Source: Eubacteriales bacterium
Lineage (GTDB): Bacteria; Bacillota; Clostridia; Oscillospirales; CAG-272
DNA: 64,000 nucleotides
Assembly (NCBI GenBank): GCA_045533675.1
Contig: JAZSIF010000054.1
Location: forward strand, 27,287-91,286
Direction: 5' to 3'
The position numbers and the translations under genes were made by a program. Shown piece by piece: positions 1 through 64,000 of the stretch (the stretch's first letter is position 1; every line of letters starts with the position of its first letter). Under the pieces are notes generated by a model, which was given only the letters and a program-made list of their open reading frames with translations, did not search any database and was not told the DNA's origin.

Positions 1-2443
1 CCGTGACGGTATGAAGCCCGGTCAGCGCCGTATTATGTATGCCATGTACGAGGATCATCTGACCTACGATAAGCCCTTCCGTAAGTCGGCGACCACGGTC
101 GGTAACGTGCTGGGTCGGTACCATCCTCACGGTGACTCCGCCGTATACGATACCATGGTACGTATGGCGCAGGATTTCTCACTTCGCTATCCCTTGGTAG
201 AGGGACACGGAAACTTCGGTTCGGTGGACGGAGACGGCGCTGCCGCTTACCGTTATACTGAGGCAAGAATGTCGAAGATCGCGGATGAGCTTATGAGCGA
301 TATCGAAAAGGACGTGGTGGATTTCATGCCCAACTTCGATAACCGTTTAAAGGAGCCTCGTGTGCTTCCTTCCCGCTTCCCCAACCTTTTGGTGAATGGA
401 TCGGTTGGTATCGCCGTCGGTATGGCGACTAACATTCCTCCCCACAACCTCGGAGAGGTGATTGACGCTACCATTTACCGTATGGACAACCCCGAGTGTG
501 AGGTCCTTAACCTGATGGAGTACATCAAGGGGCCCGATTTCCCAACCTCGGCTACCATCTACGGTGTCAACGGTATCATTCAGGCATATACCACGGGCAA
601 GGGACACATCAAGGTCCGTGCGAAAGCAACAGTGGAAGAGGACAAGCATCGTATCATTGTAACCGAGATTCCCTACCAGGTAAATAAGAGCACCCTTTGT
701 GAGGCGATTGCCGCCTTGGCAAGGGAAAAGAGGGTAGAGGGTATTACCGATTTGCGCGACGAGTCGGGCAGAGACGGGATGCGGATTGTCATTGAATACC
801 GCAGAGACGCCAACGGACAGGTGATTTTGAATCAGCTGTACAAATACTCTCAGATGGAGGATACCTGTGCCATCAATATGCTGGCGCTGGTTAACAACGA
901 GCCGAAGATCCTGTCTCTCCCTCAGATCCTCGACGTGTATATTGACCACCAGAAGTCGGTCATTTACCGCCGTACCAAGTTTGAGCTGGAGAAGGCGAAG
1001 GCAAGAGCTCATATCTTTGAAGGATACCATATTGCTATTGATAACATTGACCGTATCGTGGAGATCATGAAGACCTCCCGCTCGATCCCCGAGGCGAAGG
1101 AGCGCTTGATGGCTGAATTCTTTACCGTAACCTACAAGGACGGCTATGAGAATGAGCTGGGGAACGTACGGCAGCTCTCCGACGCGCAGGCGCAGGCTAT
1201 CGTTGAAATGACCCTTGGTAAGCTGACGGGTATGGAGCGTGATAAGATCGAGGAGGAGCTGGCAAGATTGCACGCTCTGATCATTGAGCTGGAAGGAATT
1301 TTGGCGGATGATGGCAAGATCGTTCAGATCATTAAGGATGAAATGAGCGAAATCAAGCGGAAGTATGCCGACGAGAGACGAACCGAGATCGTTGCCGCAG
1401 TGGATGACATTGAGTTGGAGGATCTGATTGAAAAGCACAACTGTGTCATTACCATGACGCACGCGGGCTATATCAAGCGTCTGCCTGCTGATACCTATTC
1501 CGCGCAGAGACGAGGAGGCAAGGGCGTCATTGGTATGTCTACCAAGGAGGATGACTTCATAGAAAAAGTGATGGCAGTCCACAGCCATTCGTACCTCATG
1601 ATGTTTACCAACAAGGGTAAGGTCCACACGAAGAAGGCATATCAGATCCCAGAGTCTTCCCGTACCGCGAAGGGAACCAATATTGTCAACGTACTGGAGC
1701 TCCTGCCCGAAGAAAAAATTACCGCGATGATTAGCGTAGAGGGATTTGGCGAGGGCGAGTATCTGACCATGGTAACCAAGAATGGTATTATCAAGCGTAC
1801 GCTTTTGACAGAATACGAGTACCAGCGCAGAGGCGGTAAGATCGCTCTGCATCTGGATGAGGATGACGAGCTGGTATTCGTGATGCATACTCATGGCGAA
1901 TGCGATATTATTTTGGCAACTCGCAACGGATGTGCTGTTCGTTATACAGAGGCAAATGTTCGCTGCATGGGACGTACCGCACGAGGTGTTCGCGGTATTG
2001 GTCTCAGAGACGGAGACTACGTGACCGGTGTCGCGATTGTGGAAGAGGGTAAGAGTCTCATCACAGTGACCGAGAAGGGATACGGAAAGAAAACCGATTA
2101 TGAGGATTTCCGCGTGATGAAGAACCGCGGCGGTATGGGCGTGACCTGTCACCACCTGTCTGAAAAAACCGGACTTCTGTGCGGCATTCAATCGGTTTCC
2201 GATGAAGATGACCTCATGATGATCACTGACAGCGGAACCATCGTTCGTACACCTGTATCTGCCATTCCTCAATATTCGAGAACGGCTGGCGGCGTCATTC
2301 TCATGCGTTTGGGTGAAGGTCAGACCCTTGTAAACTTCACGGCAGTTGCCCATGAAGATCCTGAGGAGGATGCCGAAGGGGAAGAATCCGTAACCACACA
2401 GACCTTAGAAGCGGTTGATGCGCCTGTGATCGATCAGGAATAA
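1..2443 (+). CDS. gyrA: DNA gyrase subunit A (5'-truncated by window edge)
   Basis: [19 protein letters not shown], catalytic YRYTEAR, GyrA-box QRRGGKG and C-terminal pinwheel repeats; the frame is open upstream of the ATG at 11. Confidence 0.98.
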
Positions 2444-2450
2444 AAATGAC

Positions 2451-2482
2451 AACAGGGCTTGCGGAAACACAAGCCCTGTTTT
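2451..2482 (+). terminator. Intrinsic terminator after gyrA
   Basis: AACAGGGCTTG...CAAGCCCTGTT stem followed by T. Confidence 0.75.
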
Positions 2483-2508
2483 GATAATAACAAGGATACG
2501 AAAATTAC

Positions 2509-3639
2509 ATGAAAGGAATCATGATGAAACGAAACGCAAAACAAAGGCTTTCCCGGAGAATTCTTTTGGTTTTTCTCTGTTTTTGTATGATACTTCCTGC
2601 CATTTCGTCCTGCTCAAAGCCCCCCGAGCTTTCTGAAATTTCGGAGAGGTTTCGGCAGCTGGTGGAAGCCTCCTATGAGATCAATACCATTTTTTACGGA
2701 GAAGGTCTTCCCACTTACGAGCGTGTGACCGATCCCAGAGAGTCTACAAAAGTCTTTGAAAAAGAAGAAACGGGAGAGCTGTTCCACTACTATGAATTTG
2801 AGGATAAGACCTATGGAAAGGTTCTTGCTTACCGTCAGTCCTTTGATAATGAGATGTACCAGGATTCCAAAACGGGAATCAAGTATTTTTATTATCCTAT
2901 CTATGACGAGATATATGGCAAGATCATAGTAGCGAAATCCCTATCACCGAAGGGGGAGTATTATCTTCAGTTGACGGATATGCCGAAAGAGGGAGTAACG
3001 CCCGATTACGTCAACGAAACGAAGGGACAATGGGGATATCTCCTTTCTGATTTTACTTATGACCGTGATTATGAGGATAACAAATATACGTTTCTACGTA
3101 TCAGCAATGAGCCCTTTGATGGCGAAGAGGCATTTTATGCGGATGCGGAAAAGAAGATCTATTGCTATTCCTTGCCCGACAGCTACAAGGAGCCTGTTTT
3201 TGAATCCTACTACACCAAGGATGATCCTGAGGATTACGACTATGTGACCTTAGGGGCAAAATATCATTCGATCACTGAGATCAAGGCTGCCGCCTCTGCT
3301 GTTTATTCCGCGGCATTTTTGGAATCGATTTATGAAATGATGTTTGTCGGTACAGTCGGCGCCGATGGCAGTGTCAACGGGGTGACCGCTCGCTACAAGG
3401 AACATCAAGATGAGGCGGGGAATATTTCTTTGATGAAATCCAATACCTACGATCCTCTTATTAGAGAGACCCGCCAATATCTCTTTGACACCGCCGAGAT
3501 TGTGGAACCTTCCAACGGAGACTTTGTGACCATTGCCGTGGATTCCTATCTTCCTTCCAAGCCGGACAATATCCTGAACGTGACCGTCACCATGGTGCTC
3601 GAAAATGGAGTCTGGATGTTGGATGGTCCGACGTATTGA
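2509..3639 (+). CDS. Hypothetical lipoprotein with internal repeats
   Basis: Basic N-terminus, hydrophobic stretch and lipobox-like ISSC; Tyr-rich duplicated motifs; start could be 2509 or 2521. Confidence 0.7.
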   Translation: MKGIMMKRNAKQRLSRRILLVFLCFCMILPAISSCSKPPELSEISERFRQLVEASYEINTIFYGEGLPTYERVTDPRESTKVFEKEETGELFHYYEFEDKTYGKVLAYRQSFDNEMYQDSKTGIKYFYYPIYDEIYGKIIVAKSLSPKGEYYLQLTDMPKEGVTPDYVNETKGQWGYLLSDFTYDRDYEDNKYTFLRISNEPFDGEEAFYADAEKKIYCYSLPDSYKEPVFESYYTKDDPEDYDYVTLGAKYHSITEIKAAASAVYSAAFLESIYEMMFVGTVGADGSVNGVTARYKEHQDEAGNISLMKSNTYDPLIRETRQYLFDTAEIVEPSNGDFVTIAVDSYLPSKPDNILNVTVTMVLENGVWMLDGPTY

Positions 3640-3708
3640 GGAAGGGGACGCCTTTAGGTCTGCCTTTCTCCTCCGCTACGCTACAGGGCACGAGCCTTCG
3701 GTTTGTGC

Positions 3709-3957
3709 AAAAAGCTCCGCAAAACTTTTATACAAATTATGGATTATTTTACATCGCATCCTACACGTAGTATACTGTAAAATTTAATGTTTTTCTACAA
3801 GGAAAAAATCCGTCGGACGGCTACTACGCCACCGACGGATTTCTACCTTAGAAAAAGTTAAAGTTACATAGTACATGTAGAACGTGATATAAAACGAGCA
3901 AAAATTGTATAAAAGTTTTGCGGAGCTTTTTCAAAAGCGACCCGCATCCCCGTATCC
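3709..3957. repeat. Long palindromic intergenic element, copy 1 (full)
   Basis: 27-bp perfect IR AAAAAGCTCCGCAAAACTTTTATACAA at 3709-3735 and 3905-3931; central AAATCCGTCGG...CCGACGGATTT hairpin. Confidence 0.9.
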
Positions 3958-4974
3958 TTATCTCTGTACGCGTCCGCTGGCGTCGCCGCCCGCGAGCTTT
4001 TCGACCTCGGAGACGGACACGCGGTTGTAGTCACCCTCGACCGAGTGCTTCAGAGCGGAAGCCGCAACGGCAAATTCAATCGCCTGCTGAGAGCTCTTTC
4101 CGTTCAGGAGAGAGTAGATCAGCCCGCCGCCAAAGCTATCGCCGCCTACTCGGTCCACGATGTGGAGATGATAGGACTTGGAGAAGTAGCAATCGGTACC
4201 GTCATAGAGCATACCTGCCCAGTCGTTATCATTGGCGGAAATGGAAGAGCGGAGGGTAATGGCAACCTTTTCGAAGCCGAAGCGGTCAGCCAGCTGCTTG
4301 GCAACCGAACGGTAACCGTCGTGGTTCAGCTTGCCTCCGTAAATATCGGAGCCCTCTGCTTCAATCCCAAATACATCCTTGGCATCCTCCTCGTTGGAGA
4401 TGCAAACGTCTACGTATTCGCAAAGCTCGGTCATGGTCTTGCGCGCCTGCTCGCGGGTCCAGAGCTTGCCGCGGTAGTTCAGGTCGCAGGAGATCTTCAC
4501 ACCGTGTGCTTTAGCGGCCTTGCAGGCATCCAAACAGATGTCAGCAACGTTCTGACCCAAAGCGGGAGTAATACCCGTAAAGTGGAACCAATCAGCGCCC
4601 TCAAAGATGGCATTCCAATCAAAATCGGATCGGCATGCCTCTGCGATAGCGGAATGCGCGCGGTCATAGATGCAGACCGATCCGCGTTGAGAAGCGCCCT
4701 TTTCCAAGAAGTAAATACCCACACGGTCGCCGCCGCGGACAATCTTCGTGGTGTCGATTCCGAAATAACGGAGGGAATCTACGGCAGCCTGTCCAATGGC
4801 ATGCTTAGGGAGCTTGGTTACGTAAACGCTGTCCATGCCGTAGTTGGCAAGAGAAACGGCGACGTTCGCCTCGCCACCGCCAAAGGTAGCCTGCATCTGG
4901 TCATTCTGGAAGAAACGGTAATAGCCGTTGGGAGCCAAGCGGAGCATCAGCTCACCGAAGCATACGATTTTCAT
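3958..4974 (-). CDS. kdgK: 2-keto-3-deoxygluconate kinase (PfkB family)
   Basis: FGELMLRL, GGGEANVA, DLNYR, NEED, DRVGGDSF; adjacent to eda. Confidence 0.9.
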   Translation of the reverse strand: MKIVCFGELMLRLAPNGYYRFFQNDQMQATFGGGEANVAVSLANYGMDSVYVTKLPKHAIGQAAVDSLRYFGIDTTKIVRGGDRVGIYFLEKGASQRGSVCIYDRAHSAIAEACRSDFDWNAIFEGADWFHFTGITPALGQNVADICLDACKAAKAHGVKISCDLNYRGKLWTREQARKTMTELCEYVDVCISNEEDAKDVFGIEAEGSDIYGGKLNHDGYRSVAKQLADRFGFEKVAITLRSSISANDNDWAGMLYDGTDCYFSKSYHLHIVDRVGGDSFGGGLIYSLLNGKSSQQAIEFAVAASALKHSVEGDYNRVSVSEVEKLAGGDASGRVQR

Positions 4975-5021
4975 AATAAGTACCTCATATATAGTATTAC
5001 AGTGGTCTTGTTTTTGCTATA

Positions 5022-5630
5022 TTAGACGCTGACCTTTGCCATCGCCCGTGCGGTCTTTTCCCGGATCTCGTCGGGCGTTCCCTTCATCATCCAGCTTCCG
5101 CCGCAGGCAATGATCTTGTCAAAGGCAAGATACTCAAGGACGTTCTCCTCGGAGATGCCGCCGGTGGGGAGGAACCTCATAGCGGGGAAAGCAGCGGCAA
5201 GCGCCTTGATGGTGCCAAGTCCGCCGTAGTTGGAGCAGGGGAAGAATTTAACGATTTCAATGCCGTAGGAAATGGCAGTGATGATCTCAGTAGGGGTGAC
5301 GCATCCGGGGAGATAAAGAACCTTGCGCATGCGACAAACTTCGGCAACCTCAGCCGCAAAGCCGGGTCCTACGATGAACTTCGCACCGCAGTCGATGGCG
5401 CGGTTTGCCTGCTCGGCATTGATGACGGTTCCCGTTCCGATCAGCATATCGGGGAATTTTTCGCAGCCCAGACGGATAGCGTCTGCGGCGCAGGAGGTGC
5501 GGAAGGTGATCTCTGCAATGGGAAGACCGCCCTCACAGAGAGCACGGAGGGTGGGTTCGGTGTCGGAAAGCTCCTTCAGAACAACGACGGGAACGATTTT
5601 ACATGATTTTACACGATCCAGTAATTCCAT
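5022..5630 (-). CDS. eda: KDPG/KHG aldolase
   Basis: EITFRT, GTV, PGCVTPTE, KFFP, PTGGI, GGSW motifs; ATG at 5630 after GGAAG. Confidence 0.93.
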   Translation of the reverse strand: MELLDRVKSCKIVPVVVLKELSDTEPTLRALCEGGLPIAEITFRTSCAADAIRLGCEKFPDMLIGTGTVINAEQANRAIDCGAKFIVGPGFAAEVAEVCRMRKVLYLPGCVTPTEIITAISYGIEIVKFFPCSNYGGLGTIKALAAAFPAMRFLPTGGISEENVLEYLAFDKIIACGGSWMMKGTPDEIREKTARAMAKVSV

Positions 5631-5966
5631 AGTGCTTCCTTTCTGAAAAACAAATTTGATAAAATAATTATAGCACAAATTGATATACAAGGAAATTGCA
5701 AAAATGACCGTTTTTTATTGTATTTCCGCGTTTATTACATGATATCACACGCCCCTTTAATTATCAAGAAAATGAAGATAATTTGCGAAAGAGGAGCAAA
5801 TTTATCGTGTTTTTGACTTTTTGTGAAAAAAACGTATAATTTACATAGAAAAATTAGGAAAGGGGAGCGAGAATCAAGCCGGAAAATCGAGAAATATATC
5901 AGGGAGAACTTTCAGCTTTGATTGAGCGAGGATATACAACCTGTGGAAATTGTTTTAATTAAAAAT

Positions 5967-6127
5967 GAAACCCGTCGGTGGCGAAGCAGCCGTCCGACGG
6001 GTTTCTACATTAGAAAAAATTTTAAATTATAAGGTACACCACGTGTAGGACGTGATATAAAACAACCCATAATTTGTATAAAAGTTTTGCGGAGCTTTTT
6101 TAAAAGCGACCCGCATCCCCCCGCGTC
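5967..6127. repeat. Palindromic element, copy 2 (core hairpin plus right arm only)
   Basis: GAAACCCGTCGG...CCGACGGGTTTC, then TTGTATAAAAGTTTTGCGGAGCTTTTTTAAAAGCGACCCGCATCCC matching the copy 1 right arm. Confidence 0.88.
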
Positions 6128-7072
6128 TTAGTTCAGCATAGCCGCGCCGATGATGCCGGCGTCGTTGCCGAGGGTAGCGATACGGAGATCGGTCAGCGGA
6201 ACCACACCTCCACCGTACTGCTCGGAGCGGATGATGGGAAGCAGGGAATCGATGAGAGACTGTCCCTCGTTGGAAACACCACCGCCTAAAGAGATCACCT
6301 CGGGCTGGAAAATGTTAATGATGGTAGCAAGCCCCGATGCCAAATATCTGATATACTTGTCATAGACCTCTTTACCTGCCGCATCCCCTGCGCGCATGGC
6401 GTCACAAGCGGTTCTTCCCGAAACCTTGGGCTGATCTGCCATGATGGTGGTTCTTCCCGTGGCACGGCACTCCTCGATCTTCTCCTTTGTCATGCGAATC
6501 AGAGCGGTTGCCGAGGAATATGCCTCCCAGCAGCCTTTACGCCCGCAGGAGCAAGGAGCGCCGTCTACCTTAATCACGATGTGGCCCAACTCACCGCCTG
6601 CATAGTTAAATCCTGAGTAAACCTTGTTATCAATGATGATACCTCCGCCCACTCCGGTACCGAGGGTGATCATCACGCTGTTTTTGGTACCCTTGGCGGC
6701 ACCTGCCACTGCTTCGCCCCAAGCGGCGGCATTGGCGTCGTTTTCGATTTTTACTTTTTCAACGTCTGTTTTCTCACGAAGAAGCTTAGCGATGGGGAAC
6801 TTGTGGAAGGGCAGGTTGTTGGCATACTCCACCACACCGTCATCATGGTTGGCAATGCCGGGGGTGGCAATACCAATTCCCGCAACATCGGAAAGAGCAA
6901 TGCCCGCCTCGTCACACACCATACGGCAAAGGGCGGCAATGTCAGCCACGATTTCCTCCGCGGGACGGGACGCGCCTGTAGGAAGGCTCTTCTTAACCTT
7001 GATCTTCATGTCTTCGTTTACAAGACCTACGGCAATATTGGTTCCGCCGAGGTCAACGCCGATCCTGTACAT
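6128..7072 (-). CDS. ROK-family glucokinase
   Basis: GVDLGGT, ENDANAAA, LGTGVGGG, GELGH, CSCGRKGCWE. Confidence 0.92.
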   Translation of the reverse strand: MYRIGVDLGGTNIAVGLVNEDMKIKVKKSLPTGASRPAEEIVADIAALCRMVCDEAGIALSDVAGIGIATPGIANHDDGVVEYANNLPFHKFPIAKLLREKTDVEKVKIENDANAAAWGEAVAGAAKGTKNSVMITLGTGVGGGIIIDNKVYSGFNYAGGELGHIVIKVDGAPCSCGRKGCWEAYSSATALIRMTKEKIEECRATGRTTIMADQPKVSGRTACDAMRAGDAAGKEVYDKYIRYLASGLATIINIFQPEVISLGGGVSNEGQSLIDSLLPIIRSEQYGGGVVPLTDLRIATLGNDAGIIGAAMLN

Positions 7073-7159
7073 TTGAATTCCTCCGTATTTTAATATTGAG
7101 GCACTATTATAATTATTATATCTTATTATATCGAATTTTTAAGGAAAAGTCAAAAACTC

Positions 7160-7825
7160 TCAAATTTTTCCATAATCACAAAGTTCACGGAGGGGACAAT
7201 CGCCGCAACGAGGGCTTCTTGCTATACAAACATCTCTGCCAAACTGTACGATGCGATGGCAGAAATCCGACTGTGCCGCAGGTTCAATCAGCTCGGACAG
7301 AATCGCTTCCACTCTTTTTGGGTCCTTGAGGTCGGTGGAATACATCCCCAGTCTGCCGCAGATACGAATGCAATGGGTGTCGGTGACTACGGCGGGCTGT
7401 CCGTAAATGTCGCCGAGAAGCAGATTGGCGATTTTCCGTCCCACACCGGGAAGCTCCAAAAGCTCCTCCATGGTGGCGGGGACCTGTCCGTCATATTGCT
7501 CGGTGAGAATTTGGCAACACGCTTTGATGCTTTCTGCTTTGGTGCGGAAGAGTCCGCAGGGGCGAACGATTTCTTCTATTTTGGCAAGGGGAGCATTTGC
7601 CAGCGATTCCACGGTGGGATATTCGGCAAACAGCTCTCGGCAGACGATATTGACCCGCGCGTCGGTACATTGCGCGGACAGCCTTGCCATGACCAAAAGC
7701 CGCCAGGGCTCGCCGCTGTATTCCAGGGCGCAGATTGCCTCAGGGTAAACTCCCTCCAGCATTTTGACGATCCTCGCCATGCGCTCCTTTTTTTCTTTCT
7801 TTTTTGGGATCTTCGGTGTGCTCAT
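7160..7825 (-). CDS. nth: Endonuclease III
   Basis: LSAQCTD, HhH LPGVGRKIAN, VTDTH, C-x6-C-x2-C-x5-C Fe-S cluster motif. Confidence 0.95.
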   Translation of the reverse strand: MSTPKIPKKKEKKERMARIVKMLEGVYPEAICALEYSGEPWRLLVMARLSAQCTDARVNIVCRELFAEYPTVESLANAPLAKIEEIVRPCGLFRTKAESIKACCQILTEQYDGQVPATMEELLELPGVGRKIANLLLGDIYGQPAVVTDTHCIRICGRLGMYSTDLKDPKRVEAILSELIEPAAQSDFCHRIVQFGRDVCIARSPRCGDCPLRELCDYGKI

Positions 7826-7826
7826 G

Positions 7827-8618
7827 TCAGTCTCTTTTTGCCGTGAAGTATGTACCCACGTGACCGCCGTCCAAAAGTGTGTAGAGGATCTCGGGGTCAT
7901 GTCCGTTGAGAATGAACATGGGAATGCCCGCCTCGGTGCAGAGCTTTGCCGCTTGAAGCTTTGCGATCATACCGCCCGTTCCTCGGTCGGTTCCCGCGCC
8001 GCCTGCTAAAGACATAATTTCGTCAATGTCGTCCACGCGGCTGATCAGCTTGGCATCGGGATTGGTTCGGGGGTCGGAGTCGTAAAGACCATCCACGTCT
8101 GAAAGATTCAGCACGACATCCGCACGGCAAAGTTTGGCTACATGGGCAGAGAGAATGTCGTTTCCACCGAATTTGGTGAGCTCATCGGTAGAGACTGAGT
8201 CATTTTCGTTGACGATAGGAATGCAACGCATCTCAAGGAGTCGGTTGAAGGTATTTTCCGCCGCCGCTCTGCGGTCAGGGTTGGTGAGCACATCCTTGGT
8301 CATCAGAATCTGTCCGACGGTGTGACCGAAGTCCGAGAAGAAACGGTCGTAAATCTTCATCAACTCACTCTGTCCGATGGCAGCCATTGCCTGTTTTTCC
8401 TCGGGGGTGGACGGGATCCGTCCGAAGCCTGCCTTGGCTACACCCGAGCTAACGGCACCCGACGAAACCAATACCACACGGATGCCCGAATTCTGCATAT
8501 CCGACAGGACCTTGACGATCTTTTCGATCCGACGGAGATTCAAATGTCCCGTGGTGTGGGTAAGGGTAGAGGTTCCTACCTTTACCACGATTCGTTGACT
8601 GTCTCTGAAATATCCCAT
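7827..8618 (-). CDS. proB: Glutamate 5-kinase (no PUA domain)
   Basis: VVKVGTS, SSGAV, AAIGQ, NENDSV, GTGGMIAK. Confidence 0.95.
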   Translation of the reverse strand: MGYFRDSQRIVVKVGTSTLTHTTGHLNLRRIEKIVKVLSDMQNSGIRVVLVSSGAVSSGVAKAGFGRIPSTPEEKQAMAAIGQSELMKIYDRFFSDFGHTVGQILMTKDVLTNPDRRAAAENTFNRLLEMRCIPIVNENDSVSTDELTKFGGNDILSAHVAKLCRADVVLNLSDVDGLYDSDPRTNPDAKLISRVDDIDEIMSLAGGAGTDRGTGGMIAKLQAAKLCTEAGIPMFILNGHDPEILYTLLDGGHVGTYFTAKRD

Positions 8619-8773
8619 AAAATCATTTCTTTCTGTAAAATTTTTTTAAATCCTCTTTCAAAAAACGAAAAAATGTATTATAATAGAGGATGAACATATT
8701 ATATACCCAATTCTTGATTTTTTCAAGCCTTTTGCGGAAAAAAACAAAAAAGAGAAAACGTACGGAGGGAAAC

Positions 8774-9094
8774 ATGAAGCAGAAGTATACCATTACCATC
8801 GCAGGTGTGCAAATGAACGTGGTCAGCGACGAATCACCCGAGGCGGTTGAGGCGTTGGTGGGGTTGGTTGACCGTAAAATGAGAGATATGATCGGCGGTA
8901 GCAGCTGCCCCAAGAGCGAGGCGGCGCTTCTTTGCGCTTTGGATTACTGCTCCGAACGGATCAAAGCCCAGAGAAGGGTCAAGGCATTGGAGTCCAAGCT
9001 TGCCATTGCAGAGGGGGCTCTTGAAGAGGCGGAAATGGAAAACGAGGAGCTTCGGAAGGAAATCGACGAGCTGAAATTGATGATCGCGAAATAA
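8774..9094 (+). CDS. zapA: Cell division protein ZapA
   Basis: 106 aa; N-terminal beta hairpin (ITIAG), AALLCAL, C-terminal coiled coil; RBS GGAGG. Confidence 0.8.
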   Translation: MKQKYTITIAGVQMNVVSDESPEAVEALVGLVDRKMRDMIGGSSCPKSEAALLCALDYCSERIKAQRRVKALESKLAIAEGALEEAEMENEELRKEIDELKLMIAK

Positions 9095-9095
9095 G

Positions 9096-9380
9096 GACGC
9101 GGGGACGCGAAGGATGCGGTCGCTTTTAAAAAAGCTCCGCAAAACTTTATTACAAGTTATTTCTTGGACCCTTATACACGTTCCTCGTCTTTGTGTGACG
9201 AATAGAATATTGTTTTTTCTCTGAGGAAGAAATCCGTCGGACGGCTGTTGCGCCACCGACGGATTTCTTCCTCAGAGAAAACTATAAGTCATATCATGCA
9301 CAGAGAGGGGAGGACTGTGTATGGAAATTCAAGAAATAATTTGTATAAAAGTTTTTGCTAAGCTTTTTTAAAAAGCGTCG
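9096..9380. repeat. Long palindromic intergenic element, copy 3 (full)
   Basis: GTCGCTTTTAAAAAAGCTCCGCAAAAC left arm; TTTTCTCTGAGGAAGAAATCCGTCGG / CCGACGGATTTCTTCCTCAGAGAAAA core stem; matching right arm. Confidence 0.9.
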
Positions 9381-9405
9381 AAAACAACTCTTCTCAACTA
9401 ACTTC

Positions 9406-10389
9406 CTAAAAGATTCCCGCCAAACGCAGGAGGAAGGCGCAGAGGAAGATGGAAAATGTGGAGAGGATGGTGGTCCACACCACAAGCTGACCCGCCAGGA
9501 CGGTATCGCCTCCCATTTCCTGTGTCATAGGGACGCTGGACACCGAGACGGGGGTGGCGAACATGGCAACGAAGGCGGCAAAGTGGGCGCCTGTAAAGGA
9601 GGAGAAGAAGAGATAAGCCACACCGAGACCAATAGCGGGGACTGCCGCCACACGGGCGAGAACACCGAAGACAATCTCCTTTTTTAGGGTGTGTACGGCG
9701 GAAAATTCAAACTGAGCGCCCAACATCAAGAGGGCGATGGGAGTGGCAAGAGAGCCGAGATATTCGAGGACCTTATAGATAGGCGTTAAGTCGGTCAGGC
9801 GGAATTCCACGTTCCATTCGGTAAAGAGGAAGCGAATCAGAAGCGCCACACCGCCCATTGCCACCCCTTGAATCAAGGGATTTTTTAAAATGTCCAACAG
9901 AATTTTGCGAACCTTGATTTTTTCTCCGTCCTCGCGGAAGATCGAAAGGCTGATTACGGCGAGGATATTGAGGGCGGGAACCGAGAATGCCGATAAAAGA
10001 GAAGCCACGGAACCGCCCGCGTCACCGAAGAGGGATTGCGCCAGGGGGATTCCCACCAACGCATAGTTCGAGCGGAAGCACGCTTGAAGCAATGCGCCAC
10101 GACGGGCGGGAGCCTTGGTTGCTAGAAGTACGGCGGGGAGGGCGAGAAGAAAGACGCAAAGCAACATGGCGGCGGCATACACAATGTATCCCAGTCCAAT
10201 ACCCGAGAAGCTTTGAATTTTATAAATATTTAAAAACAGCATGACAGGCAGGAAGAGATGAAAGACCAGCTTATTGAGCGCCTTGGAGATGGTCAGATTT
10301 AAAAGCCCGATTCGTTTCAGAATATAACCGATTGCCACCATGAGAATAATGGGAAGAACGGTATTCATGGCAAAAATGAGAGAGTCCAT
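9406..10389 (-). CDS. AEC (auxin efflux carrier) family transporter
   Basis: About 10 TM segments, FRSNYALVGIP, ILKNPLI, TPIALLMLG, ATPVSVSS. Confidence 0.88.
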   Translation of the reverse strand: MDSLIFAMNTVLPIILMVAIGYILKRIGLLNLTISKALNKLVFHLFLPVMLFLNIYKIQSFSGIGLGYIVYAAAMLLCVFLLALPAVLLATKAPARRGALLQACFRSNYALVGIPLAQSLFGDAGGSVASLLSAFSVPALNILAVISLSIFREDGEKIKVRKILLDILKNPLIQGVAMGGVALLIRFLFTEWNVEFRLTDLTPIYKVLEYLGSLATPIALLMLGAQFEFSAVHTLKKEIVFGVLARVAAVPAIGLGVAYLFFSSFTGAHFAAFVAMFATPVSVSSVPMTQEMGGDTVLAGQLVVWTTILSTFSIFLCAFLLRLAGIF

Positions 10390-10520
10390 GGGAAATCCTT
10401 TCCAAACATAATCTGCGACTATTATAGCACGAGCTTGAGAAAATTGCAATAGGAATGCTGACTTGACAGAAGCTTTCAAAAAGTATATAATATAAATAAT
10501 CTATCAGATCGGGAGGAAAC

Positions 10521-12545
10521 ATGAAGGATACCCGAAAAAAAACGGAACTCTTGTGCCCCGCGGGATCGCCGGATGCTCTTGCCGCCGCCATCGAGGGTGG
10601 GGCGGACGCCGTCTATATGGGCGGCTTGGCGTTTAACGCAAGAATTCACGCAAAAAATTTCACCGAGGAGGAGCTCAGGGAGGGAATCGCCCTTGCTCAT
10701 TCCTACGGAGTTAAAATATATCTGACCGCCAATACCTTGATCTATGACCGTGAACGGGACGATGCTCTTCGTGCCGCTGAGGACGCGTATCTTGCGGGGG
10801 CGGACGCTCTAATCGTTGCCGATCTGGGGCTCGCCCGTATGATCCGTAGGAGGATTCCTATCGAGCTTCACGCAAGTACCCAGCTGTCGGGACATAATGC
10901 GGACGCGGCACGGTTTCTTGCCGAGGCGGGATTTTCTCGTATGGTCTGTGCCCGAGAGATGGGGAGGGAGGAGCTTGTCCGCTTCGTAAAGGACTCTCCC
11001 ATAGAGGCGGAGGTGTTTGTACACGGCGCGCTCTGCGTTTGCCATTCGGGACAGTGTCTTTTTTCCTCAGTGGTGGGTGGACGAAGCGGCAATCGGGGCG
11101 AATGCGCTCAGCCCTGCCGTCTCCCCTATCGGGGCGGTAAAAACGGATACCCTCTTTCCTTAAAGGATCTTTCTCTTGCGGCGCATACCGGTGAGCTTTG
11201 TGATATGGGAATCGCCTCTTTCAAGATTGAGGGACGGATGAAATCTCCCGAATACGTTCGGGACGTAGCCAGAGTTTGGAGGCGACTCATTGACGAGCAT
11301 CGCAATGCCACCGAGGAGGAGATGCGGGAGCTGTCTTCCATCTTTTCCCGTGGGGGACTGACCGACGGATATTACCGTAGAAAAATAGACGGACGGATGA
11401 TGGGCATTCGTTCCGAGGAGGACAAGCAAAGCTCCCGAACCCTTTCTCCCTTTCGGGGCATTGAGAGAAAGCTGCCCGTATCGCTTTCGGCAACCATCAA
11501 GAGCGGAGAAGCCGCAACCCTTACTCTGACACTGACCGACGGGAGATGCGCCAGAGCGGAGGGACCCATTCCCGAGACGGCAAGGTCGGCTCCCTTGGGC
11601 CGAGAAGCTGCTCTGCGAAGTCTTAGCCGCTTTGGTAATACGGCGTACAGGATAGAACGTGCCGAGATCGAGCTTGGAGAGGGACTGATGATGCCCGTGT
11701 CTGCCATGAACGCTTTGCGCAGAAGCGCCGCCGAGGCGCTGGATGCCGTAAGAACAACAAAAAATGAGCGGGGGCGGGACGATCTGAACCCCCCGGGAGC
11801 AACAAATGCGACGGGCTTTTCGAAAGAGTCTTCTGCCAGGCGGACGGCTTGCTTTTATCTGCCCTCGGAGATTCCCTCGGAGGCGTATGAGTATTTTGAC
11901 ATTCTGTATACTCCCTTACATCAATATACGGGAAGCACGAATGGTGTGTTTCTCCCCCCTGTGATCTTTGACACCGAGCGGGAAGAGGCGGAGCGTTTGC
12001 TCCTGCGAGCAAAAGAGCTGGGTGCTGAACACGTGCTGGTAGGTAATCCCGGTCACATGGCGCTTGCCCGTTCCCTGGGCTTGGAGATCCACGGGGATTT
12101 TCGTCTCAACGTAACCAACTGTGAGGCGGCAGAGGCATGGAAGTCGAAGGGGATTGACGAGGTGATTCTTTCTCCCGAGCTTTCCCTTTCCCGTCTCAGA
12201 GATATTGGGGGAAGGGTAATCGTATACGGTCGGCTTCCCTTGATGGTGACTGAAAAATGCCTTGGCAAGGAAATTGCCGACTGCAACGCTTGCGCCGATG
12301 GAAGAATTTCTCTTGTGGACCGCCGCCGCGCCAGTTTTCCTGTGCTGAGGGAATGGCAGCATCGGTCTCTCATCCTCAATTCGGTACCCGTCTATATGGC
12401 GGATCGAGGAGAGGAGCTTGCCCGTTATGGAATTTCTCTTCATCACTTCCTCTTCACGACCGAGAAGAAGGAAGAGATTCGAAAGATCCTTGAGGCATAC
12501 CGACAGGGACTTGCGCCGGAGGGAGAGATTCGGCGGATTAAATAA
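10521..12545 (+). CDS. Peptidase U32 family protein, long RlhA-like form (rRNA hydroxylation)
   Basis: ELLCPAG, GADAVY, HASTQ, EVFVHGALC..SGQC..RSGNRGECAQPCR, KIEGRMK and a C-terminal extension. Confidence 0.88.
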   Translation: MKDTRKKTELLCPAGSPDALAAAIEGGADAVYMGGLAFNARIHAKNFTEEELREGIALAHSYGVKIYLTANTLIYDRERDDALRAAEDAYLAGADALIVADLGLARMIRRRIPIELHASTQLSGHNADAARFLAEAGFSRMVCAREMGREELVRFVKDSPIEAEVFVHGALCVCHSGQCLFSSVVGGRSGNRGECAQPCRLPYRGGKNGYPLSLKDLSLAAHTGELCDMGIASFKIEGRMKSPEYVRDVARVWRRLIDEHRNATEEEMRELSSIFSRGGLTDGYYRRKIDGRMMGIRSEEDKQSSRTLSPFRGIERKLPVSLSATIKSGEAATLTLTLTDGRCARAEGPIPETARSAPLGREAALRSLSRFGNTAYRIERAEIELGEGLMMPVSAMNALRRSAAEALDAVRTTKNERGRDDLNPPGATNATGFSKESSARRTACFYLPSEIPSEAYEYFDILYTPLHQYTGSTNGVFLPPVIFDTEREEAERLLLRAKELGAEHVLVGNPGHMALARSLGLEIHGDFRLNVTNCEAAEAWKSKGIDEVILSPELSLSRLRDIGGRVIVYGRLPLMVTEKCLGKEIADCNACADGRISLVDRRRASFPVLREWQHRSLILNSVPVYMADRGEELARYGISLHHFLFTTEKKEEIRKILEAYRQGLAPEGEIRRIK

Positions 12546-12575
12546 TTGCTGTGCAAAATCGGAAAGGAACAGAAT

Positions 12576-15500
12576 ATGACCCGATTGAAACGATTCATGA
12601 CGTTTTTTCTGGCTGGGCTGATGGTGTTTCCCATGGCGGTGTTTGCCAAGCCCGCAAGCGCAGAGGGAGAGTACGTTCGTTATAAAATTCTGGATGCCAA
12701 GGACATGCTCTCCTTGCTGATCGGTGCTCCCGTGGGAGAAGAGGAAGCGGAATTTCTTGATCGCTTTTACGAGGGAGAGATCATTTATAATTCCGCGATT
12801 CCCGGGGGATTGATCACGGTGGCGGACGGTTCCGCAACAGCGGGGAGCTATACCACACAAACTTCTTTGGGACGGACTATTTTCTGGACACCCGAAGGGG
12901 CGATCCTTATGAATGGGGGAGTGGCAGAGGCAACCTATCGGGGCGCTCTGACGATTTCTAAAGCGGAGGCAAACCGACTTCTCAATTTTGTGTATGACGC
13001 GGCGGCAGACGCGGCGGCGGCGGAGAGTGAAATTGCCGAATTTGACCAAAAGAAGATCGAACGTCAGAATTATTTGGAAGAGCTTTCGCGGCACGAATCG
13101 GAACAGACGGCATTCAACAGATACAAGAACTGGGAAAAAAATAAATACAACCCGTGGGTTGTTAAATATCAGAATAATAAGGCGGCTTGGGATGCCTATG
13201 ACGCATATATGATTGAGAAAGAGAGATTCGATCAGGCATATGCGGTTTGGGAAGCCGATCACGCCGCATGGCAAGCGGAAAAAAAGCAACACGATGACGC
13301 TAAAAAAGCGCACGAGACATATCTCATCAACGCGGGGAAGATCAATTCGGCTCTGCTTCCCGTGGAAAGTATGTTTATTGATTATGGGAATTGGGACGGC
13401 TCGACATATGGGTTGGACGATGAGATCGGGGTTCGTTCTCTTTACGAGGCATTGCAGAACGAAGAACTGGTGACCATGCTCCTGGACAATAAAGGTCTTT
13501 TGCAAAAATATGACAACAAAAAGTATAATGACGATTATTTTAAGAAGCTGGAGCAGACCTCTGCCGAGCTAAAAGGCCTGCTTCGGCAGTATGCCGAAAA
13601 AAGAGAAAACTCTCAGAAGGAGGCATTTCTTTTCTATAAAGAAAACTACACAGCCATTCGAGATAAATTCAACGATCTGTATGGAAAGATGACAGAGGTC
13701 TTCAATAATCCCACGATCTACGCCTCGATGTGTGTCGTTATTGAAGAGAAGTTTGGAAATTTGGCTCCATACAAAAAATGGAGAATCAAGAATGTTTTAT
13801 GCCAGATCTACGTGGTCAGCCAATGTATCGATGACCAATCCACCAGAAAAGGAAACTGGAGCTTTTATAAGGATGATGGGGATCCGAAGGATTATACGTA
13901 TGCTGAACTGTTAAATCAGGCGCAGATTTTGACCGATTCCAACAAGGCTGATCCGTCGGCTTTGACCTGGCAGGACGTGGAGCCCGAGATTCCCGTTTTG
14001 CGGAGCGAGCCTGTGAAGCCGATCCCAACGTATTCCGACGCCCCTCGTCCTACGGAGGCGAGAATGAGTGAATCGAGCGCCCCGAAATATGACCGCGAGA
14101 TACCAAGCGACCCCGGGGATTCCCCCGCGTTTGTGGAAGAACCCTCTCCCGTCCCACAGGAGCGATATGAAGCACTCAGACGGTGTGAAGACATTCTTGC
14201 GGTGTACAAATCAGGAGAGCTTTCTCACCGAGCTTCTTTTGAGGAGGATGCCACAGTATATCTTTCTGAGACGGTCTGCCGTCGCTACGATATCGAAACG
14301 GGTAATTCCGCGGAATCGATTTACAACGAAAAGGGAGAGCTTTCCTCGGAAGAGGAGGTTGCCACAGAATGGGAGGGAGGAGGAAAGACCTACGTTCTCC
14401 TTGGCTTTATGGAAGACAGTGACGGACTTTGCTTCTATCCCATTTATGAGATAGAGGATCAGGTCTTTGAGGTTGTGTTTTTTTCGGAAGGCGAAGAGAT
14501 CCTTCGACAGAAATATGCCTACGGGCAAACGCCGAAGCCCAATCTGACACCGACAAAGGAAGCTACCAATACCCATACCTATACCTTTGGCGGTTGGAGT
14601 CCCGTTTTGTCCCCTGTAAAGGGAAATGCCGCCTACGAAGCTGTCTTTTCCGCCGCGGATCGGCTCTATACCGTTACATTCCGCTTCCGAACCGAGACGG
14701 ACGGAACCGTGAAAGAGGTGGAGAGGAGCGCGTTCTATTTTTGGGATGCGCAGCCGACGATTCCCGAAACGATTGAGGGCTATATTGACGGAATTTATCG
14801 TTACGTGTTCTGCGGCTGGGATCAATCTGTATCTCCTGTAACGGGAGATGCCGTCTATACGGCGTTGTATGAGAAAAACGTGCTGGTGGAGATTCCCGGT
14901 GAGTCGGAGGACCTCGAAGGCCCCGAGGATCCCGAGGTACCGGAGAATCCCGAGGATCCCGAAGCTCCGCCCGAGGAGCCGGAGGGAAACGAGCCTCCCC
15001 CGACCGACATGCCTACCGTTAGCGACGACGGATTCAGCTATCTGGTGGAATCCAATAAAAATACCGTCGGATGCGAAAATCTGATTCAGATTTCTGCGCT
15101 GGAGGAGAAAACCATGACCTTCCGCTTTTCCGCGGAGAATGTTGTTTTGGCAATCGATCTCGATGCCGTCCGATCCCTGTGCGTGAAGCAGGTCAAAAGG
15201 GTTCAGCTGATCACGGTGGGAGAGTCCGACAAACGAAGCGTTGCCTTGGAGGAACGGCGCGTCGGCGTTGCCTTTTACGACAAGAACGGCGAGAGAGTAT
15301 ATCCCGACGGATATATGACCCTGACGATTCCCGCGAGAACGGTCAGCGAGGGAAGACTGTGCCTTTGCCGATATGGGGCGGACGGGACGACGGAAGTCCT
15401 CGGAAACGTAAGACCCCAAAACGGAGCGTTCGTCTTTGCGGCAGATGCCGCATCCACCTACGGTACGGTCCGCCTTTATACGGTGACGGTACAGGCGGGA

Positions 15501-16079
15501 GATGTTGAAAAGACCTACGAAGCTGAGGCGGGAGCATGGATTCCCTTGGCATTGACACCTCCGCTTCACCATCAGGTAGATTCCATGATTCTTATAAGGG
15601 GAGAGGAAACCGAGGGAGTGAAGCTGGAGATTGCTGATGGCTTTACCATGCCGCAATACGACGGTGTGTTGACGGTGACATTCTCCGAGATCCTTTACAG
15701 AATTGAATTTCGATATCATGGGGGAAGCGAGATCAAAGAGTATCGCTATGGCGAAGTCATTGTGCCGCCTACAATTCCCCTAAGCATGATTGAAGAAGGT
15801 ATTTGCTACAATTTTATCGGTTGGAACGACAGCATTGGTATTGTTACCGAAGAAAAGATCTTCGATGCGATCTATGAGATTCTTACCGAAGAGGAGATCG
15901 CCGACGATGAAGAGGGAAGTTCCCTCATGGGCTTAGTTCGGCGTTGGTTGATCCCTTTGGTGATCATCCTTCTTCCTTGGGCAGTGCTTGCCCTTTTGAG
16001 TGGAGTTGGATTCATTGCGGGGATCGTAGGACTTGTGAATCTGATCAAGTACGTAAGAAAAAGAAAGAAGACGGAATGA
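12576..16079 (+). CDS. Large cell-surface protein with coiled coil, Pro-rich linkers, InlB B-repeat-like domains and a C-terminal TM anchor
   Basis: Signal peptide ending ASA; repeats of type Y.V.F...YTF.GW......Y.A.Y/F; PED/PEN repeats; TM segment plus KRKKTE tail. Confidence 0.75.
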   Translation: MTRLKRFMTFFLAGLMVFPMAVFAKPASAEGEYVRYKILDAKDMLSLLIGAPVGEEEAEFLDRFYEGEIIYNSAIPGGLITVADGSATAGSYTTQTSLGRTIFWTPEGAILMNGGVAEATYRGALTISKAEANRLLNFVYDAAADAAAAESEIAEFDQKKIERQNYLEELSRHESEQTAFNRYKNWEKNKYNPWVVKYQNNKAAWDAYDAYMIEKERFDQAYAVWEADHAAWQAEKKQHDDAKKAHETYLINAGKINSALLPVESMFIDYGNWDGSTYGLDDEIGVRSLYEALQNEELVTMLLDNKGLLQKYDNKKYNDDYFKKLEQTSAELKGLLRQYAEKRENSQKEAFLFYKENYTAIRDKFNDLYGKMTEVFNNPTIYASMCVVIEEKFGNLAPYKKWRIKNVLCQIYVVSQCIDDQSTRKGNWSFYKDDGDPKDYTYAELLNQAQILTDSNKADPSALTWQDVEPEIPVLRSEPVKPIPTYSDAPRPTEARMSESSAPKYDREIPSDPGDSPAFVEEPSPVPQERYEALRRCEDILAVYKSGELSHRASFEEDATVYLSETVCRRYDIETGNSAESIYNEKGELSSEEEVATEWEGGGKTYVLLGFMEDSDGLCFYPIYEIEDQVFEVVFFSEGEEILRQKYAYGQTPKPNLTPTKEATNTHTYTFGGWSPVLSPVKGNAAYEAVFSAADRLYTVTFRFRTETDGTVKEVERSAFYFWDAQPTIPETIEGYIDGIYRYVFCGWDQSVSPVTGDAVYTALYEKNVLVEIPGESEDLEGPEDPEVPENPEDPEAPPEEPEGNEPPPTDMPTVSDDGFSYLVESNKNTVGCENLIQISALEEKTMTFRFSAENVVLAIDLDAVRSLCVKQVKRVQLITVGESDKRSVALEERRVGVAFYDKNGERVYPDGYMTLTIPARTVSEGRLCLCRYGADGTTEVLGNVRPQNGAFVFAADAASTYGTVRLYTVTVQAGDVEKTYEAEAGAWIPLALTPPLHHQVDSMILIRGEETEGVKLEIADGFTMPQYDGVLTVTFSEILYRIEFRYHGGSEIKEYRYGEVIVPPTIPLSMIEEGICYNFIGWNDSIGIVTEEKIFDAIYEILTEEEIADDEEGSSLMGLVRRWLIPLVIILLPWAVLALLSGVGFIAGIVGLVNLIKYVRKRKKTE

Positions 16080-16813
16080 AAAACATGCGTCATGAGCGAT
16101 TAGAAAGACAGGAACGGCTCTTGGGAGTCGATGCCACCGAGATTCTCGGCAAGAGCCGTGTCGCGGTGTTCGGCATTGGCGGAGTGGGAAGTTACGCCGC
16201 CGAGGCGCTGGCGCGGAGCGGTGTGGGTCAGGTGGTCCTTATAGACAAGGACGAGGTGAGCGAGAGCAATATCAATCGACAGCTTCTTGCGCTTTGCGAT
16301 ACCGTAGGACGCCCGAAGGTGTCGGTGATGGCGGAGCGGATGCGGAAGATCAATCCTCAGATCGTTGTGGAGGAGCGGCAGGAATTTTTTCTGCCAGAAA
16401 CGGCGGCAGGCTTTGATTTTTGCGACTACGATTACGTCATTGACGCCATTGACACGGTGGCGGGAAAGATCGCCATTGCCGAGGCCGCGCATGCGGCGGA
16501 GGTACCCATGATCAGTTGTATGGGAACAGGAAATAAGATGGATCCCACCGCCTTTCGAGTGACGGATCTCTCAAAGACCTCAGTCTGTCCCTTGGCAAGG
16601 GTGATGCGTCGGGAGCTGAAAAAGCGAGGCATCCTTCACCTGACCGTGGTTTATTCCGAGGAGGAGCCCATGACCCCCGCAGGGGAGATCGATCCCGAAA
16701 CGGGAAAGAAACTGCCGGGAAGTCTTGCGTTCGTGCCTCCCGTGGCGGGTATGATCGCCGCGGGCGAGGCGGTCAAAACAATTCTCGCGCGGAAAGGATG
16801 GAAGCATGAGTAA
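16076..16813 (+). CDS. tcdA: tRNA threonylcarbamoyladenosine dehydratase (ThiF family)
   Basis: GIGGVGS, SNINRQ, DAID, SCMGTGNK, CPLARVMR, YSEE. Confidence 0.9.
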   Translation: MKNMRHERLERQERLLGVDATEILGKSRVAVFGIGGVGSYAAEALARSGVGQVVLIDKDEVSESNINRQLLALCDTVGRPKVSVMAERMRKINPQIVVEERQEFFLPETAAGFDFCDYDYVIDAIDTVAGKIAIAEAAHAAEVPMISCMGTGNKMDPTAFRVTDLSKTSVCPLARVMRRELKKRGILHLTVVYSEEEPMTPAGEIDPETGKKLPGSLAFVPPVAGMIAAGEAVKTILARKGWKHE

Positions 16814-17375
16814 GATCACGTGGAAGGGAGGCGCTTTGGTCGCCCCCGTGCCTCCCGCGATGGTGACCTGTGGCGAGGGAGAGCGGGCAAATATTATTAC
16901 CATTGCGTGGACAGGCATCATCAATACCCATCCGCCGAAAACCTATATTTCGGTTCGACCCTCCCGTCATTCCTACGGACTGATCAAGGAGAGCGGGGAG
17001 TTCGTCATCAATCTGACTTCGTCGAAGCTGGTCAGAGCCGCCGATTTCTGCGGCATCCATACGGGTCGAAAGATCAATAAATTTGAGCGGTGCGGGCTTC
17101 ATACCGAGGAAGCCTCCGAGGTAAAATGCCCTCTTCTCGCCGAAAGTCCCATGAGCCTTGAATGTCGGGTCACCGACGTGATTGAGCTGGGCAGTCACCA
17201 TATGTTCCTTGCGGACATTGTGGCGGTGGATGTGGACGAAGCTCTTCTTGACAAGGAGGGCAAGCTTCGTTTGGATCAAGCCGAGCTTGCCGCCTTTGCC
17301 CACGGCGAATATTTTGAGCTGGGCAAGAAGATCGGCACGTTTGGTTTTTCGGTGAAGAAGAAAAGGAAGAAATGA
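16806..17375 (+). CDS. Flavin reductase family protein
   Basis: PVPPAMVTC, NIITIAW, ISVRPSR, EFVIN, LEC, GSHHMF. Confidence 0.9.
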   Translation: MSKITWKGGALVAPVPPAMVTCGEGERANIITIAWTGIINTHPPKTYISVRPSRHSYGLIKESGEFVINLTSSKLVRAADFCGIHTGRKINKFERCGLHTEEASEVKCPLLAESPMSLECRVTDVIELGSHHMFLADIVAVDVDEALLDKEGKLRLDQAELAAFAHGEYFELGKKIGTFGFSVKKKRKK

Positions 17376-17380
17376 GAACG

Positions 17381-17485
17381 AAAAAGAGAGAGGATCGTGA
17401 TCTTCTCTCTTTGCTATTTTTTTCGGATATGCAATGGCTTCAAGCATAAAAAAGGGAGATCAACAAAGCGGATCTCCCTTTTTTT
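17381..17485. terminator. Two terminator hairpins between convergent flavin reductase and tRNA-Ala
   Basis: AAAGAGAGAGGATC..GATCTTCTCTCTTT and AAAAAGGGAGATC..GATCTCCCTTTTT. Confidence 0.7.
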
Positions 17486-17486
17486 A

Positions 17487-17562
17487 TGGTGGAGCATAGG
17501 GGATTCGAACCCCTGACCCCAACACTGCCAGTGTTGTGCGCTCCCAACTGCGCTAATGCCCC
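17487..17562 (-). tRNA. tRNA-Ala(GGC)
   Basis: GGGGCATTAGCGCAGTTGGGAGCGCACAACACTGGCAGTGTTGGGGTCAGGGGTTCGAATCCCCTATGCTCCACCA; cloverleaf, G3:U70, encoded CCA. Confidence 0.97.
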
Positions 17563-17770
17563 ATGTCTGCGGATTCATTATATAATAAAATCCTTGGTTT
17601 GTCAAGACCAAATTTTTCTTTTCGGAATTATTTTAGCATTTTTTGATTCCGCCTTGACAAACGTTTTCTTCTATACGGTTTTTATGTGTTCATTTTTTTG
17701 TATTCCCCGGGAGTACAGCCAACCATCTTTAGAAACTGCTTTCCCAAATAGCTGGGGTTTTCATATCCGC

Positions 17771-18150
17771 ATGGACCCCGATTGGCGATTTCATCGGTCC
17801 GACCCAACCAGGTGCCTATGACGACAGCGCATGGGAGAGGGTCGATCTGCCCCACGATTATCAGCGCGAGGCGGAATTTTCTCCCGAAGCCATCGGTAAT
17901 CACGGCTACCGTGTCTTTGAAAACGGCTGGTACCGCAAAAAATTTTCGGTGGATTCCGTATTCCGATTGCTCTGCCCGAGGTAATCCCCGCCGGTAAGGT
18001 GCCTACCCTTGAGGTCGCCTCCGCGGTTTGCGATGCGGCTGAATTCCACGTAAACGGACATCTGATCCACGCGGAAACGCCCGAATTCCGCACACCGATC
18101 AAGGTATCTTTGGGTTTGGTAAAGGAGTTGAATTTTGAGGTTCAATTCCT
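17771..18150 (+). pseudogene. Frameshifted remnant of a GH2-like glycosidase N-terminal domain
   Basis: DWRFHR, then frameshift to YDDSAWERVDLPHDY...GWYRKKF, then frameshift to EFHVNGHLI. Confidence 0.65.
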
Positions 18151-18152
18151 GA

Positions 18153-18746
18153 TCAAGACGAGAGCCGATGCCTCCCGCAGCGGAGAAGCGCAGGACATTG
18201 CATAGTGTAGTCCATAACTCTCATGCTGCCCCATGCCCACATCTGAATTTTTCCGGGGGAGTCGGAGGCGCGGTTGATGCCGTCGCCATCGGGATAGAGA
18301 CAGCCTGCAAGTCCGTTCGAGAAGTCATTGTCATGTGGTAATATCCTTGTAGTGGACACGAAGCACGGCAACGCCCTGCTGAACGATCTCCTCAATGGGA
18401 CAGAAGCGGGTGGGCTCACCGGGATCCAAGTCATTACGAACAAAGAAGGGATAGGGAGCCTTTCCCGTGGTGGGAAGGATCACGTGAAAGGGGAAGGGAA
18501 ATTCCTTGCCCGCTACCTTGGTACGGGAGGTGACGGGATAGCGGACCGCATAGCCCGAAGCAAAATCGTCATCCATGAAGGGACCCTCTTCAAAAATGAG
18601 GAATTCCGGATCGGGGACGGGAATACCGTACTCCTCCCCACAAAGAATCTCTTTATACTAATTGCGCAGAATTTCCACTCTTCTTTATCCTTGAAGTCCT
18701 GGAGTATGGGGATATTACGTGCGTTTATCATTTTCTCAAGATTCAT
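18153..18746 (-). pseudogene. Frameshifted, truncated CE15-like (glucuronoyl esterase-like) alpha/beta hydrolase
   Basis: RBS GAAGGAGG; pieces in three ORFs join to ...PIEEIVQQGVAV...DNDFSNGLAG...GKIQMWAWGSMRVMDY, ending before the expected GHSR nucleophile motif. Confidence 0.6.
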
Positions 18747-18938
18747 ATGAAACCTCCTTCAAGGGAGCTTTTTTATGGGCTCCGATGAGGTTAGCATAAC
18801 AAAAAGATAGGAAAAGTCAATAGCTTCGGACAAAAAGCGATGGAAGAAGAAGGAAATAGAAAATCACCGATCGAGAGTGTAATCGCCCCCGGGAATTACT
18901 CATAATATAAGGGAGCGATGTGGGAAAAGGAGGAGCGA

Positions 18939-20033
18939 ATGGAAGAAAAATATATAAGGAAAATTTACGGAACGGTGCTCCTTCTACTGGGCGCATGGGT
19001 CCTTTCTCGGCTTTCGGCGATTTTTTCGGTGCTCGGGGCAGTGACGGATACCCTTTTCCCCATTTTCCTCGGGTTGTTTCTTGCCTTTTTGCTGAATCTT
19101 CCTCTTCGTTTTTTTGAGGGGCTTTGGGACAGGATTCCCACAAAAAAATGGAGGCGCGGGAGACGGGCTGTTTGCTTGACGCTGACTGTTTTTCTGGTAG
19201 TGGGAATTTTACTGCTTTTGGTTTTCCTGATCCTGCCAAGGCTGATGGAAGCGGTGTCGGAGCTTTTGGGGACGATCCCTCAGGGAATCGATCGACTGTG
19301 GGCTTTTGCTGAGCGATGGTCGATTCCTTTGCCCGCTGAAAAGCCGAATGCCACGGAGTGGAGGGAGATGTTCAAAGATTTTTTGGAGCGATATGGCGAG
19401 CGCTTGGCGGCAATATCGGTTCAAACCATTTTGAATGCTGTAGGAGGGATCTTTGATCTCGTGGTGGCAATTGCCCTCTCCCTTTACGTGTTGGCACAGA
19501 AGGAGAAATTGGGAGAACAGAGCGTCAGATTTTTACGGGCGGTGTTCTCTCAAAGGACGGTAAAGGGGATTTTGAGGGGAACGGCGCTTGTTTCGCAGAC
19601 CTTTTCCCGTTTTTTTGCGGGGCAGGTCTTGGAGGCATCCATTTTGGGAGGTTTATGCTTTCTCGGAATGTGGGTGATGGGGATGCCCTTTGCGCTTCTA
19701 ATTTCGGTGATCGTGGGAGTGACGGCATTGGTTCCTGTTTTTGGAGCTTTTGCGGGAGGAGCTTTGGGCGCGCTTCTCATTCTGTCGGTCAGTCCCATTC
19801 GTGCTCTTTGGTTCTTAGTCTTTTTGATTGTTCTCCAACAGCTGGAGGATAGTCTGATCTATCCTCGCTTGATGGGACGGTCGGTGGGACTTCCCGGAGT
19901 ATGGGTGCTTTCTGCCGTCATTGTGGGAAGCTCCTTAGGCCTTGGATGGATTTTCATCAGCGTGCCTGTGGTATCGGTGCTTTATACGCTTTTGCGGGAA
20001 TTTATCCAAAGGAGACAGCCACACCGAGAATGA
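18939..20033 (+). CDS. AI-2E family transporter
   Basis: Multi-TM; AFLLNLP, GQVLEA, ALVPVFG, LQQLEDSLIYP. Confidence 0.9.
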   Translation: MEEKYIRKIYGTVLLLLGAWVLSRLSAIFSVLGAVTDTLFPIFLGLFLAFLLNLPLRFFEGLWDRIPTKKWRRGRRAVCLTLTVFLVVGILLLLVFLILPRLMEAVSELLGTIPQGIDRLWAFAERWSIPLPAEKPNATEWREMFKDFLERYGERLAAISVQTILNAVGGIFDLVVAIALSLYVLAQKEKLGEQSVRFLRAVFSQRTVKGILRGTALVSQTFSRFFAGQVLEASILGGLCFLGMWVMGMPFALLISVIVGVTALVPVFGAFAGGALGALLILSVSPIRALWFLVFLIVLQQLEDSLIYPRLMGRSVGLPGVWVLSAVIVGSSLGLGWIFISVPVVSVLYTLLREFIQRRQPHRE

Positions 20034-20179
20034 CGAAAGATGAGATCCTTATATGGATCCCCGATCTTCCTTGTATTAGAATTTTTTTGAAATACCTTGA
20101 CATGGGGAACAGAATCGTGTATAATAATTCTAAGCGAACCTTTTTGAAAAATCAACGGAAGAAAGACGGGAATACGATT

Positions 20180-21133
20180 ATGAAAATGAAGAAATTGCTT
20201 TTGCTCCTGGGTGTCATGCTCATGGGTATCTGTCTGCTCTGCTCCTGCGGAAGTAAGGAATCAAGCATGGACAAAAACGGATTTCAATATACCGAGTTGG
20301 AGGATGGGACCTATTCCGTGTCGTTGGAAAACTGCACCGCGGAGGAGGTGTTGATTCCCGCTAAGTACAATGGACAGAAGGTTACTGCCATCGGCGGTAT
20401 GTGTATTAATACCGATATCGTGTCGATTAAAGTTCCCAATACCGTAACCAAGATCGGAGACCGTGCGTTTTATTATTGCACCTCCCTTAAAGAAATCACC
20501 ATTCCCAACAGTGTGAAGAGCATTGGCGAGGAAGCATTTTTCGGCTGTGTCTCGTTGTCCGCTGTCAGAATCCCCAATAAAACGGAGACGATTGGAGCGA
20601 AGGCATTCAGCGGTTGCGCTTCTCTGACCGAGGTGAAGATTCCCGACAGTGTAGTGACGATTGGAGAAGAGGCATTCCGCGCTTGTACCTCCTTGGCGAA
20701 GATCTCTGTGGGTCAGAATGTAAAGAATATTGGGGCCGGTGCATTCAGAGGGTGCGTTTCTTTGACGGCAATCGTGACTCCCGATGGGATTCATGACATC
20801 GGTAAGGAAGTATTTAAGGATTGTGAATCCTTGGTGACGGTGACTCTTGGAAAGGGCATGGAGGAAGTTGGAAACAACGCGTTTGATGGCTGTGAAGCAT
20901 TGGTACAGGTAATTGCTCCCGATAGTTTGAAGAAGATTGGAGAAAATATCTTTTCTGACTGTGATTCGTTGTATGCGGTATATTACGCAGGTGACAAGAA
21001 TGTTTGGGGCAAAATTGAGGTTAAGGATTCCAACGAAGCCTTGACGGATGCTCTGTGCTACTACTCCGAAACCACGCCCGAAAAGGACGGATTCTTTTGG
21101 CGCTATGTGGACAACAAGCCCGTTGTTTGGTAA
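20180..21133 (+). CDS. BspA-type leucine-rich-repeat lipoprotein
   Basis: Lipobox LCSC; repeated IPxxVxxIGxxAFxxCxSL units. Confidence 0.92.
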   Translation: MKMKKLLLLLGVMLMGICLLCSCGSKESSMDKNGFQYTELEDGTYSVSLENCTAEEVLIPAKYNGQKVTAIGGMCINTDIVSIKVPNTVTKIGDRAFYYCTSLKEITIPNSVKSIGEEAFFGCVSLSAVRIPNKTETIGAKAFSGCASLTEVKIPDSVVTIGEEAFRACTSLAKISVGQNVKNIGAGAFRGCVSLTAIVTPDGIHDIGKEVFKDCESLVTVTLGKGMEEVGNNAFDGCEALVQVIAPDSLKKIGENIFSDCDSLYAVYYAGDKNVWGKIEVKDSNEALTDALCYYSETTPEKDGFFWRYVDNKPVVW

Positions 21134-21163
21134 GGTCAAATAAAATTGAATCAGGTTGAAATG

Positions 21164-21194
21164 AACCCCGCTCTTGTGAAAGAGCGGGGTTTTT
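21164..21194 (+). terminator. Intrinsic terminator
   Basis: AACCCCGCTCTT-gtga-AAGAGCGGGGTT followed by TTT. Confidence 0.85.
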
Positions 21195-21253
21195 GTATAA
21201 AAACAAGGCGGTCAATGCAAACGCGTATAAACGCAAATTGACCTAAAAACACC

Positions 21254-21297
21254 TTGACAAATTGATTTTTTGTGGTATAATATGAGAGTGATTCTCA
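21254..21297 (+). promoter_or_regulatory. Sigma-A promoter with Fur-family 7-1-7 operator
   Basis: TTGACA (21254), TG-n-TATAAT (21276), then TGAGAGT-G-ATTCTCA (21283-21297). Confidence 0.7.
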
Positions 21298-21311
21298 ATT
21301 TGGAGGAAAAA

Positions 21312-21728
21312 ATGGCAGGATATAAAACCGAACAGAAGAAGATGCTTCTGGCTTATCTTCAAGCCAATGGGAAGTCGGCGTACGGAATTGAAGAGCTGGC
21401 AGAGGGAATGCGGACTATGTATGGTGAGCTTTCTCCGGGGGTCAGTACCGTGTATCGGCTGATGGACCGATTGGTTAAGGAGGGAACCGTCAAGCGTTTT
21501 CCCAAGGAACAGGGCAGGGGCTTTCTGTATCAGATCGTAGCGGGTCGTACCTGCCGAAAGCATCTGCACCTGCGGTGTGTGTCCTGCGGACGATTGCTTC
21601 ATATGGAGGAATCCTTGTCAGAGGAAATTTCTGTGCGTCTTTTGTCGGTTTGCGGTTTTTCGCTGAAGGAGGAGGAGACGGTTCTTTCGGGAGTCTGCAA
21701 AATTTGTCGGGAGGGAGAAACGGTATGA
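21312..21728 (+). CDS. Fur-family transcriptional repressor (Zur-like by context)
   Basis: STVYRL, HLHLRCVSCG, C-terminal CKIC; upstream of a metal ABC transporter. Confidence 0.88.
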   Translation: MAGYKTEQKKMLLAYLQANGKSAYGIEELAEGMRTMYGELSPGVSTVYRLMDRLVKEGTVKRFPKEQGRGFLYQIVAGRTCRKHLHLRCVSCGRLLHMEESLSEEISVRLLSVCGFSLKEEETVLSGVCKICREGETV

Positions 21729-22684
21729 AAAAAAGAATATTTTGCGGTCTTCTTGTCTGCCTTTTGCTGCTTCTTCCCTTGTATGGATGCGGCGGGGAGA
21801 GGGACCAAGCCAGAGTGAAGATCGTTTGTACCGTGTTTCCCTTTTACGATTGGGTGAAGAACGTGGTCGGTGACGTGGAGGGCGTGGAGGTTCTTTGGCT
21901 GGCGGACAATGGAAGTGACCCGCACAGCTTCCAGCCCTCGGCATCGGATATGGTCGAGGTGTCTACGGCAGACCTTGTATTGTACGTGGGCGGAGTGTCG
22001 GATGTTTGGGTGGGGGAAGCGTTGAAAAACGGGGAAAAGGGCAGCGGTATGCCCCTCTTAACCGAGGAGGGTGTCACTCTTCGTCCCGTTTCGGCGGAAT
22101 CGGGGCATTCTCACGAGGACGGGCACGCTCACGAGATGGACGAGCATCTGTGGTTATCGTTGAGAAACGCTGTTATCTGTGTAGAGCGGATCGCTTTGCG
22201 GCTCTCGGAATTGGATGCGGAGCATGCTGACGCATACCGTTCCAATGCCCGGGAGTATATGGAGAAGCTTCAAGCCCAGGACTCCTCCTTTACAAAGAAT
22301 GTAGCGGAAGCAGAAAAAAACCGTATTTTGTTTGCCGATCGATTTCCCTTTGTATACCTGACTGAGGATTATCACATCGAATACCGTGCGGCGTTCAGTG
22401 GATGCACCACCGACACGGATGCGGATTTTTCCACAGTGATTGATCTGGCTGAGGTGGTCGACCAATGGGAGCTTCGGTACGTGATGGTGACGGAAAGCTC
22501 GGATCTGTCCCTTGCCGAGAGTGTGATCCGTGCGACAAAGGACAAAAATCATGTAGTGCTTCGCATGAACTCCATGCAAGCGGTACGCGCGGAGGAGGCA
22601 GAGAGCGGCATGACTTATCTTTCGGTCATGGAGCAAAATCTTCTGACCCTTCTGCGGGCTCTGGAATTGGATTTGGATGATTGA
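21725..22684 (+). CDS. znuA: Zn/Mn ABC transporter substrate-binding lipoprotein
   Basis: Lipobox LYGC, DPHSF, His-rich loop, DEHLWLS. Confidence 0.88.
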   Translation: MKKRIFCGLLVCLLLLLPLYGCGGERDQARVKIVCTVFPFYDWVKNVVGDVEGVEVLWLADNGSDPHSFQPSASDMVEVSTADLVLYVGGVSDVWVGEALKNGEKGSGMPLLTEEGVTLRPVSAESGHSHEDGHAHEMDEHLWLSLRNAVICVERIALRLSELDAEHADAYRSNAREYMEKLQAQDSSFTKNVAEAEKNRILFADRFPFVYLTEDYHIEYRAAFSGCTTDTDADFSTVIDLAEVVDQWELRYVMVTESSDLSLAESVIRATKDKNHVVLRMNSMQAVRAEEAESGMTYLSVMEQNLLTLLRALELDLDD

Positions 22685-22695
22685 GGAGATCGGAT

Positions 22696-23397
22696 ATGGC
22701 ACAGATAGAATGCAAAGACGTGAGCCTTGGCTATGACGGAAAAACCATTTGTCGCGGCTTAAATTTTACGGTGAATCGGGGAGATTACCTCTGTATTGTA
22801 GGGAATAACGGGTCTGGAAAGAGTACGCTGATGAAGGTGCTTCTGCGTTTGAAAACGGCGGACAAGGGTGCGGTTTTTTTTGGAGACGGCGTTTGTTCCC
22901 ACGATATGGGGTATCTGCCCCAGCAACGGGAGGGACGGCGGGATTTTCCCGCTTCGGTGCGGGAGGTGGTGCTTTCCGGCTGTGTGGGAGATTCCTCCTT
23001 TCGTTTCTTTCTTTCTCGGGATGCCCGCCTTGCGGCAGAGAAAAATATGGAGCGATTGGGCGTATCGTCTCTTGCGGAGAGATCCTTTTCAAAGCTGTCG
23101 GGCGGACAGCAGCAGAGAGTTCTTTTGGCAAGAGCCTTATGCGCCGCCGAGCGACTTCTTTTGTTGGACGAGCCAACCTCGGGGCTTGACCCTAAGGGGA
23201 CCGAGGAGCTATATGAGACGATCAATCGACTGAATCGGGAAGGGATTACGGTTATCATGATTACTCACGATCTGCCCGCGGTAGCGAGGTATGCTACATC
23301 GGTCCTATCCATGGGGGAGGAACCCGTGTTCTATCCCTCGGTCCGTGAATATTTAGCAAGCACCTCCTTGATGGATGGAAGGGGAGGAGCGTCATGA
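22696..23397 (+). CDS. znuC: Metal ABC transporter ATP-binding protein
   Basis: GNNGSGKST, GYLPQ, LSGGQQQR, LLLDEP, ITHD. Confidence 0.9.
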   Translation: MAQIECKDVSLGYDGKTICRGLNFTVNRGDYLCIVGNNGSGKSTLMKVLLRLKTADKGAVFFGDGVCSHDMGYLPQQREGRRDFPASVREVVLSGCVGDSSFRFFLSRDARLAAEKNMERLGVSSLAERSFSKLSGGQQQRVLLARALCAAERLLLLDEPTSGLDPKGTEELYETINRLNREGITVIMITHDLPAVARYATSVLSMGEEPVFYPSVREYLASTSLMDGRGGAS

Positions 23398-24224
23398 GTG
23401 AGTTTTTACGCTATTTTGAATATTCCTTTGTGTGGTATGCGCTGATCGTTGGGGTGCTGGTCTCTCTTTGCTCGGCGCTCTTTGGTGTGGTTTTGGTCTT
23501 AAAGCGATTTTCCTTTATCGGAGACGGTCTTTCCCACGTTGCTTTTGGCGCGCTGGCGGTATCCGCTGTGGCGGGGCTTAGCAACGACGTGCTGATCGTG
23601 ATGCCCATTACCGTGTTGGCGGCGATTTTGATTCTCAAGACGGGGCAGCATACGAAGATCAAGGGAGACGCGGTCATCGCCATGGTATCGGTGGGAGCGC
23701 TTGCCGTTGGCTATCTGCTTTTGGATCGTTTTTCTGCCTCTGCCAATGTGGCGGGAGACGTATGTGGAAGCCTTTTCGGTTCCTTCTCGATTCTGACCCT
23801 GACTCGAGTGGACCTTTGGGTGTCTCTTGTAATGTCGGTTTTGGTGGTAGGTTTGTTTATTTTCTGTTACCATCGAATTTTCAGCGTGACCTTTGATGAG
23901 GATTTTGCCCGCGCGGCGGGCATCCGCGTATCACTTTACAATCTTCTCATTGCCACCGTGACGGCGGTGATTATCGTACTGGCGATGAATCTGGTAGGCT
24001 CGCTTTTGGTGTCCGCCTTGATTATCTTTCCCGCTCTGTGCGCTATGCGACTGTGCGCAAGCTTCCGCGGGGTGGTCATTACGGCGGCAATTCTTTCGGT
24101 GGGGTGTTCGGCTCTGGGTATTCTTTTGTCCCTCGTGGCATCGACTCCCGTGGGACCCACCATCGTCGGCGCCGACCTTCTCGCGTTCTTCATCTGCGCA
24201 GTGATCGGACGGATCAAAAAATAA
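23394..24224 (+). CDS. znuB: Metal ABC transporter permease
   Basis: GDGLSHVAF, LFGS, FDEDFA, VGSLLVSAL. Confidence 0.9.
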   Translation: MSEFLRYFEYSFVWYALIVGVLVSLCSALFGVVLVLKRFSFIGDGLSHVAFGALAVSAVAGLSNDVLIVMPITVLAAILILKTGQHTKIKGDAVIAMVSVGALAVGYLLLDRFSASANVAGDVCGSLFGSFSILTLTRVDLWVSLVMSVLVVGLFIFCYHRIFSVTFDEDFARAAGIRVSLYNLLIATVTAVIIVLAMNLVGSLLVSALIIFPALCAMRLCASFRGVVITAAILSVGCSALGILLSLVASTPVGPTIVGADLLAFFICAVIGRIKK

Positions 24225-24236
24225 ATATTCTATTAC

Positions 24237-24278
24237 CATAAAGAAACGGCAGAGCATATGCTCTGCCGTTTCTTTATG
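24237..24278. terminator. Bidirectional terminator (perfect 42-bp palindrome) between convergent znuB and ileS
   Basis: CATAAAGAAACGGCAGAGCAT|ATGCTCTGCCGTTTCTTTATG. Confidence 0.8.
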
Positions 24279-24288
24279 AAAGGGGTTT

Positions 24289-27200
24289 TTACTTGTTTCT
24301 CTGAAGCTTGACGGTGATTTCGGTGCCGTCCAGGTCGATCTTACCCGTGTATTCTACGTTTGCGGGGGCTTGGATGGTTGCCAAAAGGTCACGGCAGAGG
24401 GCGTTCTTCTTTTCCTCGAGGATGCTCTTGATCAGCTCGGAGTCGGTCTCGAAGGAGATAAAAATGCGGTCGCTGACGTCAAAGCCTGCCATCTTACGGA
24501 ATACCTGACACTGACGGACGATATCGCGGAGGATTCCCGCTCTTTGGAGCTCCTCGGAAATAGTGGTGTCCAACGCCACAAAGCTGTCGTTGTTTTTATA
24601 GATGGCAATATGCTCTTTTGCCTGGGAGTTGACCGTGAACACGTCGGGCTGGACGTCCAAATCAAGGATCTTGACGTTCTCGCCGCTCTTGACGGCATCG
24701 GACAGGGTCTGCTGGGCGGCTGCGTCCAGCTCGGAAAGAGCTGCCTTTACGTCATTGGCGCGGTTCTTCAATACCCGTCCCGCAACCTTGAAGTTGACGG
24801 TGAGGAAGTTTGCCTCCAGGTCGGAGGTGTCGGACAGCTCCTTGATCTCGCCTACATTCAGCTCGCTCAAAATGATGGAGCCGAAGGTGGCGATGGCACT
24901 GTGATTTGCCTCATTTGCGCTGACGTAAATGGTGGGCAGGGGCTGACGAATCTTGATCTGCTTCTCATTTCTCAGCTTGAGAGAGAGAGAGATGATCTCT
25001 CTTGCCTGTTCCACGTCGGAGAGGATTTGATCGTCCGAAATGTTCAGCGCGGGGGCCACGGTAGGCCAATCGGTGAGGAAGACGGAGAGGGCGCTCTCGT
25101 CGGAGTAACGCTTGATGAATCTCTGCCATACGGTCTCGGTGATAAAGGGAACGATAGGAGCCATGATGCCCGTGATGGACTTGATGGCATAGAAGAGAAC
25201 CGCATAGGCATTCTGCTTGTCTGCGTCAACGTCCGAGCTCCAGAAGCGGGCACGGTTGACACGGATATAGAAGTTGGAAATGTCGTTAACAAAGGCCTCA
25301 AAGCCCATGACCACTTCACGGGTGGAGTAATCCGCCATGTACTTGGATGCCTCCTCGATGAAGCGGTTGGTGCGGATCACCAGCCAGCGGTCGATGGGGC
25401 AGAGGTTGGAAACGTCGAGCTTGGCGAGGTCAACCTTCGCGCCGTCAATATCGGCGTAGGTGGAGAAGAAGGTCAGAAGATTCCAGAACGCCAAAAGCTT
25501 TCTCTTTGCCTCATCGCCGAGATTGAAGCCAAAGCGCACGTCCGTGGAGGTGGAGGAGGAAGCAAAGATATAACGGGAAGCGTCCGCGCCGATGATGTCG
25601 GCTGCCTCGTCAAAGCGGATCATGAAGCCGGTCTTGGAGAAGCGGCTTCCGTCCTCGGAAACGACCATTCCGTGGGTGCTGACACGCTCGTAAGGAGGCT
25701 CGTCCACCAATACGGTAGACATAAAGAGCATGGAGTAGAACCAAAGTCTGATCTGCTCCTTCATTTCCAGTACGTGCTCAGCGGGGAAGTACTGCTTCCA
25801 GTATTCCTTATCGGTGAGATATTTCAGGGTGGAGAAAGGAACGATTCCCGCATCCAGCCACACGTCGCCGACCTGAGTGACACGCTCGACCGCCTCGCCG
25901 CACTTGGGACACTTGATCTTTACAGCATCGATCCAGGGGCGGTGGAGGTGAGGAATGGCATCAACCTTTGATTTGTCAACCGCCAGCTTGTAAAGCTCAT
26001 CCTTGGAGCCGACCACCGTCAGCTCTCCGCAGGAGCAGAGATAGAAGGGCAGGGGCAGACCGTAGAAGCGCTTACGGGAAATGTTCCAGTCGGACATATT
26101 CTCCAGCCAGTCCATCATTCTCTTGCCCTGATAGGGAGGCTCCCAGCGAACCTTCTGCGCGTTGGCAATCAGGCGGGGGCGAAGCTCGTCCACGGCGATC
26201 GCCCACTCCTTGCCGAGACGGAAAATGATCTCCTTCTTACATCTCCAGCAAACGGGGTAGCTGTGCTTATACTTGTGGGTATAGAAGAGCTTTCCTCTAT
26301 TTTTCAGTTCGTCGAACACGAGCTGACGGCAATCCTGCGCATCAAGACCCGACAGGAAGCTGAAGCCATTGTAGAAAATACCGTACTCGTCGACGGGAAT
26401 AATCTTGGGGAGTCCAATGCTCTCGCCCAGGGCAAAGTCCTCGGCACCGCATCCGGGAGCGATATGAACGACACCGCATCCCTCATCGTCGGCGACCTCA
26501 TCCCAAAGGACGATCTTATGAGCGAAGCTCTGCTCCTCCATCTCGGGGAAGCAGGTCTCGTACTCCAAGCCCTCAAGGTCCCTACCCGACAGGGTAGCCA
26601 AAAGCTCCACGCCCTCCTTGCCCTCAAATTTCTGCTTGAAGTAGTTGAGGGAGGTGATATAGTTATGCTCCTCGCCCGCTACGTGCAGACGGACGTAGGT
26701 CATTTCGGGGTGGACTGCCAGCGCTACGTTTGCGGACAGGGTCCAGGGAGTAGTGGTCCAAACCAAAATGTAGTCGTTCGTATTCAGAATGGGGAGCTTG
26801 AAGAAGACTGCCTCGTGCTCGATTTCCTTATAGGAGCCCGTCATTTCGTGCTCCGAGAGAGAGGTTCCGCAACGGGAGCACCAGGGCATGGGCTTATAGA
26901 CCTGACGGATCCAGCCGCCCTCGTGGCACTTCTTGAGGAAGGTCCAGATTCCCTGAATATTTTCGTCGGTGTAAGTATAGTAGGAGTTATCCCAGTCCAT
27001 CCACTGTCCAAGACGCTTGGACTGCTCGGTGATAACGCCCGAGAACTTTTTCACGCGCTCGATGCACTTGTCGGTGAACTTGTCAAGACCGTATTCCTCG
27101 ATGTCGTGCTTGGTCTTGAAGCCCAGCTCCTTCTCCACCTCGACCTCGACCCAAAGACCCTGAGAGTCAAAGCCGTTGCGGTAGTGGCTGTCACAGCCCT

Positions 27201-27423
27201 TCATGGCGTGATATTTGAGATAGGTATCCTTCAGGGTTCTTCCCCAGGTGTGGTGAACGCCCATGGGGTTATTGGCGGTGATGGGGCCGTCAATGAAACG
27301 GTACTTGGGGCCGTTCGCGTTCTTTGCTTTCAGCTTCTTGAAGCATTCGTTTTCCTCCCAGAAGGAGAGGATCTCTTTCTCGTTTTCCACAAAGGAATAC
27401 TTTGTGTCAAATTTGTCCTGCAT
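24289..27423 (-). CDS. ileS: Isoleucine--tRNA ligase, type 2 (IleRS2)
   Basis: DGPITAN, WTTTPWTL editing domain, DWNISR, type-2 C-terminus (GILRDIVRQCQVFRK...DRI) with no zinc finger. Confidence 0.95.
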   Translation of the reverse strand: MQDKFDTKYSFVENEKEILSFWEENECFKKLKAKNANGPKYRFIDGPITANNPMGVHHTWGRTLKDTYLKYHAMKGCDSHYRNGFDSQGLWVEVEVEKELGFKTKHDIEEYGLDKFTDKCIERVKKFSGVITEQSKRLGQWMDWDNSYYTYTDENIQGIWTFLKKCHEGGWIRQVYKPMPWCSRCGTSLSEHEMTGSYKEIEHEAVFFKLPILNTNDYILVWTTTPWTLSANVALAVHPEMTYVRLHVAGEEHNYITSLNYFKQKFEGKEGVELLATLSGRDLEGLEYETCFPEMEEQSFAHKIVLWDEVADDEGCGVVHIAPGCGAEDFALGESIGLPKIIPVDEYGIFYNGFSFLSGLDAQDCRQLVFDELKNRGKLFYTHKYKHSYPVCWRCKKEIIFRLGKEWAIAVDELRPRLIANAQKVRWEPPYQGKRMMDWLENMSDWNISRKRFYGLPLPFYLCSCGELTVVGSKDELYKLAVDKSKVDAIPHLHRPWIDAVKIKCPKCGEAVERVTQVGDVWLDAGIVPFSTLKYLTDKEYWKQYFPAEHVLEMKEQIRLWFYSMLFMSTVLVDEPPYERVSTHGMVVSEDGSRFSKTGFMIRFDEAADIIGADASRYIFASSSTSTDVRFGFNLGDEAKRKLLAFWNLLTFFSTYADIDGAKVDLAKLDVSNLCPIDRWLVIRTNRFIEEASKYMADYSTREVVMGFEAFVNDISNFYIRVNRARFWSSDVDADKQNAYAVLFYAIKSITGIMAPIVPFITETVWQRFIKRYSDESALSVFLTDWPTVAPALNISDDQILSDVEQAREIISLSLKLRNEKQIKIRQPLPTIYVSANEANHSAIATFGSIILSELNVGEIKELSDTSDLEANFLTVNFKVAGRVLKNRANDVKAALSELDAAAQQTLSDAVKSGENVKILDLDVQPDVFTVNSQAKEHIAIYKNNDSFVALDTTISEELQRAGILRDIVRQCQVFRKMAGFDVSDRIFISFETDSELIKSILEEKKNALCRDLLATIQAPANVEYTGKIDLDGTEITVKLQRNK

Positions 27424-27480
27424 ACTGCTTTCCTTTCGTTGTATAGAAAATATATTTCTTCCATTTTACATACATAGTTT

Positions 27481-27509
27481 ATTATAGCACAATAAAATAA
27501 GCTTGTCAA
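27481..27509 (-). promoter_or_regulatory. Consensus sigma-A promoter of ileS
   Basis: Minus strand TTGACA (27509-27504), 17 bp, TATAAT (27486-27481). Confidence 0.7.
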
Positions 27510-27576
27510 CAATTATTATTGATAAAGAGGTAGAATCTCCCCTGCCACCCCAAATGATAGGTGTCCGATTGTAAAA

Positions 27577-27648
27577 CGGACGACCAATGGTCATTCCTAC
27601 AGGAGTATGGATTTTTCTTTTGCCGTAGGGAAGTGCATTGCACGTCCG
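27577..27648. repeat. Pair of 24-nt GTAG-type REP-like sequences in opposite orientation
   Basis: Minus GTAGGAATGACCATTGGTCGTCCG (27600-27577) and plus GTAGGGAAGTGCATTGCACGTCCG (27625-27648). Confidence 0.65.
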
Positions 27649-27899
27649 AAAAAAGGCGCATCATCGAAAAGCGAGGTCAGTTTGTTGTTTAAAATTTAAT
27701 ATTTTCTACCTTGGGACTCTTTTTTGTGCTGTCCGTACAATTTGGGGCAGTTCACAGTTCAATGGAAGATCCCCTCTTTTTCTTTCAAAAGAATATATAA
27801 ATAACCCTTGCAAAAGGGATGGGGTTGTGCTATAATTATACTGGATAATGGTATGGTATTGCCATTTTGCGAATTTTTTGTTGAAAAATGGGTTCATAT

Positions 27900-28499
27900 A
27901 TGTCGATTCGATTGATTTTGGCATCCGAATCGCCCAGAAGACGTGAGCTTCTCGGGGGCTTCGGTCTGCCCTTTGAAATATTGCCCGCCCATGCGGACGA
28001 GCACTGCGAGCTTCGCGATCCCGCCGCCTATGCCGAGGAGCTGGCAAGGCGAAAGGGACGGGCGGTGGCAGAGACTCTGAGCGCTCCCAAGGAGGGAGAG
28101 ACCTTGGTGGTGGTTTCCGCCGATACGGTGGTCGCTACCGACCGAGAGATCCTCGGAAAGCCCCGTGACCGCGCCGATGCCGTTCGGATGATCTCCGAGC
28201 TTTCGGGCACGACCCACCGAGTGATCACGGGGATCGCGCTGACGGTAAACGGAGTTACACACTCCTCCTACGAGGTGACCGAGGTTACGGTGGATCCCAT
28301 TCCTATGGAGGAGATCGAGAGATACGTAGATAGCGGCGATCCTATGGACAAGGCGGGGGGATATGGCATTCAAGGGGATTTTTCCCGATGGGTGCGGGGC
28401 ATCCGCGGATGCTATTTTAACGTAGTGGGGCTTCCCATGAATGCCCTGAACCGCCTGTGGTTCGCATGTATGGGAGAATATCCGAGATCGGCGGACTGA
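27900..28499 (+). CDS. maf: Maf nucleotide pyrophosphatase
   Basis: LILASESPRRRELL, SADTVV, ILGKP, DKAGGYGIQ. Confidence 0.95.
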   Translation: MSIRLILASESPRRRELLGGFGLPFEILPAHADEHCELRDPAAYAEELARRKGRAVAETLSAPKEGETLVVVSADTVVATDREILGKPRDRADAVRMISELSGTTHRVITGIALTVNGVTHSSYEVTEVTVDPIPMEEIERYVDSGDPMDKAGGYGIQGDFSRWVRGIRGCYFNVVGLPMNALNRLWFACMGEYPRSAD

Positions 28500-28536
28500 G
28501 CTGATACGGAGAAAAATACGAAAGAAAGGAGCATAT

Positions 28537-29550
28537 TTGGCTATGGCGAAGGTGATCGGTGTCGATTTGGGCACGGCAAATACGCTGATCTGTATGCGGG
28601 GCGAGGGCATTGTGATTCGGTGTCCCTCGGCGGTTGCCATCGACAAGGAAACCCGTGAGATCATCGCCCAGGGCGGCGAAGCCAAGCGGATGATGGGCAG
28701 GACTCCCCGTGGGATTCTTGCCTTCCGTCCCTTAAAGGACGGTGTCATTACCGATGCCGACGTAACGGCGGGTATGCTTCGGAACTATTTTAAGAGCATC
28801 GGCGCCATTTCTACCTTTAGCCGACCTTTGGTGGTGGCAAGCGTTCCTTTCGGTGTGACCGAGGTGGAGAAGCGAGCCATTGAGGATGCGGTCTTTGAGG
28901 CGGGAGCCAGACGGGTAGCGCTGATGGAGGAGCCCATTGCGGCGGCTCTTGGGTCGGGTCTTCGTGTCAGCGGACCCAAGGGAACCATGATCGTGGACAT
29001 CGGCGGCGGAACCACCGAGGTTGCGGTCATCAGTCTTGGCGGCATAGTGGCATCTCAATCTCTCAGAATTGCGGGGGACGAGCTGGACGAGGCGATTGTG
29101 GCATATTTGCGAGAGACTCGCGGGGTGTTGATTGGAGAAGCCACTGCCGAGGAGCTGAAGCTGAGGATCGGCTCGGCGCATCCGTCGGTGGACCGTGGGG
29201 CCATGACGGTCAGTGGTATGCACCTGACAAGGCGGATGGGTGTGATGATGGACGTACATACGAGTGAGATCCGAGAGGCGGTAGAGCCCGCTCTCGATCA
29301 AATCCTTCAAGCCATCGGCAGAACCTTAGAGCGCACTCCTCCCGAGATTTCCTCGGATCTTTATGATTTTGGTTTGGTGCTGACGGGCGGCGGCGCGTTG
29401 CTTCCCGGACTTCCCGCCTTGATCGGCGATCGGATCGGAATGCGAGCGAGGATCGCAAGACGTCCTATGGAGAACGTCTGCATGGGTATGCTTCGCATCA
29501 TTGACAGTGGCGCGGAGTCTGGCGAAATTCTTCGATTCCGTGAGCGATGA
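28537..29550 (+). CDS. mreB: Rod shape-determining protein MreB
   Basis: DLGTANT, PLKDGVI, TEVEKRA, EEPIAAA, DIGGGTTE, LTGGGALL. Confidence 0.95.
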   Translation: MAMAKVIGVDLGTANTLICMRGEGIVIRCPSAVAIDKETREIIAQGGEAKRMMGRTPRGILAFRPLKDGVITDADVTAGMLRNYFKSIGAISTFSRPLVVASVPFGVTEVEKRAIEDAVFEAGARRVALMEEPIAAALGSGLRVSGPKGTMIVDIGGGTTEVAVISLGGIVASQSLRIAGDELDEAIVAYLRETRGVLIGEATAEELKLRIGSAHPSVDRGAMTVSGMHLTRRMGVMMDVHTSEIREAVEPALDQILQAIGRTLERTPPEISSDLYDFGLVLTGGGALLPGLPALIGDRIGMRARIARRPMENVCMGMLRIIDSGAESGEILRFRER

Positions 29551-29588
29551 TCGATCGGCATCGAATTGGATGAGGAGAAACGAAATTT

Positions 29589-30434
29589 ATGAAATTTTTG
29601 AAATCAAAGTTTTTCATCGTGTCGGTCCTCCTGATGGCAGGATTGATCGCCGCCACAGCCATTCTCGGTGCCATGGGTCTGCCCGCTCCTCTGCGTAGCG
29701 CGGTGAAAACGATCTCCACGCCCTTTGTGTGGTGTGGAAACAAGGTCGGGGAAGCGGTAGACGGCTTTGTGGGAGCATTTACCCGATACGACGATCTGCA
29801 GACCGAGAACGAAGAGCTGAGGGCGGCACTGGATTCCATGGAAAATGAATCCAGGGAGAATGAGGTATTGCGAGCCGAAAACGAGTGGCTCAAAACGTAT
29901 TTGAAAATGGAGACCGAGCATCCCGAATTTTCTATGACCGATGCCCGCGTGATTGCCCGTGAGACGGGCAGTGCCGTTACTGTTCTGACCCTGAATCGGG
30001 GACGGGTGCACGGAGTAAAAAATCAGATGTCGGTGATCACTGACACGGGGCTTTTGGGTTATGTAAAGGAAACGGGACTCGATTGGTGCAAGGTTGTGAC
30101 CGTGGTTGAAACCGCCAGCTCAGTGGGTGTCTATACTGACCGTACAGGGATAGAAGGGGTTGCCGAGGGTAATGCCTCGCTGTCGGGAAGCGGCGTTTGT
30201 CACATGACCTATATTGAGCCCGGGGCGGATATTCGCATCGGTGACTGTGTATATACCAAGGGAGGAGAGGGAAGTCTTTATCCCCCCGGCCTCCTTTTGG
30301 GAACAGTAGAGAGCTTGGATGCCGACGAGGGCGCTCGCATGCTGGTGGCTACCATTCGTCCCGCGGTGGATTTCTCGGACCCTCTGTCTCTCAGACGTGT
30401 CATGATCATTAGCGGCTATGCGGTGGGGGATTGA
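29589..30434 (+). CDS. mreC: Rod shape-determining protein MreC
   Basis: N-terminal TM, coiled coil (ENEELR), ARVIAR, LNRG..HGV, YPPGLLLG. Confidence 0.92.
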   Translation: MKFLKSKFFIVSVLLMAGLIAATAILGAMGLPAPLRSAVKTISTPFVWCGNKVGEAVDGFVGAFTRYDDLQTENEELRAALDSMENESRENEVLRAENEWLKTYLKMETEHPEFSMTDARVIARETGSAVTVLTLNRGRVHGVKNQMSVITDTGLLGYVKETGLDWCKVVTVVETASSVGVYTDRTGIEGVAEGNASLSGSGVCHMTYIEPGADIRIGDCVYTKGGEGSLYPPGLLLGTVESLDADEGARMLVATIRPAVDFSDPLSLRRVMIISGYAVGD

Positions 30435-30435
30435 T

Positions 30436-30999
30436 ATGAGGAGACGAAGAAGAGGCTCTGTGGTCTCGGTTTTGCTTCAGCCCGAGATCCTTTGGCGGAT
30501 CCTTTGCTATGGATTTTTGATTTTGATTTTGGCGTCGGCGGAATATTCTTTTTTTCCGTCGCTTTGCTTTTTTCCCGCAGTCCCCGATCTTTTACTGGGA
30601 GCTACGGCTGCGGTATCGCTTTTGGATACCAGACGGGCATCTTTGGTGTTCTCGATTGCGGCGGGTCTCATGGCGGATGCCATCGGCGGTGTAGGGGCAC
30701 CGCTTTCCGCTCTTCTTTACGTGGCGGTTGCCTGCGTGGTGGGAGCGTTTGGTGAAAAAATGCTTCCGAGGTACGGCTCATATCTGGTACTGATGCTTCC
30801 GTCCCTTCTCTTGCGGGCGGGGTATTCGTTTCTTTTGTTTCTTTTGGGAGATTTTTCGGAAGGACTTTGGGTTTTTGTGGGACAACGATTGGTTCCCGAG
30901 GCTGCGGTTACGGCAGCGGCATCTTTGGCACTGTATTTTTTGGTGAAGCTTTCCATGCTTCCGTTTCGGGAAAAACGGGGGCTTGGCGAGCGGAGGTAA
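30436..30999 (+). CDS. mreD: Rod shape-determining protein MreD
   Basis: Hydrophobic, PDLLL, GLMAD; position after mreC. Confidence 0.8.
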   Translation: MRRRRRGSVVSVLLQPEILWRILCYGFLILILASAEYSFFPSLCFFPAVPDLLLGATAAVSLLDTRRASLVFSIAAGLMADAIGGVGAPLSALLYVAVACVVGAFGEKMLPRYGSYLVLMLPSLLLRAGYSFLLFLLGDFSEGLWVFVGQRLVPEAAVTAAASLALYFLVKLSMLPFREKRGLGERR

Positions 31000-31003
31000 T
31001 TAA

Positions 31004-32059
31004 ATGAATCAAACGAAGAGGATGAAATTTTCCATACAACCGAATACGGGGTGTCTGTCCGAGGAGGATGCCAAGCGCTATTTTTCGGTGGTGGGCTTTG
31101 CGGCGTTTGCCCTGATGCTTATCTTTTATTTGAGTAGCTTTGGACTTTCCTATCTTCTCTATTGGCTTTTTCCCTCACTTCTTGCGGATGCGGTGGCTTC
31201 GCAGGTCTTGTCGCTCATTCCTCTTTACGGAATCGCTCTTCCCATCTTTTTTCTGATTCTTCGGAGACTTCCTCGGGGTGTTCCCTCGGAACAACCGTTG
31301 AGGACGGGGATTTTCCTTGGCGGATTTTGCGTGTGCATTGCCATGATGACCATGGGAAATACGGTGAGCCAATTTGTGGTGTCCTTTTTTGAGGGCATGA
31401 TGGGAAGAGTACAGGAAAATCCCGTGGCGGTGGCAACGGAGGGAAACCCTTGGTGGGTGAATCTGATTTTCGTTGCGGTGATCCCCTGTATTTTGGAGGA
31501 GCTGCTTTTCCGAAAAATTCTTTGTGATCGCCTGCTCCCCTTGGGAGAGGGATACGCGGTGGTAGTTTCTGCCGTTGTCTTTGGACTGGTACACGGGAAC
31601 TTCTTCCAGTTTTTTTATGCCTTTTCCGTGGGACTGATCTTTGCCGTTGTCTATGTAAAAACGGGCAGGATCTGGATCACGATGCTCTACCATGGATTGA
31701 TCAATGTGTTGGGCGGTGTGTTGGCGCCCCTGCTTCTGCAAAAGATCGCTCCTGCCATGGAAGAATCCTTCCTTTTGGAAATGGAGAAGTATCTTGCGGC
31801 GGGAGATTCCGATGCGCTTTCGGAGCTTTTGGCTCCCATTATGTTGCCGATGCTGGGAATCCTCTTATATGAGGGTCTGATGCTTGCCGCCGTTGTGGTC
31901 GGCTTTGTCTATTTCTTCCGAAAAGGGAGGAAGATTCGATTTGAGGCGGGTCTTTTGCCTGTGCCAAGGTCCTGTCGTTTTTCCTCGGTCCTCTTAAACG
32001 TAGGAACGGCTGCCGCGTTGACCGTTTTTGCCGCCATCTTTCTTCTGTCTCTCTATTGA
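31004..32059 (+). CDS. CPBP (Abi/CAAX-like) intramembrane metalloprotease
   Basis: EELLFR, FGLVH, HGLIN motifs. Confidence 0.88.
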   Translation: MNQTKRMKFSIQPNTGCLSEEDAKRYFSVVGFAAFALMLIFYLSSFGLSYLLYWLFPSLLADAVASQVLSLIPLYGIALPIFFLILRRLPRGVPSEQPLRTGIFLGGFCVCIAMMTMGNTVSQFVVSFFEGMMGRVQENPVAVATEGNPWWVNLIFVAVIPCILEELLFRKILCDRLLPLGEGYAVVVSAVVFGLVHGNFFQFFYAFSVGLIFAVVYVKTGRIWITMLYHGLINVLGGVLAPLLLQKIAPAMEESFLLEMEKYLAAGDSDALSELLAPIMLPMLGILLYEGLMLAAVVVGFVYFFRKGRKIRFEAGLLPVPRSCRFSSVLLNVGTAAALTVFAAIFLLSLY

Positions 32060-32077
32060 CGGAGAGGAGGAACTGCT

Positions 32078-34063
32078 ATGGCACGATTTGTGAAAAGACG
32101 CACACCCCGTCCCTCTCATATCAGGGCGAGATATATTACCGTTGGGGCATTTTTTGTTGTGATTTGTCTTGCTTTCATCGTGGTTCTTGCGGTGTATCAG
32201 GCAAGAGGAAGCGCTCCCAGGGAGGAGGGACACATTCGCACCTACACTGTTCCCGGTGTGCGGGGTGAAATTTACGATAAAAACGGGAAACCTATCGTTA
32301 AAAATTCCACAGGATATGACCTGATCTATGAATATGGCGCCATGCCCGATGATCGGGGAGGGATCAACGAGGGACTTTTAATCACGTTGAATGCTCTTCG
32401 CCGTACGGGAAATGAGGCTTGCCTTTCGGAGGATTACTTCGTTTTAGAAGGGATTTATCCCGATCTTCGGTTCGTTTCCGAGCGTTCGGAGCCCGAATCG
32501 GAGGTGTGTAAACAATACATAAAATTCTTAGAGCGTCGGCAATTTTCCGAGGCAGACACAGATGCCTCGGACGTAGTGTCCTATTTTGTCAATCGCTATT
32601 CACTGTCCGATACGCTTTACAGTGCCGAGGAGATCACCGATTTGATTCGGCTGTATTATGAAATGGAGCGTGTGGATTTTGGTTCATACGCATCCTTTAC
32701 CATTGCCGAAAACGTTCCAAAGGAGGTCATCAATCTCTTGGAGGAGATCAATGTGGAGGGTGTGGTCTTTGTTCTCAGAAGTGAGAGGATCTACTGCTAC
32801 CCCGGCATTGCGTCTCACATCCTCGGACGCGTGGGAAAGATCACCGCCGAAACGAAGGAATACTATTTGTCCCGAGGATATTCCTTGGACGCATTGGTAG
32901 GGACCTCGGGTGTAGAAGCCGCTTTCGAGGAATGGCTTCACGGGCAGAACGGGAAAAAGGTGGTACGCTATGACGATGAGGGACGGATGATCGACAGCTA
33001 CTACGATCCCGCACCCGTCAGCGGTAAGGATATTTATCTGACCATCGACATTGATTTGCAGATCGCTGCCGAGGAAGGGCTTCGAAACAGCGTAGAGTCG
33101 AGCGGTTCCTCCGAGGCAGGCGCCATTACGGTTCTTGACCCAAACAGCGGAGCAGTCCTTGCGTCTGCTTCCTATCCGACCTATGACCTGACCAAATTTG
33201 AAAGTCAGTCCTACGTGGATTCGCTGAATGCCAACGAAAACAACCCCTGGCTGAATCGAGCCATGCAGGGAGTATATGCTCCCGGTTCGACCTACAAGAT
33301 CGGGATGGCGCTTGCCGCTCTGGAGACGGGAAGCATCGGAGGGTCCTCCTCCTATTTCTGCGACCATACCTATAAGGGATTGGATTGTCTCGGGACCCAC
33401 GGAACATCCGACGTGGTGGATGCTATCCGAGACTCCTGCAACGTGTTTTTCTATCATTTGGGTGAGATCATGGGTGTCCGTCCCGCTACACAGTATACCA
33501 ATCGTTTAGGACTCGGCTTGCCCACGGGGGTAGAGGTGGGAGAAGCTAAGGGCAACGTGGCGGCAGACGGAGATATTGGCAACAATATGATGGCTGCCAT
33601 TGGACAGGCGGATCACGGATATACTCCTTTGCAAATGAGCGTGTATCTGTCTTCCATCGTCAACGGGGGAACCCGATACAGTGCCCATCTGTTGGATTCG
33701 GTCCATACCTTTTATACAGGAGAGACGGTCAATGCCTATCAGACCAAGGTGGAGGAATCGGTGAAATTCTCCAAAGAGACCTATGACCTTTTGATCGAAG
33801 GCATGCGGCAGGTTGTGTCGGAAAACGAGACGCTCTCAACAACCTTTCGGAACGTTCCCGTGACGGTAGGCGGAAAGACGGGAACGGCACAGGTGGATGG
33901 GAAGACCGACTATGCCCTCTTTACGGGCTTTGCTCCTCTTCGCAGTCCCGAGATCGTGGTAGCCTGTGTTTTGGAAGAAGGCGCGGTAGGTGCCAGAGCC
34001 GCCACACCCGTGGCAAGGGTCATGGAGGCATTTTTTAACAAACAGACCGAGGCTGGAGAGTAA
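32078..34063 (+). CDS. mrdA: Class B penicillin-binding protein 2
   Basis: RGEIYDKNG, STYK (SxxK), SCN (SxN), KTGT; lies in the mre operon. Confidence 0.9.
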   Translation: MARFVKRRTPRPSHIRARYITVGAFFVVICLAFIVVLAVYQARGSAPREEGHIRTYTVPGVRGEIYDKNGKPIVKNSTGYDLIYEYGAMPDDRGGINEGLLITLNALRRTGNEACLSEDYFVLEGIYPDLRFVSERSEPESEVCKQYIKFLERRQFSEADTDASDVVSYFVNRYSLSDTLYSAEEITDLIRLYYEMERVDFGSYASFTIAENVPKEVINLLEEINVEGVVFVLRSERIYCYPGIASHILGRVGKITAETKEYYLSRGYSLDALVGTSGVEAAFEEWLHGQNGKKVVRYDDEGRMIDSYYDPAPVSGKDIYLTIDIDLQIAAEEGLRNSVESSGSSEAGAITVLDPNSGAVLASASYPTYDLTKFESQSYVDSLNANENNPWLNRAMQGVYAPGSTYKIGMALAALETGSIGGSSSYFCDHTYKGLDCLGTHGTSDVVDAIRDSCNVFFYHLGEIMGVRPATQYTNRLGLGLPTGVEVGEAKGNVAADGDIGNNMMAAIGQADHGYTPLQMSVYLSSIVNGGTRYSAHLLDSVHTFYTGETVNAYQTKVEESVKFSKETYDLLIEGMRQVVSENETLSTTFRNVPVTVGGKTGTAQVDGKTDYALFTGFAPLRSPEIVVACVLEEGAVGARAATPVARVMEAFFNKQTEAGE

Positions 34064-34130
34064 AAAATACTTGACAATTCGCGCATCGGTGGTATATAAT
34101 AACTGTTATCAAACAAATGAGGTAAAGAAT

Positions 34131-36224
34131 ATGACCAAAAAAGTTTCGGAATTCTTCGGTTGTATGGTGTTCAACGACGACGTCATGCGAGAGCGTTTGC
34201 CGGTGGAGGTCTATAAGTCTCTGACCAAGACCATCGCTACGGGCAAGACCATTGACGCATCGGTTGCCGACGTGGTGGCAAACGCCATGAAGGATTGGGC
34301 AATCGAAAAGGGAGCGACCCACTATACCCATTGGTTCCAGCCCTTGACGGGAGTAACTGCCGAAAAGCACGATTCCTTTATTTCCCCTGTGGGGAACTGT
34401 AAGGTTGTGATGGAATTTTCGGGTAAGGAGTTGATTAAGGGAGAGTCCGATGCTTCTTCCTTCCCCTCGGGCGGCTTACGCGCAACCTTTGAGGCAAGAG
34501 GATACACGGCGTGGGATCCCGCTTCCTATGCGTTTGTCAAGGATGGTTCTCTGTACATCCCCACTGCTTTCTGCTCCTATACGGGCGAGGCACTGGATAC
34601 CAAGACCCCTTTGCTCCGTTCCATGGATGCGGTCAGCTTCCAGGGATTGCGTGTGCTTCGGTATTTTGGAGATACGTCCTCCAAACGTTTACATACTACC
34701 GTGGGTGCGGAACAGGAATATTTCATTGTTGATAAAGAAATGTACGAACAGCGCAAGGATTTGCAGTTTGCGGGCAGAACTCTTTTTGGAGCGCCCGCGC
34801 CCAAGGGTCAGGAGCTGGAGGATCATTATTTCGGTCCTCTGAACTCTCGCATCAGTGCTTTTATGGCAGAGCTTGACCAGGAGCTTTGGCGGCTCGGCAT
34901 CAATTCCAAGACCAAGCACAACGAAGCGGCCCCCGCGCAGCACGAGCTGGCTCCCATCTATGCCAACACCAATATGGCGGTGGATCAGAATCTCCTGATC
35001 ATGGAGTATATGAAGAGGATCGCCGAGAAGCACGGACTTGTCTGTCTGCTACATGAAAAGCCCTATGCCGGTGTGAACGGATCGGGCAAGCACAACAACT
35101 GGTCCATTACCACCGACAAGGGAAAAAACCTTCTGGATCCCGGAAAGACTCCCGCGGAGAACGTCAAGTTCCTTTTGGTGCTGGCTGCCATTCTCAAGGC
35201 GGTGGACGATTATCAGGATCTTCTCCGTATCTCGGTTGCTCACGCGGGTAACGATCACCGACTGGGAGGCAATGAGGCGCCTCCCGCTATCGTATCGGTC
35301 TTCCTCGGCGAGGAGCTGGACGAGATCATCCGCTCTATTGTGGACGGTACGGCTTATGAGGCGTCGGGAGCGGGCATTATGGATCTGGGCATTCCCACCA
35401 TTCCCACCTTCCGCAAGGATACCACCGACCGCAACCGTACCTCGCCCTTGGCATTTACGGGGAATAAGTTTGAGTTCCGTATGCTTGGTTCCTCTCAGAA
35501 TATCGCTATGCCCAATATCGTGCTGAATACTGCCGTTGCCGAAAGCTTCCGCCAGTTTGCCGATATTTTGGACGACGCGGAGGATCTGGACGTAGCTGTT
35601 GCCAAGATTCTCAAGGATACCTTCTCGCAGCATATGCGGATCCTCTTCGACGGAAACGGATATTCCGAGGAGTGGGAAAAGGAAGCCAAGAAGCGCGGAC
35701 TTCTCAATCTCAGAAGCTCGGTGGAGGCATACGAACTCTTTGACGACGAAAAGAATGTAAAGCTCTTCTCGAGACACGGTGTTATGAGCCGTACCGAAAT
35801 CGAATCCCGTAAGGAGATCCTACTGGAGAATTACGCGAAGATCGTCAATATCGAGGCGCTGACCATGATCGAAATGGCAAGCCGTGATATCATTCCCGCT
35901 GTCAATGCCTACCTTGGCGAGGTGGCAAATACCGCCGTGGCAAAGCGCGCGGTGCTGTCGGGAATTTCCTGTGCGGTGGAGGAGGATATTCTCATGAAGC
36001 TGTCCGATCTGAACGCAAGGACCTACGATGCCCTCGGCAAGCTCAAAAAGGCGGAGGCGAAGGCGGCAAAGACTGCCGGAGTGATGGCAAGAGCCGAAGC
36101 ATGTCGCGATCTGGTGCTTCCCGCCATGGATAAGCTTCGCAAGCTGGTAGATGAGATGGAGACCATGACCTCTTCGGAGTACTGGCCTCTGCCTACCTAC
36201 GGCGATATGATGTTTAGCGTATAA
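34131..36224 (+). CDS. glnA: Glutamine synthetase type III
   Basis: HWFQPLTG..AEKHD, DASSFPSGG, GAEQEYF, NGSGKH, DRNRTSP; TTGACA and TATAAT upstream. Confidence 0.95.
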   Translation: MTKKVSEFFGCMVFNDDVMRERLPVEVYKSLTKTIATGKTIDASVADVVANAMKDWAIEKGATHYTHWFQPLTGVTAEKHDSFISPVGNCKVVMEFSGKELIKGESDASSFPSGGLRATFEARGYTAWDPASYAFVKDGSLYIPTAFCSYTGEALDTKTPLLRSMDAVSFQGLRVLRYFGDTSSKRLHTTVGAEQEYFIVDKEMYEQRKDLQFAGRTLFGAPAPKGQELEDHYFGPLNSRISAFMAELDQELWRLGINSKTKHNEAAPAQHELAPIYANTNMAVDQNLLIMEYMKRIAEKHGLVCLLHEKPYAGVNGSGKHNNWSITTDKGKNLLDPGKTPAENVKFLLVLAAILKAVDDYQDLLRISVAHAGNDHRLGGNEAPPAIVSVFLGEELDEIIRSIVDGTAYEASGAGIMDLGIPTIPTFRKDTTDRNRTSPLAFTGNKFEFRMLGSSQNIAMPNIVLNTAVAESFRQFADILDDAEDLDVAVAKILKDTFSQHMRILFDGNGYSEEWEKEAKKRGLLNLRSSVEAYELFDDEKNVKLFSRHGVMSRTEIESRKEILLENYAKIVNIEALTMIEMASRDIIPAVNAYLGEVANTAVAKRAVLSGISCAVEEDILMKLSDLNARTYDALGKLKKAEAKAAKTAGVMARAEACRDLVLPAMDKLRKLVDEMETMTSSEYWPLPTYGDMMFSV

Positions 36225-36259
36225 GAAATTTTATACATAACGCATGCTGTTCAAGAAAA

Positions 36260-36290
36260 AGGACAGAGAATGTAAAACATTCTCTGTCCT
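36260..36290. terminator. Hairpin terminator between convergent genes (near-identical copy at 61493)
   Basis: AGGACAGAGAATGT-aaa-ACATTCTCTGTCCT. Confidence 0.75.
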
Positions 36291-36298
36291 GTATTCTT

Positions 36299-36763
36299 TT
36301 AGCTCTTTTTTGCTCTCGCCTGCTCTATAATTCCCACGATAATTGCTGCCATGACCGAGACGGCAACAATGCCGCCTGCCATACCGAGTCCGATGCTGAC
36401 GGTTCCTCCGAAGTTACCAAAGAGAGAGTCGTAACGCTTATGGATCAAGGCATCCATGGAGCGGTAAAGCGAGCCTCCGGGGATAATGGGGATCATGGAG
36501 GGGAGAACGAATACGATAACGGGGGCATGGCGCAGCCGTGCGGCAATCTCGGAATAGGCTGCTCCCGCAACTGCGCCTAAGAAGGAAATGAGAAACAGAT
36601 TCCAGCCAATCTGTTCCAAAGAATAGTACACAAAGTAGGACAAAAGACCGCCGATCGCTACAAAAGGCAGATGGATCAGTCGGACACGGAAGATAAGAGA
36701 AAATCCAATGGTTCCGATTACTGCGGTAAGCATTTGGATCCAAAATTCAAGAGTCAAATACAT
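36299..36763 (-). CDS. Threonine/serine exporter family protein (ThrE_2 subunit)
   Basis: Hydrophobic, YSEIAAR, IPIIPGGSLY; start overlaps the stop of the upstream ThrE gene. Confidence 0.85.
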   Translation of the reverse strand: MYLTLEFWIQMLTAVIGTIGFSLIFRVRLIHLPFVAIGGLLSYFVYYSLEQIGWNLFLISFLGAVAGAAYSEIAARLRHAPVIVFVLPSMIPIIPGGSLYRSMDALIHKRYDSLFGNFGGTVSIGLGMAGGIVAVSVMAAIIVGIIEQARAKKS

Positions 36764-37566
36764 CACATCACCCCCCGCATCATCAGCATGGACAGCAGAT
36801 AGCCAAAGGCGATCATCAGGGCGGATAGAATCGCCTGAACGGTTTTCAGCGAGCCCGCCAGCACGTCTCCGCAAAGGAGATCTCGCAGGGCGGCACTAAA
36901 TGCCACACCTGGAATCTGGAGCATGATGGTTCCGATCATGATCATGCCCGCGTTGTCACCAAAGCCAACCGATACCGCAAGGCAGGCAAGGGTTCCCGCA
37001 AGAAATGCGTTGATAAGGGTTTTGGCAAGAAAATTGATTCGTTTGACCTCTACTCGGATAATAAGTGCCATCAAAAGACCAATGAGGGCAGCTACCGCGC
37101 CATCCATCAGCGTGCCGCCGAAAAAAACGGCAAATCCGCCCGCGGCAAGCACAGAACCGATAAAACTCGCCACCCATCCGGGGTATGGCTTTTTTTCTTT
37201 TGCCCTGCGGATCATTTCGTCCACCTGCTCCAGGGGAGGAGTTTTTTTACAGATATTACGGGAAATGTCGTTATAAAGCTCTAAGCGATAGAGATCGGTA
37301 TTTGTGTCGTATACACGGCGTAGCTGTGTAGAATGGCTTCCGTCCGGCATGTGGATCTGTACGTTCAGCATGGAAACAATCGCAAATACTTCTACGTGAA
37401 GAGCACCGTAGGCACGGCAGATCCGCTCCACGGTATCCTCTACCCGTCGGATTTCGGCGCCGCTTTCGAGGAGCATCTCGCCTATGTCAAGAGCGACCGA
37501 CAAGAGGTGATCGGTCGGTGTCCATATCTTTTTTGCGGGCATATCACCGATGTTCTCGGAAATCAT
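36763..37566 (-). CDS. Threonine/serine exporter family protein (ThrE)
   Basis: GEMLLESGAEIRRVEDT, FFGG, IMLQIPGV...RDL. Confidence 0.88.
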   Translation of the reverse strand: MISENIGDMPAKKIWTPTDHLLSVALDIGEMLLESGAEIRRVEDTVERICRAYGALHVEVFAIVSMLNVQIHMPDGSHSTQLRRVYDTNTDLYRLELYNDISRNICKKTPPLEQVDEMIRRAKEKKPYPGWVASFIGSVLAAGGFAVFFGGTLMDGAVAALIGLLMALIIRVEVKRINFLAKTLINAFLAGTLACLAVSVGFGDNAGMIMIGTIMLQIPGVAFSAALRDLLCGDVLAGSLKTVQAILSALMIAFGYLLSMLMMRGVM

Positions 37567-37646
37567 ATATAAGAACTCCTTTGAGATAGAATAAGCAGGG
37601 GATTTTTCGCTATTATAGCATTCACCCGAGGAAATGTCAAGGGATT

Positions 37647-37793
37647 TCATAAAAGGAATGAAGCATTAGGAAAGCAGTTGTCCAAATCGCCAAGGATATG
37701 AGCAGGATCAAGCGGAAAAGGGAGTGTCCGCGTCCTTCGCTCGCAAGAAGGATGGGTGTGGAAATCGATAATTTCGTAGTTCTTGATTTGCAT
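37647..37793 (-). pseudogene. Possible N-terminal remnant of an amidohydrolase
   Basis: MQIKNYEIIDFHTHP (IIDxHxH motif), then loss of similarity and an early stop. Confidence 0.4.
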
Positions 37794-37999
37794 AAAAGCC
37801 TTCTTTTGAGGGATTGAGGATATTATAGCACAGAGGGAGAATTTTGGCAAGGAAAATAGGGAAAATAAAATGTTTGCCAAGGATTCAGAACTCAGGTTTG
37901 CGCCGATTCGAGGCGGATATCCATGGTTCAGCACAGCGCAAACTCATCAAATGCTTCGCGTTTGAGGGGTTCCTCTTACCGAAGTCCGCTACGAAAAAA

Positions 38000-38182
38000 G
38001 GGCAGGAGGATTTGTCTCGTCGCTACGACGCAAAGCCGAGAGATATTTCGGCTTTGCTACGCTCCTCGGTCTGTCGCGGCTCTGACAACACACTGTGTTG
38101 TCATTCACTACCGCTCCCCTTCGAATCCTCCGTTGCAATCCATACCAAACAAAAACACCAAGCCGATTGGCTTGGTGCTTTT
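38000..38182. repeat. tRNA-linked multi-hairpin element with copies of the tRNA-Trp T-arm, plus tRNA terminator
   Basis: GGGCAGGAGGATT direct repeat (38000 and 38192), inverted TTCGAATCCTCC (38120), hairpins at 38030-38057 and 38083-38103, terminator at 38152-38182. Confidence 0.65.
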
Positions 38183-38185
38183 ATT

Positions 38186-38261
38186 TGGCAGGGGCAGGAG
38201 GATTCGAACCCGCGACCCACGGTTTTGGAGACCGGTACTCTACCAGCTGAGCTATACCCCT
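38186..38261 (-). tRNA. tRNA-Trp(CCA)
   Basis: AGGGGTATAGCTCAGCTGGTAGAGTACCGGTCTCCAAAACCGTGGGTCGCGGGTTCGAATCCTCCTGCCCCTGCCA. Confidence 0.96.
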
Positions 38262-38419
38262 GTGTCATAAGACCAAGTTATTATATCATAACTTCTGCCG
38301 ATTTGCAAGGGGTTTTTAAAAAATATTAAAATTTTTTTCTTTCGTTTCTTTTTGGTTGACTTTACCATCTGGATATGATAAAATGAAATAGTAAGATGTT
38401 TCAAAAAGGATGTATTGAT

Positions 38420-39811
38420 ATGAGCAATCGAGAAAATTTTAAATCCAATCTTGGATTCATTTTGGTCAGCGCGGGCTGTGCCATTGGAATCGGAAACGTG
38501 TGGAAATTCCCCTATGTGGCGGGACAGAACGGTGGAGGTGTCTTTGTACTCTTCTATCTGCTCTTCCTGGCAATTATGGGTATTCCCGTATTGACCATGG
38601 AGCTGTCAGTGGGACGCGCCAGCCGACAGAGTGCGGTGGGCGGCTTCCGTACGCTGGAGAAGCCGAGGCATAAATGGCACATTCACGGATGGGTGTGTAC
38701 CATTGGATGCTATCTTCTGATGATGTACTACACCACGGTATCCGGTTGGATGCTCGGCTATTTCTATAAGTTTGCTACGGGCACCTTCTCGGGAATGGGC
38801 GAGCTTGGAACCTCCGCTGAACAGAAGACCGCCGTGGACAGTGTATTCGGCTCCTTGATGGAGAGTCCTTGGGAAATGATCCTCTGGATGTCGATCATGG
38901 TGGTGCTTGGCTTTCTTGTATGTAGCTTCAGTCTGCAGAAGGGTCTGGAGCGGATCACCAAATACATGATGCTCGGTCTGCTGATTTTGATCGTTATTTT
39001 GGTGGTAAACAGCCTGACGCTGGAGGGCGGCATGGAGGGAATCAAGTTTTATCTGGTTCCCGACTTTGAGCGTGCCATGGATGTGGGGATCTTCAATGTC
39101 ATCACCGCGGCGATGAATCAGGCGTTCTTCACTTTGAGCCTTGGTATTGCTTCCATGGAAATTTTCGGAAGCTACATGAAAAAGGACAAGACCATTACGG
39201 GCGAGGCGGTTCGCATCTGCTCGCTGGATACCTTTGTGGCGCTGATGGCAGGCTTTATCATCTTCCCCGCGTGCTTTGCCTTTGGCGTAGAACCTGATGC
39301 TGGTCCTTCGCTGATTTTCATGAGCCTCCCCCGCGTGTTTATCAATATGCCCGGCGGACGGATCTGGGGAAGCCTCTTCTTCCTCTTTATGACCTTTGCC
39401 TGCTTCACCACGGTCATTGCTGTATTCCAGAACTTGATTGCCGCTTGCCAGGAGAATTTTGGATGGAAAAAGAACAAGACAACGCTCATCAACTGCGCGT
39501 TTGTTCTGGTGGCAAGTGTGCCTTGCGTGCTCGGCTTTAATCTGTGGTCCGGCTTTGAATGGATGTCGGGCAAGAATATTCTTGATTTAGAGGACTTCAT
39601 CGTCAGCAACATCCTTCTGCCGCTTGGCTCTTTGATCTTCGTGATCTTCTGTGTTACCAGGTACGGTTGGGGCTTTGACAATTACTTGGAGGAGTGCAAT
39701 ACGGGTAAGGGCATGAGGATGCCTCGCGCCTTCCGCCACTACTTCCGATTCGTGCTTCCTCTCTTGATTCTCGTAATCTTCGGAAGCGGACTTTGGTCCT
39801 TCTTTAAATAA
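38420..39811 (+). CDS. Sodium-dependent transporter (NSS/SNF family)
   Basis: AGCAIGIGNVWKFPY..GQNGGG, QAFFTLSLG, GPSLIF. Confidence 0.93.
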   Translation: MSNRENFKSNLGFILVSAGCAIGIGNVWKFPYVAGQNGGGVFVLFYLLFLAIMGIPVLTMELSVGRASRQSAVGGFRTLEKPRHKWHIHGWVCTIGCYLLMMYYTTVSGWMLGYFYKFATGTFSGMGELGTSAEQKTAVDSVFGSLMESPWEMILWMSIMVVLGFLVCSFSLQKGLERITKYMMLGLLILIVILVVNSLTLEGGMEGIKFYLVPDFERAMDVGIFNVITAAMNQAFFTLSLGIASMEIFGSYMKKDKTITGEAVRICSLDTFVALMAGFIIFPACFAFGVEPDAGPSLIFMSLPRVFINMPGGRIWGSLFFLFMTFACFTTVIAVFQNLIAACQENFGWKKNKTTLINCAFVLVASVPCVLGFNLWSGFEWMSGKNILDLEDFIVSNILLPLGSLIFVIFCVTRYGWGFDNYLEECNTGKGMRMPRAFRHYFRFVLPLLILVIFGSGLWSFFK

Positions 39812-39824
39812 TTAAAATCATGAA

Positions 39825-39897
39825 AAGAAATCCGTCGGCAGCGTGCGTAAGCAACGCGGTCCGACGGATTTCTTATATAAGAACAGTGGGATGCGGG
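39825..39897. repeat. Palindromic element, copy 4 (core hairpin plus outer-flank remnant)
   Basis: AAGAAATCCGTCGG...CCGACGGATTTCTT, then GGGATGCGGG (reverse complement of the flank of copies 1 and 2). Confidence 0.75.
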
Positions 39898-39908
39898 CGA
39901 AGTTTCTC

Positions 39909-39937
39909 TTGACTTTTTGCCCGTTTTGTGGTATAAT
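39909..39937 (+). promoter_or_regulatory. Sigma-A promoter of putative toxin mRNA
   Basis: TTGACT, 17 bp, TG-n-TATAAT. Confidence 0.75.
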
Positions 39938-40045
39938 ATAAAAGGCAAAAGCCCGAGAGGCGCCATGATTTTTGGCGGTTGCTTCCCCCAATTTTTGAGG
40001 GAAAGCAGATTTCTTTTTGCCTTCCCTTGCGGGGAGGTGATGCCT

Positions 40046-40129
40046 ATGTACTTGACGATCGAGCAACTGTTCCTGATAGCGGGATTTGTTCTTGCCCTGT
40101 TGACCTACATCGACCATAAAAAGAAATAA
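40046..40129 (+). CDS. Putative type I toxin, 27-aa holin-like membrane peptide (MYLTIEQLFLIAGFVLALLTYIDHKKK)
   Basis: GGAGGTGATGCCTATG SD context, a single TM helix and a basic C-terminus. Confidence 0.75.
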   Translation: MYLTIEQLFLIAGFVLALLTYIDHKKK

Positions 40130-40202
40130 CCGCCCACTCTTCGAAACCGTGGCGGTTATTTTTTAACGAAACGGGAAGCGACCGACATGGATGCCTCTCT
40201 TC
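40120..40202 (-). ncRNA. Putative antisense antitoxin sRNA (~80 nt)
   Basis: Convergent TTGACA (40237-40232), 17 bp, TATAAT (40214-40209); terminator AAATAACCGCC..GGCGGTTATTT with a U-tract on the minus strand; ends approximate. Confidence 0.65.
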
Positions 40203-40235
40203 TCTCTTATTATACACCAAAATAGGGAATTTGTC

Positions 40236-40270
40236 AAGAGCCTTTTCCGATCTGTGAGAAGGCTCTTTTT
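40236..40270 (+). terminator. Terminator of putative toxin mRNA
   Basis: AAGAGCCTTTTC..GAGAAGGCTCTT followed by TTT. Confidence 0.65.
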
Positions 40271-40412
40271 GTGTGTCAAAGAAAAGAAACTTGGATGTTT
40301 TTCTTGACAATAGCCATAATTTATTGTATAATATAAGATGTCGGACTGTGTGTTTTAATGTGATATCGGTTTTGGGTATGCCGATCGTTTTTCGGTATAC
40401 GGAGGATATAAA

Positions 40413-40991
40413 ATGAAATCAAGGGAATCACTTGTCAAAAACATAGTGATCATCAGTCTCTGTGTTTTGCTGGCGGCTTCTGCCGTCTTTGTCATATCCG
40501 GATGGATAGGCGGTCATTTTGAGGATTTTGACTCATTTCGCGCCTATGTGGCATCCTATGGAATGTGGGGGCCCGTTGTCCTTACCCTTATTCAAATGCT
40601 TCAGGTTATCTTGCCTGTGCTTCCCGGATTTTTGGGTTGTATCGTGGGAGCGGTACTGTTCGGGACCTTTGGCGGCTTTATGGTCAACTATATCGGTATC
40701 TGTGCCGGCTCGATCATTTCTTACTTCTTGGCAAGGAAGTTTGGCATTCAGCTGGTAAATAAAATGGTGTCCATGAAGAAATATGAGAAGTATATTGATA
40801 AGATCAATCGGAGTAAGAGCTATACCGTTCTTTTGTTTTTGGTGATCCTTCTGCCTCTGGCACCCGATGACTTTTTCTGTTATTTTTCGGGATTGATTGA
40901 CATGAAACCTAAAAAGTTTATTACGATCATTCTTGTCGGAAAACCATGGTGCATTCTGTTTTACAGCATCTTTTCCGCATATCTGATTTAA
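40413..40991 (+). CDS. TVP38/TMEM64 (VTT/DedA) family membrane protein
   Basis: QVILPVLPG, YFLARKFG, PLAPDDFFCYFSG. Confidence 0.88.
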   Translation: MKSRESLVKNIVIISLCVLLAASAVFVISGWIGGHFEDFDSFRAYVASYGMWGPVVLTLIQMLQVILPVLPGFLGCIVGAVLFGTFGGFMVNYIGICAGSIISYFLARKFGIQLVNKMVSMKKYEKYIDKINRSKSYTVLLFLVILLPLAPDDFFCYFSGLIDMKPKKFITIILVGKPWCILFYSIFSAYLI

Positions 40992-41006
40992 ACGTGGGAG
41001 GAAGAA

Positions 41007-41627
41007 ATGATAGGATATTATAATTATACGGTGATCCTTACCTACGTGGGAGCCATGTTTGGTTTTGCGGGGATCGTAAGCGCATGGGCGGGAAATCTCA
41101 GACTTGCGCTGATCTGCCTTTTGTTTGCGGGACTTTGCGACATGTTTGACGGAAAGATCGCCTCCACCAGAAAGCGTACGAAGGAGGAGAAGCACTTCGG
41201 AATCGAAATCGACTCTTTGAGTGACGTGATCTGCTTCGGTGTTCTGCCCTCCCTGATCATCTTCCATTGCAGCGGCAGAAATCTTTGGTTTGCCCCCATC
41301 TGCGCCCTGTATATGCTCTGCGCCCTCATTCGTCTGGCTTGGTTCAATGTGGACGAGGGAAAGCGTCAGGAAACCGAGGACGGTGCCCGTAAGACCTATC
41401 TCGGTCTGCCCGTGACCACCTCCACGCTGCTCATCCCCTTTGCGGTCTCTCTTTTGAATCTGTTACATATTGACATGAGATACGTGGCACCCTGGGTGCT
41501 TCTGTGCATGGGTATTGCGTTTTTGACCCCCTTCCGTCTGCCCAAGCCCCACATGGTGGGCAAGATCGTGATGACGTTGATCGGAGTTGGCTGCCTGGTG
41601 ATCGTTCTTTTGGGTGTACCCGCATGA
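41007..41627 (+). CDS. pssA: CDP-diacylglycerol--serine O-phosphatidyltransferase
   Basis: DMFDGKIA...G.EIDSLSD CDP-alcohol motif, RLAWFN, GLP; adjacent to psd. Confidence 0.82.
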   Translation: MIGYYNYTVILTYVGAMFGFAGIVSAWAGNLRLALICLLFAGLCDMFDGKIASTRKRTKEEKHFGIEIDSLSDVICFGVLPSLIIFHCSGRNLWFAPICALYMLCALIRLAWFNVDEGKRQETEDGARKTYLGLPVTTSTLLIPFAVSLLNLLHIDMRYVAPWVLLCMGIAFLTPFRLPKPHMVGKIVMTLIGVGCLVIVLLGVPA

Positions 41628-42445
41628 AAAACACATCGGGATCGGTGGACTTCCTTTACGGAACCGGCTTGGGGCGAGGAATCCTAAAGATTGTTATGTG
41701 CTTACATCTGGATCGTGTTGCCGTTTGGTTTTTGCGGTCGTTTCTTTCCAAACCCATGATTGGTCGCTACGCACGAAAAAACGGGATTGCTCTTAGCGAA
41801 GCGCAAAGAAAAGCCTTTGGCTCTTATCGGGATTTCTTTGTGAGGATGAGGGATGATTTGGAGATCGATATGACACCCGACCATTTGATCAGCCCCTGCG
41901 ACGGCTGGCTGAGCGCGTTTAAAATTGATAAAGAACAGGTCTTTTCCATCAAAAAATCCCACTATCGGGTCAGCGATTTTTTAAAAGACGAGGCGCTGGC
42001 GGAGCGGTACCGCGGCGGGACGCTGCTGGTTTTTCGGCTTTGCGCGTCGGACTATCACCATTATTGCTACATTGACGATGGGCACGTGGGGGAAAACCAC
42101 CCCATTCCCGGTGTGCTGCACAGTGTACAGCCCATCGCCTGCGAGACCTATCCCATCTACGTGCTGAACAAGCGCAGCTGGTGTCTGCTTGAGACCGAGC
42201 ATTTTGGCTCTGTGGTCCAGTGTGAGATCGGCGCTTTGGTGGTTGGCGGCATCGCTAACGAGAAAGAGAACGCCCGTTTTCGCAAGGGAGAGGAAAAAGG
42301 ACATTTTGAGCTGGCAGGCTCCACCATTGTATTGCTCCTTGAGCAAGGAAAAATCGCCCTTAATTCGGAGATCGAAAAAGCTCTCTCGGAAAGTGAGGAG
42401 ACTCGTGTGCTCCTCGGTCAATGGATCGGCGTGGCGAACAAATGA
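41624..42445 (+). CDS. psd: Phosphatidylserine decarboxylase
   Basis: FFVR, SPCDG, RLCASDYHHY, GHFELAGSTIV self-cleavage motif. Confidence 0.92.
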   Translation: MKNTSGSVDFLYGTGLGRGILKIVMCLHLDRVAVWFLRSFLSKPMIGRYARKNGIALSEAQRKAFGSYRDFFVRMRDDLEIDMTPDHLISPCDGWLSAFKIDKEQVFSIKKSHYRVSDFLKDEALAERYRGGTLLVFRLCASDYHHYCYIDDGHVGENHPIPGVLHSVQPIACETYPIYVLNKRSWCLLETEHFGSVVQCEIGALVVGGIANEKENARFRKGEEKGHFELAGSTIVLLLEQGKIALNSEIEKALSESEETRVLLGQWIGVANK

Positions 42446-42639
42446 ATACGAAAAAAGGACGTGCTTGACACGTCCTTTTGTAGTTGGTACTTCCATCCAT
42501 AACCGCTTATTCTCACGAAAAAGACGATATGAATTGAGTCGAAGTCACGGATCTGAACGCAAGAATCGGATGGAATTGATGCGTATTCGATTCCTCAGCT
42601 TATAAATTTTTGCTCCGCCCCTTATAGAACCGATTGATT

Positions 42640-44607
42640 TCATTCCAATATCAGGACGATCGGCTCCAACGTTTGAATAGGAGTATTTATGACCACGTTA
42701 TTATTTTCCGCTACGAAATGACAGCGTTTTAATATGCCGTTTTCGTCAAGGATCTCTACCGAAGAGATGTTTGCTTCCACGTGAAGAGGCAATTCATCCA
42801 GCGGATCAAAGCCGAGGTTAAACGCCGCCACAAGGATCCGCCCGTCGGGCAAAGTTCCCGCGCGAAGATAGAGCTCCGCATCTCCGGGATAATACAGAGG
42901 CAATTGATCCATGTCCTTCAGCATTCGTACCAGTTGCTTTTTTCGTGTTTCGTTTAAAAAGGAAAACCCTTCGGTATAATAAAATTCGCATACGGGAGTT
43001 CCCGAGAACACAACGGTCGTTCCGCCCATCGGATTTTTGTATACGGTACTGCCCGGGAACAGGTATTCCTTGGTTATATTTTCATCACTGCTGTGGTAGG
43101 CATATGATTCCACAATCACCTGATCGTTGATGGGTCTCAGCTCCATGGAATTTTTCTGTGCCTGGCAAATATTATGATCAAAGCACACGATCTCTCCCGT
43201 AATCGCTTTGCCTTTCCATTCGTGTACTTCAACACCCGTGAGTTCAATAAATCCGCGTTTGTTCAGATTTTTCGCGGTATCCGACGAAAGAACCACATTT
43301 CCCTTGAACAACTCTTTCATCTGCCCGTCACTGAATTTTCGATCCACGTTTCCTTCCAAGAAAGCCACGCCGTCATTCCTTGCGGAAAAGTACATCGGTA
43401 TGCCTACTCGCTCCAGAAAGCAGGAGGACCATCCGTCGTTTGACATATCCCATTGATCCGAATCAAGGGAATAATACGGCTTGTCAAACACAGGGATTCG
43501 GCAGCCAAACGGCTTCACGTCTGCCACCAACTTTTTTAGGGAAGCGTAGAATCCGCAATGCTTTTCCAGACATTTCCTATACGCTTTGCCTGCTTCCGGC
43601 TCATAATTCATCAGCCTTGTGATCCATTTTTTCGAGCCGATCGCTCCTTCAAGAATCGCGCCGACGAGAAAAGAATGCATATGCTGCGCGCCCATGGCAT
43701 ATCGGTTTTGCGGACAGGTATCGCTTTCCGCCAGAAGCACGTCGACATGATTCTTCAAAATGGCAATCTCTGCCGCGGTGTTGTAGAGCGGGTGGGTAAA
43801 TTTCTTTGTGCCCTTGGGGCAGTAAACGCCGTTGAAGGTTCTTACGATGGTCGGATTTCCTTCTCCCGCCAACGTTGCCGCAATTTCGGGGGCAAATTCA
43901 CAGGCCTTGCCCGTAGTACAGTACATTCCCTGAATGGATGGATCGACACTGTCAATTCCCAGCCGCATGGCTTTTGCCGCGCCTAAAAGGGCTTCTCTCT
44001 GCGTTTCAATATAAATTTTCGCATATTCGGAGTCTTCGCCATATTGGTAGAGATACTCGTTTAACTCCTCGCGTGAAAAATTGGTTCCCGCAAGCTCGTT
44101 GAATCTGTTCATATGTAGCTGGCATGCGCAGCCTTTTCCGTAGAAGAACAGCATTCTGAAATCGTCGTCGACCATGATCGCCTTGGGGTGGTGCTCCGCG
44201 AGAGTGCGCATCACACCGTTGAAATGCTCCCGAAATTTCTCATCATATGGACAGTACTTATTTTGTTCTTCTCCGTCCACTCTTCCCACGTACCGTTGGA
44301 AAGGAAAGTTTTCATTGATCGGGTAGCCGTGACCGAGCGAAGCCTGTACGAGTATGCCGCACTCCAAGCCCATTTCCGAAAGTCTGCCGCGGAACAGATC
44401 GTATTTCTTGCAAAGACCATCCACTTTATTCCTTGGAGGATTGTCCTCGGGGACAAGAGTCATACAAAACAGAGCGAGATCCGAAATCCCTTTCTCGTAC
44501 TGTTCTTTAATATCGTTACATATTTCTTCAACATATCTTTCATCCAGCGGCATAATGGAAAAATCATAGCCCTTGATTTTCGTGTCTATATTCTCTCTCA
44601 TTTCCAA
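42640..44607 (-). CDS. Hypothetical 655-aa protein, possibly glycoside hydrolase-like
   Basis: Long ORF with RBS AAAGGAG and TTG start; CPYD, MVDDDFR, CACQLH motifs; no confident family. Confidence 0.6.
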   Translation of the reverse strand: MEMRENIDTKIKGYDFSIMPLDERYVEEICNDIKEQYEKGISDLALFCMTLVPEDNPPRNKVDGLCKKYDLFRGRLSEMGLECGILVQASLGHGYPINENFPFQRYVGRVDGEEQNKYCPYDEKFREHFNGVMRTLAEHHPKAIMVDDDFRMLFFYGKGCACQLHMNRFNELAGTNFSREELNEYLYQYGEDSEYAKIYIETQREALLGAAKAMRLGIDSVDPSIQGMYCTTGKACEFAPEIAATLAGEGNPTIVRTFNGVYCPKGTKKFTHPLYNTAAEIAILKNHVDVLLAESDTCPQNRYAMGAQHMHSFLVGAILEGAIGSKKWITRLMNYEPEAGKAYRKCLEKHCGFYASLKKLVADVKPFGCRIPVFDKPYYSLDSDQWDMSNDGWSSCFLERVGIPMYFSARNDGVAFLEGNVDRKFSDGQMKELFKGNVVLSSDTAKNLNKRGFIELTGVEVHEWKGKAITGEIVCFDHNICQAQKNSMELRPINDQVIVESYAYHSSDENITKEYLFPGSTVYKNPMGGTTVVFSGTPVCEFYYTEGFSFLNETRKKQLVRMLKDMDQLPLYYPGDAELYLRAGTLPDGRILVAAFNLGFDPLDELPLHVEANISSVEILDENGILKRCHFVAENNNVVINTPIQTLEPIVLILE

Positions 44608-44625
44608 ATACTCCTTTGCTCAGCG

Positions 44626-45711
44626 TTATTTCACGGAGAATATTTTCAGGATCTTACAGTCGGACGAGGTGTAGCCCTCCGAGTCTCCGTACGTTACGCT
44701 CAGCCTAAAGCTGTGCGTTCCGTATTCCAGATCGTCGGCAAACTTCACGGCGTTGGTAAAGTTCTCCTCCGGTACCCACCAGCTTCTCTCAAAGCTGTAT
44801 TCCTGCCATTCTCCGTCGTCGATGGCGTAGAGGATCTTTCCCGTGGACTTACCGTAGTTGAACACAAGGCAGAGACCTCTTCCCTCAAACTCAAAGGACA
44901 GGGAATCGTGGAGACCGCAGGTGTAAAGCGCTTCGCGGAACCAAGGAATGAATACCTCTCGCTCCACGGACCACGAGCCCTCGGTCTTGACCCGATCAAA
45001 GGTGATCTCCTCGGTATTCTGCCAGTTCATTTTATGAAGCGCCTCGGGCAGGTTCTGTCCCTTCGGCATTGGGACGCAGTCGGTTCTTACCAGCTCGTCC
45101 TCAAGATATTCGATCACCTTCTCAGCATAGAAATAGCTTCCAAGATTCTGCGGATGAGTCCCGTCGGGGAGCCACATTTTCCACGGGATCATTCCTCTTT
45201 TCACTCGGTCATATGCGGCATTTGCCATGTATATCGAGCTGATGCCGTAGTGCTCGGCAAGCTTCTCAAAATCGGCGATCGAGTCAGGGAGCTCGCCCTG
45301 ATCCGCTTGCTTGAACATATTCTGATAGAAGGTATAGACAATTACAACATCAATGTTTGCGGCAAGCAGCTTTCTTATAAGTCCTTCTCTTGTTCTCATT
45401 CGTTCGTCACGGTCCACGCCGTGATCGTTTACCGCGTATTCAACAAACACAAGGTCACAGGATGTTTCAATAAATTCTTTTTCTGCCAGCGAAAGAGCAC
45501 AGAGACTTCCTGTTGCACCGATTGCGGCGTTGGCAACGGTAAGTCGAATGCCCTTAAACCGATCAACAAACCAGCCTCTGATGTAGGTCGGCCAGTTGCT
45601 TTGCGTTCTTGCCGTGGTGATTGAGCCTCCCGCAAAACCTATTTTCACCTTTCCGTTCCTGATTCCCTCTTTTAGTCTCGTAAGATTTCCTCTCAGGTTG
45701 ATATCGTTCAT
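44626..45711 (-). CDS. SGNH/GDSL hydrolase with C-terminal beta domain
   Basis: GGSIT, GATGS, EYAVND, DGTHP blocks; RBS AGGAGG. Confidence 0.88.
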   Translation of the reverse strand: MNDINLRGNLTRLKEGIRNGKVKIGFAGGSITTARTQSNWPTYIRGWFVDRFKGIRLTVANAAIGATGSLCALSLAEKEFIETSCDLVFVEYAVNDHGVDRDERMRTREGLIRKLLAANIDVVIVYTFYQNMFKQADQGELPDSIADFEKLAEHYGISSIYMANAAYDRVKRGMIPWKMWLPDGTHPQNLGSYFYAEKVIEYLEDELVRTDCVPMPKGQNLPEALHKMNWQNTEEITFDRVKTEGSWSVEREVFIPWFREALYTCGLHDSLSFEFEGRGLCLVFNYGKSTGKILYAIDDGEWQEYSFERSWWVPEENFTNAVKFADDLEYGTHSFRLSVTYGDSEGYTSSDCKILKIFSVK

Positions 45712-45919
45712 TGCGATGCCTCCTATGAAATAAAATATAGATCAAATGCTTCTTTTAAGATTCCTTTCGTATATTATAGCATGTCGCCATAAAAAATACA
45801 ATGAATAAAAAAAAGAAGAGCAGAATTGAAAAAACAAGACGATTTTATTTAAAGTAAATAAGAAATCAGGTAACTATAAACTTGAAAAAGTCCCCGAAGC
45901 TCGTTTGGGGCAGGGAAGC

Positions 45920-45953
45920 AAAAAATACCACCCCGAGAGGGGGTGGTATTTTT
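45920..45953 (-). terminator. Intrinsic terminator, probably the displaced original tmRNA terminator
   Basis: AAAAATACCACCCC-gagag-GGGGTGGTATTTTT immediately after the CCACCA duplicate on the minus strand. Confidence 0.75.
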
Positions 45954-46064
45954 TGGTGGAGCAGGTGTCGTCATAGACGAACCCCCCTCCTTTCCTTCAT
46001 TTTCGCCTTCAAAGGCTTCTTCAATCTCGTCAAGCGGGATATTGTCGATATTCGTAACAGACCT
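45954..46064 (-). pseudogene. Putative C-terminal remnant of a large serine recombinase
   Basis: Open frame RSVTNIDNIPLDEIEEAFEGENEGKEGGSSMTTPAPP ending in the att core; the rest of the gene is absent. Confidence 0.55.
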
Positions 46065-46231
46065 TTAACTATCCTTCAATGGATTGCTCGGTTTGACTAT
46101 CGGTGAAATATCCGATGCCGTCTTGTTCTGCACTCATCAAGGTAAATGAAAAGAAACGCCTTGAAGTATTTACACTTTTGTGGTATAATGAGGTGAATAT
46201 GCAAGCAATGCAAGGAGAGGAGGACTTGTAT

Positions 46232-47155
46232 ATGAATATTCTACATATGAAATATGCAGTTGAAGTTGCAAGGCTTGGATCGCTGAACAAGGCGGCGGAA
46301 ACGCTTATGATTGCACAACCGAATATCAGCCGATCTATCAAAGAGCTCGAAGCTGATCTTGGAATCACCATATTCCAACGAAGCGCGAAAGGAATGGTTT
46401 TAACTCCCGATGGCGAGACATTTATGGATTATGCGCGTGATATTCTTCGCCGTATCGATAAAATCGAGCAATCCTACCGCGACGGATCGCATAAAAAGCG
46501 TAACTTTTCAATCTCCGTTCCACGCGCGTGCTATATTTCTGCCGCAATGGCGGAATTTTCAAAAAACATCGGAGATGCGCCCGTGGAAATATACTACAAG
46601 GAAACCAACTCCAAAAAGACCATAAAAAAGCTTCTCGAAAACGAATACAAGCTCGGTATCATTCGTTACTCGGATAACTATGATAAATATTACAAGGATA
46701 TGCTTGAGGAAAAAGGACTTTCTTATGAACTTGTGGCAGAGTTCTCCTACGTTCTTCTTATGAGTAAGGAAAACCCTCTCGCTACCAAGGAAACGATTAC
46801 TTATGAAGATCTTTCCGATTATATCGAGATTGCGCACGCAGATCCTTACGTTCCCACACTTTCTATGTCCAAGGTGTTCCGTGAGGAGCTTCCCGACAAG
46901 GTGAATCAAAGAATATTTGTCTTTGAACGAGCAAGTCAGTTCGATCTGCTCTCCGAGAATCCCAAAACCTTTATGTGGGTATCGCCTGCCTCACAGCAGA
47001 TACTCGATAGATATAGCCTTGTTCAGCGTGTGTGCGAGGGCAATAAAAAGGTATATAGAGATATTCTGATTTATCATAAAGGATATAAGCTTACAAAGCT
47101 TGATAAGGATTTCATTACCGCGCTTTGTAATGCAAGAAGGAAGTTTGTTAAGTAA
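46232..47155 (+). CDS. LysR-family transcriptional regulator
   Basis: GSLNKAAETLMIAQPNISRSIKELEADLG..IFQRS..GMVLT. Confidence 0.93.
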   Translation: MNILHMKYAVEVARLGSLNKAAETLMIAQPNISRSIKELEADLGITIFQRSAKGMVLTPDGETFMDYARDILRRIDKIEQSYRDGSHKKRNFSISVPRACYISAAMAEFSKNIGDAPVEIYYKETNSKKTIKKLLENEYKLGIIRYSDNYDKYYKDMLEEKGLSYELVAEFSYVLLMSKENPLATKETITYEDLSDYIEIAHADPYVPTLSMSKVFREELPDKVNQRIFVFERASQFDLLSENPKTFMWVSPASQQILDRYSLVQRVCEGNKKVYRDILIYHKGYKLTKLDKDFITALCNARRKFVK

Positions 47156-47363
47156 ATAGAATGATTACGAGAGGGGTAACCGTTATAATGACACGCACAC
47201 CTTCTCCATCACCCCAAACAATACAATTCCATAGAATGCGTAAGCAGTTTTGTCAGCTTGATGAAACTGCTTATTTTTATTGATAACGCATTTATCGATT
47301 ATGGTTATATCGATACGCATAATACCGATATAACTTTTTAATAATTCCCAAGAAGCAAAATGT

Positions 47364-47381
47364 GTGTTAGAATATTAACGA
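47364..47381 (+). promoter_or_regulatory. Putative Rex operator
   Basis: GTGTTAG-AATA-TTAACGA, 11/14 to the clostridial consensus TTGTTAA-N4-TTAACAA, just upstream of the rex RBS. Confidence 0.65.
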
Positions 47382-47401
47382 TGAAAACAAGGAGGTGGAA
47401 A

Positions 47402-48019
47402 ATGAACGGATATTCTATCCCCAAGGCAACACTTGGGAGGCTTCCGCTGTACTTACAGTATCTGAAAAGCTTAGCTGCCGTAAAGGGTGCGACGATTTCA
47501 GCAACGGCAATCGCCAAAGGTCTTTCTCTTGGCGAAGTTCAGGTGCGCAAGGATCTTGCGGCTGTCAGCGGTGCAGGCAAGCCCAAGATTGGTTATGAAA
47601 CCGATAAATTGATTACCGACCTTGAGAGCCATCTCGGGTATGAGAGGCTGACGAATGCGGTTCTCGTAGGAGCAGGAAAGCTCGGCAGAGCGCTTCTTGA
47701 TTACGACGGCTTCGAGGATTTTGGAGTGAAGATCGTTGCAGGCTTTGACTGTAACGAAACGGCACTAAAGAAAGATACAAAGGATATACTGCCCATCAGA
47801 GATATCGGAGCTTACTGTCGGGAACACGACGTAAAGCTCGGAATTATCACAGTAGGACAAGGCTCGGCGCAGGACGTTTGCGATAAGCTCGTGGAAAGCG
47901 GCATTGAAGCGATATGGAATTTCGCTCCCGTTACCCTAAAAGTGCCAAACGGAGTACTTCTCAAGCAAGAGAATTTAGCGTTATCCCTCGCATATCTCAA
48001 CAACCAAATCGGTAAATAA
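47402..48019 (+). CDS. rex: Redox-sensing transcriptional repressor Rex
   Basis: IPKATLGRLPLY, QVRKDL, GKPKIGY, GAGKLGRAL, IWNFAP. Confidence 0.95.
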   Translation: MNGYSIPKATLGRLPLYLQYLKSLAAVKGATISATAIAKGLSLGEVQVRKDLAAVSGAGKPKIGYETDKLITDLESHLGYERLTNAVLVGAGKLGRALLDYDGFEDFGVKIVAGFDCNETALKKDTKDILPIRDIGAYCREHDVKLGIITVGQGSAQDVCDKLVESGIEAIWNFAPVTLKVPNGVLLKQENLALSLAYLNNQIGK

Positions 48020-48038
48020 TTTTTAGGAGGACATAAAA

Positions 48039-50735
48039 ATGGAACTCAAAACCTATCAGATCGTAGACAGTGTAGAAGCATTGCACGAAGCGCTCGCTCG
48101 TGTAAGAGCGGCACAGAGGGTTTTTGCAGCCTACACGCAGGAGCAGGTCGACAAGATCTTTTTGGCAGCGGCATCTGCTGCGGATAAGGCAAGAATCAGC
48201 CTTGCAAAGCTTGCTGTTGAGGAAACCGGTATGGGTATTGTAGAGGATAAGGTGATCAAGAATCACTACGCAGCAGAATACATCTATAATGCTTACAAGG
48301 AAACCAAGACCTGCGGTGTTATAGAAGAAGATAAGGCATACGGCATCAAGAAGATTGCCGAGCCGATCGGTGTTGTTGCCGCAGTTATTCCTACTACCAA
48401 CCCCACCTCTACCGCTATTTTCAAGTGCTTGCTCGCGCTCAAGACTCGTAACGCCATTATTATCAGCCCTCACCCCAGAGCAAAGAATTCCACCATTGCG
48501 GCTGCAAAGCTTGTTCTTGAAGCAGCGGTAGCAGCAGGCGCCCCCGAAGGAATCATCGATTGGATCGACGTTCCTTCGCTCGACATGACCAACACGGTTA
48601 TGAAGGAAGCAGACATCATCCTTGCGACCGGTGGTCCCGGAATGGTCAAGGCTGCATACTCCAGCGGTAAGCCCGCTCTCGGCGTTGGCGCAGGTAACAC
48701 TCCCGCAATCATCGATGAAACCGCAGACATTCTCCTTGCGGTTAACTCGATCATTCACTCTAAGACCTTCGATAACGGTATGATCTGTGCTTCCGAGCAG
48801 TCTGTTATCGTTCTTGAAAGCATCTACGATATTGTTAAGGCAGAGTTCGCCGCAAGAGGATGCTATTTCCTTGATCCTATTGAGACCGAAAAGGTTCGTA
48901 AGACTATTATCATAAATGGTGGGCTTAACGCGAAGATCGTTGGTCAGAAGGCGGCTAAGATCGCTGAGCTTGCAGGCGTAACCGTTCCCGCAGGCACTAA
49001 GATCCTCATCGGTGAGGTTGAGAGCGTTGAGCTTTCCGAGGAATTTGCTCACGAGAAGCTCTCTCCCGTACTTGCTATGTATAAGGCTACGACCTTTGCA
49101 GAAGCTCTTGACAAGGCAGATAAGCTTGTTGAGGACGGCGGCTTTGGTCACACTTCCTCTCTCTACATCAACGAGATCACGGAAAAGGAAAAGCTTGCCG
49201 CTTATGAGGCAAGAATGAGAACCTGCCGTATTCTCGTTAACACTCCCTCCGCTCACGGCGGTATCGGTGACCTTTACAACTTCAAGCTCGCTCCCTCGCT
49301 TACGCTTGGATGCGGCTCTTGGGGCGGTAACAGCGTATCCGAGAACGTAGGTGTCAAGCACCTGCTCAACATTAAAACAGTAGCCGAGAGGAGAGAAAAT
49401 ATGCTTTGGTTCAGAACACCTGAGAAGGTTTACATCAAGAAGGGTTGCCTCCCCGTAGCTCTCGATGAGCTCAGAACCGTCAGAGGCGCAAAGAAGGCGT
49501 TCATCGTAACCGACACCTTCCTTTATCAGAACGGCTACACAAAGCCGATCACCGACAAGCTCGACGAGATGGGCGTTCAGCACACCACCTTCTTCAATGT
49601 ACAGCCCGATCCTACGCTTGCAAACGCAACCGAGGGGGCAACTCAGATGAGAGCATTCCAGCCCGATACCATTATCGCACTCGGCGGCGGTTCCGCTATG
49701 GATGCTGCAAAGATCATGTGGGTACTCTACGAGCACCCGGAGGCAGACTTTATGGATATGGCGATGAGATTTATCGATATCCGTAAGAGAATCTACACCT
49801 TCCCGAAGATGGGTGAGAAGGCATACTTCATCGCAATCCCCACCTCCGCAGGTACGGGCTCTGAGGTAACTCCTTTCGCAGTCATTACCGACGAAAAGAC
49901 CGGCGTTAAGTATCCCCTTGCTGACTACGAGCTTCTTCCCAATATGGCAATCATCGACACCGATTTCCATATGTCCGCTCCCCGTGGACTTACCGCGGCT
50001 TCGGGTATCGACGCAGTAACTCACGCAGTTGAGGCGTATGCGGCTATGCTCGCAACCGATTATACTGACGGTCTTGCTCTTCAGGCACTTAAGAATATCT
50101 TCAAGTATCTTCCCAGAGCTTACGACAACGGTCAGACCGACGTTGAAGCTCGTGAGAAGATGGCAAACGCCGCTACGATGGCAGGTATGGCTTTTGCAAA
50201 CGCATTCCTCGGCGTATGTCACTCCATGGCTCACAAGCTCGGCGCATTCCACCATCTCCCCCACGGCGTTGCAAACGCTCTGATGATCGAAGAGGTTCTC
50301 AGATTCAATGCTGCAGAGGCTCCCGCAAAGATGGGTACCTTCTCGCAGTACGATCATCCTCATACTCTTGCAAGATACGCTGAGATCGCTGATTACCTTG
50401 GCATCAAGGGTGCAAACGACGAAGAGAAGCTCGAAGGTCTTATCAAGGCGATCAACGACCTCAAGGCTCGCGTTGGAATCAAGGAGACCATCAAGGACTA
50501 CGGCATTGATGAGAACGATTTCCTTGCTCGCCTCGACGACATGGTAGAGCAGGCGTTCGACGACCAATGCACCGGCGCGAACCCCCGTTATCCTCTTATG
50601 AGTGAGATCAAGCAGATGTACCTTAACGCCTACTACGGCAAGCACTTTGTTGAGGAGGCTATGCCCGCTACCGATCTGGATGAGGCAAAGCATGATCCCA
50701 TCAAGGCTCCCTACCGCAAGGGCAAAAAGGCATAA
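48039..50735 (+). CDS. adhE: Bifunctional acetaldehyde-CoA/alcohol dehydrogenase
   Basis: PTTNPTST, ICASEQ, HEKLSP, LGCGSWGGN, GGGSAMD, HSMAHKLG. Confidence 0.98.
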   Translation: MELKTYQIVDSVEALHEALARVRAAQRVFAAYTQEQVDKIFLAAASAADKARISLAKLAVEETGMGIVEDKVIKNHYAAEYIYNAYKETKTCGVIEEDKAYGIKKIAEPIGVVAAVIPTTNPTSTAIFKCLLALKTRNAIIISPHPRAKNSTIAAAKLVLEAAVAAGAPEGIIDWIDVPSLDMTNTVMKEADIILATGGPGMVKAAYSSGKPALGVGAGNTPAIIDETADILLAVNSIIHSKTFDNGMICASEQSVIVLESIYDIVKAEFAARGCYFLDPIETEKVRKTIIINGGLNAKIVGQKAAKIAELAGVTVPAGTKILIGEVESVELSEEFAHEKLSPVLAMYKATTFAEALDKADKLVEDGGFGHTSSLYINEITEKEKLAAYEARMRTCRILVNTPSAHGGIGDLYNFKLAPSLTLGCGSWGGNSVSENVGVKHLLNIKTVAERRENMLWFRTPEKVYIKKGCLPVALDELRTVRGAKKAFIVTDTFLYQNGYTKPITDKLDEMGVQHTTFFNVQPDPTLANATEGATQMRAFQPDTIIALGGGSAMDAAKIMWVLYEHPEADFMDMAMRFIDIRKRIYTFPKMGEKAYFIAIPTSAGTGSEVTPFAVITDEKTGVKYPLADYELLPNMAIIDTDFHMSAPRGLTAASGIDAVTHAVEAYAAMLATDYTDGLALQALKNIFKYLPRAYDNGQTDVEAREKMANAATMAGMAFANAFLGVCHSMAHKLGAFHHLPHGVANALMIEEVLRFNAAEAPAKMGTFSQYDHPHTLARYAEIADYLGIKGANDEEKLEGLIKAINDLKARVGIKETIKDYGIDENDFLARLDDMVEQAFDDQCTGANPRYPLMSEIKQMYLNAYYGKHFVEEAMPATDLDEAKHDPIKAPYRKGKKA

Positions 50736-50753
50736 TTAAAGGAGGAAATCAAA

Positions 50754-51503
50754 ATGAATCTTGATAGAGTAATTGCAGTAAGAAATAACAAGACCATCTA
50801 CCGTGACGGCGACAGATGTATTAAAGTATTTAACGCAGAATATTCCAAGGCAGACGTGCTGAACGAAGCGCTCAATCAGGCAAGAATCGAGGAAACCGGA
50901 CTGAATATCCCCAAGGTTCTTGAGGTTACTATGATCGACGGCAAGTGGGCAATCGTTTCCGAGTATATCAAGGGAAAGACTCTTGCACAGCTTATGGAAG
51001 AAAATCCCGAGAAGAAAGCTGAATACATCGAGCTTCTCGTTGATCTTCAGATGAGTGTTCACGCAAAAACATCGCCTCTTCTTAATAAACTGAAGGATAA
51101 GATGAACCGCAAGATCGCCGAGACCGAGTTTGATGCTACCACCCGTTACGATCTTCACACTCGCCTTGAAGGTATGCCCAAGCATAATAAGGTGTGCCAC
51201 GGCGACTTCAACCCCTCCAACATTATTATCACCGAAAACGGTCTCCCTTACATTCTCGACTGGTCTCACGCAACGCAGGGTAACGCATCTGCTGATGTGG
51301 CGCGCACTTATCTTCTGTTCTGGTTGAATGGAGATATCACCGGGGCTGAGATCTACCTCGATACCTTCTGCAAGAAGAGCGATACCGCAAAGCAGTACGT
51401 TCAGAAGTGGATGCCCATCGTTGCTGCATCGCAGTCGGTTAAGGGCAACGAAAAGGAGCGCGAGTTCCTTATGAGCTGGGTCGGCGTTGTCGATTATCAA
51501 TAA
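50754..51503 (+). CDS. APH/protein-kinase-like phosphotransferase
   Basis: CIKVF, CHGDFNPSNII, ILDW. Confidence 0.85.
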   Translation: MNLDRVIAVRNNKTIYRDGDRCIKVFNAEYSKADVLNEALNQARIEETGLNIPKVLEVTMIDGKWAIVSEYIKGKTLAQLMEENPEKKAEYIELLVDLQMSVHAKTSPLLNKLKDKMNRKIAETEFDATTRYDLHTRLEGMPKHNKVCHGDFNPSNIIITENGLPYILDWSHATQGNASADVARTYLLFWLNGDITGAEIYLDTFCKKSDTAKQYVQKWMPIVAASQSVKGNEKEREFLMSWVGVVDYQ

Positions 51504-51521
51504 TTCAGTTTCAAAATTAAT

Positions 51522-51549
51522 GCTTGATGCGGCAAGTCCGCGTCAAGCT
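51522..51549 (+). other. Intra-operon stem-loop without a U-tract
   Basis: GCTTGATGCGG-caagt-CCGCGTCAAGC. Confidence 0.5.
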
Positions 51550-51582
51550 CCCATATTTACGAATTAAGAGAGGTAAAATATT

Positions 51583-51825
51583 ATGCTTAAAATTACAGTT
51601 TGTATCGGAAGCTCCTGCCACATCAAGGGTTCTCGTCAGGTAGTAGAGCAGCTTCAGTATTTGATCGCTGAGAACAATCTCGGTGATAAGGTAGAGCTTG
51701 GCGGCACCTTCTGCATGGGCAAGTGTCAGCAGGGCGTATGTGTAACGGTAAATGACTCCTTCCATTCCGTTACCCCCGACAGTGTAGGAGAGTTCTTCGC
51801 TAAAGAAGTGCTCGCGAAGGTATAA
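51583..51825 (+). CDS. Thioredoxin-like [2Fe-2S] ferredoxin (HfsA-like), copy 1
   Basis: VCIGSSCHIKGS...FCMGKC. Confidence 0.88.
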   Translation: MLKITVCIGSSCHIKGSRQVVEQLQYLIAENNLGDKVELGGTFCMGKCQQGVCVTVNDSFHSVTPDSVGEFFAKEVLAKV

Positions 51826-51829
51826 GAGT

Positions 51830-52093
51830 ATGTTGTTCGTTCAGGTTTGTGTTGGCTCATCTTGCCACCTCAAGGGATCTCAGGATATTGTCGATCTCTT
51901 TGAAAAAGCCGTGGAGGAACATCACATTGAAGATGAGGTCGTGCTTTCCGGTAGCTTTTGCATCGGAAAGTGCAACCGCGTCGGTGTTACCGTTCAGGTG
52001 AATGATGATATTCACGTTGGTGTTACAAGAGAGAATTTCAGAGAATTTTTTAAGAAAAATATACTCGATGTGATCGAAAATGAAAGGAAGTGA
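51830..52093 (+). CDS. Thioredoxin-like [2Fe-2S] ferredoxin (HfsA-like), copy 2
   Basis: VCVGSSCHLKGS...FCIGKC. Confidence 0.88.
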   Translation: MLFVQVCVGSSCHLKGSQDIVDLFEKAVEEHHIEDEVVLSGSFCIGKCNRVGVTVQVNDDIHVGVTRENFREFFKKNILDVIENERK

Positions 52094-52095
52094 CG

Positions 52096-53778
52096 ATGAT
52101 GGCAAATTGCTTGACACTTAAAAAATCAAACTGCAAAAACTGCTATAAGTGCATCCGTCACTGCCCCGTAAAGGCAATTCGCTTTTCGGGAAACCAAGCT
52201 CATATCATCGGCAATGAGTGCATTTTGTGCGGTCATTGTTTTGTTGTTTGTCCGCAAAATGCCAAGGAGATCGTAGACAGTACCGAAAAGGCTCGCGTTC
52301 TTCTTCAAAGCGGAGATCCCGTCGTTGTCAGCCTTGCGCCTTCCTTTATTGCCAATTATGACGGCGTCGGAATTGAATCAATGCGTAAAGCACTGAAAAA
52401 GCTTGGCTTTTTCGACGTAGAGGAAACGGCTATCGGTGCAACCATTGTGAAAACCGAGTACGAGCGTATGCTGCGTGAGGAAGAAAGAGATATTATCATT
52501 ACCTCATGCTGCCACTCTATCAATTTGCTCATACAAAAGCATTTTCCCTCTGCTCTTGAATATCTTGCAGACCTTATGTCTCCTATGCAGGCTCACTGCG
52601 CGGATATCAAGAGAAGAATGCCGAACGCCAAGACTGTTTTTGTCGGTCCTTGTGTAGCAAAGAAGGACGAGGCTGAGTACTATGAAGGGCTCGTTGATGC
52701 CGTTCTTACCTTTGAAGAGCTCACCAATTGGCTAAAATCCGAGAGAATTGAGCTTGAAAGGGATGTTGATAATACACCGCAGAGCCGTGCTCGTTTCTTC
52801 CCAACAACAGGCGGCGTGCTGAAAACAATGGCGCAGAATGCTCCCGGATATACTTATATTGCGCTTGATGGCGTTGAAAACTGTATTGCCGCTCTTAAAG
52901 ATATTGAGAGCGGGAATATCCATAAGTGTTTCATTGAAATGTCCGCCTGCGTTGGTAGCTGTATTGGCGGTCCCGTTATGGAAAAATACCATAGCACCTC
53001 GCCAATTAAGGATTACGTAACCGTGGCTGATTATGCAGGTGAGCATGATTTCGAGGTCGAACAGCCTGCTCCTATGGATCTGAAAAAGCATTTTACTATG
53101 ATCGAGCGCAAGCTCGCAGAGCCTTCGGAAAACGAGATTATGACAGTTCTTCGTCAGATGGGCAAGTTCAAGCCCGCAGATGAGCTTAATTGCGGCTCTT
53201 GCGGATACAATTCTTGTCGTGAAAAAGCAATCGCCATTATTCAGGGCAAGGCTGAAAGTTCTATGTGTCTGCCGTTCCTCAAGGATAGGGCGGAAAGCTT
53301 CTCGGATACCATCGTTAAGAATACACCGAACGGTCTTATCGTTCTGAACGAAAATCTGGAGGTTCAGCAGATCAATAATGCGGCGAGAAAAATTATGAAT
53401 ATCCGTGCGGCATCCGACGTGCTCGGAGAGCCTGTTGTTCGCATTCTCGATCCTACTGTATTTGTTCAGGTCAGAAACAGCGGACGAACGGTCAGAGATC
53501 AGCGCACGTATCTTGCAGAATACAAAAAATACGTGGAGCAGACCGTTGTTTACGACTCCGAGTCTCATATGCTCATCGGCATCATGCGTGATATTACCGA
53601 AGAAGAAGCCGACAGAGAGAAAAAAGCAAGGATCAATAAGCAGACCGTTGAGGTTGCCGATACCGTGGTAGAAAAGCAGATGCGGATTGTTCAGGAGATC
53701 GCTTCTCTGCTCGGAGAGACCGCCGCGGAGACCAAGATCGCGCTAACCAAGCTAAAGGAGTCGATCAGCGATGAATGA
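52096..53778 (+). CDS. PAS-domain sensory [FeFe]-hydrogenase (HydS/HfsB-like, group C)
   Basis: 2x[4Fe-4S] N-terminus; TSCCHS, GPCVAKK, EMSAC.GSC; FeS motif CGSCGYNSC; PAS domain; KQMRIVQEIASLLGE tail. Confidence 0.9.
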   Translation: MMANCLTLKKSNCKNCYKCIRHCPVKAIRFSGNQAHIIGNECILCGHCFVVCPQNAKEIVDSTEKARVLLQSGDPVVVSLAPSFIANYDGVGIESMRKALKKLGFFDVEETAIGATIVKTEYERMLREEERDIIITSCCHSINLLIQKHFPSALEYLADLMSPMQAHCADIKRRMPNAKTVFVGPCVAKKDEAEYYEGLVDAVLTFEELTNWLKSERIELERDVDNTPQSRARFFPTTGGVLKTMAQNAPGYTYIALDGVENCIAALKDIESGNIHKCFIEMSACVGSCIGGPVMEKYHSTSPIKDYVTVADYAGEHDFEVEQPAPMDLKKHFTMIERKLAEPSENEIMTVLRQMGKFKPADELNCGSCGYNSCREKAIAIIQGKAESSMCLPFLKDRAESFSDTIVKNTPNGLIVLNENLEVQQINNAARKIMNIRAASDVLGEPVVRILDPTVFVQVRNSGRTVRDQRTYLAEYKKYVEQTVVYDSESHMLIGIMRDITEEEADREKKARINKQTVEVADTVVEKQMRIVQEIASLLGETAAETKIALTKLKESISDE

Positions 53779-54943
53779 TTTGTGTGCAGATATTGGATAT
53801 AAGAGCATCAATCACGATGGCGAAGTGCTGTGTGGGGATCACGTAGATGTTATCGAAGAAACCGAAAACTCCACCGTCATCGTGCTGGCAGACGGTCTTG
53901 GATCGGGAGTAAAAGCGAGTATTCTTTCTACCCTCACCTCTAAAATCATCTCCACGATGATGGCGGCGGGACTTCCCGTTGAGGAGTGTGTCTCTACCAT
54001 CGCCGCAACCCTTCCCGTTTGTTCGGTGCGCGGCGTGGCATACTCCACGTTTACCATCATTCATCTTCTCAATAATGAAATCGCCGAGATCATTCAATAC
54101 GATAATCCGCACGTCATTATTATCAGAAACTACGCGCCATACGATTATCCAAAGACAGAAATGAACATTGGCGGCAAGAAAATATACAAATCCACCATCA
54201 GATTGCAAGAAAACGACGTATTCATCGCCATGAGCGACGGATGCCCCCACGCGGGCATGGGCGGAAAATACAATTTCGGATGGAAGCGCGAAGATATTGC
54301 CGATTATATGCAAGCACTTGTTGCGGGCGGTTATACCGCAAAAAATCTCTCCACCATGCTCGTGGACGAATGTGATAAGCTTTACAATCATAAACCGGGA
54401 GACGATACCACTGCTTGCGTGGTAAAAATCCGAAAAAGAGAGCCAATGAACATTCTCTTCGGTCCTCCTTCCAACCGTGACGATGCCAACAGAATGATGT
54501 CCCTCTTCTTTTCCAAGGAAGGAAAGCACATTATCTGTGGCGGTACGACCTCGTTGATTGCATCAAAATATCTTGGCAAGCCCGTGAGAGCGAGCCTGAA
54601 TTTTGAGCGCAGTGACGTTCCCCCCATTGCCACCATTGAGGGCGTTGATCTTGTCACCGAAGGGGTTATCACGATGAACAAGGTCATTCAGTACGCCAAG
54701 GACTATCTTGGAGAAAATGTGCTCTACGAGGAATGGAATTTTAAAAAGGACGGAGCGTCGCTCATCAGCCGCCTGTTGTTTGAAGAGGCGACCGACATCA
54801 ACTTTTACGTGGGCAGAGCCGTAAATCCCGCCCATCAAAACCCCGATCTTCCGATCAACTTTAACATTAAAATGAATCTCGTTGAAGAACTTTCCAATTG
54901 CCTGAAAAAAATGGGCAAGCGGATCAAGGTAAGTTATTTCTGA
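53771..54943 (+). CDS. SpoIIE/PP2C-type Ser/Thr phosphatase (HfsC-like)
   Basis: CGD, LADGLGSG, MSDG, GDDTT. Confidence 0.9.
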   Translation: MNDLCADIGYKSINHDGEVLCGDHVDVIEETENSTVIVLADGLGSGVKASILSTLTSKIISTMMAAGLPVEECVSTIAATLPVCSVRGVAYSTFTIIHLLNNEIAEIIQYDNPHVIIIRNYAPYDYPKTEMNIGGKKIYKSTIRLQENDVFIAMSDGCPHAGMGGKYNFGWKREDIADYMQALVAGGYTAKNLSTMLVDECDKLYNHKPGDDTTACVVKIRKREPMNILFGPPSNRDDANRMMSLFFSKEGKHIICGGTTSLIASKYLGKPVRASLNFERSDVPPIATIEGVDLVTEGVITMNKVIQYAKDYLGENVLYEEWNFKKDGASLISRLLFEEATDINFYVGRAVNPAHQNPDLPINFNIKMNLVEELSNCLKKMGKRIKVSYF

Positions 54944-54959
54944 TATAAGGAGAAGGACA

Positions 54960-55907
54960 ATGCAGAAAAAAATAACAATCATAGGAGCAGGCTCGGTTGG
55001 TGCAACCACCGCATTTGCCCTGCTGACTCGCGGCGCGGCATCCGAGGTCGTGCTGATTGACATCAACACAGAAAAAGCACTTGGAGAGGCTTTGGATATT
55101 AAGCAGGCAACGCCGTTCATCGACAACTGCGACATCTACGCGGGAAGCTACGCCGATGCCGTCAATTCCGATGTGGTCGTCATCACCTCGGGAATCGGCA
55201 GAAAGCCCGGGCAGACGCGTCTGGAACTCGTACAAACCAACGTAGGAATTATAAAGTCCATTGCATCGGAGATCGTAAAATATGCTCCCAATGCCATTTA
55301 CATTCTCGTAGCAAACCCCGTGGACATTCTAACATATGCATTTCTGAAATATACGGGACTCCCCAAGAATCGTGTATTTGGCACGGGTACGGTTCTCGAT
55401 ACCATCCGTCTGCGCACCCGTCTTGCTGAGATCTACAACGTCAACAAGCAACAGGTACACGCTAACGTTCTTGGTGAGCACGGAGATACCTCATTTGTAT
55501 CCTGGTCCAACGCAACCATTGCAGGAGTACCCCTTGATGAATACAGACAGTCTGTGGTTACACCCTCAAGTATTCCCACTGAATATACACGCACAGATAT
55601 TGAGACCTACGTAAAAAAATCAGGAGGAAAGATCATATCTCGCAAGGGCTGTACCGTTTACGGTATCGGAATGTCCACAACACATATTATAAAGACCCTT
55701 AGCGGAAACTCAGAAACCGCTCTTACGGTATCGTCATTGCACGAGGGCGAATACGGAATACACGACGTTTGTCTGAGTTCGCTCACTCTTGTTGACAGCA
55801 ATGGAGTAAGATCTATAATCACACAGAAGCTTGCCGATGAGGAAATAGCAAAGCTCCATGCATCTGCAAAGGCTCTTTCCGATGTTATCAAAAGCGCCGG
55901 TATTTAA
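54960..55907 (+). CDS. L-lactate/malate dehydrogenase family protein
   Basis: GAGSVG, GRKPGQTRLEL, ANPVD, GTVLDTIR, LGEHGD. Confidence 0.9.
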   Translation: MQKKITIIGAGSVGATTAFALLTRGAASEVVLIDINTEKALGEALDIKQATPFIDNCDIYAGSYADAVNSDVVVITSGIGRKPGQTRLELVQTNVGIIKSIASEIVKYAPNAIYILVANPVDILTYAFLKYTGLPKNRVFGTGTVLDTIRLRTRLAEIYNVNKQQVHANVLGEHGDTSFVSWSNATIAGVPLDEYRQSVVTPSSIPTEYTRTDIETYVKKSGGKIISRKGCTVYGIGMSTTHIIKTLSGNSETALTVSSLHEGEYGIHDVCLSSLTLVDSNGVRSIITQKLADEEIAKLHASAKALSDVIKSAGI

Positions 55908-55938
55908 GAGTAGGCGCAAGTCAGGAGTATAAGTATAT

Positions 55939-57369
55939 ATGAGAAGATTTGACACAAAGGTTCAACATCTTAAATATAGGGTCTTACGCGAAGTAGCACG
56001 CCTCGCGTGGGAGGATAAATTACTGGAGAATATTATGGATATTCCCCAGCGTCTCGTTCCTGGAAATGAGCCTACGATGCGTTGCTGTGTTTATAAGGAA
56101 CGTGCAATTCTCGGTGAGCGCGTGAAGCTCGCTATGGGTGGTGACAAAAACAATCCCAATGTTATCGAGGTCATTGAGATTGCTTGCGACGAGTGTCCCG
56201 TGGGCGGTTACGAAGTCACCAATGCCTGCCGCGGATGTCTTGCTCACCGTTGTGAGGACGTTTGTAAATTCGGAGCGATCTCCTTCGATCACAATCATGT
56301 TGCACATATAGATAAATCCAAATGTAAAGAGTGCGGTGCGTGTGCAAAGGTTTGTCCTTATACCGCAATCGTCAGCCGCAAGCGTCCGTGTCAGAATGCT
56401 TGTAAGGTCAAGGCGATTTCAATGAATGATGAAAAGGCTGCATGTATTGACAACTCCAAGTGCATTCAGTGCGGAGCTTGCGTCTATCAGTGTCCCTTCG
56501 GCGCCATTATGGATAAATCCTATATGGTGAACGCCATCGATATTCTCAAAAAGAGTAATCGTAACACACGGGGCGGTAACTATAAGGTCTATGCCGTTGT
56601 CGCACCGTCCATTTCAAGCCAATTCTCTTACGCAAAGCTTGGTCAGGTGGTAACAGGCCTCAAAAAGCTCGGCTTCCACGATGTGATAGAAGCTGCGCTC
56701 GGCGCTGACATGGTAGCTATGGCAGAAGCAAAAGAACTGTCCGAGAAAGGACTTCTTACAAGCTCTTGCTGTCCTGCATTCGTGCAGTACATAAAGTCGA
56801 CGTTCCCGAATCTCGTAGAGCATATTTCACATAATATGTCGCCTATGGCTGTGCTGGCAAAGTACATCAAGGAAACAACTCCTACCGCAAAGGTAATCTT
56901 CATCGGTCCCTGTACCGCTAAAAAGGCAGAGGCACAGCTTGAAGAGGTCAAGCCATACGTTGATACCGTCCTTACGTTCGAAGAGCTTCAAGCGCTCTTT
57001 GACAGCCGTAACATAGAAATCGAAACGCTTGAAGAAGGCATTCTTGATAACGCATCTTATTTTGGACGCATTTTTGCAAGGAGCGGAGGACTGACCGATG
57101 CGGCAGCTCAGGCTATGAAAGAGCAAAACATCGACTTCGAGATCAAACCCGTTGTATGCGACGGTATCGAAGCTTGCCGTATGGCACTTCTCAAGCTGAA
57201 TAAGGGTATTCTTGATGGCAATTTCATCGAAGGAATGGCTTGTGTCGGCGGTTGCATTGGCGGCGCAGGCTGTCTGACTCACGGTGAAAAGAACAAATCC
57301 GAGGTCGATAAATACGGTCGTGAAGCACTTGAAAAAAATATCAGCGATTCCATATCGTTGCTGAAGTAA
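55939..57369 (+). CDS. Monomeric ferredoxin-dependent [FeFe]-hydrogenase (HfsD/HydA2-like)
   Basis: RCCVYKER, multiple 4Fe-4S motifs, TSCCPAF, GPCTAKK, EGMACVGGCIGG. Confidence 0.92.
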   Translation: MRRFDTKVQHLKYRVLREVARLAWEDKLLENIMDIPQRLVPGNEPTMRCCVYKERAILGERVKLAMGGDKNNPNVIEVIEIACDECPVGGYEVTNACRGCLAHRCEDVCKFGAISFDHNHVAHIDKSKCKECGACAKVCPYTAIVSRKRPCQNACKVKAISMNDEKAACIDNSKCIQCGACVYQCPFGAIMDKSYMVNAIDILKKSNRNTRGGNYKVYAVVAPSISSQFSYAKLGQVVTGLKKLGFHDVIEAALGADMVAMAEAKELSEKGLLTSSCCPAFVQYIKSTFPNLVEHISHNMSPMAVLAKYIKETTPTAKVIFIGPCTAKKAEAQLEEVKPYVDTVLTFEELQALFDSRNIEIETLEEGILDNASYFGRIFARSGGLTDAAAQAMKEQNIDFEIKPVVCDGIEACRMALLKLNKGILDGNFIEGMACVGGCIGGAGCLTHGEKNKSEVDKYGREALEKNISDSISLLK

Positions 57370-57380
57370 GAAATGCATGA

Positions 57381-57413
57381 AAAGGGTTTGCTGTCTGAGT
57401 GCGGCAAGCCCTT
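57381..57413 (+). terminator. Hairpin ending the hydrogenase operon
   Basis: AAGGGTTTGCTG...CGGCAAGCCCTT. Confidence 0.55.
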
Positions 57414-57418
57414 AACTT

Positions 57419-57835
57419 TTGAAAGGAAATATCAATTACAAGAAACATTTTTATAACGCAGATTTCCAAATCCGCAACATGAGCGATGCGATCTCTCACT
57501 CTACCTGCGGCATGGCAATCGACATTGAAGCCAAAGCCATTGTCGCTTGCTCACTTTCGGGAATGACAGCACGAATGGTGTCGCGCTTCCGTTCACCCGT
57601 TGCAATTATCGGTCTTACAACCAATGAGAATACATGGAGAAAGCTTGCGTTGTCTTGGGGAGTTATCCCCGCCATGTGCGAGAAATTCACATCTACCGAT
57701 GTATTGTTTTATACTGCAAAGAAGATTGCCTCAAAGGAGCTCGGCTTGTCTAAAAAGGATCGTATCGTCATCACCGGCGGAGATACCACAGGACATTCCG
57801 GCAATACAAATTTAATTAAGATTGACGAGATATAA
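57419..57835 (+). pseudogene. pyk: Pyruvate kinase C-terminal (alpha/beta) domain fragment
   Basis: DAISHS, AKAIV..SLSGMTARMVSRFR, LALSWGV, GNTNLIK; catalytic barrel absent; no clear RBS. Confidence 0.75.
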
Positions 57836-57845
57836 CCAAACATAA

Positions 57846-57882
57846 AAACGCCACCTTAGACTTTCATCTAAGATGGCGTTTT
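57846..57882. terminator. Bidirectional terminator serving tmRNA and the pyk fragment
   Basis: AAAACGCCACCTTAGA-ctttca-TCTAAGATGGCGTTTT. Confidence 0.8.
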
Positions 57883-57954
57883 CTGTTCGTATCAGAGCGA
57901 AACCTTGACGGTGAAGCCGCCGATAAAGAAGTAGGTGTTCGTCTGAGTAGCGTT

Positions 57955-58322
57955 TGGTGGACCCGAGGGGAGTCGAACCCCTGTCCGAAAACCTCTTGAT
58001 ATAACCTTCTCCGGGTGCAGTCTGTTATTTGGATTTCCCGTCCGATGCCGTCAACAGACAGACTTCATCCTCTGGTAGCCATTTTCTGCGTGATCGGTTC
58101 AATGGCGAACCGCCGATGCACGGGCATCGCTCATTTGACGCTCAGTCCCGAGCCGCGATACTCTCGGGAGGAACGGGCGGCTTATGCCGCGGCACTGCCC
58201 TTAGGCAGCCAATGCAACGTTTCTATCGTTAGCGTTTAATTTTAAGTTGGGCCGTTTCAGAGATTGCCCGGCTCTACCCGCTTATTATACCTCAAAATCC
58301 CCGTCGAAACCTTTACGGGCCC
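57955..58322 (-). ncRNA. ssrA: tmRNA, tag peptide (A)ANDRNVALAA
   Basis: 5' GGGCCCGTAAAGGTTTCGAC, 3' GACAGGGGTTCGACTCCCCTCGGGTCCACCA, G3:U pair, tag frame 58233-58201; next to smpB. Confidence 0.96.
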
Positions 58323-58329
58323 ATGAATT

Positions 58330-58366
58330 GAAGTAAGAAGTAAAAGGGAAGAAGTAAGAAGTAAAA
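58330..58366. repeat. Short tandem GAAGTAA-based repeats in the smpB-ssrA spacer
   Basis: GAAGTAAGAAGTAAAA twice, 21 bp apart. Confidence 0.6.
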
Positions 58367-58384
58367 AGAAGATGGGGGAAGTAA

Positions 58385-58861
58385 TCAGTCATCGTACCTG
58401 CGTTCCTTGAAGCGGCGATCCATTTCTCGGCTTGCCTGCTTTTCGGCGGCGGCATCTCGCTTATCGTAAAGCTTTTTGCCTCGGCAGAGTCCTACCTCCA
58501 CCTTGACATTCTTTCCCGAAAAGTAGAGGGAAAGGGGAATGAGGGTGTACCCCTTTTGGGTAACCAGTCCGCCAAGCTTCATGATCTCTTTCTTGTGCAT
58601 CAAAAGCTTGCGGTCACGAAGGGGCTCTCGGTTAAAAATATTTCCTTTTTCATAAGGGCTGATGTGCATGCCGATGACATAGAGCTCTCCGTTTTTCAAG
58701 GAGCAATAGGAATCCTTTAGGTTGACTGCCCCTCCTCGGATGCTCTTGACCTCGGTGCCGAAGAGAGCGATTCCCGCTTCGTATTTTTCGTCTACGAAGT
58801 AGTCGTGCCAAGCCTTACGGTTTTGCGCGACGGTTCGTGACGTTTGCTTCTTCTCTGCCAA
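58385..58861 (-). CDS. smpB: SsrA-binding protein
   Basis: [39 protein letters not shown]; TTG start after GAAAGGAG. Confidence 0.96.
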
Positions 58862-58947
58862 GAATCTCATCTCCTTTCGGCATGTTTGCAAAGCACGTGT
58901 TATTGTATCACACTTTGGGTAAAAAATCAAGAGTTTTTTGTCGGGGA

Positions 58948-59751
58948 TTATTTGGTAAGGGTAATTTTCCCCGTTCTGGGATTTCGGATGGCGGGACATG
59001 GCTCGTAGCGAAGTCCCAATTCCTTGACCCAATCGAGGGCGATCGACTCAGACTCCGCGTCGGAAACAACATCGGGGGAATGGGCATCGCTGCCAAACAC
59101 AACGGTACACCCCTCCTGTGCCGCAATCTCCCAAAATTGTTTGATTGGGTAGTGGCGACCCTCACGGAGACCGAGAAGGTTGATCTCCAAGGGAAGTTCG
59201 TGCTCCTTGGCTCCGCGGCAGATCCGACGCATCTGTTTCTTATATAGCGCGCGATCTTTTCCAGTAAAACGGATTAGTTCGGGATGGGCGAAATAGGTAA
59301 AAATTCCCATATCCATGGCCTCAAGGACGGTGTCGGCATAGAGGATCAGTTCCTTTTCGTCATGGTCACCTCTTCCCATATAACGACTGCCGTTGGGGTG
59401 TTCGTTTTTGATATAGTGCTGAGAAAGGAGCAGGAAGTCCGCGCCGAGATTCAGGGCGATCTGCTTCATCTCCTTGAAATAGAGGGGATAGTATTCCATT
59501 TCAAAGCCGATATGGATGGTGATCTGATCCTTGTATTCCTCTCGAAGCGTCCGCAAGGACATCATATAATCTTCTGCCAGTTTCATGGGAATACGAAAAC
59601 TGGATTCGTATCCGTCGGGAAAGACGAAGGGCATATGATCGGCAAAGCCGAGGGTGGTAAGACCTCGGGTGATCGCCGTTTCCACGTATTCTCGGTCGGT
59701 GCCCACCGCGTGTCCGCAGCGGGCGGTGTGGGTATGCAAATTTACGATCAT
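58948..59751 (-). CDS. PHP-family (histidinol-phosphatase-like) hydrolase
   Basis: [26 protein letters not shown]. Confidence 0.88.
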
Positions 59752-59760
59752 ATGATCTCC

Positions 59761-60381
59761 TTACTTAAGGGGCTCAAAGTCGGAGGCGGGGTGTTTGCAC
59801 CAGGGGCAAATAAAATCCTCGGGAAGGGGATCGCCCTCGTAGACGTAGCCGCAGATCTTGCAGACGTAGCCTTTTTTCTTCTCCTCCTTGGGGGCTGGCT
59901 TTGGTTTAACGTTTGCCTGATAATAGTTGTAGGTCATGGTGGGAATGTTCGAGACGGTCTTCGCTTCCTCAAGGGAGCAGATAAACATTCCGTGGGTATC
60001 CAGATCCACATACTGCTCCACTTTGAGAGAAAAGTAGGCATTGATAAATTCGGGGAGAACGCAAATGCCCTTGGAGCGGGCGGGGTGCATTCCTTCAAAT
60101 TTATTCGTGTCCCGTCCGCTTTGGAATCCGAAGCGCTGAAACACGGAGAAGGGAGCCTCCTCGGAGAGGACGTTGACGTTCATGACCCCTGTTTTCTTGA
60201 TGACGTCATGGGAATAATTCTGCTTGTTGATTGCCACCGCCACACGGTTGGGGGTGTTGGTGACCTGCATGACGGTATTGACGATCAGGCCGTTGTCCTT
60301 CTCTCCGTCGCGGCAGGTGACCACGTAGAGTCCGTATCCGATCTTAAAGAGGGCGGTTTCGTCGATGGTTGCTTTGTTCAT
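59761..60381 (-). CDS. Flavin reductase-rubredoxin fusion (high-molecular-weight rubredoxin-like)
   Basis: YGLYVV, FGFQSGR, TH.MF, C-terminal CKICGYVY...CPWC. Confidence 0.88.
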
Positions 60382-60496
60382 AGAGTAAAATCTCCTTTCG
60401 GAAAATCCATTTTCTTATTTTCATTATTGTACCACAATCTCCTTCTGTTTTCAATAGAAAATAAAAAAACTCATCCATACGGAATCTTAATGGAGG

Positions 60497-61336
60497 TTAT
60501 GCCCGTTCGAATCCCACCAGTACACCGCCTCGCTCGGCATAAAAGCTGCAAAGCCCCTTTAGCTTGTGAATGGTGATCTGAGCCTTCTCGAATTTGGCGA
60601 GAATGAGCTTTTTTAATTGCTCGGCGGCGGGGGCATTTTGGCAGTGCCCGATGTAAATTCTGCCGTTCGGAGAAAATCCTTCTTCCTCCAGATCACTCAC
60701 CAGAGTTTCCAATGAGCGGCGCTCGCCGCGGCATTTGTGTCGGGGCTCGAGGGTGCCCTCGGCGCTTGCTCTGCCCACCACACAGATTCCCGCAATTCCC
60801 ACGATTTTTGCCACGATAGGGGAAACTCTTCCATTATTGGCAAAGGTCTTCAAGGATTTCAGCATAAAAATCAGCCCTGTTTTTTCCATGTATCGCGTGA
60901 TGCGTGGGCAGATCTCTTCATACGGCATTCCCATATCGATATATTCCTCCAGTTTCTCAATGATCAGCGTAATTTCGGGACCTGCGGAAAGTGTGTTCAG
61001 TACAAATACCCGTCTTCCCTCATGCTCCGATTCGTAAATCTGCTTGGCGGCACAGGCGGAATTATAGCTTCCCGAAAGGCCTGCGGTAATGGTAACGCAA
61101 AAGATATCATCGGCATCGCCGAAGGCGTCAAGCCAGTCACCCGTATTGGGGCAGGAGGATTTTGATTTTCCTTTATAATGGTCAAAATAATCTACCATGG
61201 TGTCCACATCGAGGGAAGGGGAATCCAAAAATTCCTTCTCCGCGGTAATAATCTTCATCGGAGTGGCGGAAAATTCAACGTGTGTCAGCGCAAAGAGATC
61301 GCACGAGGAATCGGCTACAATTTTTACGGTTCTCAT
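60497..61336 (-). CDS. DegV family fatty-acid-binding protein
   Basis: IVADSSCDL, SSCP, LSGSYNSA, NGRV. Confidence 0.92.
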   Translation of the reverse strand: MRTVKIVADSSCDLFALTHVEFSATPMKIITAEKEFLDSPSLDVDTMVDYFDHYKGKSKSSCPNTGDWLDAFGDADDIFCVTITAGLSGSYNSACAAKQIYESEHEGRRVFVLNTLSAGPEITLIIEKLEEYIDMGMPYEEICPRITRYMEKTGLIFMLKSLKTFANNGRVSPIVAKIVGIAGICVVGRASAEGTLEPRHKCRGERRSLETLVSDLEEEGFSPNGRIYIGHCQNAPAAEQLKKLILAKFEKAQITIHKLKGLCSFYAERGGVLVGFERA

Positions 61337-61492
61337 AAACACCTCCCAATTTAGGTTTAATTTGTTTTTTGTTGATCGCTCAACAAGTAAACAACAGTAT
61401 ATCATATAATTGTTGAATTGTCAATAATTATTTTCTTCATAAAGAAATGTCTCATCGGAAAGAGGGACGAAATCGTTCGCTCTTGTAAAAAA

Positions 61493-61520
61493 GGACAGAG
61501 AACGTAAACATTCTCTGTCC
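61493..61520. terminator. Hairpin downstream of lepA (copy of the 36260 hairpin)
   Basis: GGACAGAGAACGT-aa-ACATTCTCTGTCC, T-tract on the minus strand. Confidence 0.7.
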
Positions 61521-61608
61521 CATGGATCGTCGGGTATTTCTTTTTAGCGTCTGATGGTTGCCGTGGCAGTTGATGCGGCCCACGTAAAGCTCTGGCTGCA
61601 TCCATACA

Positions 61609-63423
61609 TCAGTTATCGTCATCCAGCTTAAGCACTGCCATAAATGCCTCGGGGGAAACCTGAACCGAGCCCAGCTGACGCATCTTTTTCTTTCCTTCCT
61701 TCTGCTTTTCCAGAAGCTTTTTCTTACGGGTAATATCACCGCCGTAGCATTTGGCAAGCACGTCCTTTCTCATTGCCTTGACGGTTTCACGGGCAATGAT
61801 CTTGGAGCCGATGGCTGCCTGAATCGGAACCTCGAAGAGCTGACGGGGGATGTTGTCCTTCAGCTTCTCGGCAATTCTTCTGGCTCTGCCGTATGCCTTT
61901 TCCTCGTGGACGATGAAGGACAGGGCATCCACCTGCTCGCCGTTGAGCAGGAAGTCCAGCTTCACAAGCTTACTGGGAACGTACTCGCCCAGCTCATAGT
62001 CCAAGGACGCGTAACCACGGGAGCGGCTCTTGAGGGCATCGAAGAAATCGTAAATGATCTCGTTGAGGGGCAGATCGTAGTGCAGCTCCACACGGGAGGT
62101 GTCGATATACTTCATATCCAAGAAGTTTCCGCGGCGATCCTGGCAGAGCTCCATCAGCCCGCCCACGTAGTCGGTGGGGGTAATGATGTTTGCCCGAACC
62201 AGCGGCTCGTATGCCACGTCGATCTCATCCGCCGCGGGGAAGTTGGAGGGATTATCGATGCGGACCGTCTCGCCGCCCTTCTTTTTGACCTTGTAGATAA
62301 CCGAGGGGGCGGTGGTAATCAGGTCAAGGTTAAATTCTCTTTCCAGTCGCTCTTCAATGATCTCCATGTGGAGAAGTCCCAGAAATCCGCAACGGAAGCC
62401 AAAGCCGAGGGCGATGGAGGTTTCGGGCTCAAATACCAGCGCCGCGTCGTTGAGCTGAAGCTTGTCCAGGGCATCACGCAGGTCTCCGTAGCGAGCGCCG
62501 TCGGCGGGGTAGATTCCCGCATAAACCATGGGTTGCACTGCCTTGAATCCGGGTAAGGGAGAAGCGGTGGGGTTCTCGTCGGAGGTGACCGTATCGCCCA
62601 CGCGCGTCTCTCCCACGCTCTTGATGGAGGCGGTGATATATCCTACCTCGCCTGCCGAGAGCGTTTCAGTTTTTTTCAGTCCGAAGGGAGTCATGTATCC
62701 CACGTCTACCACGTCAAAGGTGGTTCCGTTGCTCATGAGGCGAATGCGGTCGCCGCTCTTGACCGAGCCGTCGAAGATGCGGACGTTGACCACCACGCCG
62801 AGATAGCTGTCGTAGTAGGAGTCGAAGATCAGCGCCTTTAAGGGGGCGTCAGGGTCTCCCTCGGGGGCGGGTACATCGCGGACTACTGCCGCCAGCACCT
62901 GCTCTATGTTCTGTCCCGTTTTTGCCGAAACGGCAGGGCAGTCCTCGGCGGGGATCCCAATGATATCCTCGATTTCGCCCCGCACACGGTCTACGTTCGC
63001 GGAGGGCAGGTCGATCTTATTGATGACGGGCACAATTTCCAAATCCGAGTCCACCGCAAGATATGCGTTGGCAAGGGTTTGCGCCTCGATGCCTTGGGTG
63101 GCATCCACTACCAAAAGCGCGCCGTCGCAGGCGTTGAGGGAACGGGACACTTCATAATTAAAGTCCACGTGACCGGGGGTATCGATCAGGTTGAACTGAT
63201 AGCTCTCCCCGTCGGGGGCGGTATAATTCAGCCGGACAGCGCGCGCCTTAATCGTGATGCCGCGCTCCCGCTCCAGGTCCATGTTGTCTAAGAGCTGCTC
63301 CTCCATCTCCCGTTGTGTCACGGTTTGGGTCGCCTCTAAAATTCGGTCGGCAAGGGTAGATTTTCCGTGGTCGATATGCGCGATAATAGAAAAATTTCGA
63401 ATGTGTGCTTGTTTGTTCGCCAT
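61609..63423 (-). CDS. lepA: Elongation factor 4
   Basis: [49 protein letters not shown]. Confidence 0.98.
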
Positions 63424-63692
63424 TCTTTGTCTCCATTTGATTAAGATACCAATATTATATAATATTTTCTCTCGTTTCTCAATAGGATTTCGCAATTTTT
63501 TTCTTTTTGACTTTTTTTCTTGGTATAAAAGAGACAAGTAGGGCTTGAAAAAGGAGAATTTTTAAAAAATGAGCAATATATGTCCAAAAACCTTTGGGTT
63601 ATGTCTTGAAATCACGAGAAATTTGTCTTATAATACCAATAGAGACCGGAGCGTGGGCTTCCAAAATCTTACGTTGCGAAAGGAACGGAGAG

Positions 63693-64000
63693 ATGGAAAA
63701 TCAAAAAAAGAAAATTGCGGTGATCGGCTACGGTGGAATGGGTGGCTGGCATGTAAAGCACATTTTGAATAGCGACGTGGTCGAGCTGGCGGGCATTTGC
63801 GACATTCGTGATTGCCAAAAGGAGAAAGCCCGCGAGAGGGACATTTACGTATATGAGACGTTTGAGGATGTTCTTGCCGACCCTACGGTAGAGCTTCTGA
63901 CTTTGGCGGTACCCAACGAGCTTCATATGCCCATGGCGGTGAAGGCTATGGAGGCAGGAAAAAACGTGATCTCCGAGAAGCCTGTGGCGCTGAATTCGGA
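63693..64000 (+). CDS. Gfo/Idh/MocA family oxidoreductase (3'-truncated by window edge)
   Basis: IAVIGYGGMG, VPNELH, GKNVISEKP; not in the supplied ORF track because it has no stop in the window. Confidence 0.9.
   Translation, partial: MENQKKKIAVIGYGGMGGWHVKHILNSDVVELAGICDIRDCQKEKARERDIYVYETFEDVLADPTVELLTLAVPNELHMPMAVKAMEAGKNVISEKPVALNS

Follow-up and report, generated by a model that had tools for sequence, protein, structure and literature searches.

Genomic islands that depend on a serine recombinase for insertion at the tmRNA gene, ssrA, are already known from Dehalococcoides, in which, according to the portion of the published description drawn on here, a CcrB-like serine recombinase of roughly 540 amino acids (DsiB) adjoins the junction, the integration module includes a ParB-domain gene, the metabolic cargo is variable, the ssrA 3' end recurs as direct repeats, and a second, small serine recombinase (DsiA) and a tandem pile-up of islands are also present (PMC3146451). 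For the A118/LI-type integrases, the relevant part of Rutherford et al. (2013) places a distal 9-bp motif at half-site positions 16 to 24 in attP and 11 to 19 in attB, and it attributes the ability of serine integrases to distinguish attB from attP to the zinc-ribbon domain and this 5-bp motif shift (PMC3783163).

The window analyzed here (the whole stretch of 64,000 nt) contains a 12-kb island (positions 45961 to 57954), read from the sequence, that is flanked by two junctions at the CCA end of ssrA. Taken as a whole, the locus is best explained, with a probability that we put at about 0.85, by a putative integrative mobilizable element (IME) that used a large serine recombinase (LSR) to insert at the TCCACCA of ssrA, displaced the ssrA terminator, and decayed, with foreign fermentation cargo. 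IMEs have their own integrase and relaxase/oriT and are without conjugation machinery. In LSRs, which are about 450 to 700 amino acids long, the Resolvase catalytic domain at the N terminus precedes the Recombinase and zinc-ribbon domains; these enzymes recombine attP with attB by means of a 2-bp staggered cut, with excision requiring a directionality factor. The attP of a serine integrase is ~50 bp long, has a central dinucleotide flanked by inverted arms that match imperfectly, and needs to be identical to attB only at the center.

The tmRNA gene (57955 to 58322, minus strand), which forms the B side of attL, was predicted by ARAGORN with the tag peptide ANDRNVALAA and confirmed by Rfam (RF00023, 151 bits), so that the sequence-only reading was right in describing the tmRNA as left intact. 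The gene ends in the core TCCACCA (57955 to 57961), and GGGGTTCGACT lies in its T-arm (57971 to 57981). TCCACCA is also present in attR (45954 to 45960, minus strand) and is the only block common to every attL and attR junction seen, which bears out the earlier proposal of insertion at the CCA end. Judging by this comparison, strand exchange must fall inside TCCACCA, and the symmetry center suggests a cut at 45959/45960, an exact position that we infer. The 9-mer TTTGGTGGA, read at 45952 to 45960 and 57953 to 57961, occurs exactly twice in the whole window; shuffled windows contained a mean of 0.55 copies, with two or more copies in 7 of 100 shuffles, and the repeat alone is poor evidence against chance. 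Viewed against related genomes, the junction pattern is not a product of chance, because these genomes carry the same left arm and core and the same right-end module.

The island ends carry inverted arm copies, GTTCGTCT at 57937 to 57944 and AGACGAAC at 45975 to 45982, and a look-alike, AGTCGAAC, is found in the T-arm at 57971 to 57978; the island arm is 14 nt and the look-alike 9 nt from the core. Core repeat, arm coordinates, and spacings were all re-read as originally described. The P arm (45961 to 45985, minus strand) consists of a 14-nt spacer and GGGGTTCGTCT (45975 to 45985; half-site positions 16 to 26). The P' end is a 115-nt module (57840 to 57954, minus strand) with the arm AGACGAACACC (57934 to 57944; half-site positions 17 to 27) and a terminator (57883 to 57844) that folds at -28.9 kcal/mol and now ends ssrA transcription. 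The attP rebuilt from the island ends has the form arm-N31-arm, with perfect inverted arms of 8 bp in the window and 11 bp in relatives that are 1 bp off symmetry owing to the 31-nt spacer, and its core shares only TCCACCA with the attB side. In the left half-sites, counted from the T of TCCACCA, GG(G/T)GTTCGTCT occupies positions 16 to 26 in P and GGGGTTCGACT occupies positions 11 to 21 in tmRNA. The arm motif is 5 bp nearer the center in the T-arm than in the rebuilt attP, as had been claimed, and this agrees with the positions published for the LI integrase. The locus is like the A118/LI type, to the extent that the cited part describes it, in the three-domain enzyme architecture, the inverted attP arms about 50 bp across, and the more central motif in attB, whereas it differs in that the intact LSR is only distantly related and in that the attB motif is the T-arm of a structural RNA and not protein-coding DNA. 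The integrase may read the T-arm as attB, recognizing it through the zinc-ribbon domain. In the right half of attB, represented by the terminators, a clear arm motif was not found among the P-arm junctions compared.

On the B' side of attR, a hairpin (45920 to 45953, minus strand; -24.8 kcal/mol, z = -8.5) was identified from its fold and from the junctions of relatives as the displaced ssrA terminator. It sits between the divergently transcribed GDSL and LysR genes and therefore terminates nothing today, and it was absent from the output of a simple terminator scan. At the tmRNA loci of relatives, a hairpin lies directly 3' of the CCA in 13 of 20 cases (manual count). The 30-nt P arm plus core has exact matches in 17 records of genomes and in 2 contigs from metagenomes, and the distinct P-arm junctions number 19 (the window, the 17 records, and 1 extra metagenome contig). 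In all 19, a terminator hairpin follows at or near the same place, the terminator being different in each. Beyond it, two of the junctions match DNA that in another, related genome lies 3' of a tmRNA without an insertion (one at 96% over 128 nt, the other at 93% over 126 nt), as expected from the claim that the terminator was displaced. Of 34 tRNA-like ends in the loci examined, none was an empty site with the window's own terminator, such as the sequence-only reading called for, the nearest counterpart being a similar hairpin in G023. An Rfam search of the 115-nt module, the orphan hairpin, and the conserved elements past the relatives' terminators recognized only tmRNA. An orphan terminator preceded by TCCACCA may serve as a marker of old islands that have lost their integrase.

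Two LSR gene fragments on the minus strand lie directly inside the left junction, in keeping with the LSR involvement originally suggested. The C-terminal fragment (45953 to 46049), which overlaps the P arm and core, corresponds to nucleotides 1405 to 1501 (codons 469 to 501) of the intact gene in genome G056, with 93 of 97 nt (96%) identical and a tblastn identity of 93.75% over 32 amino acids. The N-terminal fragment (46048 to 46100; nucleotides 35 to 87, codons 12 to 29) is identical at 49 of 53 nt (92%) and has an in-frame stop in place of a Gln of the intact gene. Nucleotides 1 to 34 and 88 to 1404 are gone from the window, and by this alignment the LSR gene of the window is a pseudogene. 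The intact homologue (L058:15854-17383) encodes 509 amino acids with all three LSR domains, PF00239 Resolvase (9.7e-27), PF07508 Recombinase (8.7e-19), and PF13408 Zn_ribbon_recom (1.8e-08), and is 97 to 99% identical to its counterparts in G057, G010, G003, and G019; each intact copy of the gene overlaps both the P arm and the core. Its closest solved structure is the N-terminal domain of the TP901-1 integrase (E = 4e-11), and its closest annotated relative is the integrase of Roseburia phage Shimadzu (43.5% identity). The best LSR elsewhere in the window's own genome is 40% identical, so a resident enzyme is unlikely to mobilize the island in trans.

A related element is preserved on a single contig of G056 (C71), which contains tmRNA, the P' module, cargo, relaxase, ParB, LSR, the P arm with another TCCACCA, and host DNA; the P' module there follows a second TCCACCA located 92 nt beyond the tmRNA end. 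Among its 10 largest ORFs, this element encodes the LSR, a MobA/VirD2 relaxase, ParB, and an actin-like protein and no T4SS domain, while none of the window copy's ORFs encodes an intact LSR, relaxase, ParB, or actin-like protein. Its gene content marks the window copy as a dead remnant, devoid of mobility genes and incapable of moving by itself. Of 71 other genomes of this genus, 7 carry the P' module; identities are 93 to 96% in G056, G019, G011, G057, G079, and G010, whereas G018 matches at 90% over 40 nt. The module directly follows the tmRNA TCCACCA in G010, G018, G019, and G057 and the TCCACCA of tRNA-Ala(GGC) in G079; in the window, the same tRNA-Ala carries no insertion and still has its terminator behind it. 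The P arm is 96 to 99% identical in four genomes of the same genus, and cargo in the G056-type element family varies, beginning directly after the P' terminator.

Compared with the Dehalococcoides islands as described in the cited portion, the elements are alike in having a serine recombinase next to the junction (DsiB being compared by its description), a ParB gene, variable cargo, and repeats of the ssrA 3' end. In contrast to those islands, the repeat here is 7 to 9 bp, with a common core of just TCCACCA at the extreme 3' end, a second small serine recombinase of the DsiA kind is absent from the 10 ORFs scanned in the G056 element, the host is a ruminant-gut genus of Clostridia, and tRNA-Ala is also a target (PMC3146451). 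On that description, the window element is not an island of the Dehalococcoides type.

Together, these observations are consistent with a history in which an IME with an LSR would have inserted into ssrA within its final seven bases, TCCACCA, the attB offering the T-arm as an arm motif 5 bp closer to the center than in attP. The tmRNA would have been kept whole, its own terminator being shifted 12 kb to 45920 to 45953 and the 115-nt end module of the element providing a replacement. Decay may then have involved, possibly in this order, a 1,317-nt deletion inside the integrase gene, acquisition of its stop codon, loss of its first 34 nt and promoter, and loss of the relaxase and ParB backbone, which would have left a hydrogen-sensing fermentation cluster and a PK_C ORF between the junctions.

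The cargo cluster (46131 to 57388, plus strand) was delimited by homology with other species, and its genes were assigned from Pfam: LysR (46234 to 47155), Rex (47360 to 48019), AdhE (48039 to 50735), a Ser/Thr kinase-like protein (50754 to 51503), two 2Fe-2S ferredoxin-like ORFs (51583 to 52093), HydS with a PAS domain (52090 to 53778), a PP2C phosphatase (53771 to 54943), Ldh (54960 to 55907), and HydA (55939 to 57369). It is followed by a 138-amino-acid ORF (57419 to 57835, plus strand) comprising a pyruvate kinase C-terminal domain alone (PK_C, 4e-35); this ORF is unlinked to the cluster elsewhere, since a homologue was found in 3 of 5 genomes (G056, G005, and G087) and lies in each of these on a separate contig from the cluster. 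The hydrogen-sensing gene set of Ruminococcus albus reportedly goes back to Zheng et al. 2014. As given in the part of the literature drawn on here, that set consists of HydS, kinase, phosphatase, Rex, and AdhE (PMC5707799). The window cargo likewise has a PAS-bearing sensory [FeFe] hydrogenase beside a Ser/Thr kinase-like gene, together with a PP2C phosphatase, Rex, AdhE, and a second [FeFe] hydrogenase. Unlike the R. albus set, the window cluster, whose putative function is assigned by homology, lies between mobile-element junctions and has a tree in conflict with that of its host.

The tree of a flanking gene places the window genome (G000) together with G005 and G055 (support, 100; identities, 88.5% and 86.5%), whereas in the HydS-PP2C tree it groups with G074 and G052 (support, 99) and G005 groups with G065 and G002; the AU test on the cluster alignment rejects G000 plus G005 (p = 0.0019). 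The cluster is probably foreign cargo from another species of the same genus because its tree conflicts with the flanking chromosome. G005, the closest relative by flanks, has a shorter cluster (fdx-HydS-PP2C-Ldh-HydA) between the homologue of window positions 38184 to 42435 and tmRNA, an awkward fit to a simple cargo story.

The arrangement in G005, which has the same orientation, would be expected if the junctions were real and the interior native, that is, if the cluster had always had the left flank on one side and ssrA on the other and the remnant ends had come to surround it through later deletions or rearrangements. This reading, which we consider unlikely though worth keeping in mind, also fits the lack of a mobility gene inside the island and the cluster loci of other species, where no IME genes adjoined the cluster at 12 other loci checked; blastn found no common flanks around the cluster at 7 + 6 loci of other species. 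GC content, which the sequence-only reading had proposed to compare, is alike inside and outside the island, with no step at the borders, as for native DNA, a result that is uninformative if the donor belongs to the same genus. The conflicting trees argue against a native interior, as does the position of the displaced terminator to the left of the cluster, since a native cluster would be expected outside attR. The second closest relative, G055, has the 655-amino-acid and GDSL genes and no cluster in an assembly that is 82% complete; a different gene lies beside these shared genes, with no terminator and no TCCACCA copy, and its tmRNA and GDSL contigs do not overlap. The variable cargo behind the P' terminator of G056-type elements likewise favors insertion.

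It is very improbable that a chimeric assembly, joined inside the element, put the 12-kb content between the junctions. The genome is a 64-contig metagenome bin, many of the relatives' contigs end ~50 to 600 nt past tmRNA, and the public contigs are short and span neither junction. However, junctions, LSR fragments, and cluster lie well within a contig of at least 91 kb, and the pseudogene-type decay of the LSR (92%, compared with 97 to 99% among intact copies, plus a stop) is not expected from a chimera. Least probable of all is that a tyrosine-integrase island at tmRNA made the repeats with the serine recombinase fragments as bystanders, for while longer-repeat insertions occur at the tmRNA of relatives (L013 and L020), no Phage_integrase domain was found among the island ORFs scanned, the G056 element encodes no tyrosine recombinase in its 10 largest ORFs, the repeat is just 7 to 9 bp with arms 31 nt apart, much wider than a tyrosine core site, and the LSR gene overlaps the attachment site in each intact copy.

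Neither attP as such nor a circular form turned up when metagenome contigs were scanned twice and viral contigs once: the P' arm plus core had no matches in metagenome contigs, and the P arm plus core had two, both integrated junctions, and none in viral contigs. Neither junction circles, for which the sequence-only reading had proposed a search of reads, nor an empty allele was found in reads; the best run contained 0.47 of the sampled words and the others at most 0.11, and four runs of mixed gut communities gave short contigs only, with no joint of 45953 to 57962 and neither junction bridged, which has no weight either way.

The presence of one motif at attB spacing in an RNA gene and at attP spacing in the element would make the attB/attP rule testable on a target found in every bacterium, and an integrase that leaves tmRNA or tRNA-Ala unharmed when it lands at the CCA end could be a landing tool for anaerobes that are hard to engineer. 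If the cluster is indeed cargo, small mobilizable elements can spread control over the output of hydrogen, ethanol, and lactate among gut Clostridia. More tentatively, and with somewhat less than even confidence, we propose that ruminant-gut Clostridia harbor a serine integrase family for which the conserved T-arm of tmRNA and tRNA-Ala would be the zinc-ribbon motif of attB and attP would hold the motif copy 5 bp further out on both arms; a cut inside TCCACCA would restore the RNA gene with only seven shared bases and the element's own terminator, and elements of the family would carry entire modules for redox regulation (HydS sensor, kinase, phosphatase, Rex, AdhE, Ldh, and HydA) from species to species. 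If this is true, hydrogen-sensing control of fermentation in the gut would be a horizontally traded trait.

The sequence-only reading, in which a large serine recombinase (LSR) inserted the island at the CCA end of the tmRNA gene (ssrA), is genuine as a finding and holds as an interpretation, and the copy of the element in the window is a fossil. All of the features that it had noted were confirmed by reading the window, part of a metagenome bin contig, directly. The repeat TTTGGTGGA occurs at 45952-45960 and 57953-57961, the arms GTTCGTCT and AGACGAAC at 57937-57944 and 45975-45982, respectively, and the T-arm look-alike AGTCGAAC at 57971-57978. The tmRNA gene is on the minus strand at 57955-58322 (tag peptide ANDRNVALAA; Rfam, 151 bits). 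By themselves, two copies of the 9-mer are little evidence; shuffled windows had a mean of 0.55 copies, and 7 of 100 had at least two. The presumed orphan terminator is a strong minus-strand hairpin (-24.8 kcal/mol; z = -8.5) behind the core copy TCCACCA at 45954-45960, and it ends no gene because it sits between the divergent GDSL (44626-45711, minus strand) and LysR (46234-47155, plus strand) genes on its left and right, respectively.

LSR involvement is borne out by a dead LSR gene directly at the left junction. When window positions 45961-46135 were searched against 72 genomes of the genus (G numbers; the window's own, G000, included), 45961-46049 showed 96% to 99% identity to G019, G010, G056, and G057, and 46048-46100 showed 85% to 94% identity to a site ~1.3 kb away in G056, G010, and G057; G003 also matched. 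These two places enclose an ORF of 509 aa whose product has the domains Resolvase, Recombinase, and Zn_ribbon_recom. In nucleotide alignments, 46100-46048 (minus strand) corresponds to nucleotides 35 to 87 of this gene (49/53 identical) and 46049-45953 (minus strand) to nucleotides 1405 to 1501 (93/97 identical). The first 34 nt and an internal 1317 nt are missing, and a stop codon replaces a Gln codon; this is therefore a dead gene, which reads outward over the core.

The intact relative in G056 (contig C71, locus L058) is a probable integrative mobilizable element of ~15.8 kb. The order is tmRNA (1044-1410), a 92-nt insert, a second TCCACCA, the 115-nt sequence also found behind the window tmRNA, cargo (type I restriction-modification parts, a Schlafen-like protein, and a gene pair encoding 284 and 1016 aa), an actin-like protein, a MobA/VirD2 relaxase, ParB, and last the integrase, the arm seen at window 45961-45985, TCCACCA, and host DNA. 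The integrase is 97% to 99% identical in G057, G010, G003, and G019, with ParB and relaxase adjoining where contigs allow, and such near identity between species points to recent spread. Among annotated enzymes of phages or plasmids, none is more than about 44% identical to this integrase, and solved structures gave good matches to the N-terminal domains only. The 284-aa/~1016-aa cargo pair is conserved in the G056 and G057 elements (L058, 7100-10986; L026, 12954-16846) and adjoins the type I restriction-modification and Schlafen-like genes; the larger protein has a weak RdRP-domain match (1e-09), and the pair may be a defence system.

The 115-nt right end of the island (57840-57954), or P' module, is present in 7 of the 71 other genomes of the genus: directly behind the tmRNA TCCACCA in G010, G018, G019, and G057, behind the second TCCACCA past the 92-nt insert in G056, behind that of tRNA-Ala(GGC) in G079, and behind a TCCACCA without a tRNA gene in G011. 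Since the genes past the module's terminator differ from genome to genome, the cargo starts there. In the window, tRNA-Ala(GGC) (17487-17562) is unoccupied, with its own terminator next to it; its T-arm and TCCACCA end are the same as at the site occupied in G079, making it a potential second landing site for the family.

The 30-nt left arm plus core was found exactly in 17 species genomes (ruminant-gut, Clostridia-type bins), 4 of which are genus genomes already counted, and in two metagenome contigs, one duplicating a genome record. The distinct left-arm junctions number 19, window included, and in every one the core gives way to host DNA carrying a terminator hairpin, each different, located right behind a short A-rich run (18 junctions) or ~20 nt further on (G056). 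Two of the junctions have an empty counterpart in another genome: the junction in locus L074 continues as the DNA directly behind the unoccupied tmRNA of L004 (96% over 128 nt) and that in L062 (the L084 contig) as the DNA behind the unoccupied tmRNA of L005 (93% over 126 nt), which we read as pairs of occupied and empty sites. By our count, a terminator directly follows the CCA in 13 of 20 tmRNA loci of relatives, and this is the layout kept by the window's orphan core copy. Neither attP nor a circular form was seen in scans of metagenome and viral contigs.

In attP as rebuilt by joining the element's two ends, TCCACCA is flanked by the arm GGTGTTCGTCT (GGGGTTCGTCT in the window) at a distance of 14 nt on the left and by the arm AGACGAACACC at 10 nt on the right. 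The inverted arms are perfect over 11 bp in relatives and over the proposed 8 bp in the window. TCCACCA is the only block that every attL, attR, and empty site shares, and so exchange is placed within it; the symmetry centre of attP coincides with the first two or three bases of this block. Counted outward from its T, the left attP arm occupies positions 16-26, the right arm 17-27 (off by one base), and the tmRNA T-arm GGGGTTCGACT 11-21. The zinc-ribbon motif of the LI integrase lies at 16-24 in attP and 11-19 in attB (PMC3783163), with which the left half-site positions agree exactly, as does the suggested 5-bp shift between attP and attB. No convincing motif was identified in the right, terminator-side half of attB among the junctions compared. 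The spacing suggests that the integrase protein reads the tmRNA T-arm, and no statement of the T-arm as a serine-integrase attB motif was found in term searches of open-access full texts.

Dehalococcoides is a described case of serine-recombinase islands at ssrA, with a 20-bp repeat, insertion in the T-loop, and the enzymes DsiB and DsiA (PMC3146451). Compared with that account, cut position, core length, and host group are all different in the present family, which apparently does without a second recombinase and also uses tRNA-Ala.

In the 11 large plus-strand island ORFs (46103-57835), Pfam searches identified no recombinase, relaxase, or phage gene, and the four Resolvase-domain genes of the window's genome are all on other contigs. 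The island encodes LysR, Rex, AdhE, a kinase-like protein, two thioredoxin-like 2Fe-2S ferredoxins, a PAS-containing [FeFe] hydrogenase of the HydS type, a PP2C phosphatase, Ldh, and a second [FeFe] hydrogenase, a set resembling the proposed hydrogen-sensing genes of Ruminococcus albus (PMC5707799). A stand-alone 138-aa ORF (57419-57835, plus strand) has a pyruvate kinase C-terminal domain and nothing else (Pfam); in G056, G005, and G087, its homologues are located apart from the cluster. The minus-strand 898-aa ORF at 47997-50693, an exact antisense mirror of AdhE with no Pfam match, is most likely a shadow ORF rather than a gene. Comparison of GC content inside and outside the island did not set it apart, there being no step at its borders.

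Homology of this fermentation cluster with other species extends from ~46131 to 57388; its neighbours are different in every species compared, and no element genes were found beside it in those loci. The closest relatives in the flank are G005 (88.5% identity over a 2.1-kb gene) and G055 (86.5%), with 13 others at 72% to 80%. The flanking-gene tree unites G000, G005, and G055 as a clade (support, 100), whereas in the HydS-PP2C tree G000 groups with G074 and G052 and G005 with G065 and G002 (support, 99 each). AU tests, run once the trees were known on groups named from earlier identities, rejected G000 plus G005 for the cluster alignment (P = 0.0019) and G000 plus G074 for the flanking gene (P = 0.00025). 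We conclude from these phylogenies that the cluster has a history different from that of the surrounding DNA, and this, with its location inside the junctions, makes it on balance probably cargo. In G005, the homologue of window 38184-42435 is joined straight to fdx...HydA, followed by 4.4 kb to the tmRNA. This short cluster in the same interval fits a simple cargo history poorly; the stretch downstream of ssrA may just be a hot spot of repeated gain and loss. In the 82%-complete assembly of G055, the 655-aa and GDSL genes are present but the cluster is not. G056 carries the cluster twice (contigs C99 and C35, with 88% and 80% identity to the window, respectively); either one of the two is an additional copy that was acquired, or the bin mixes strains.

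Other features were seen at the tmRNA ends of relatives, many of whose contigs break 50 to 600 nt past the gene. TCCACCA-bounded units of ~99 nt, some in tandem, lie at or near this end in L058 (G056; 1411-1509), L005 (~5450-5650), and L020 (~4967-5346), where part of the array has units of ~140 nt. They have a GTTCGG-type motif 14 nt before the TCCACCA at the unit end, as in the left island end, and may be mini-elements that are not autonomous, or else fused att scars from a related integrase. In L004 (5900-6010), L005, L006, L018, L062, and L074, the DNA behind the terminator repeats the tmRNA 3' end in inverted orientation (TGGTGGA...GGGGAGTCGAAC), together with a conserved ~70-nt stretch having its own hairpin; this element had no Rfam match, and its T-loop copy in L006 co-varies with the tmRNA. 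L013 (G004) contains a 710-nt tmRNA insert (1522-2232) flanked by a ~22-nt repeat starting in the T-loop, and L020 (G021) contains tandem copies of the last ~25 nt of the tmRNA gene plus terminator. The tmRNA end in this genus is a multi-user hot spot. What makes the finding of interest is the family of elements and the logic of its attB.
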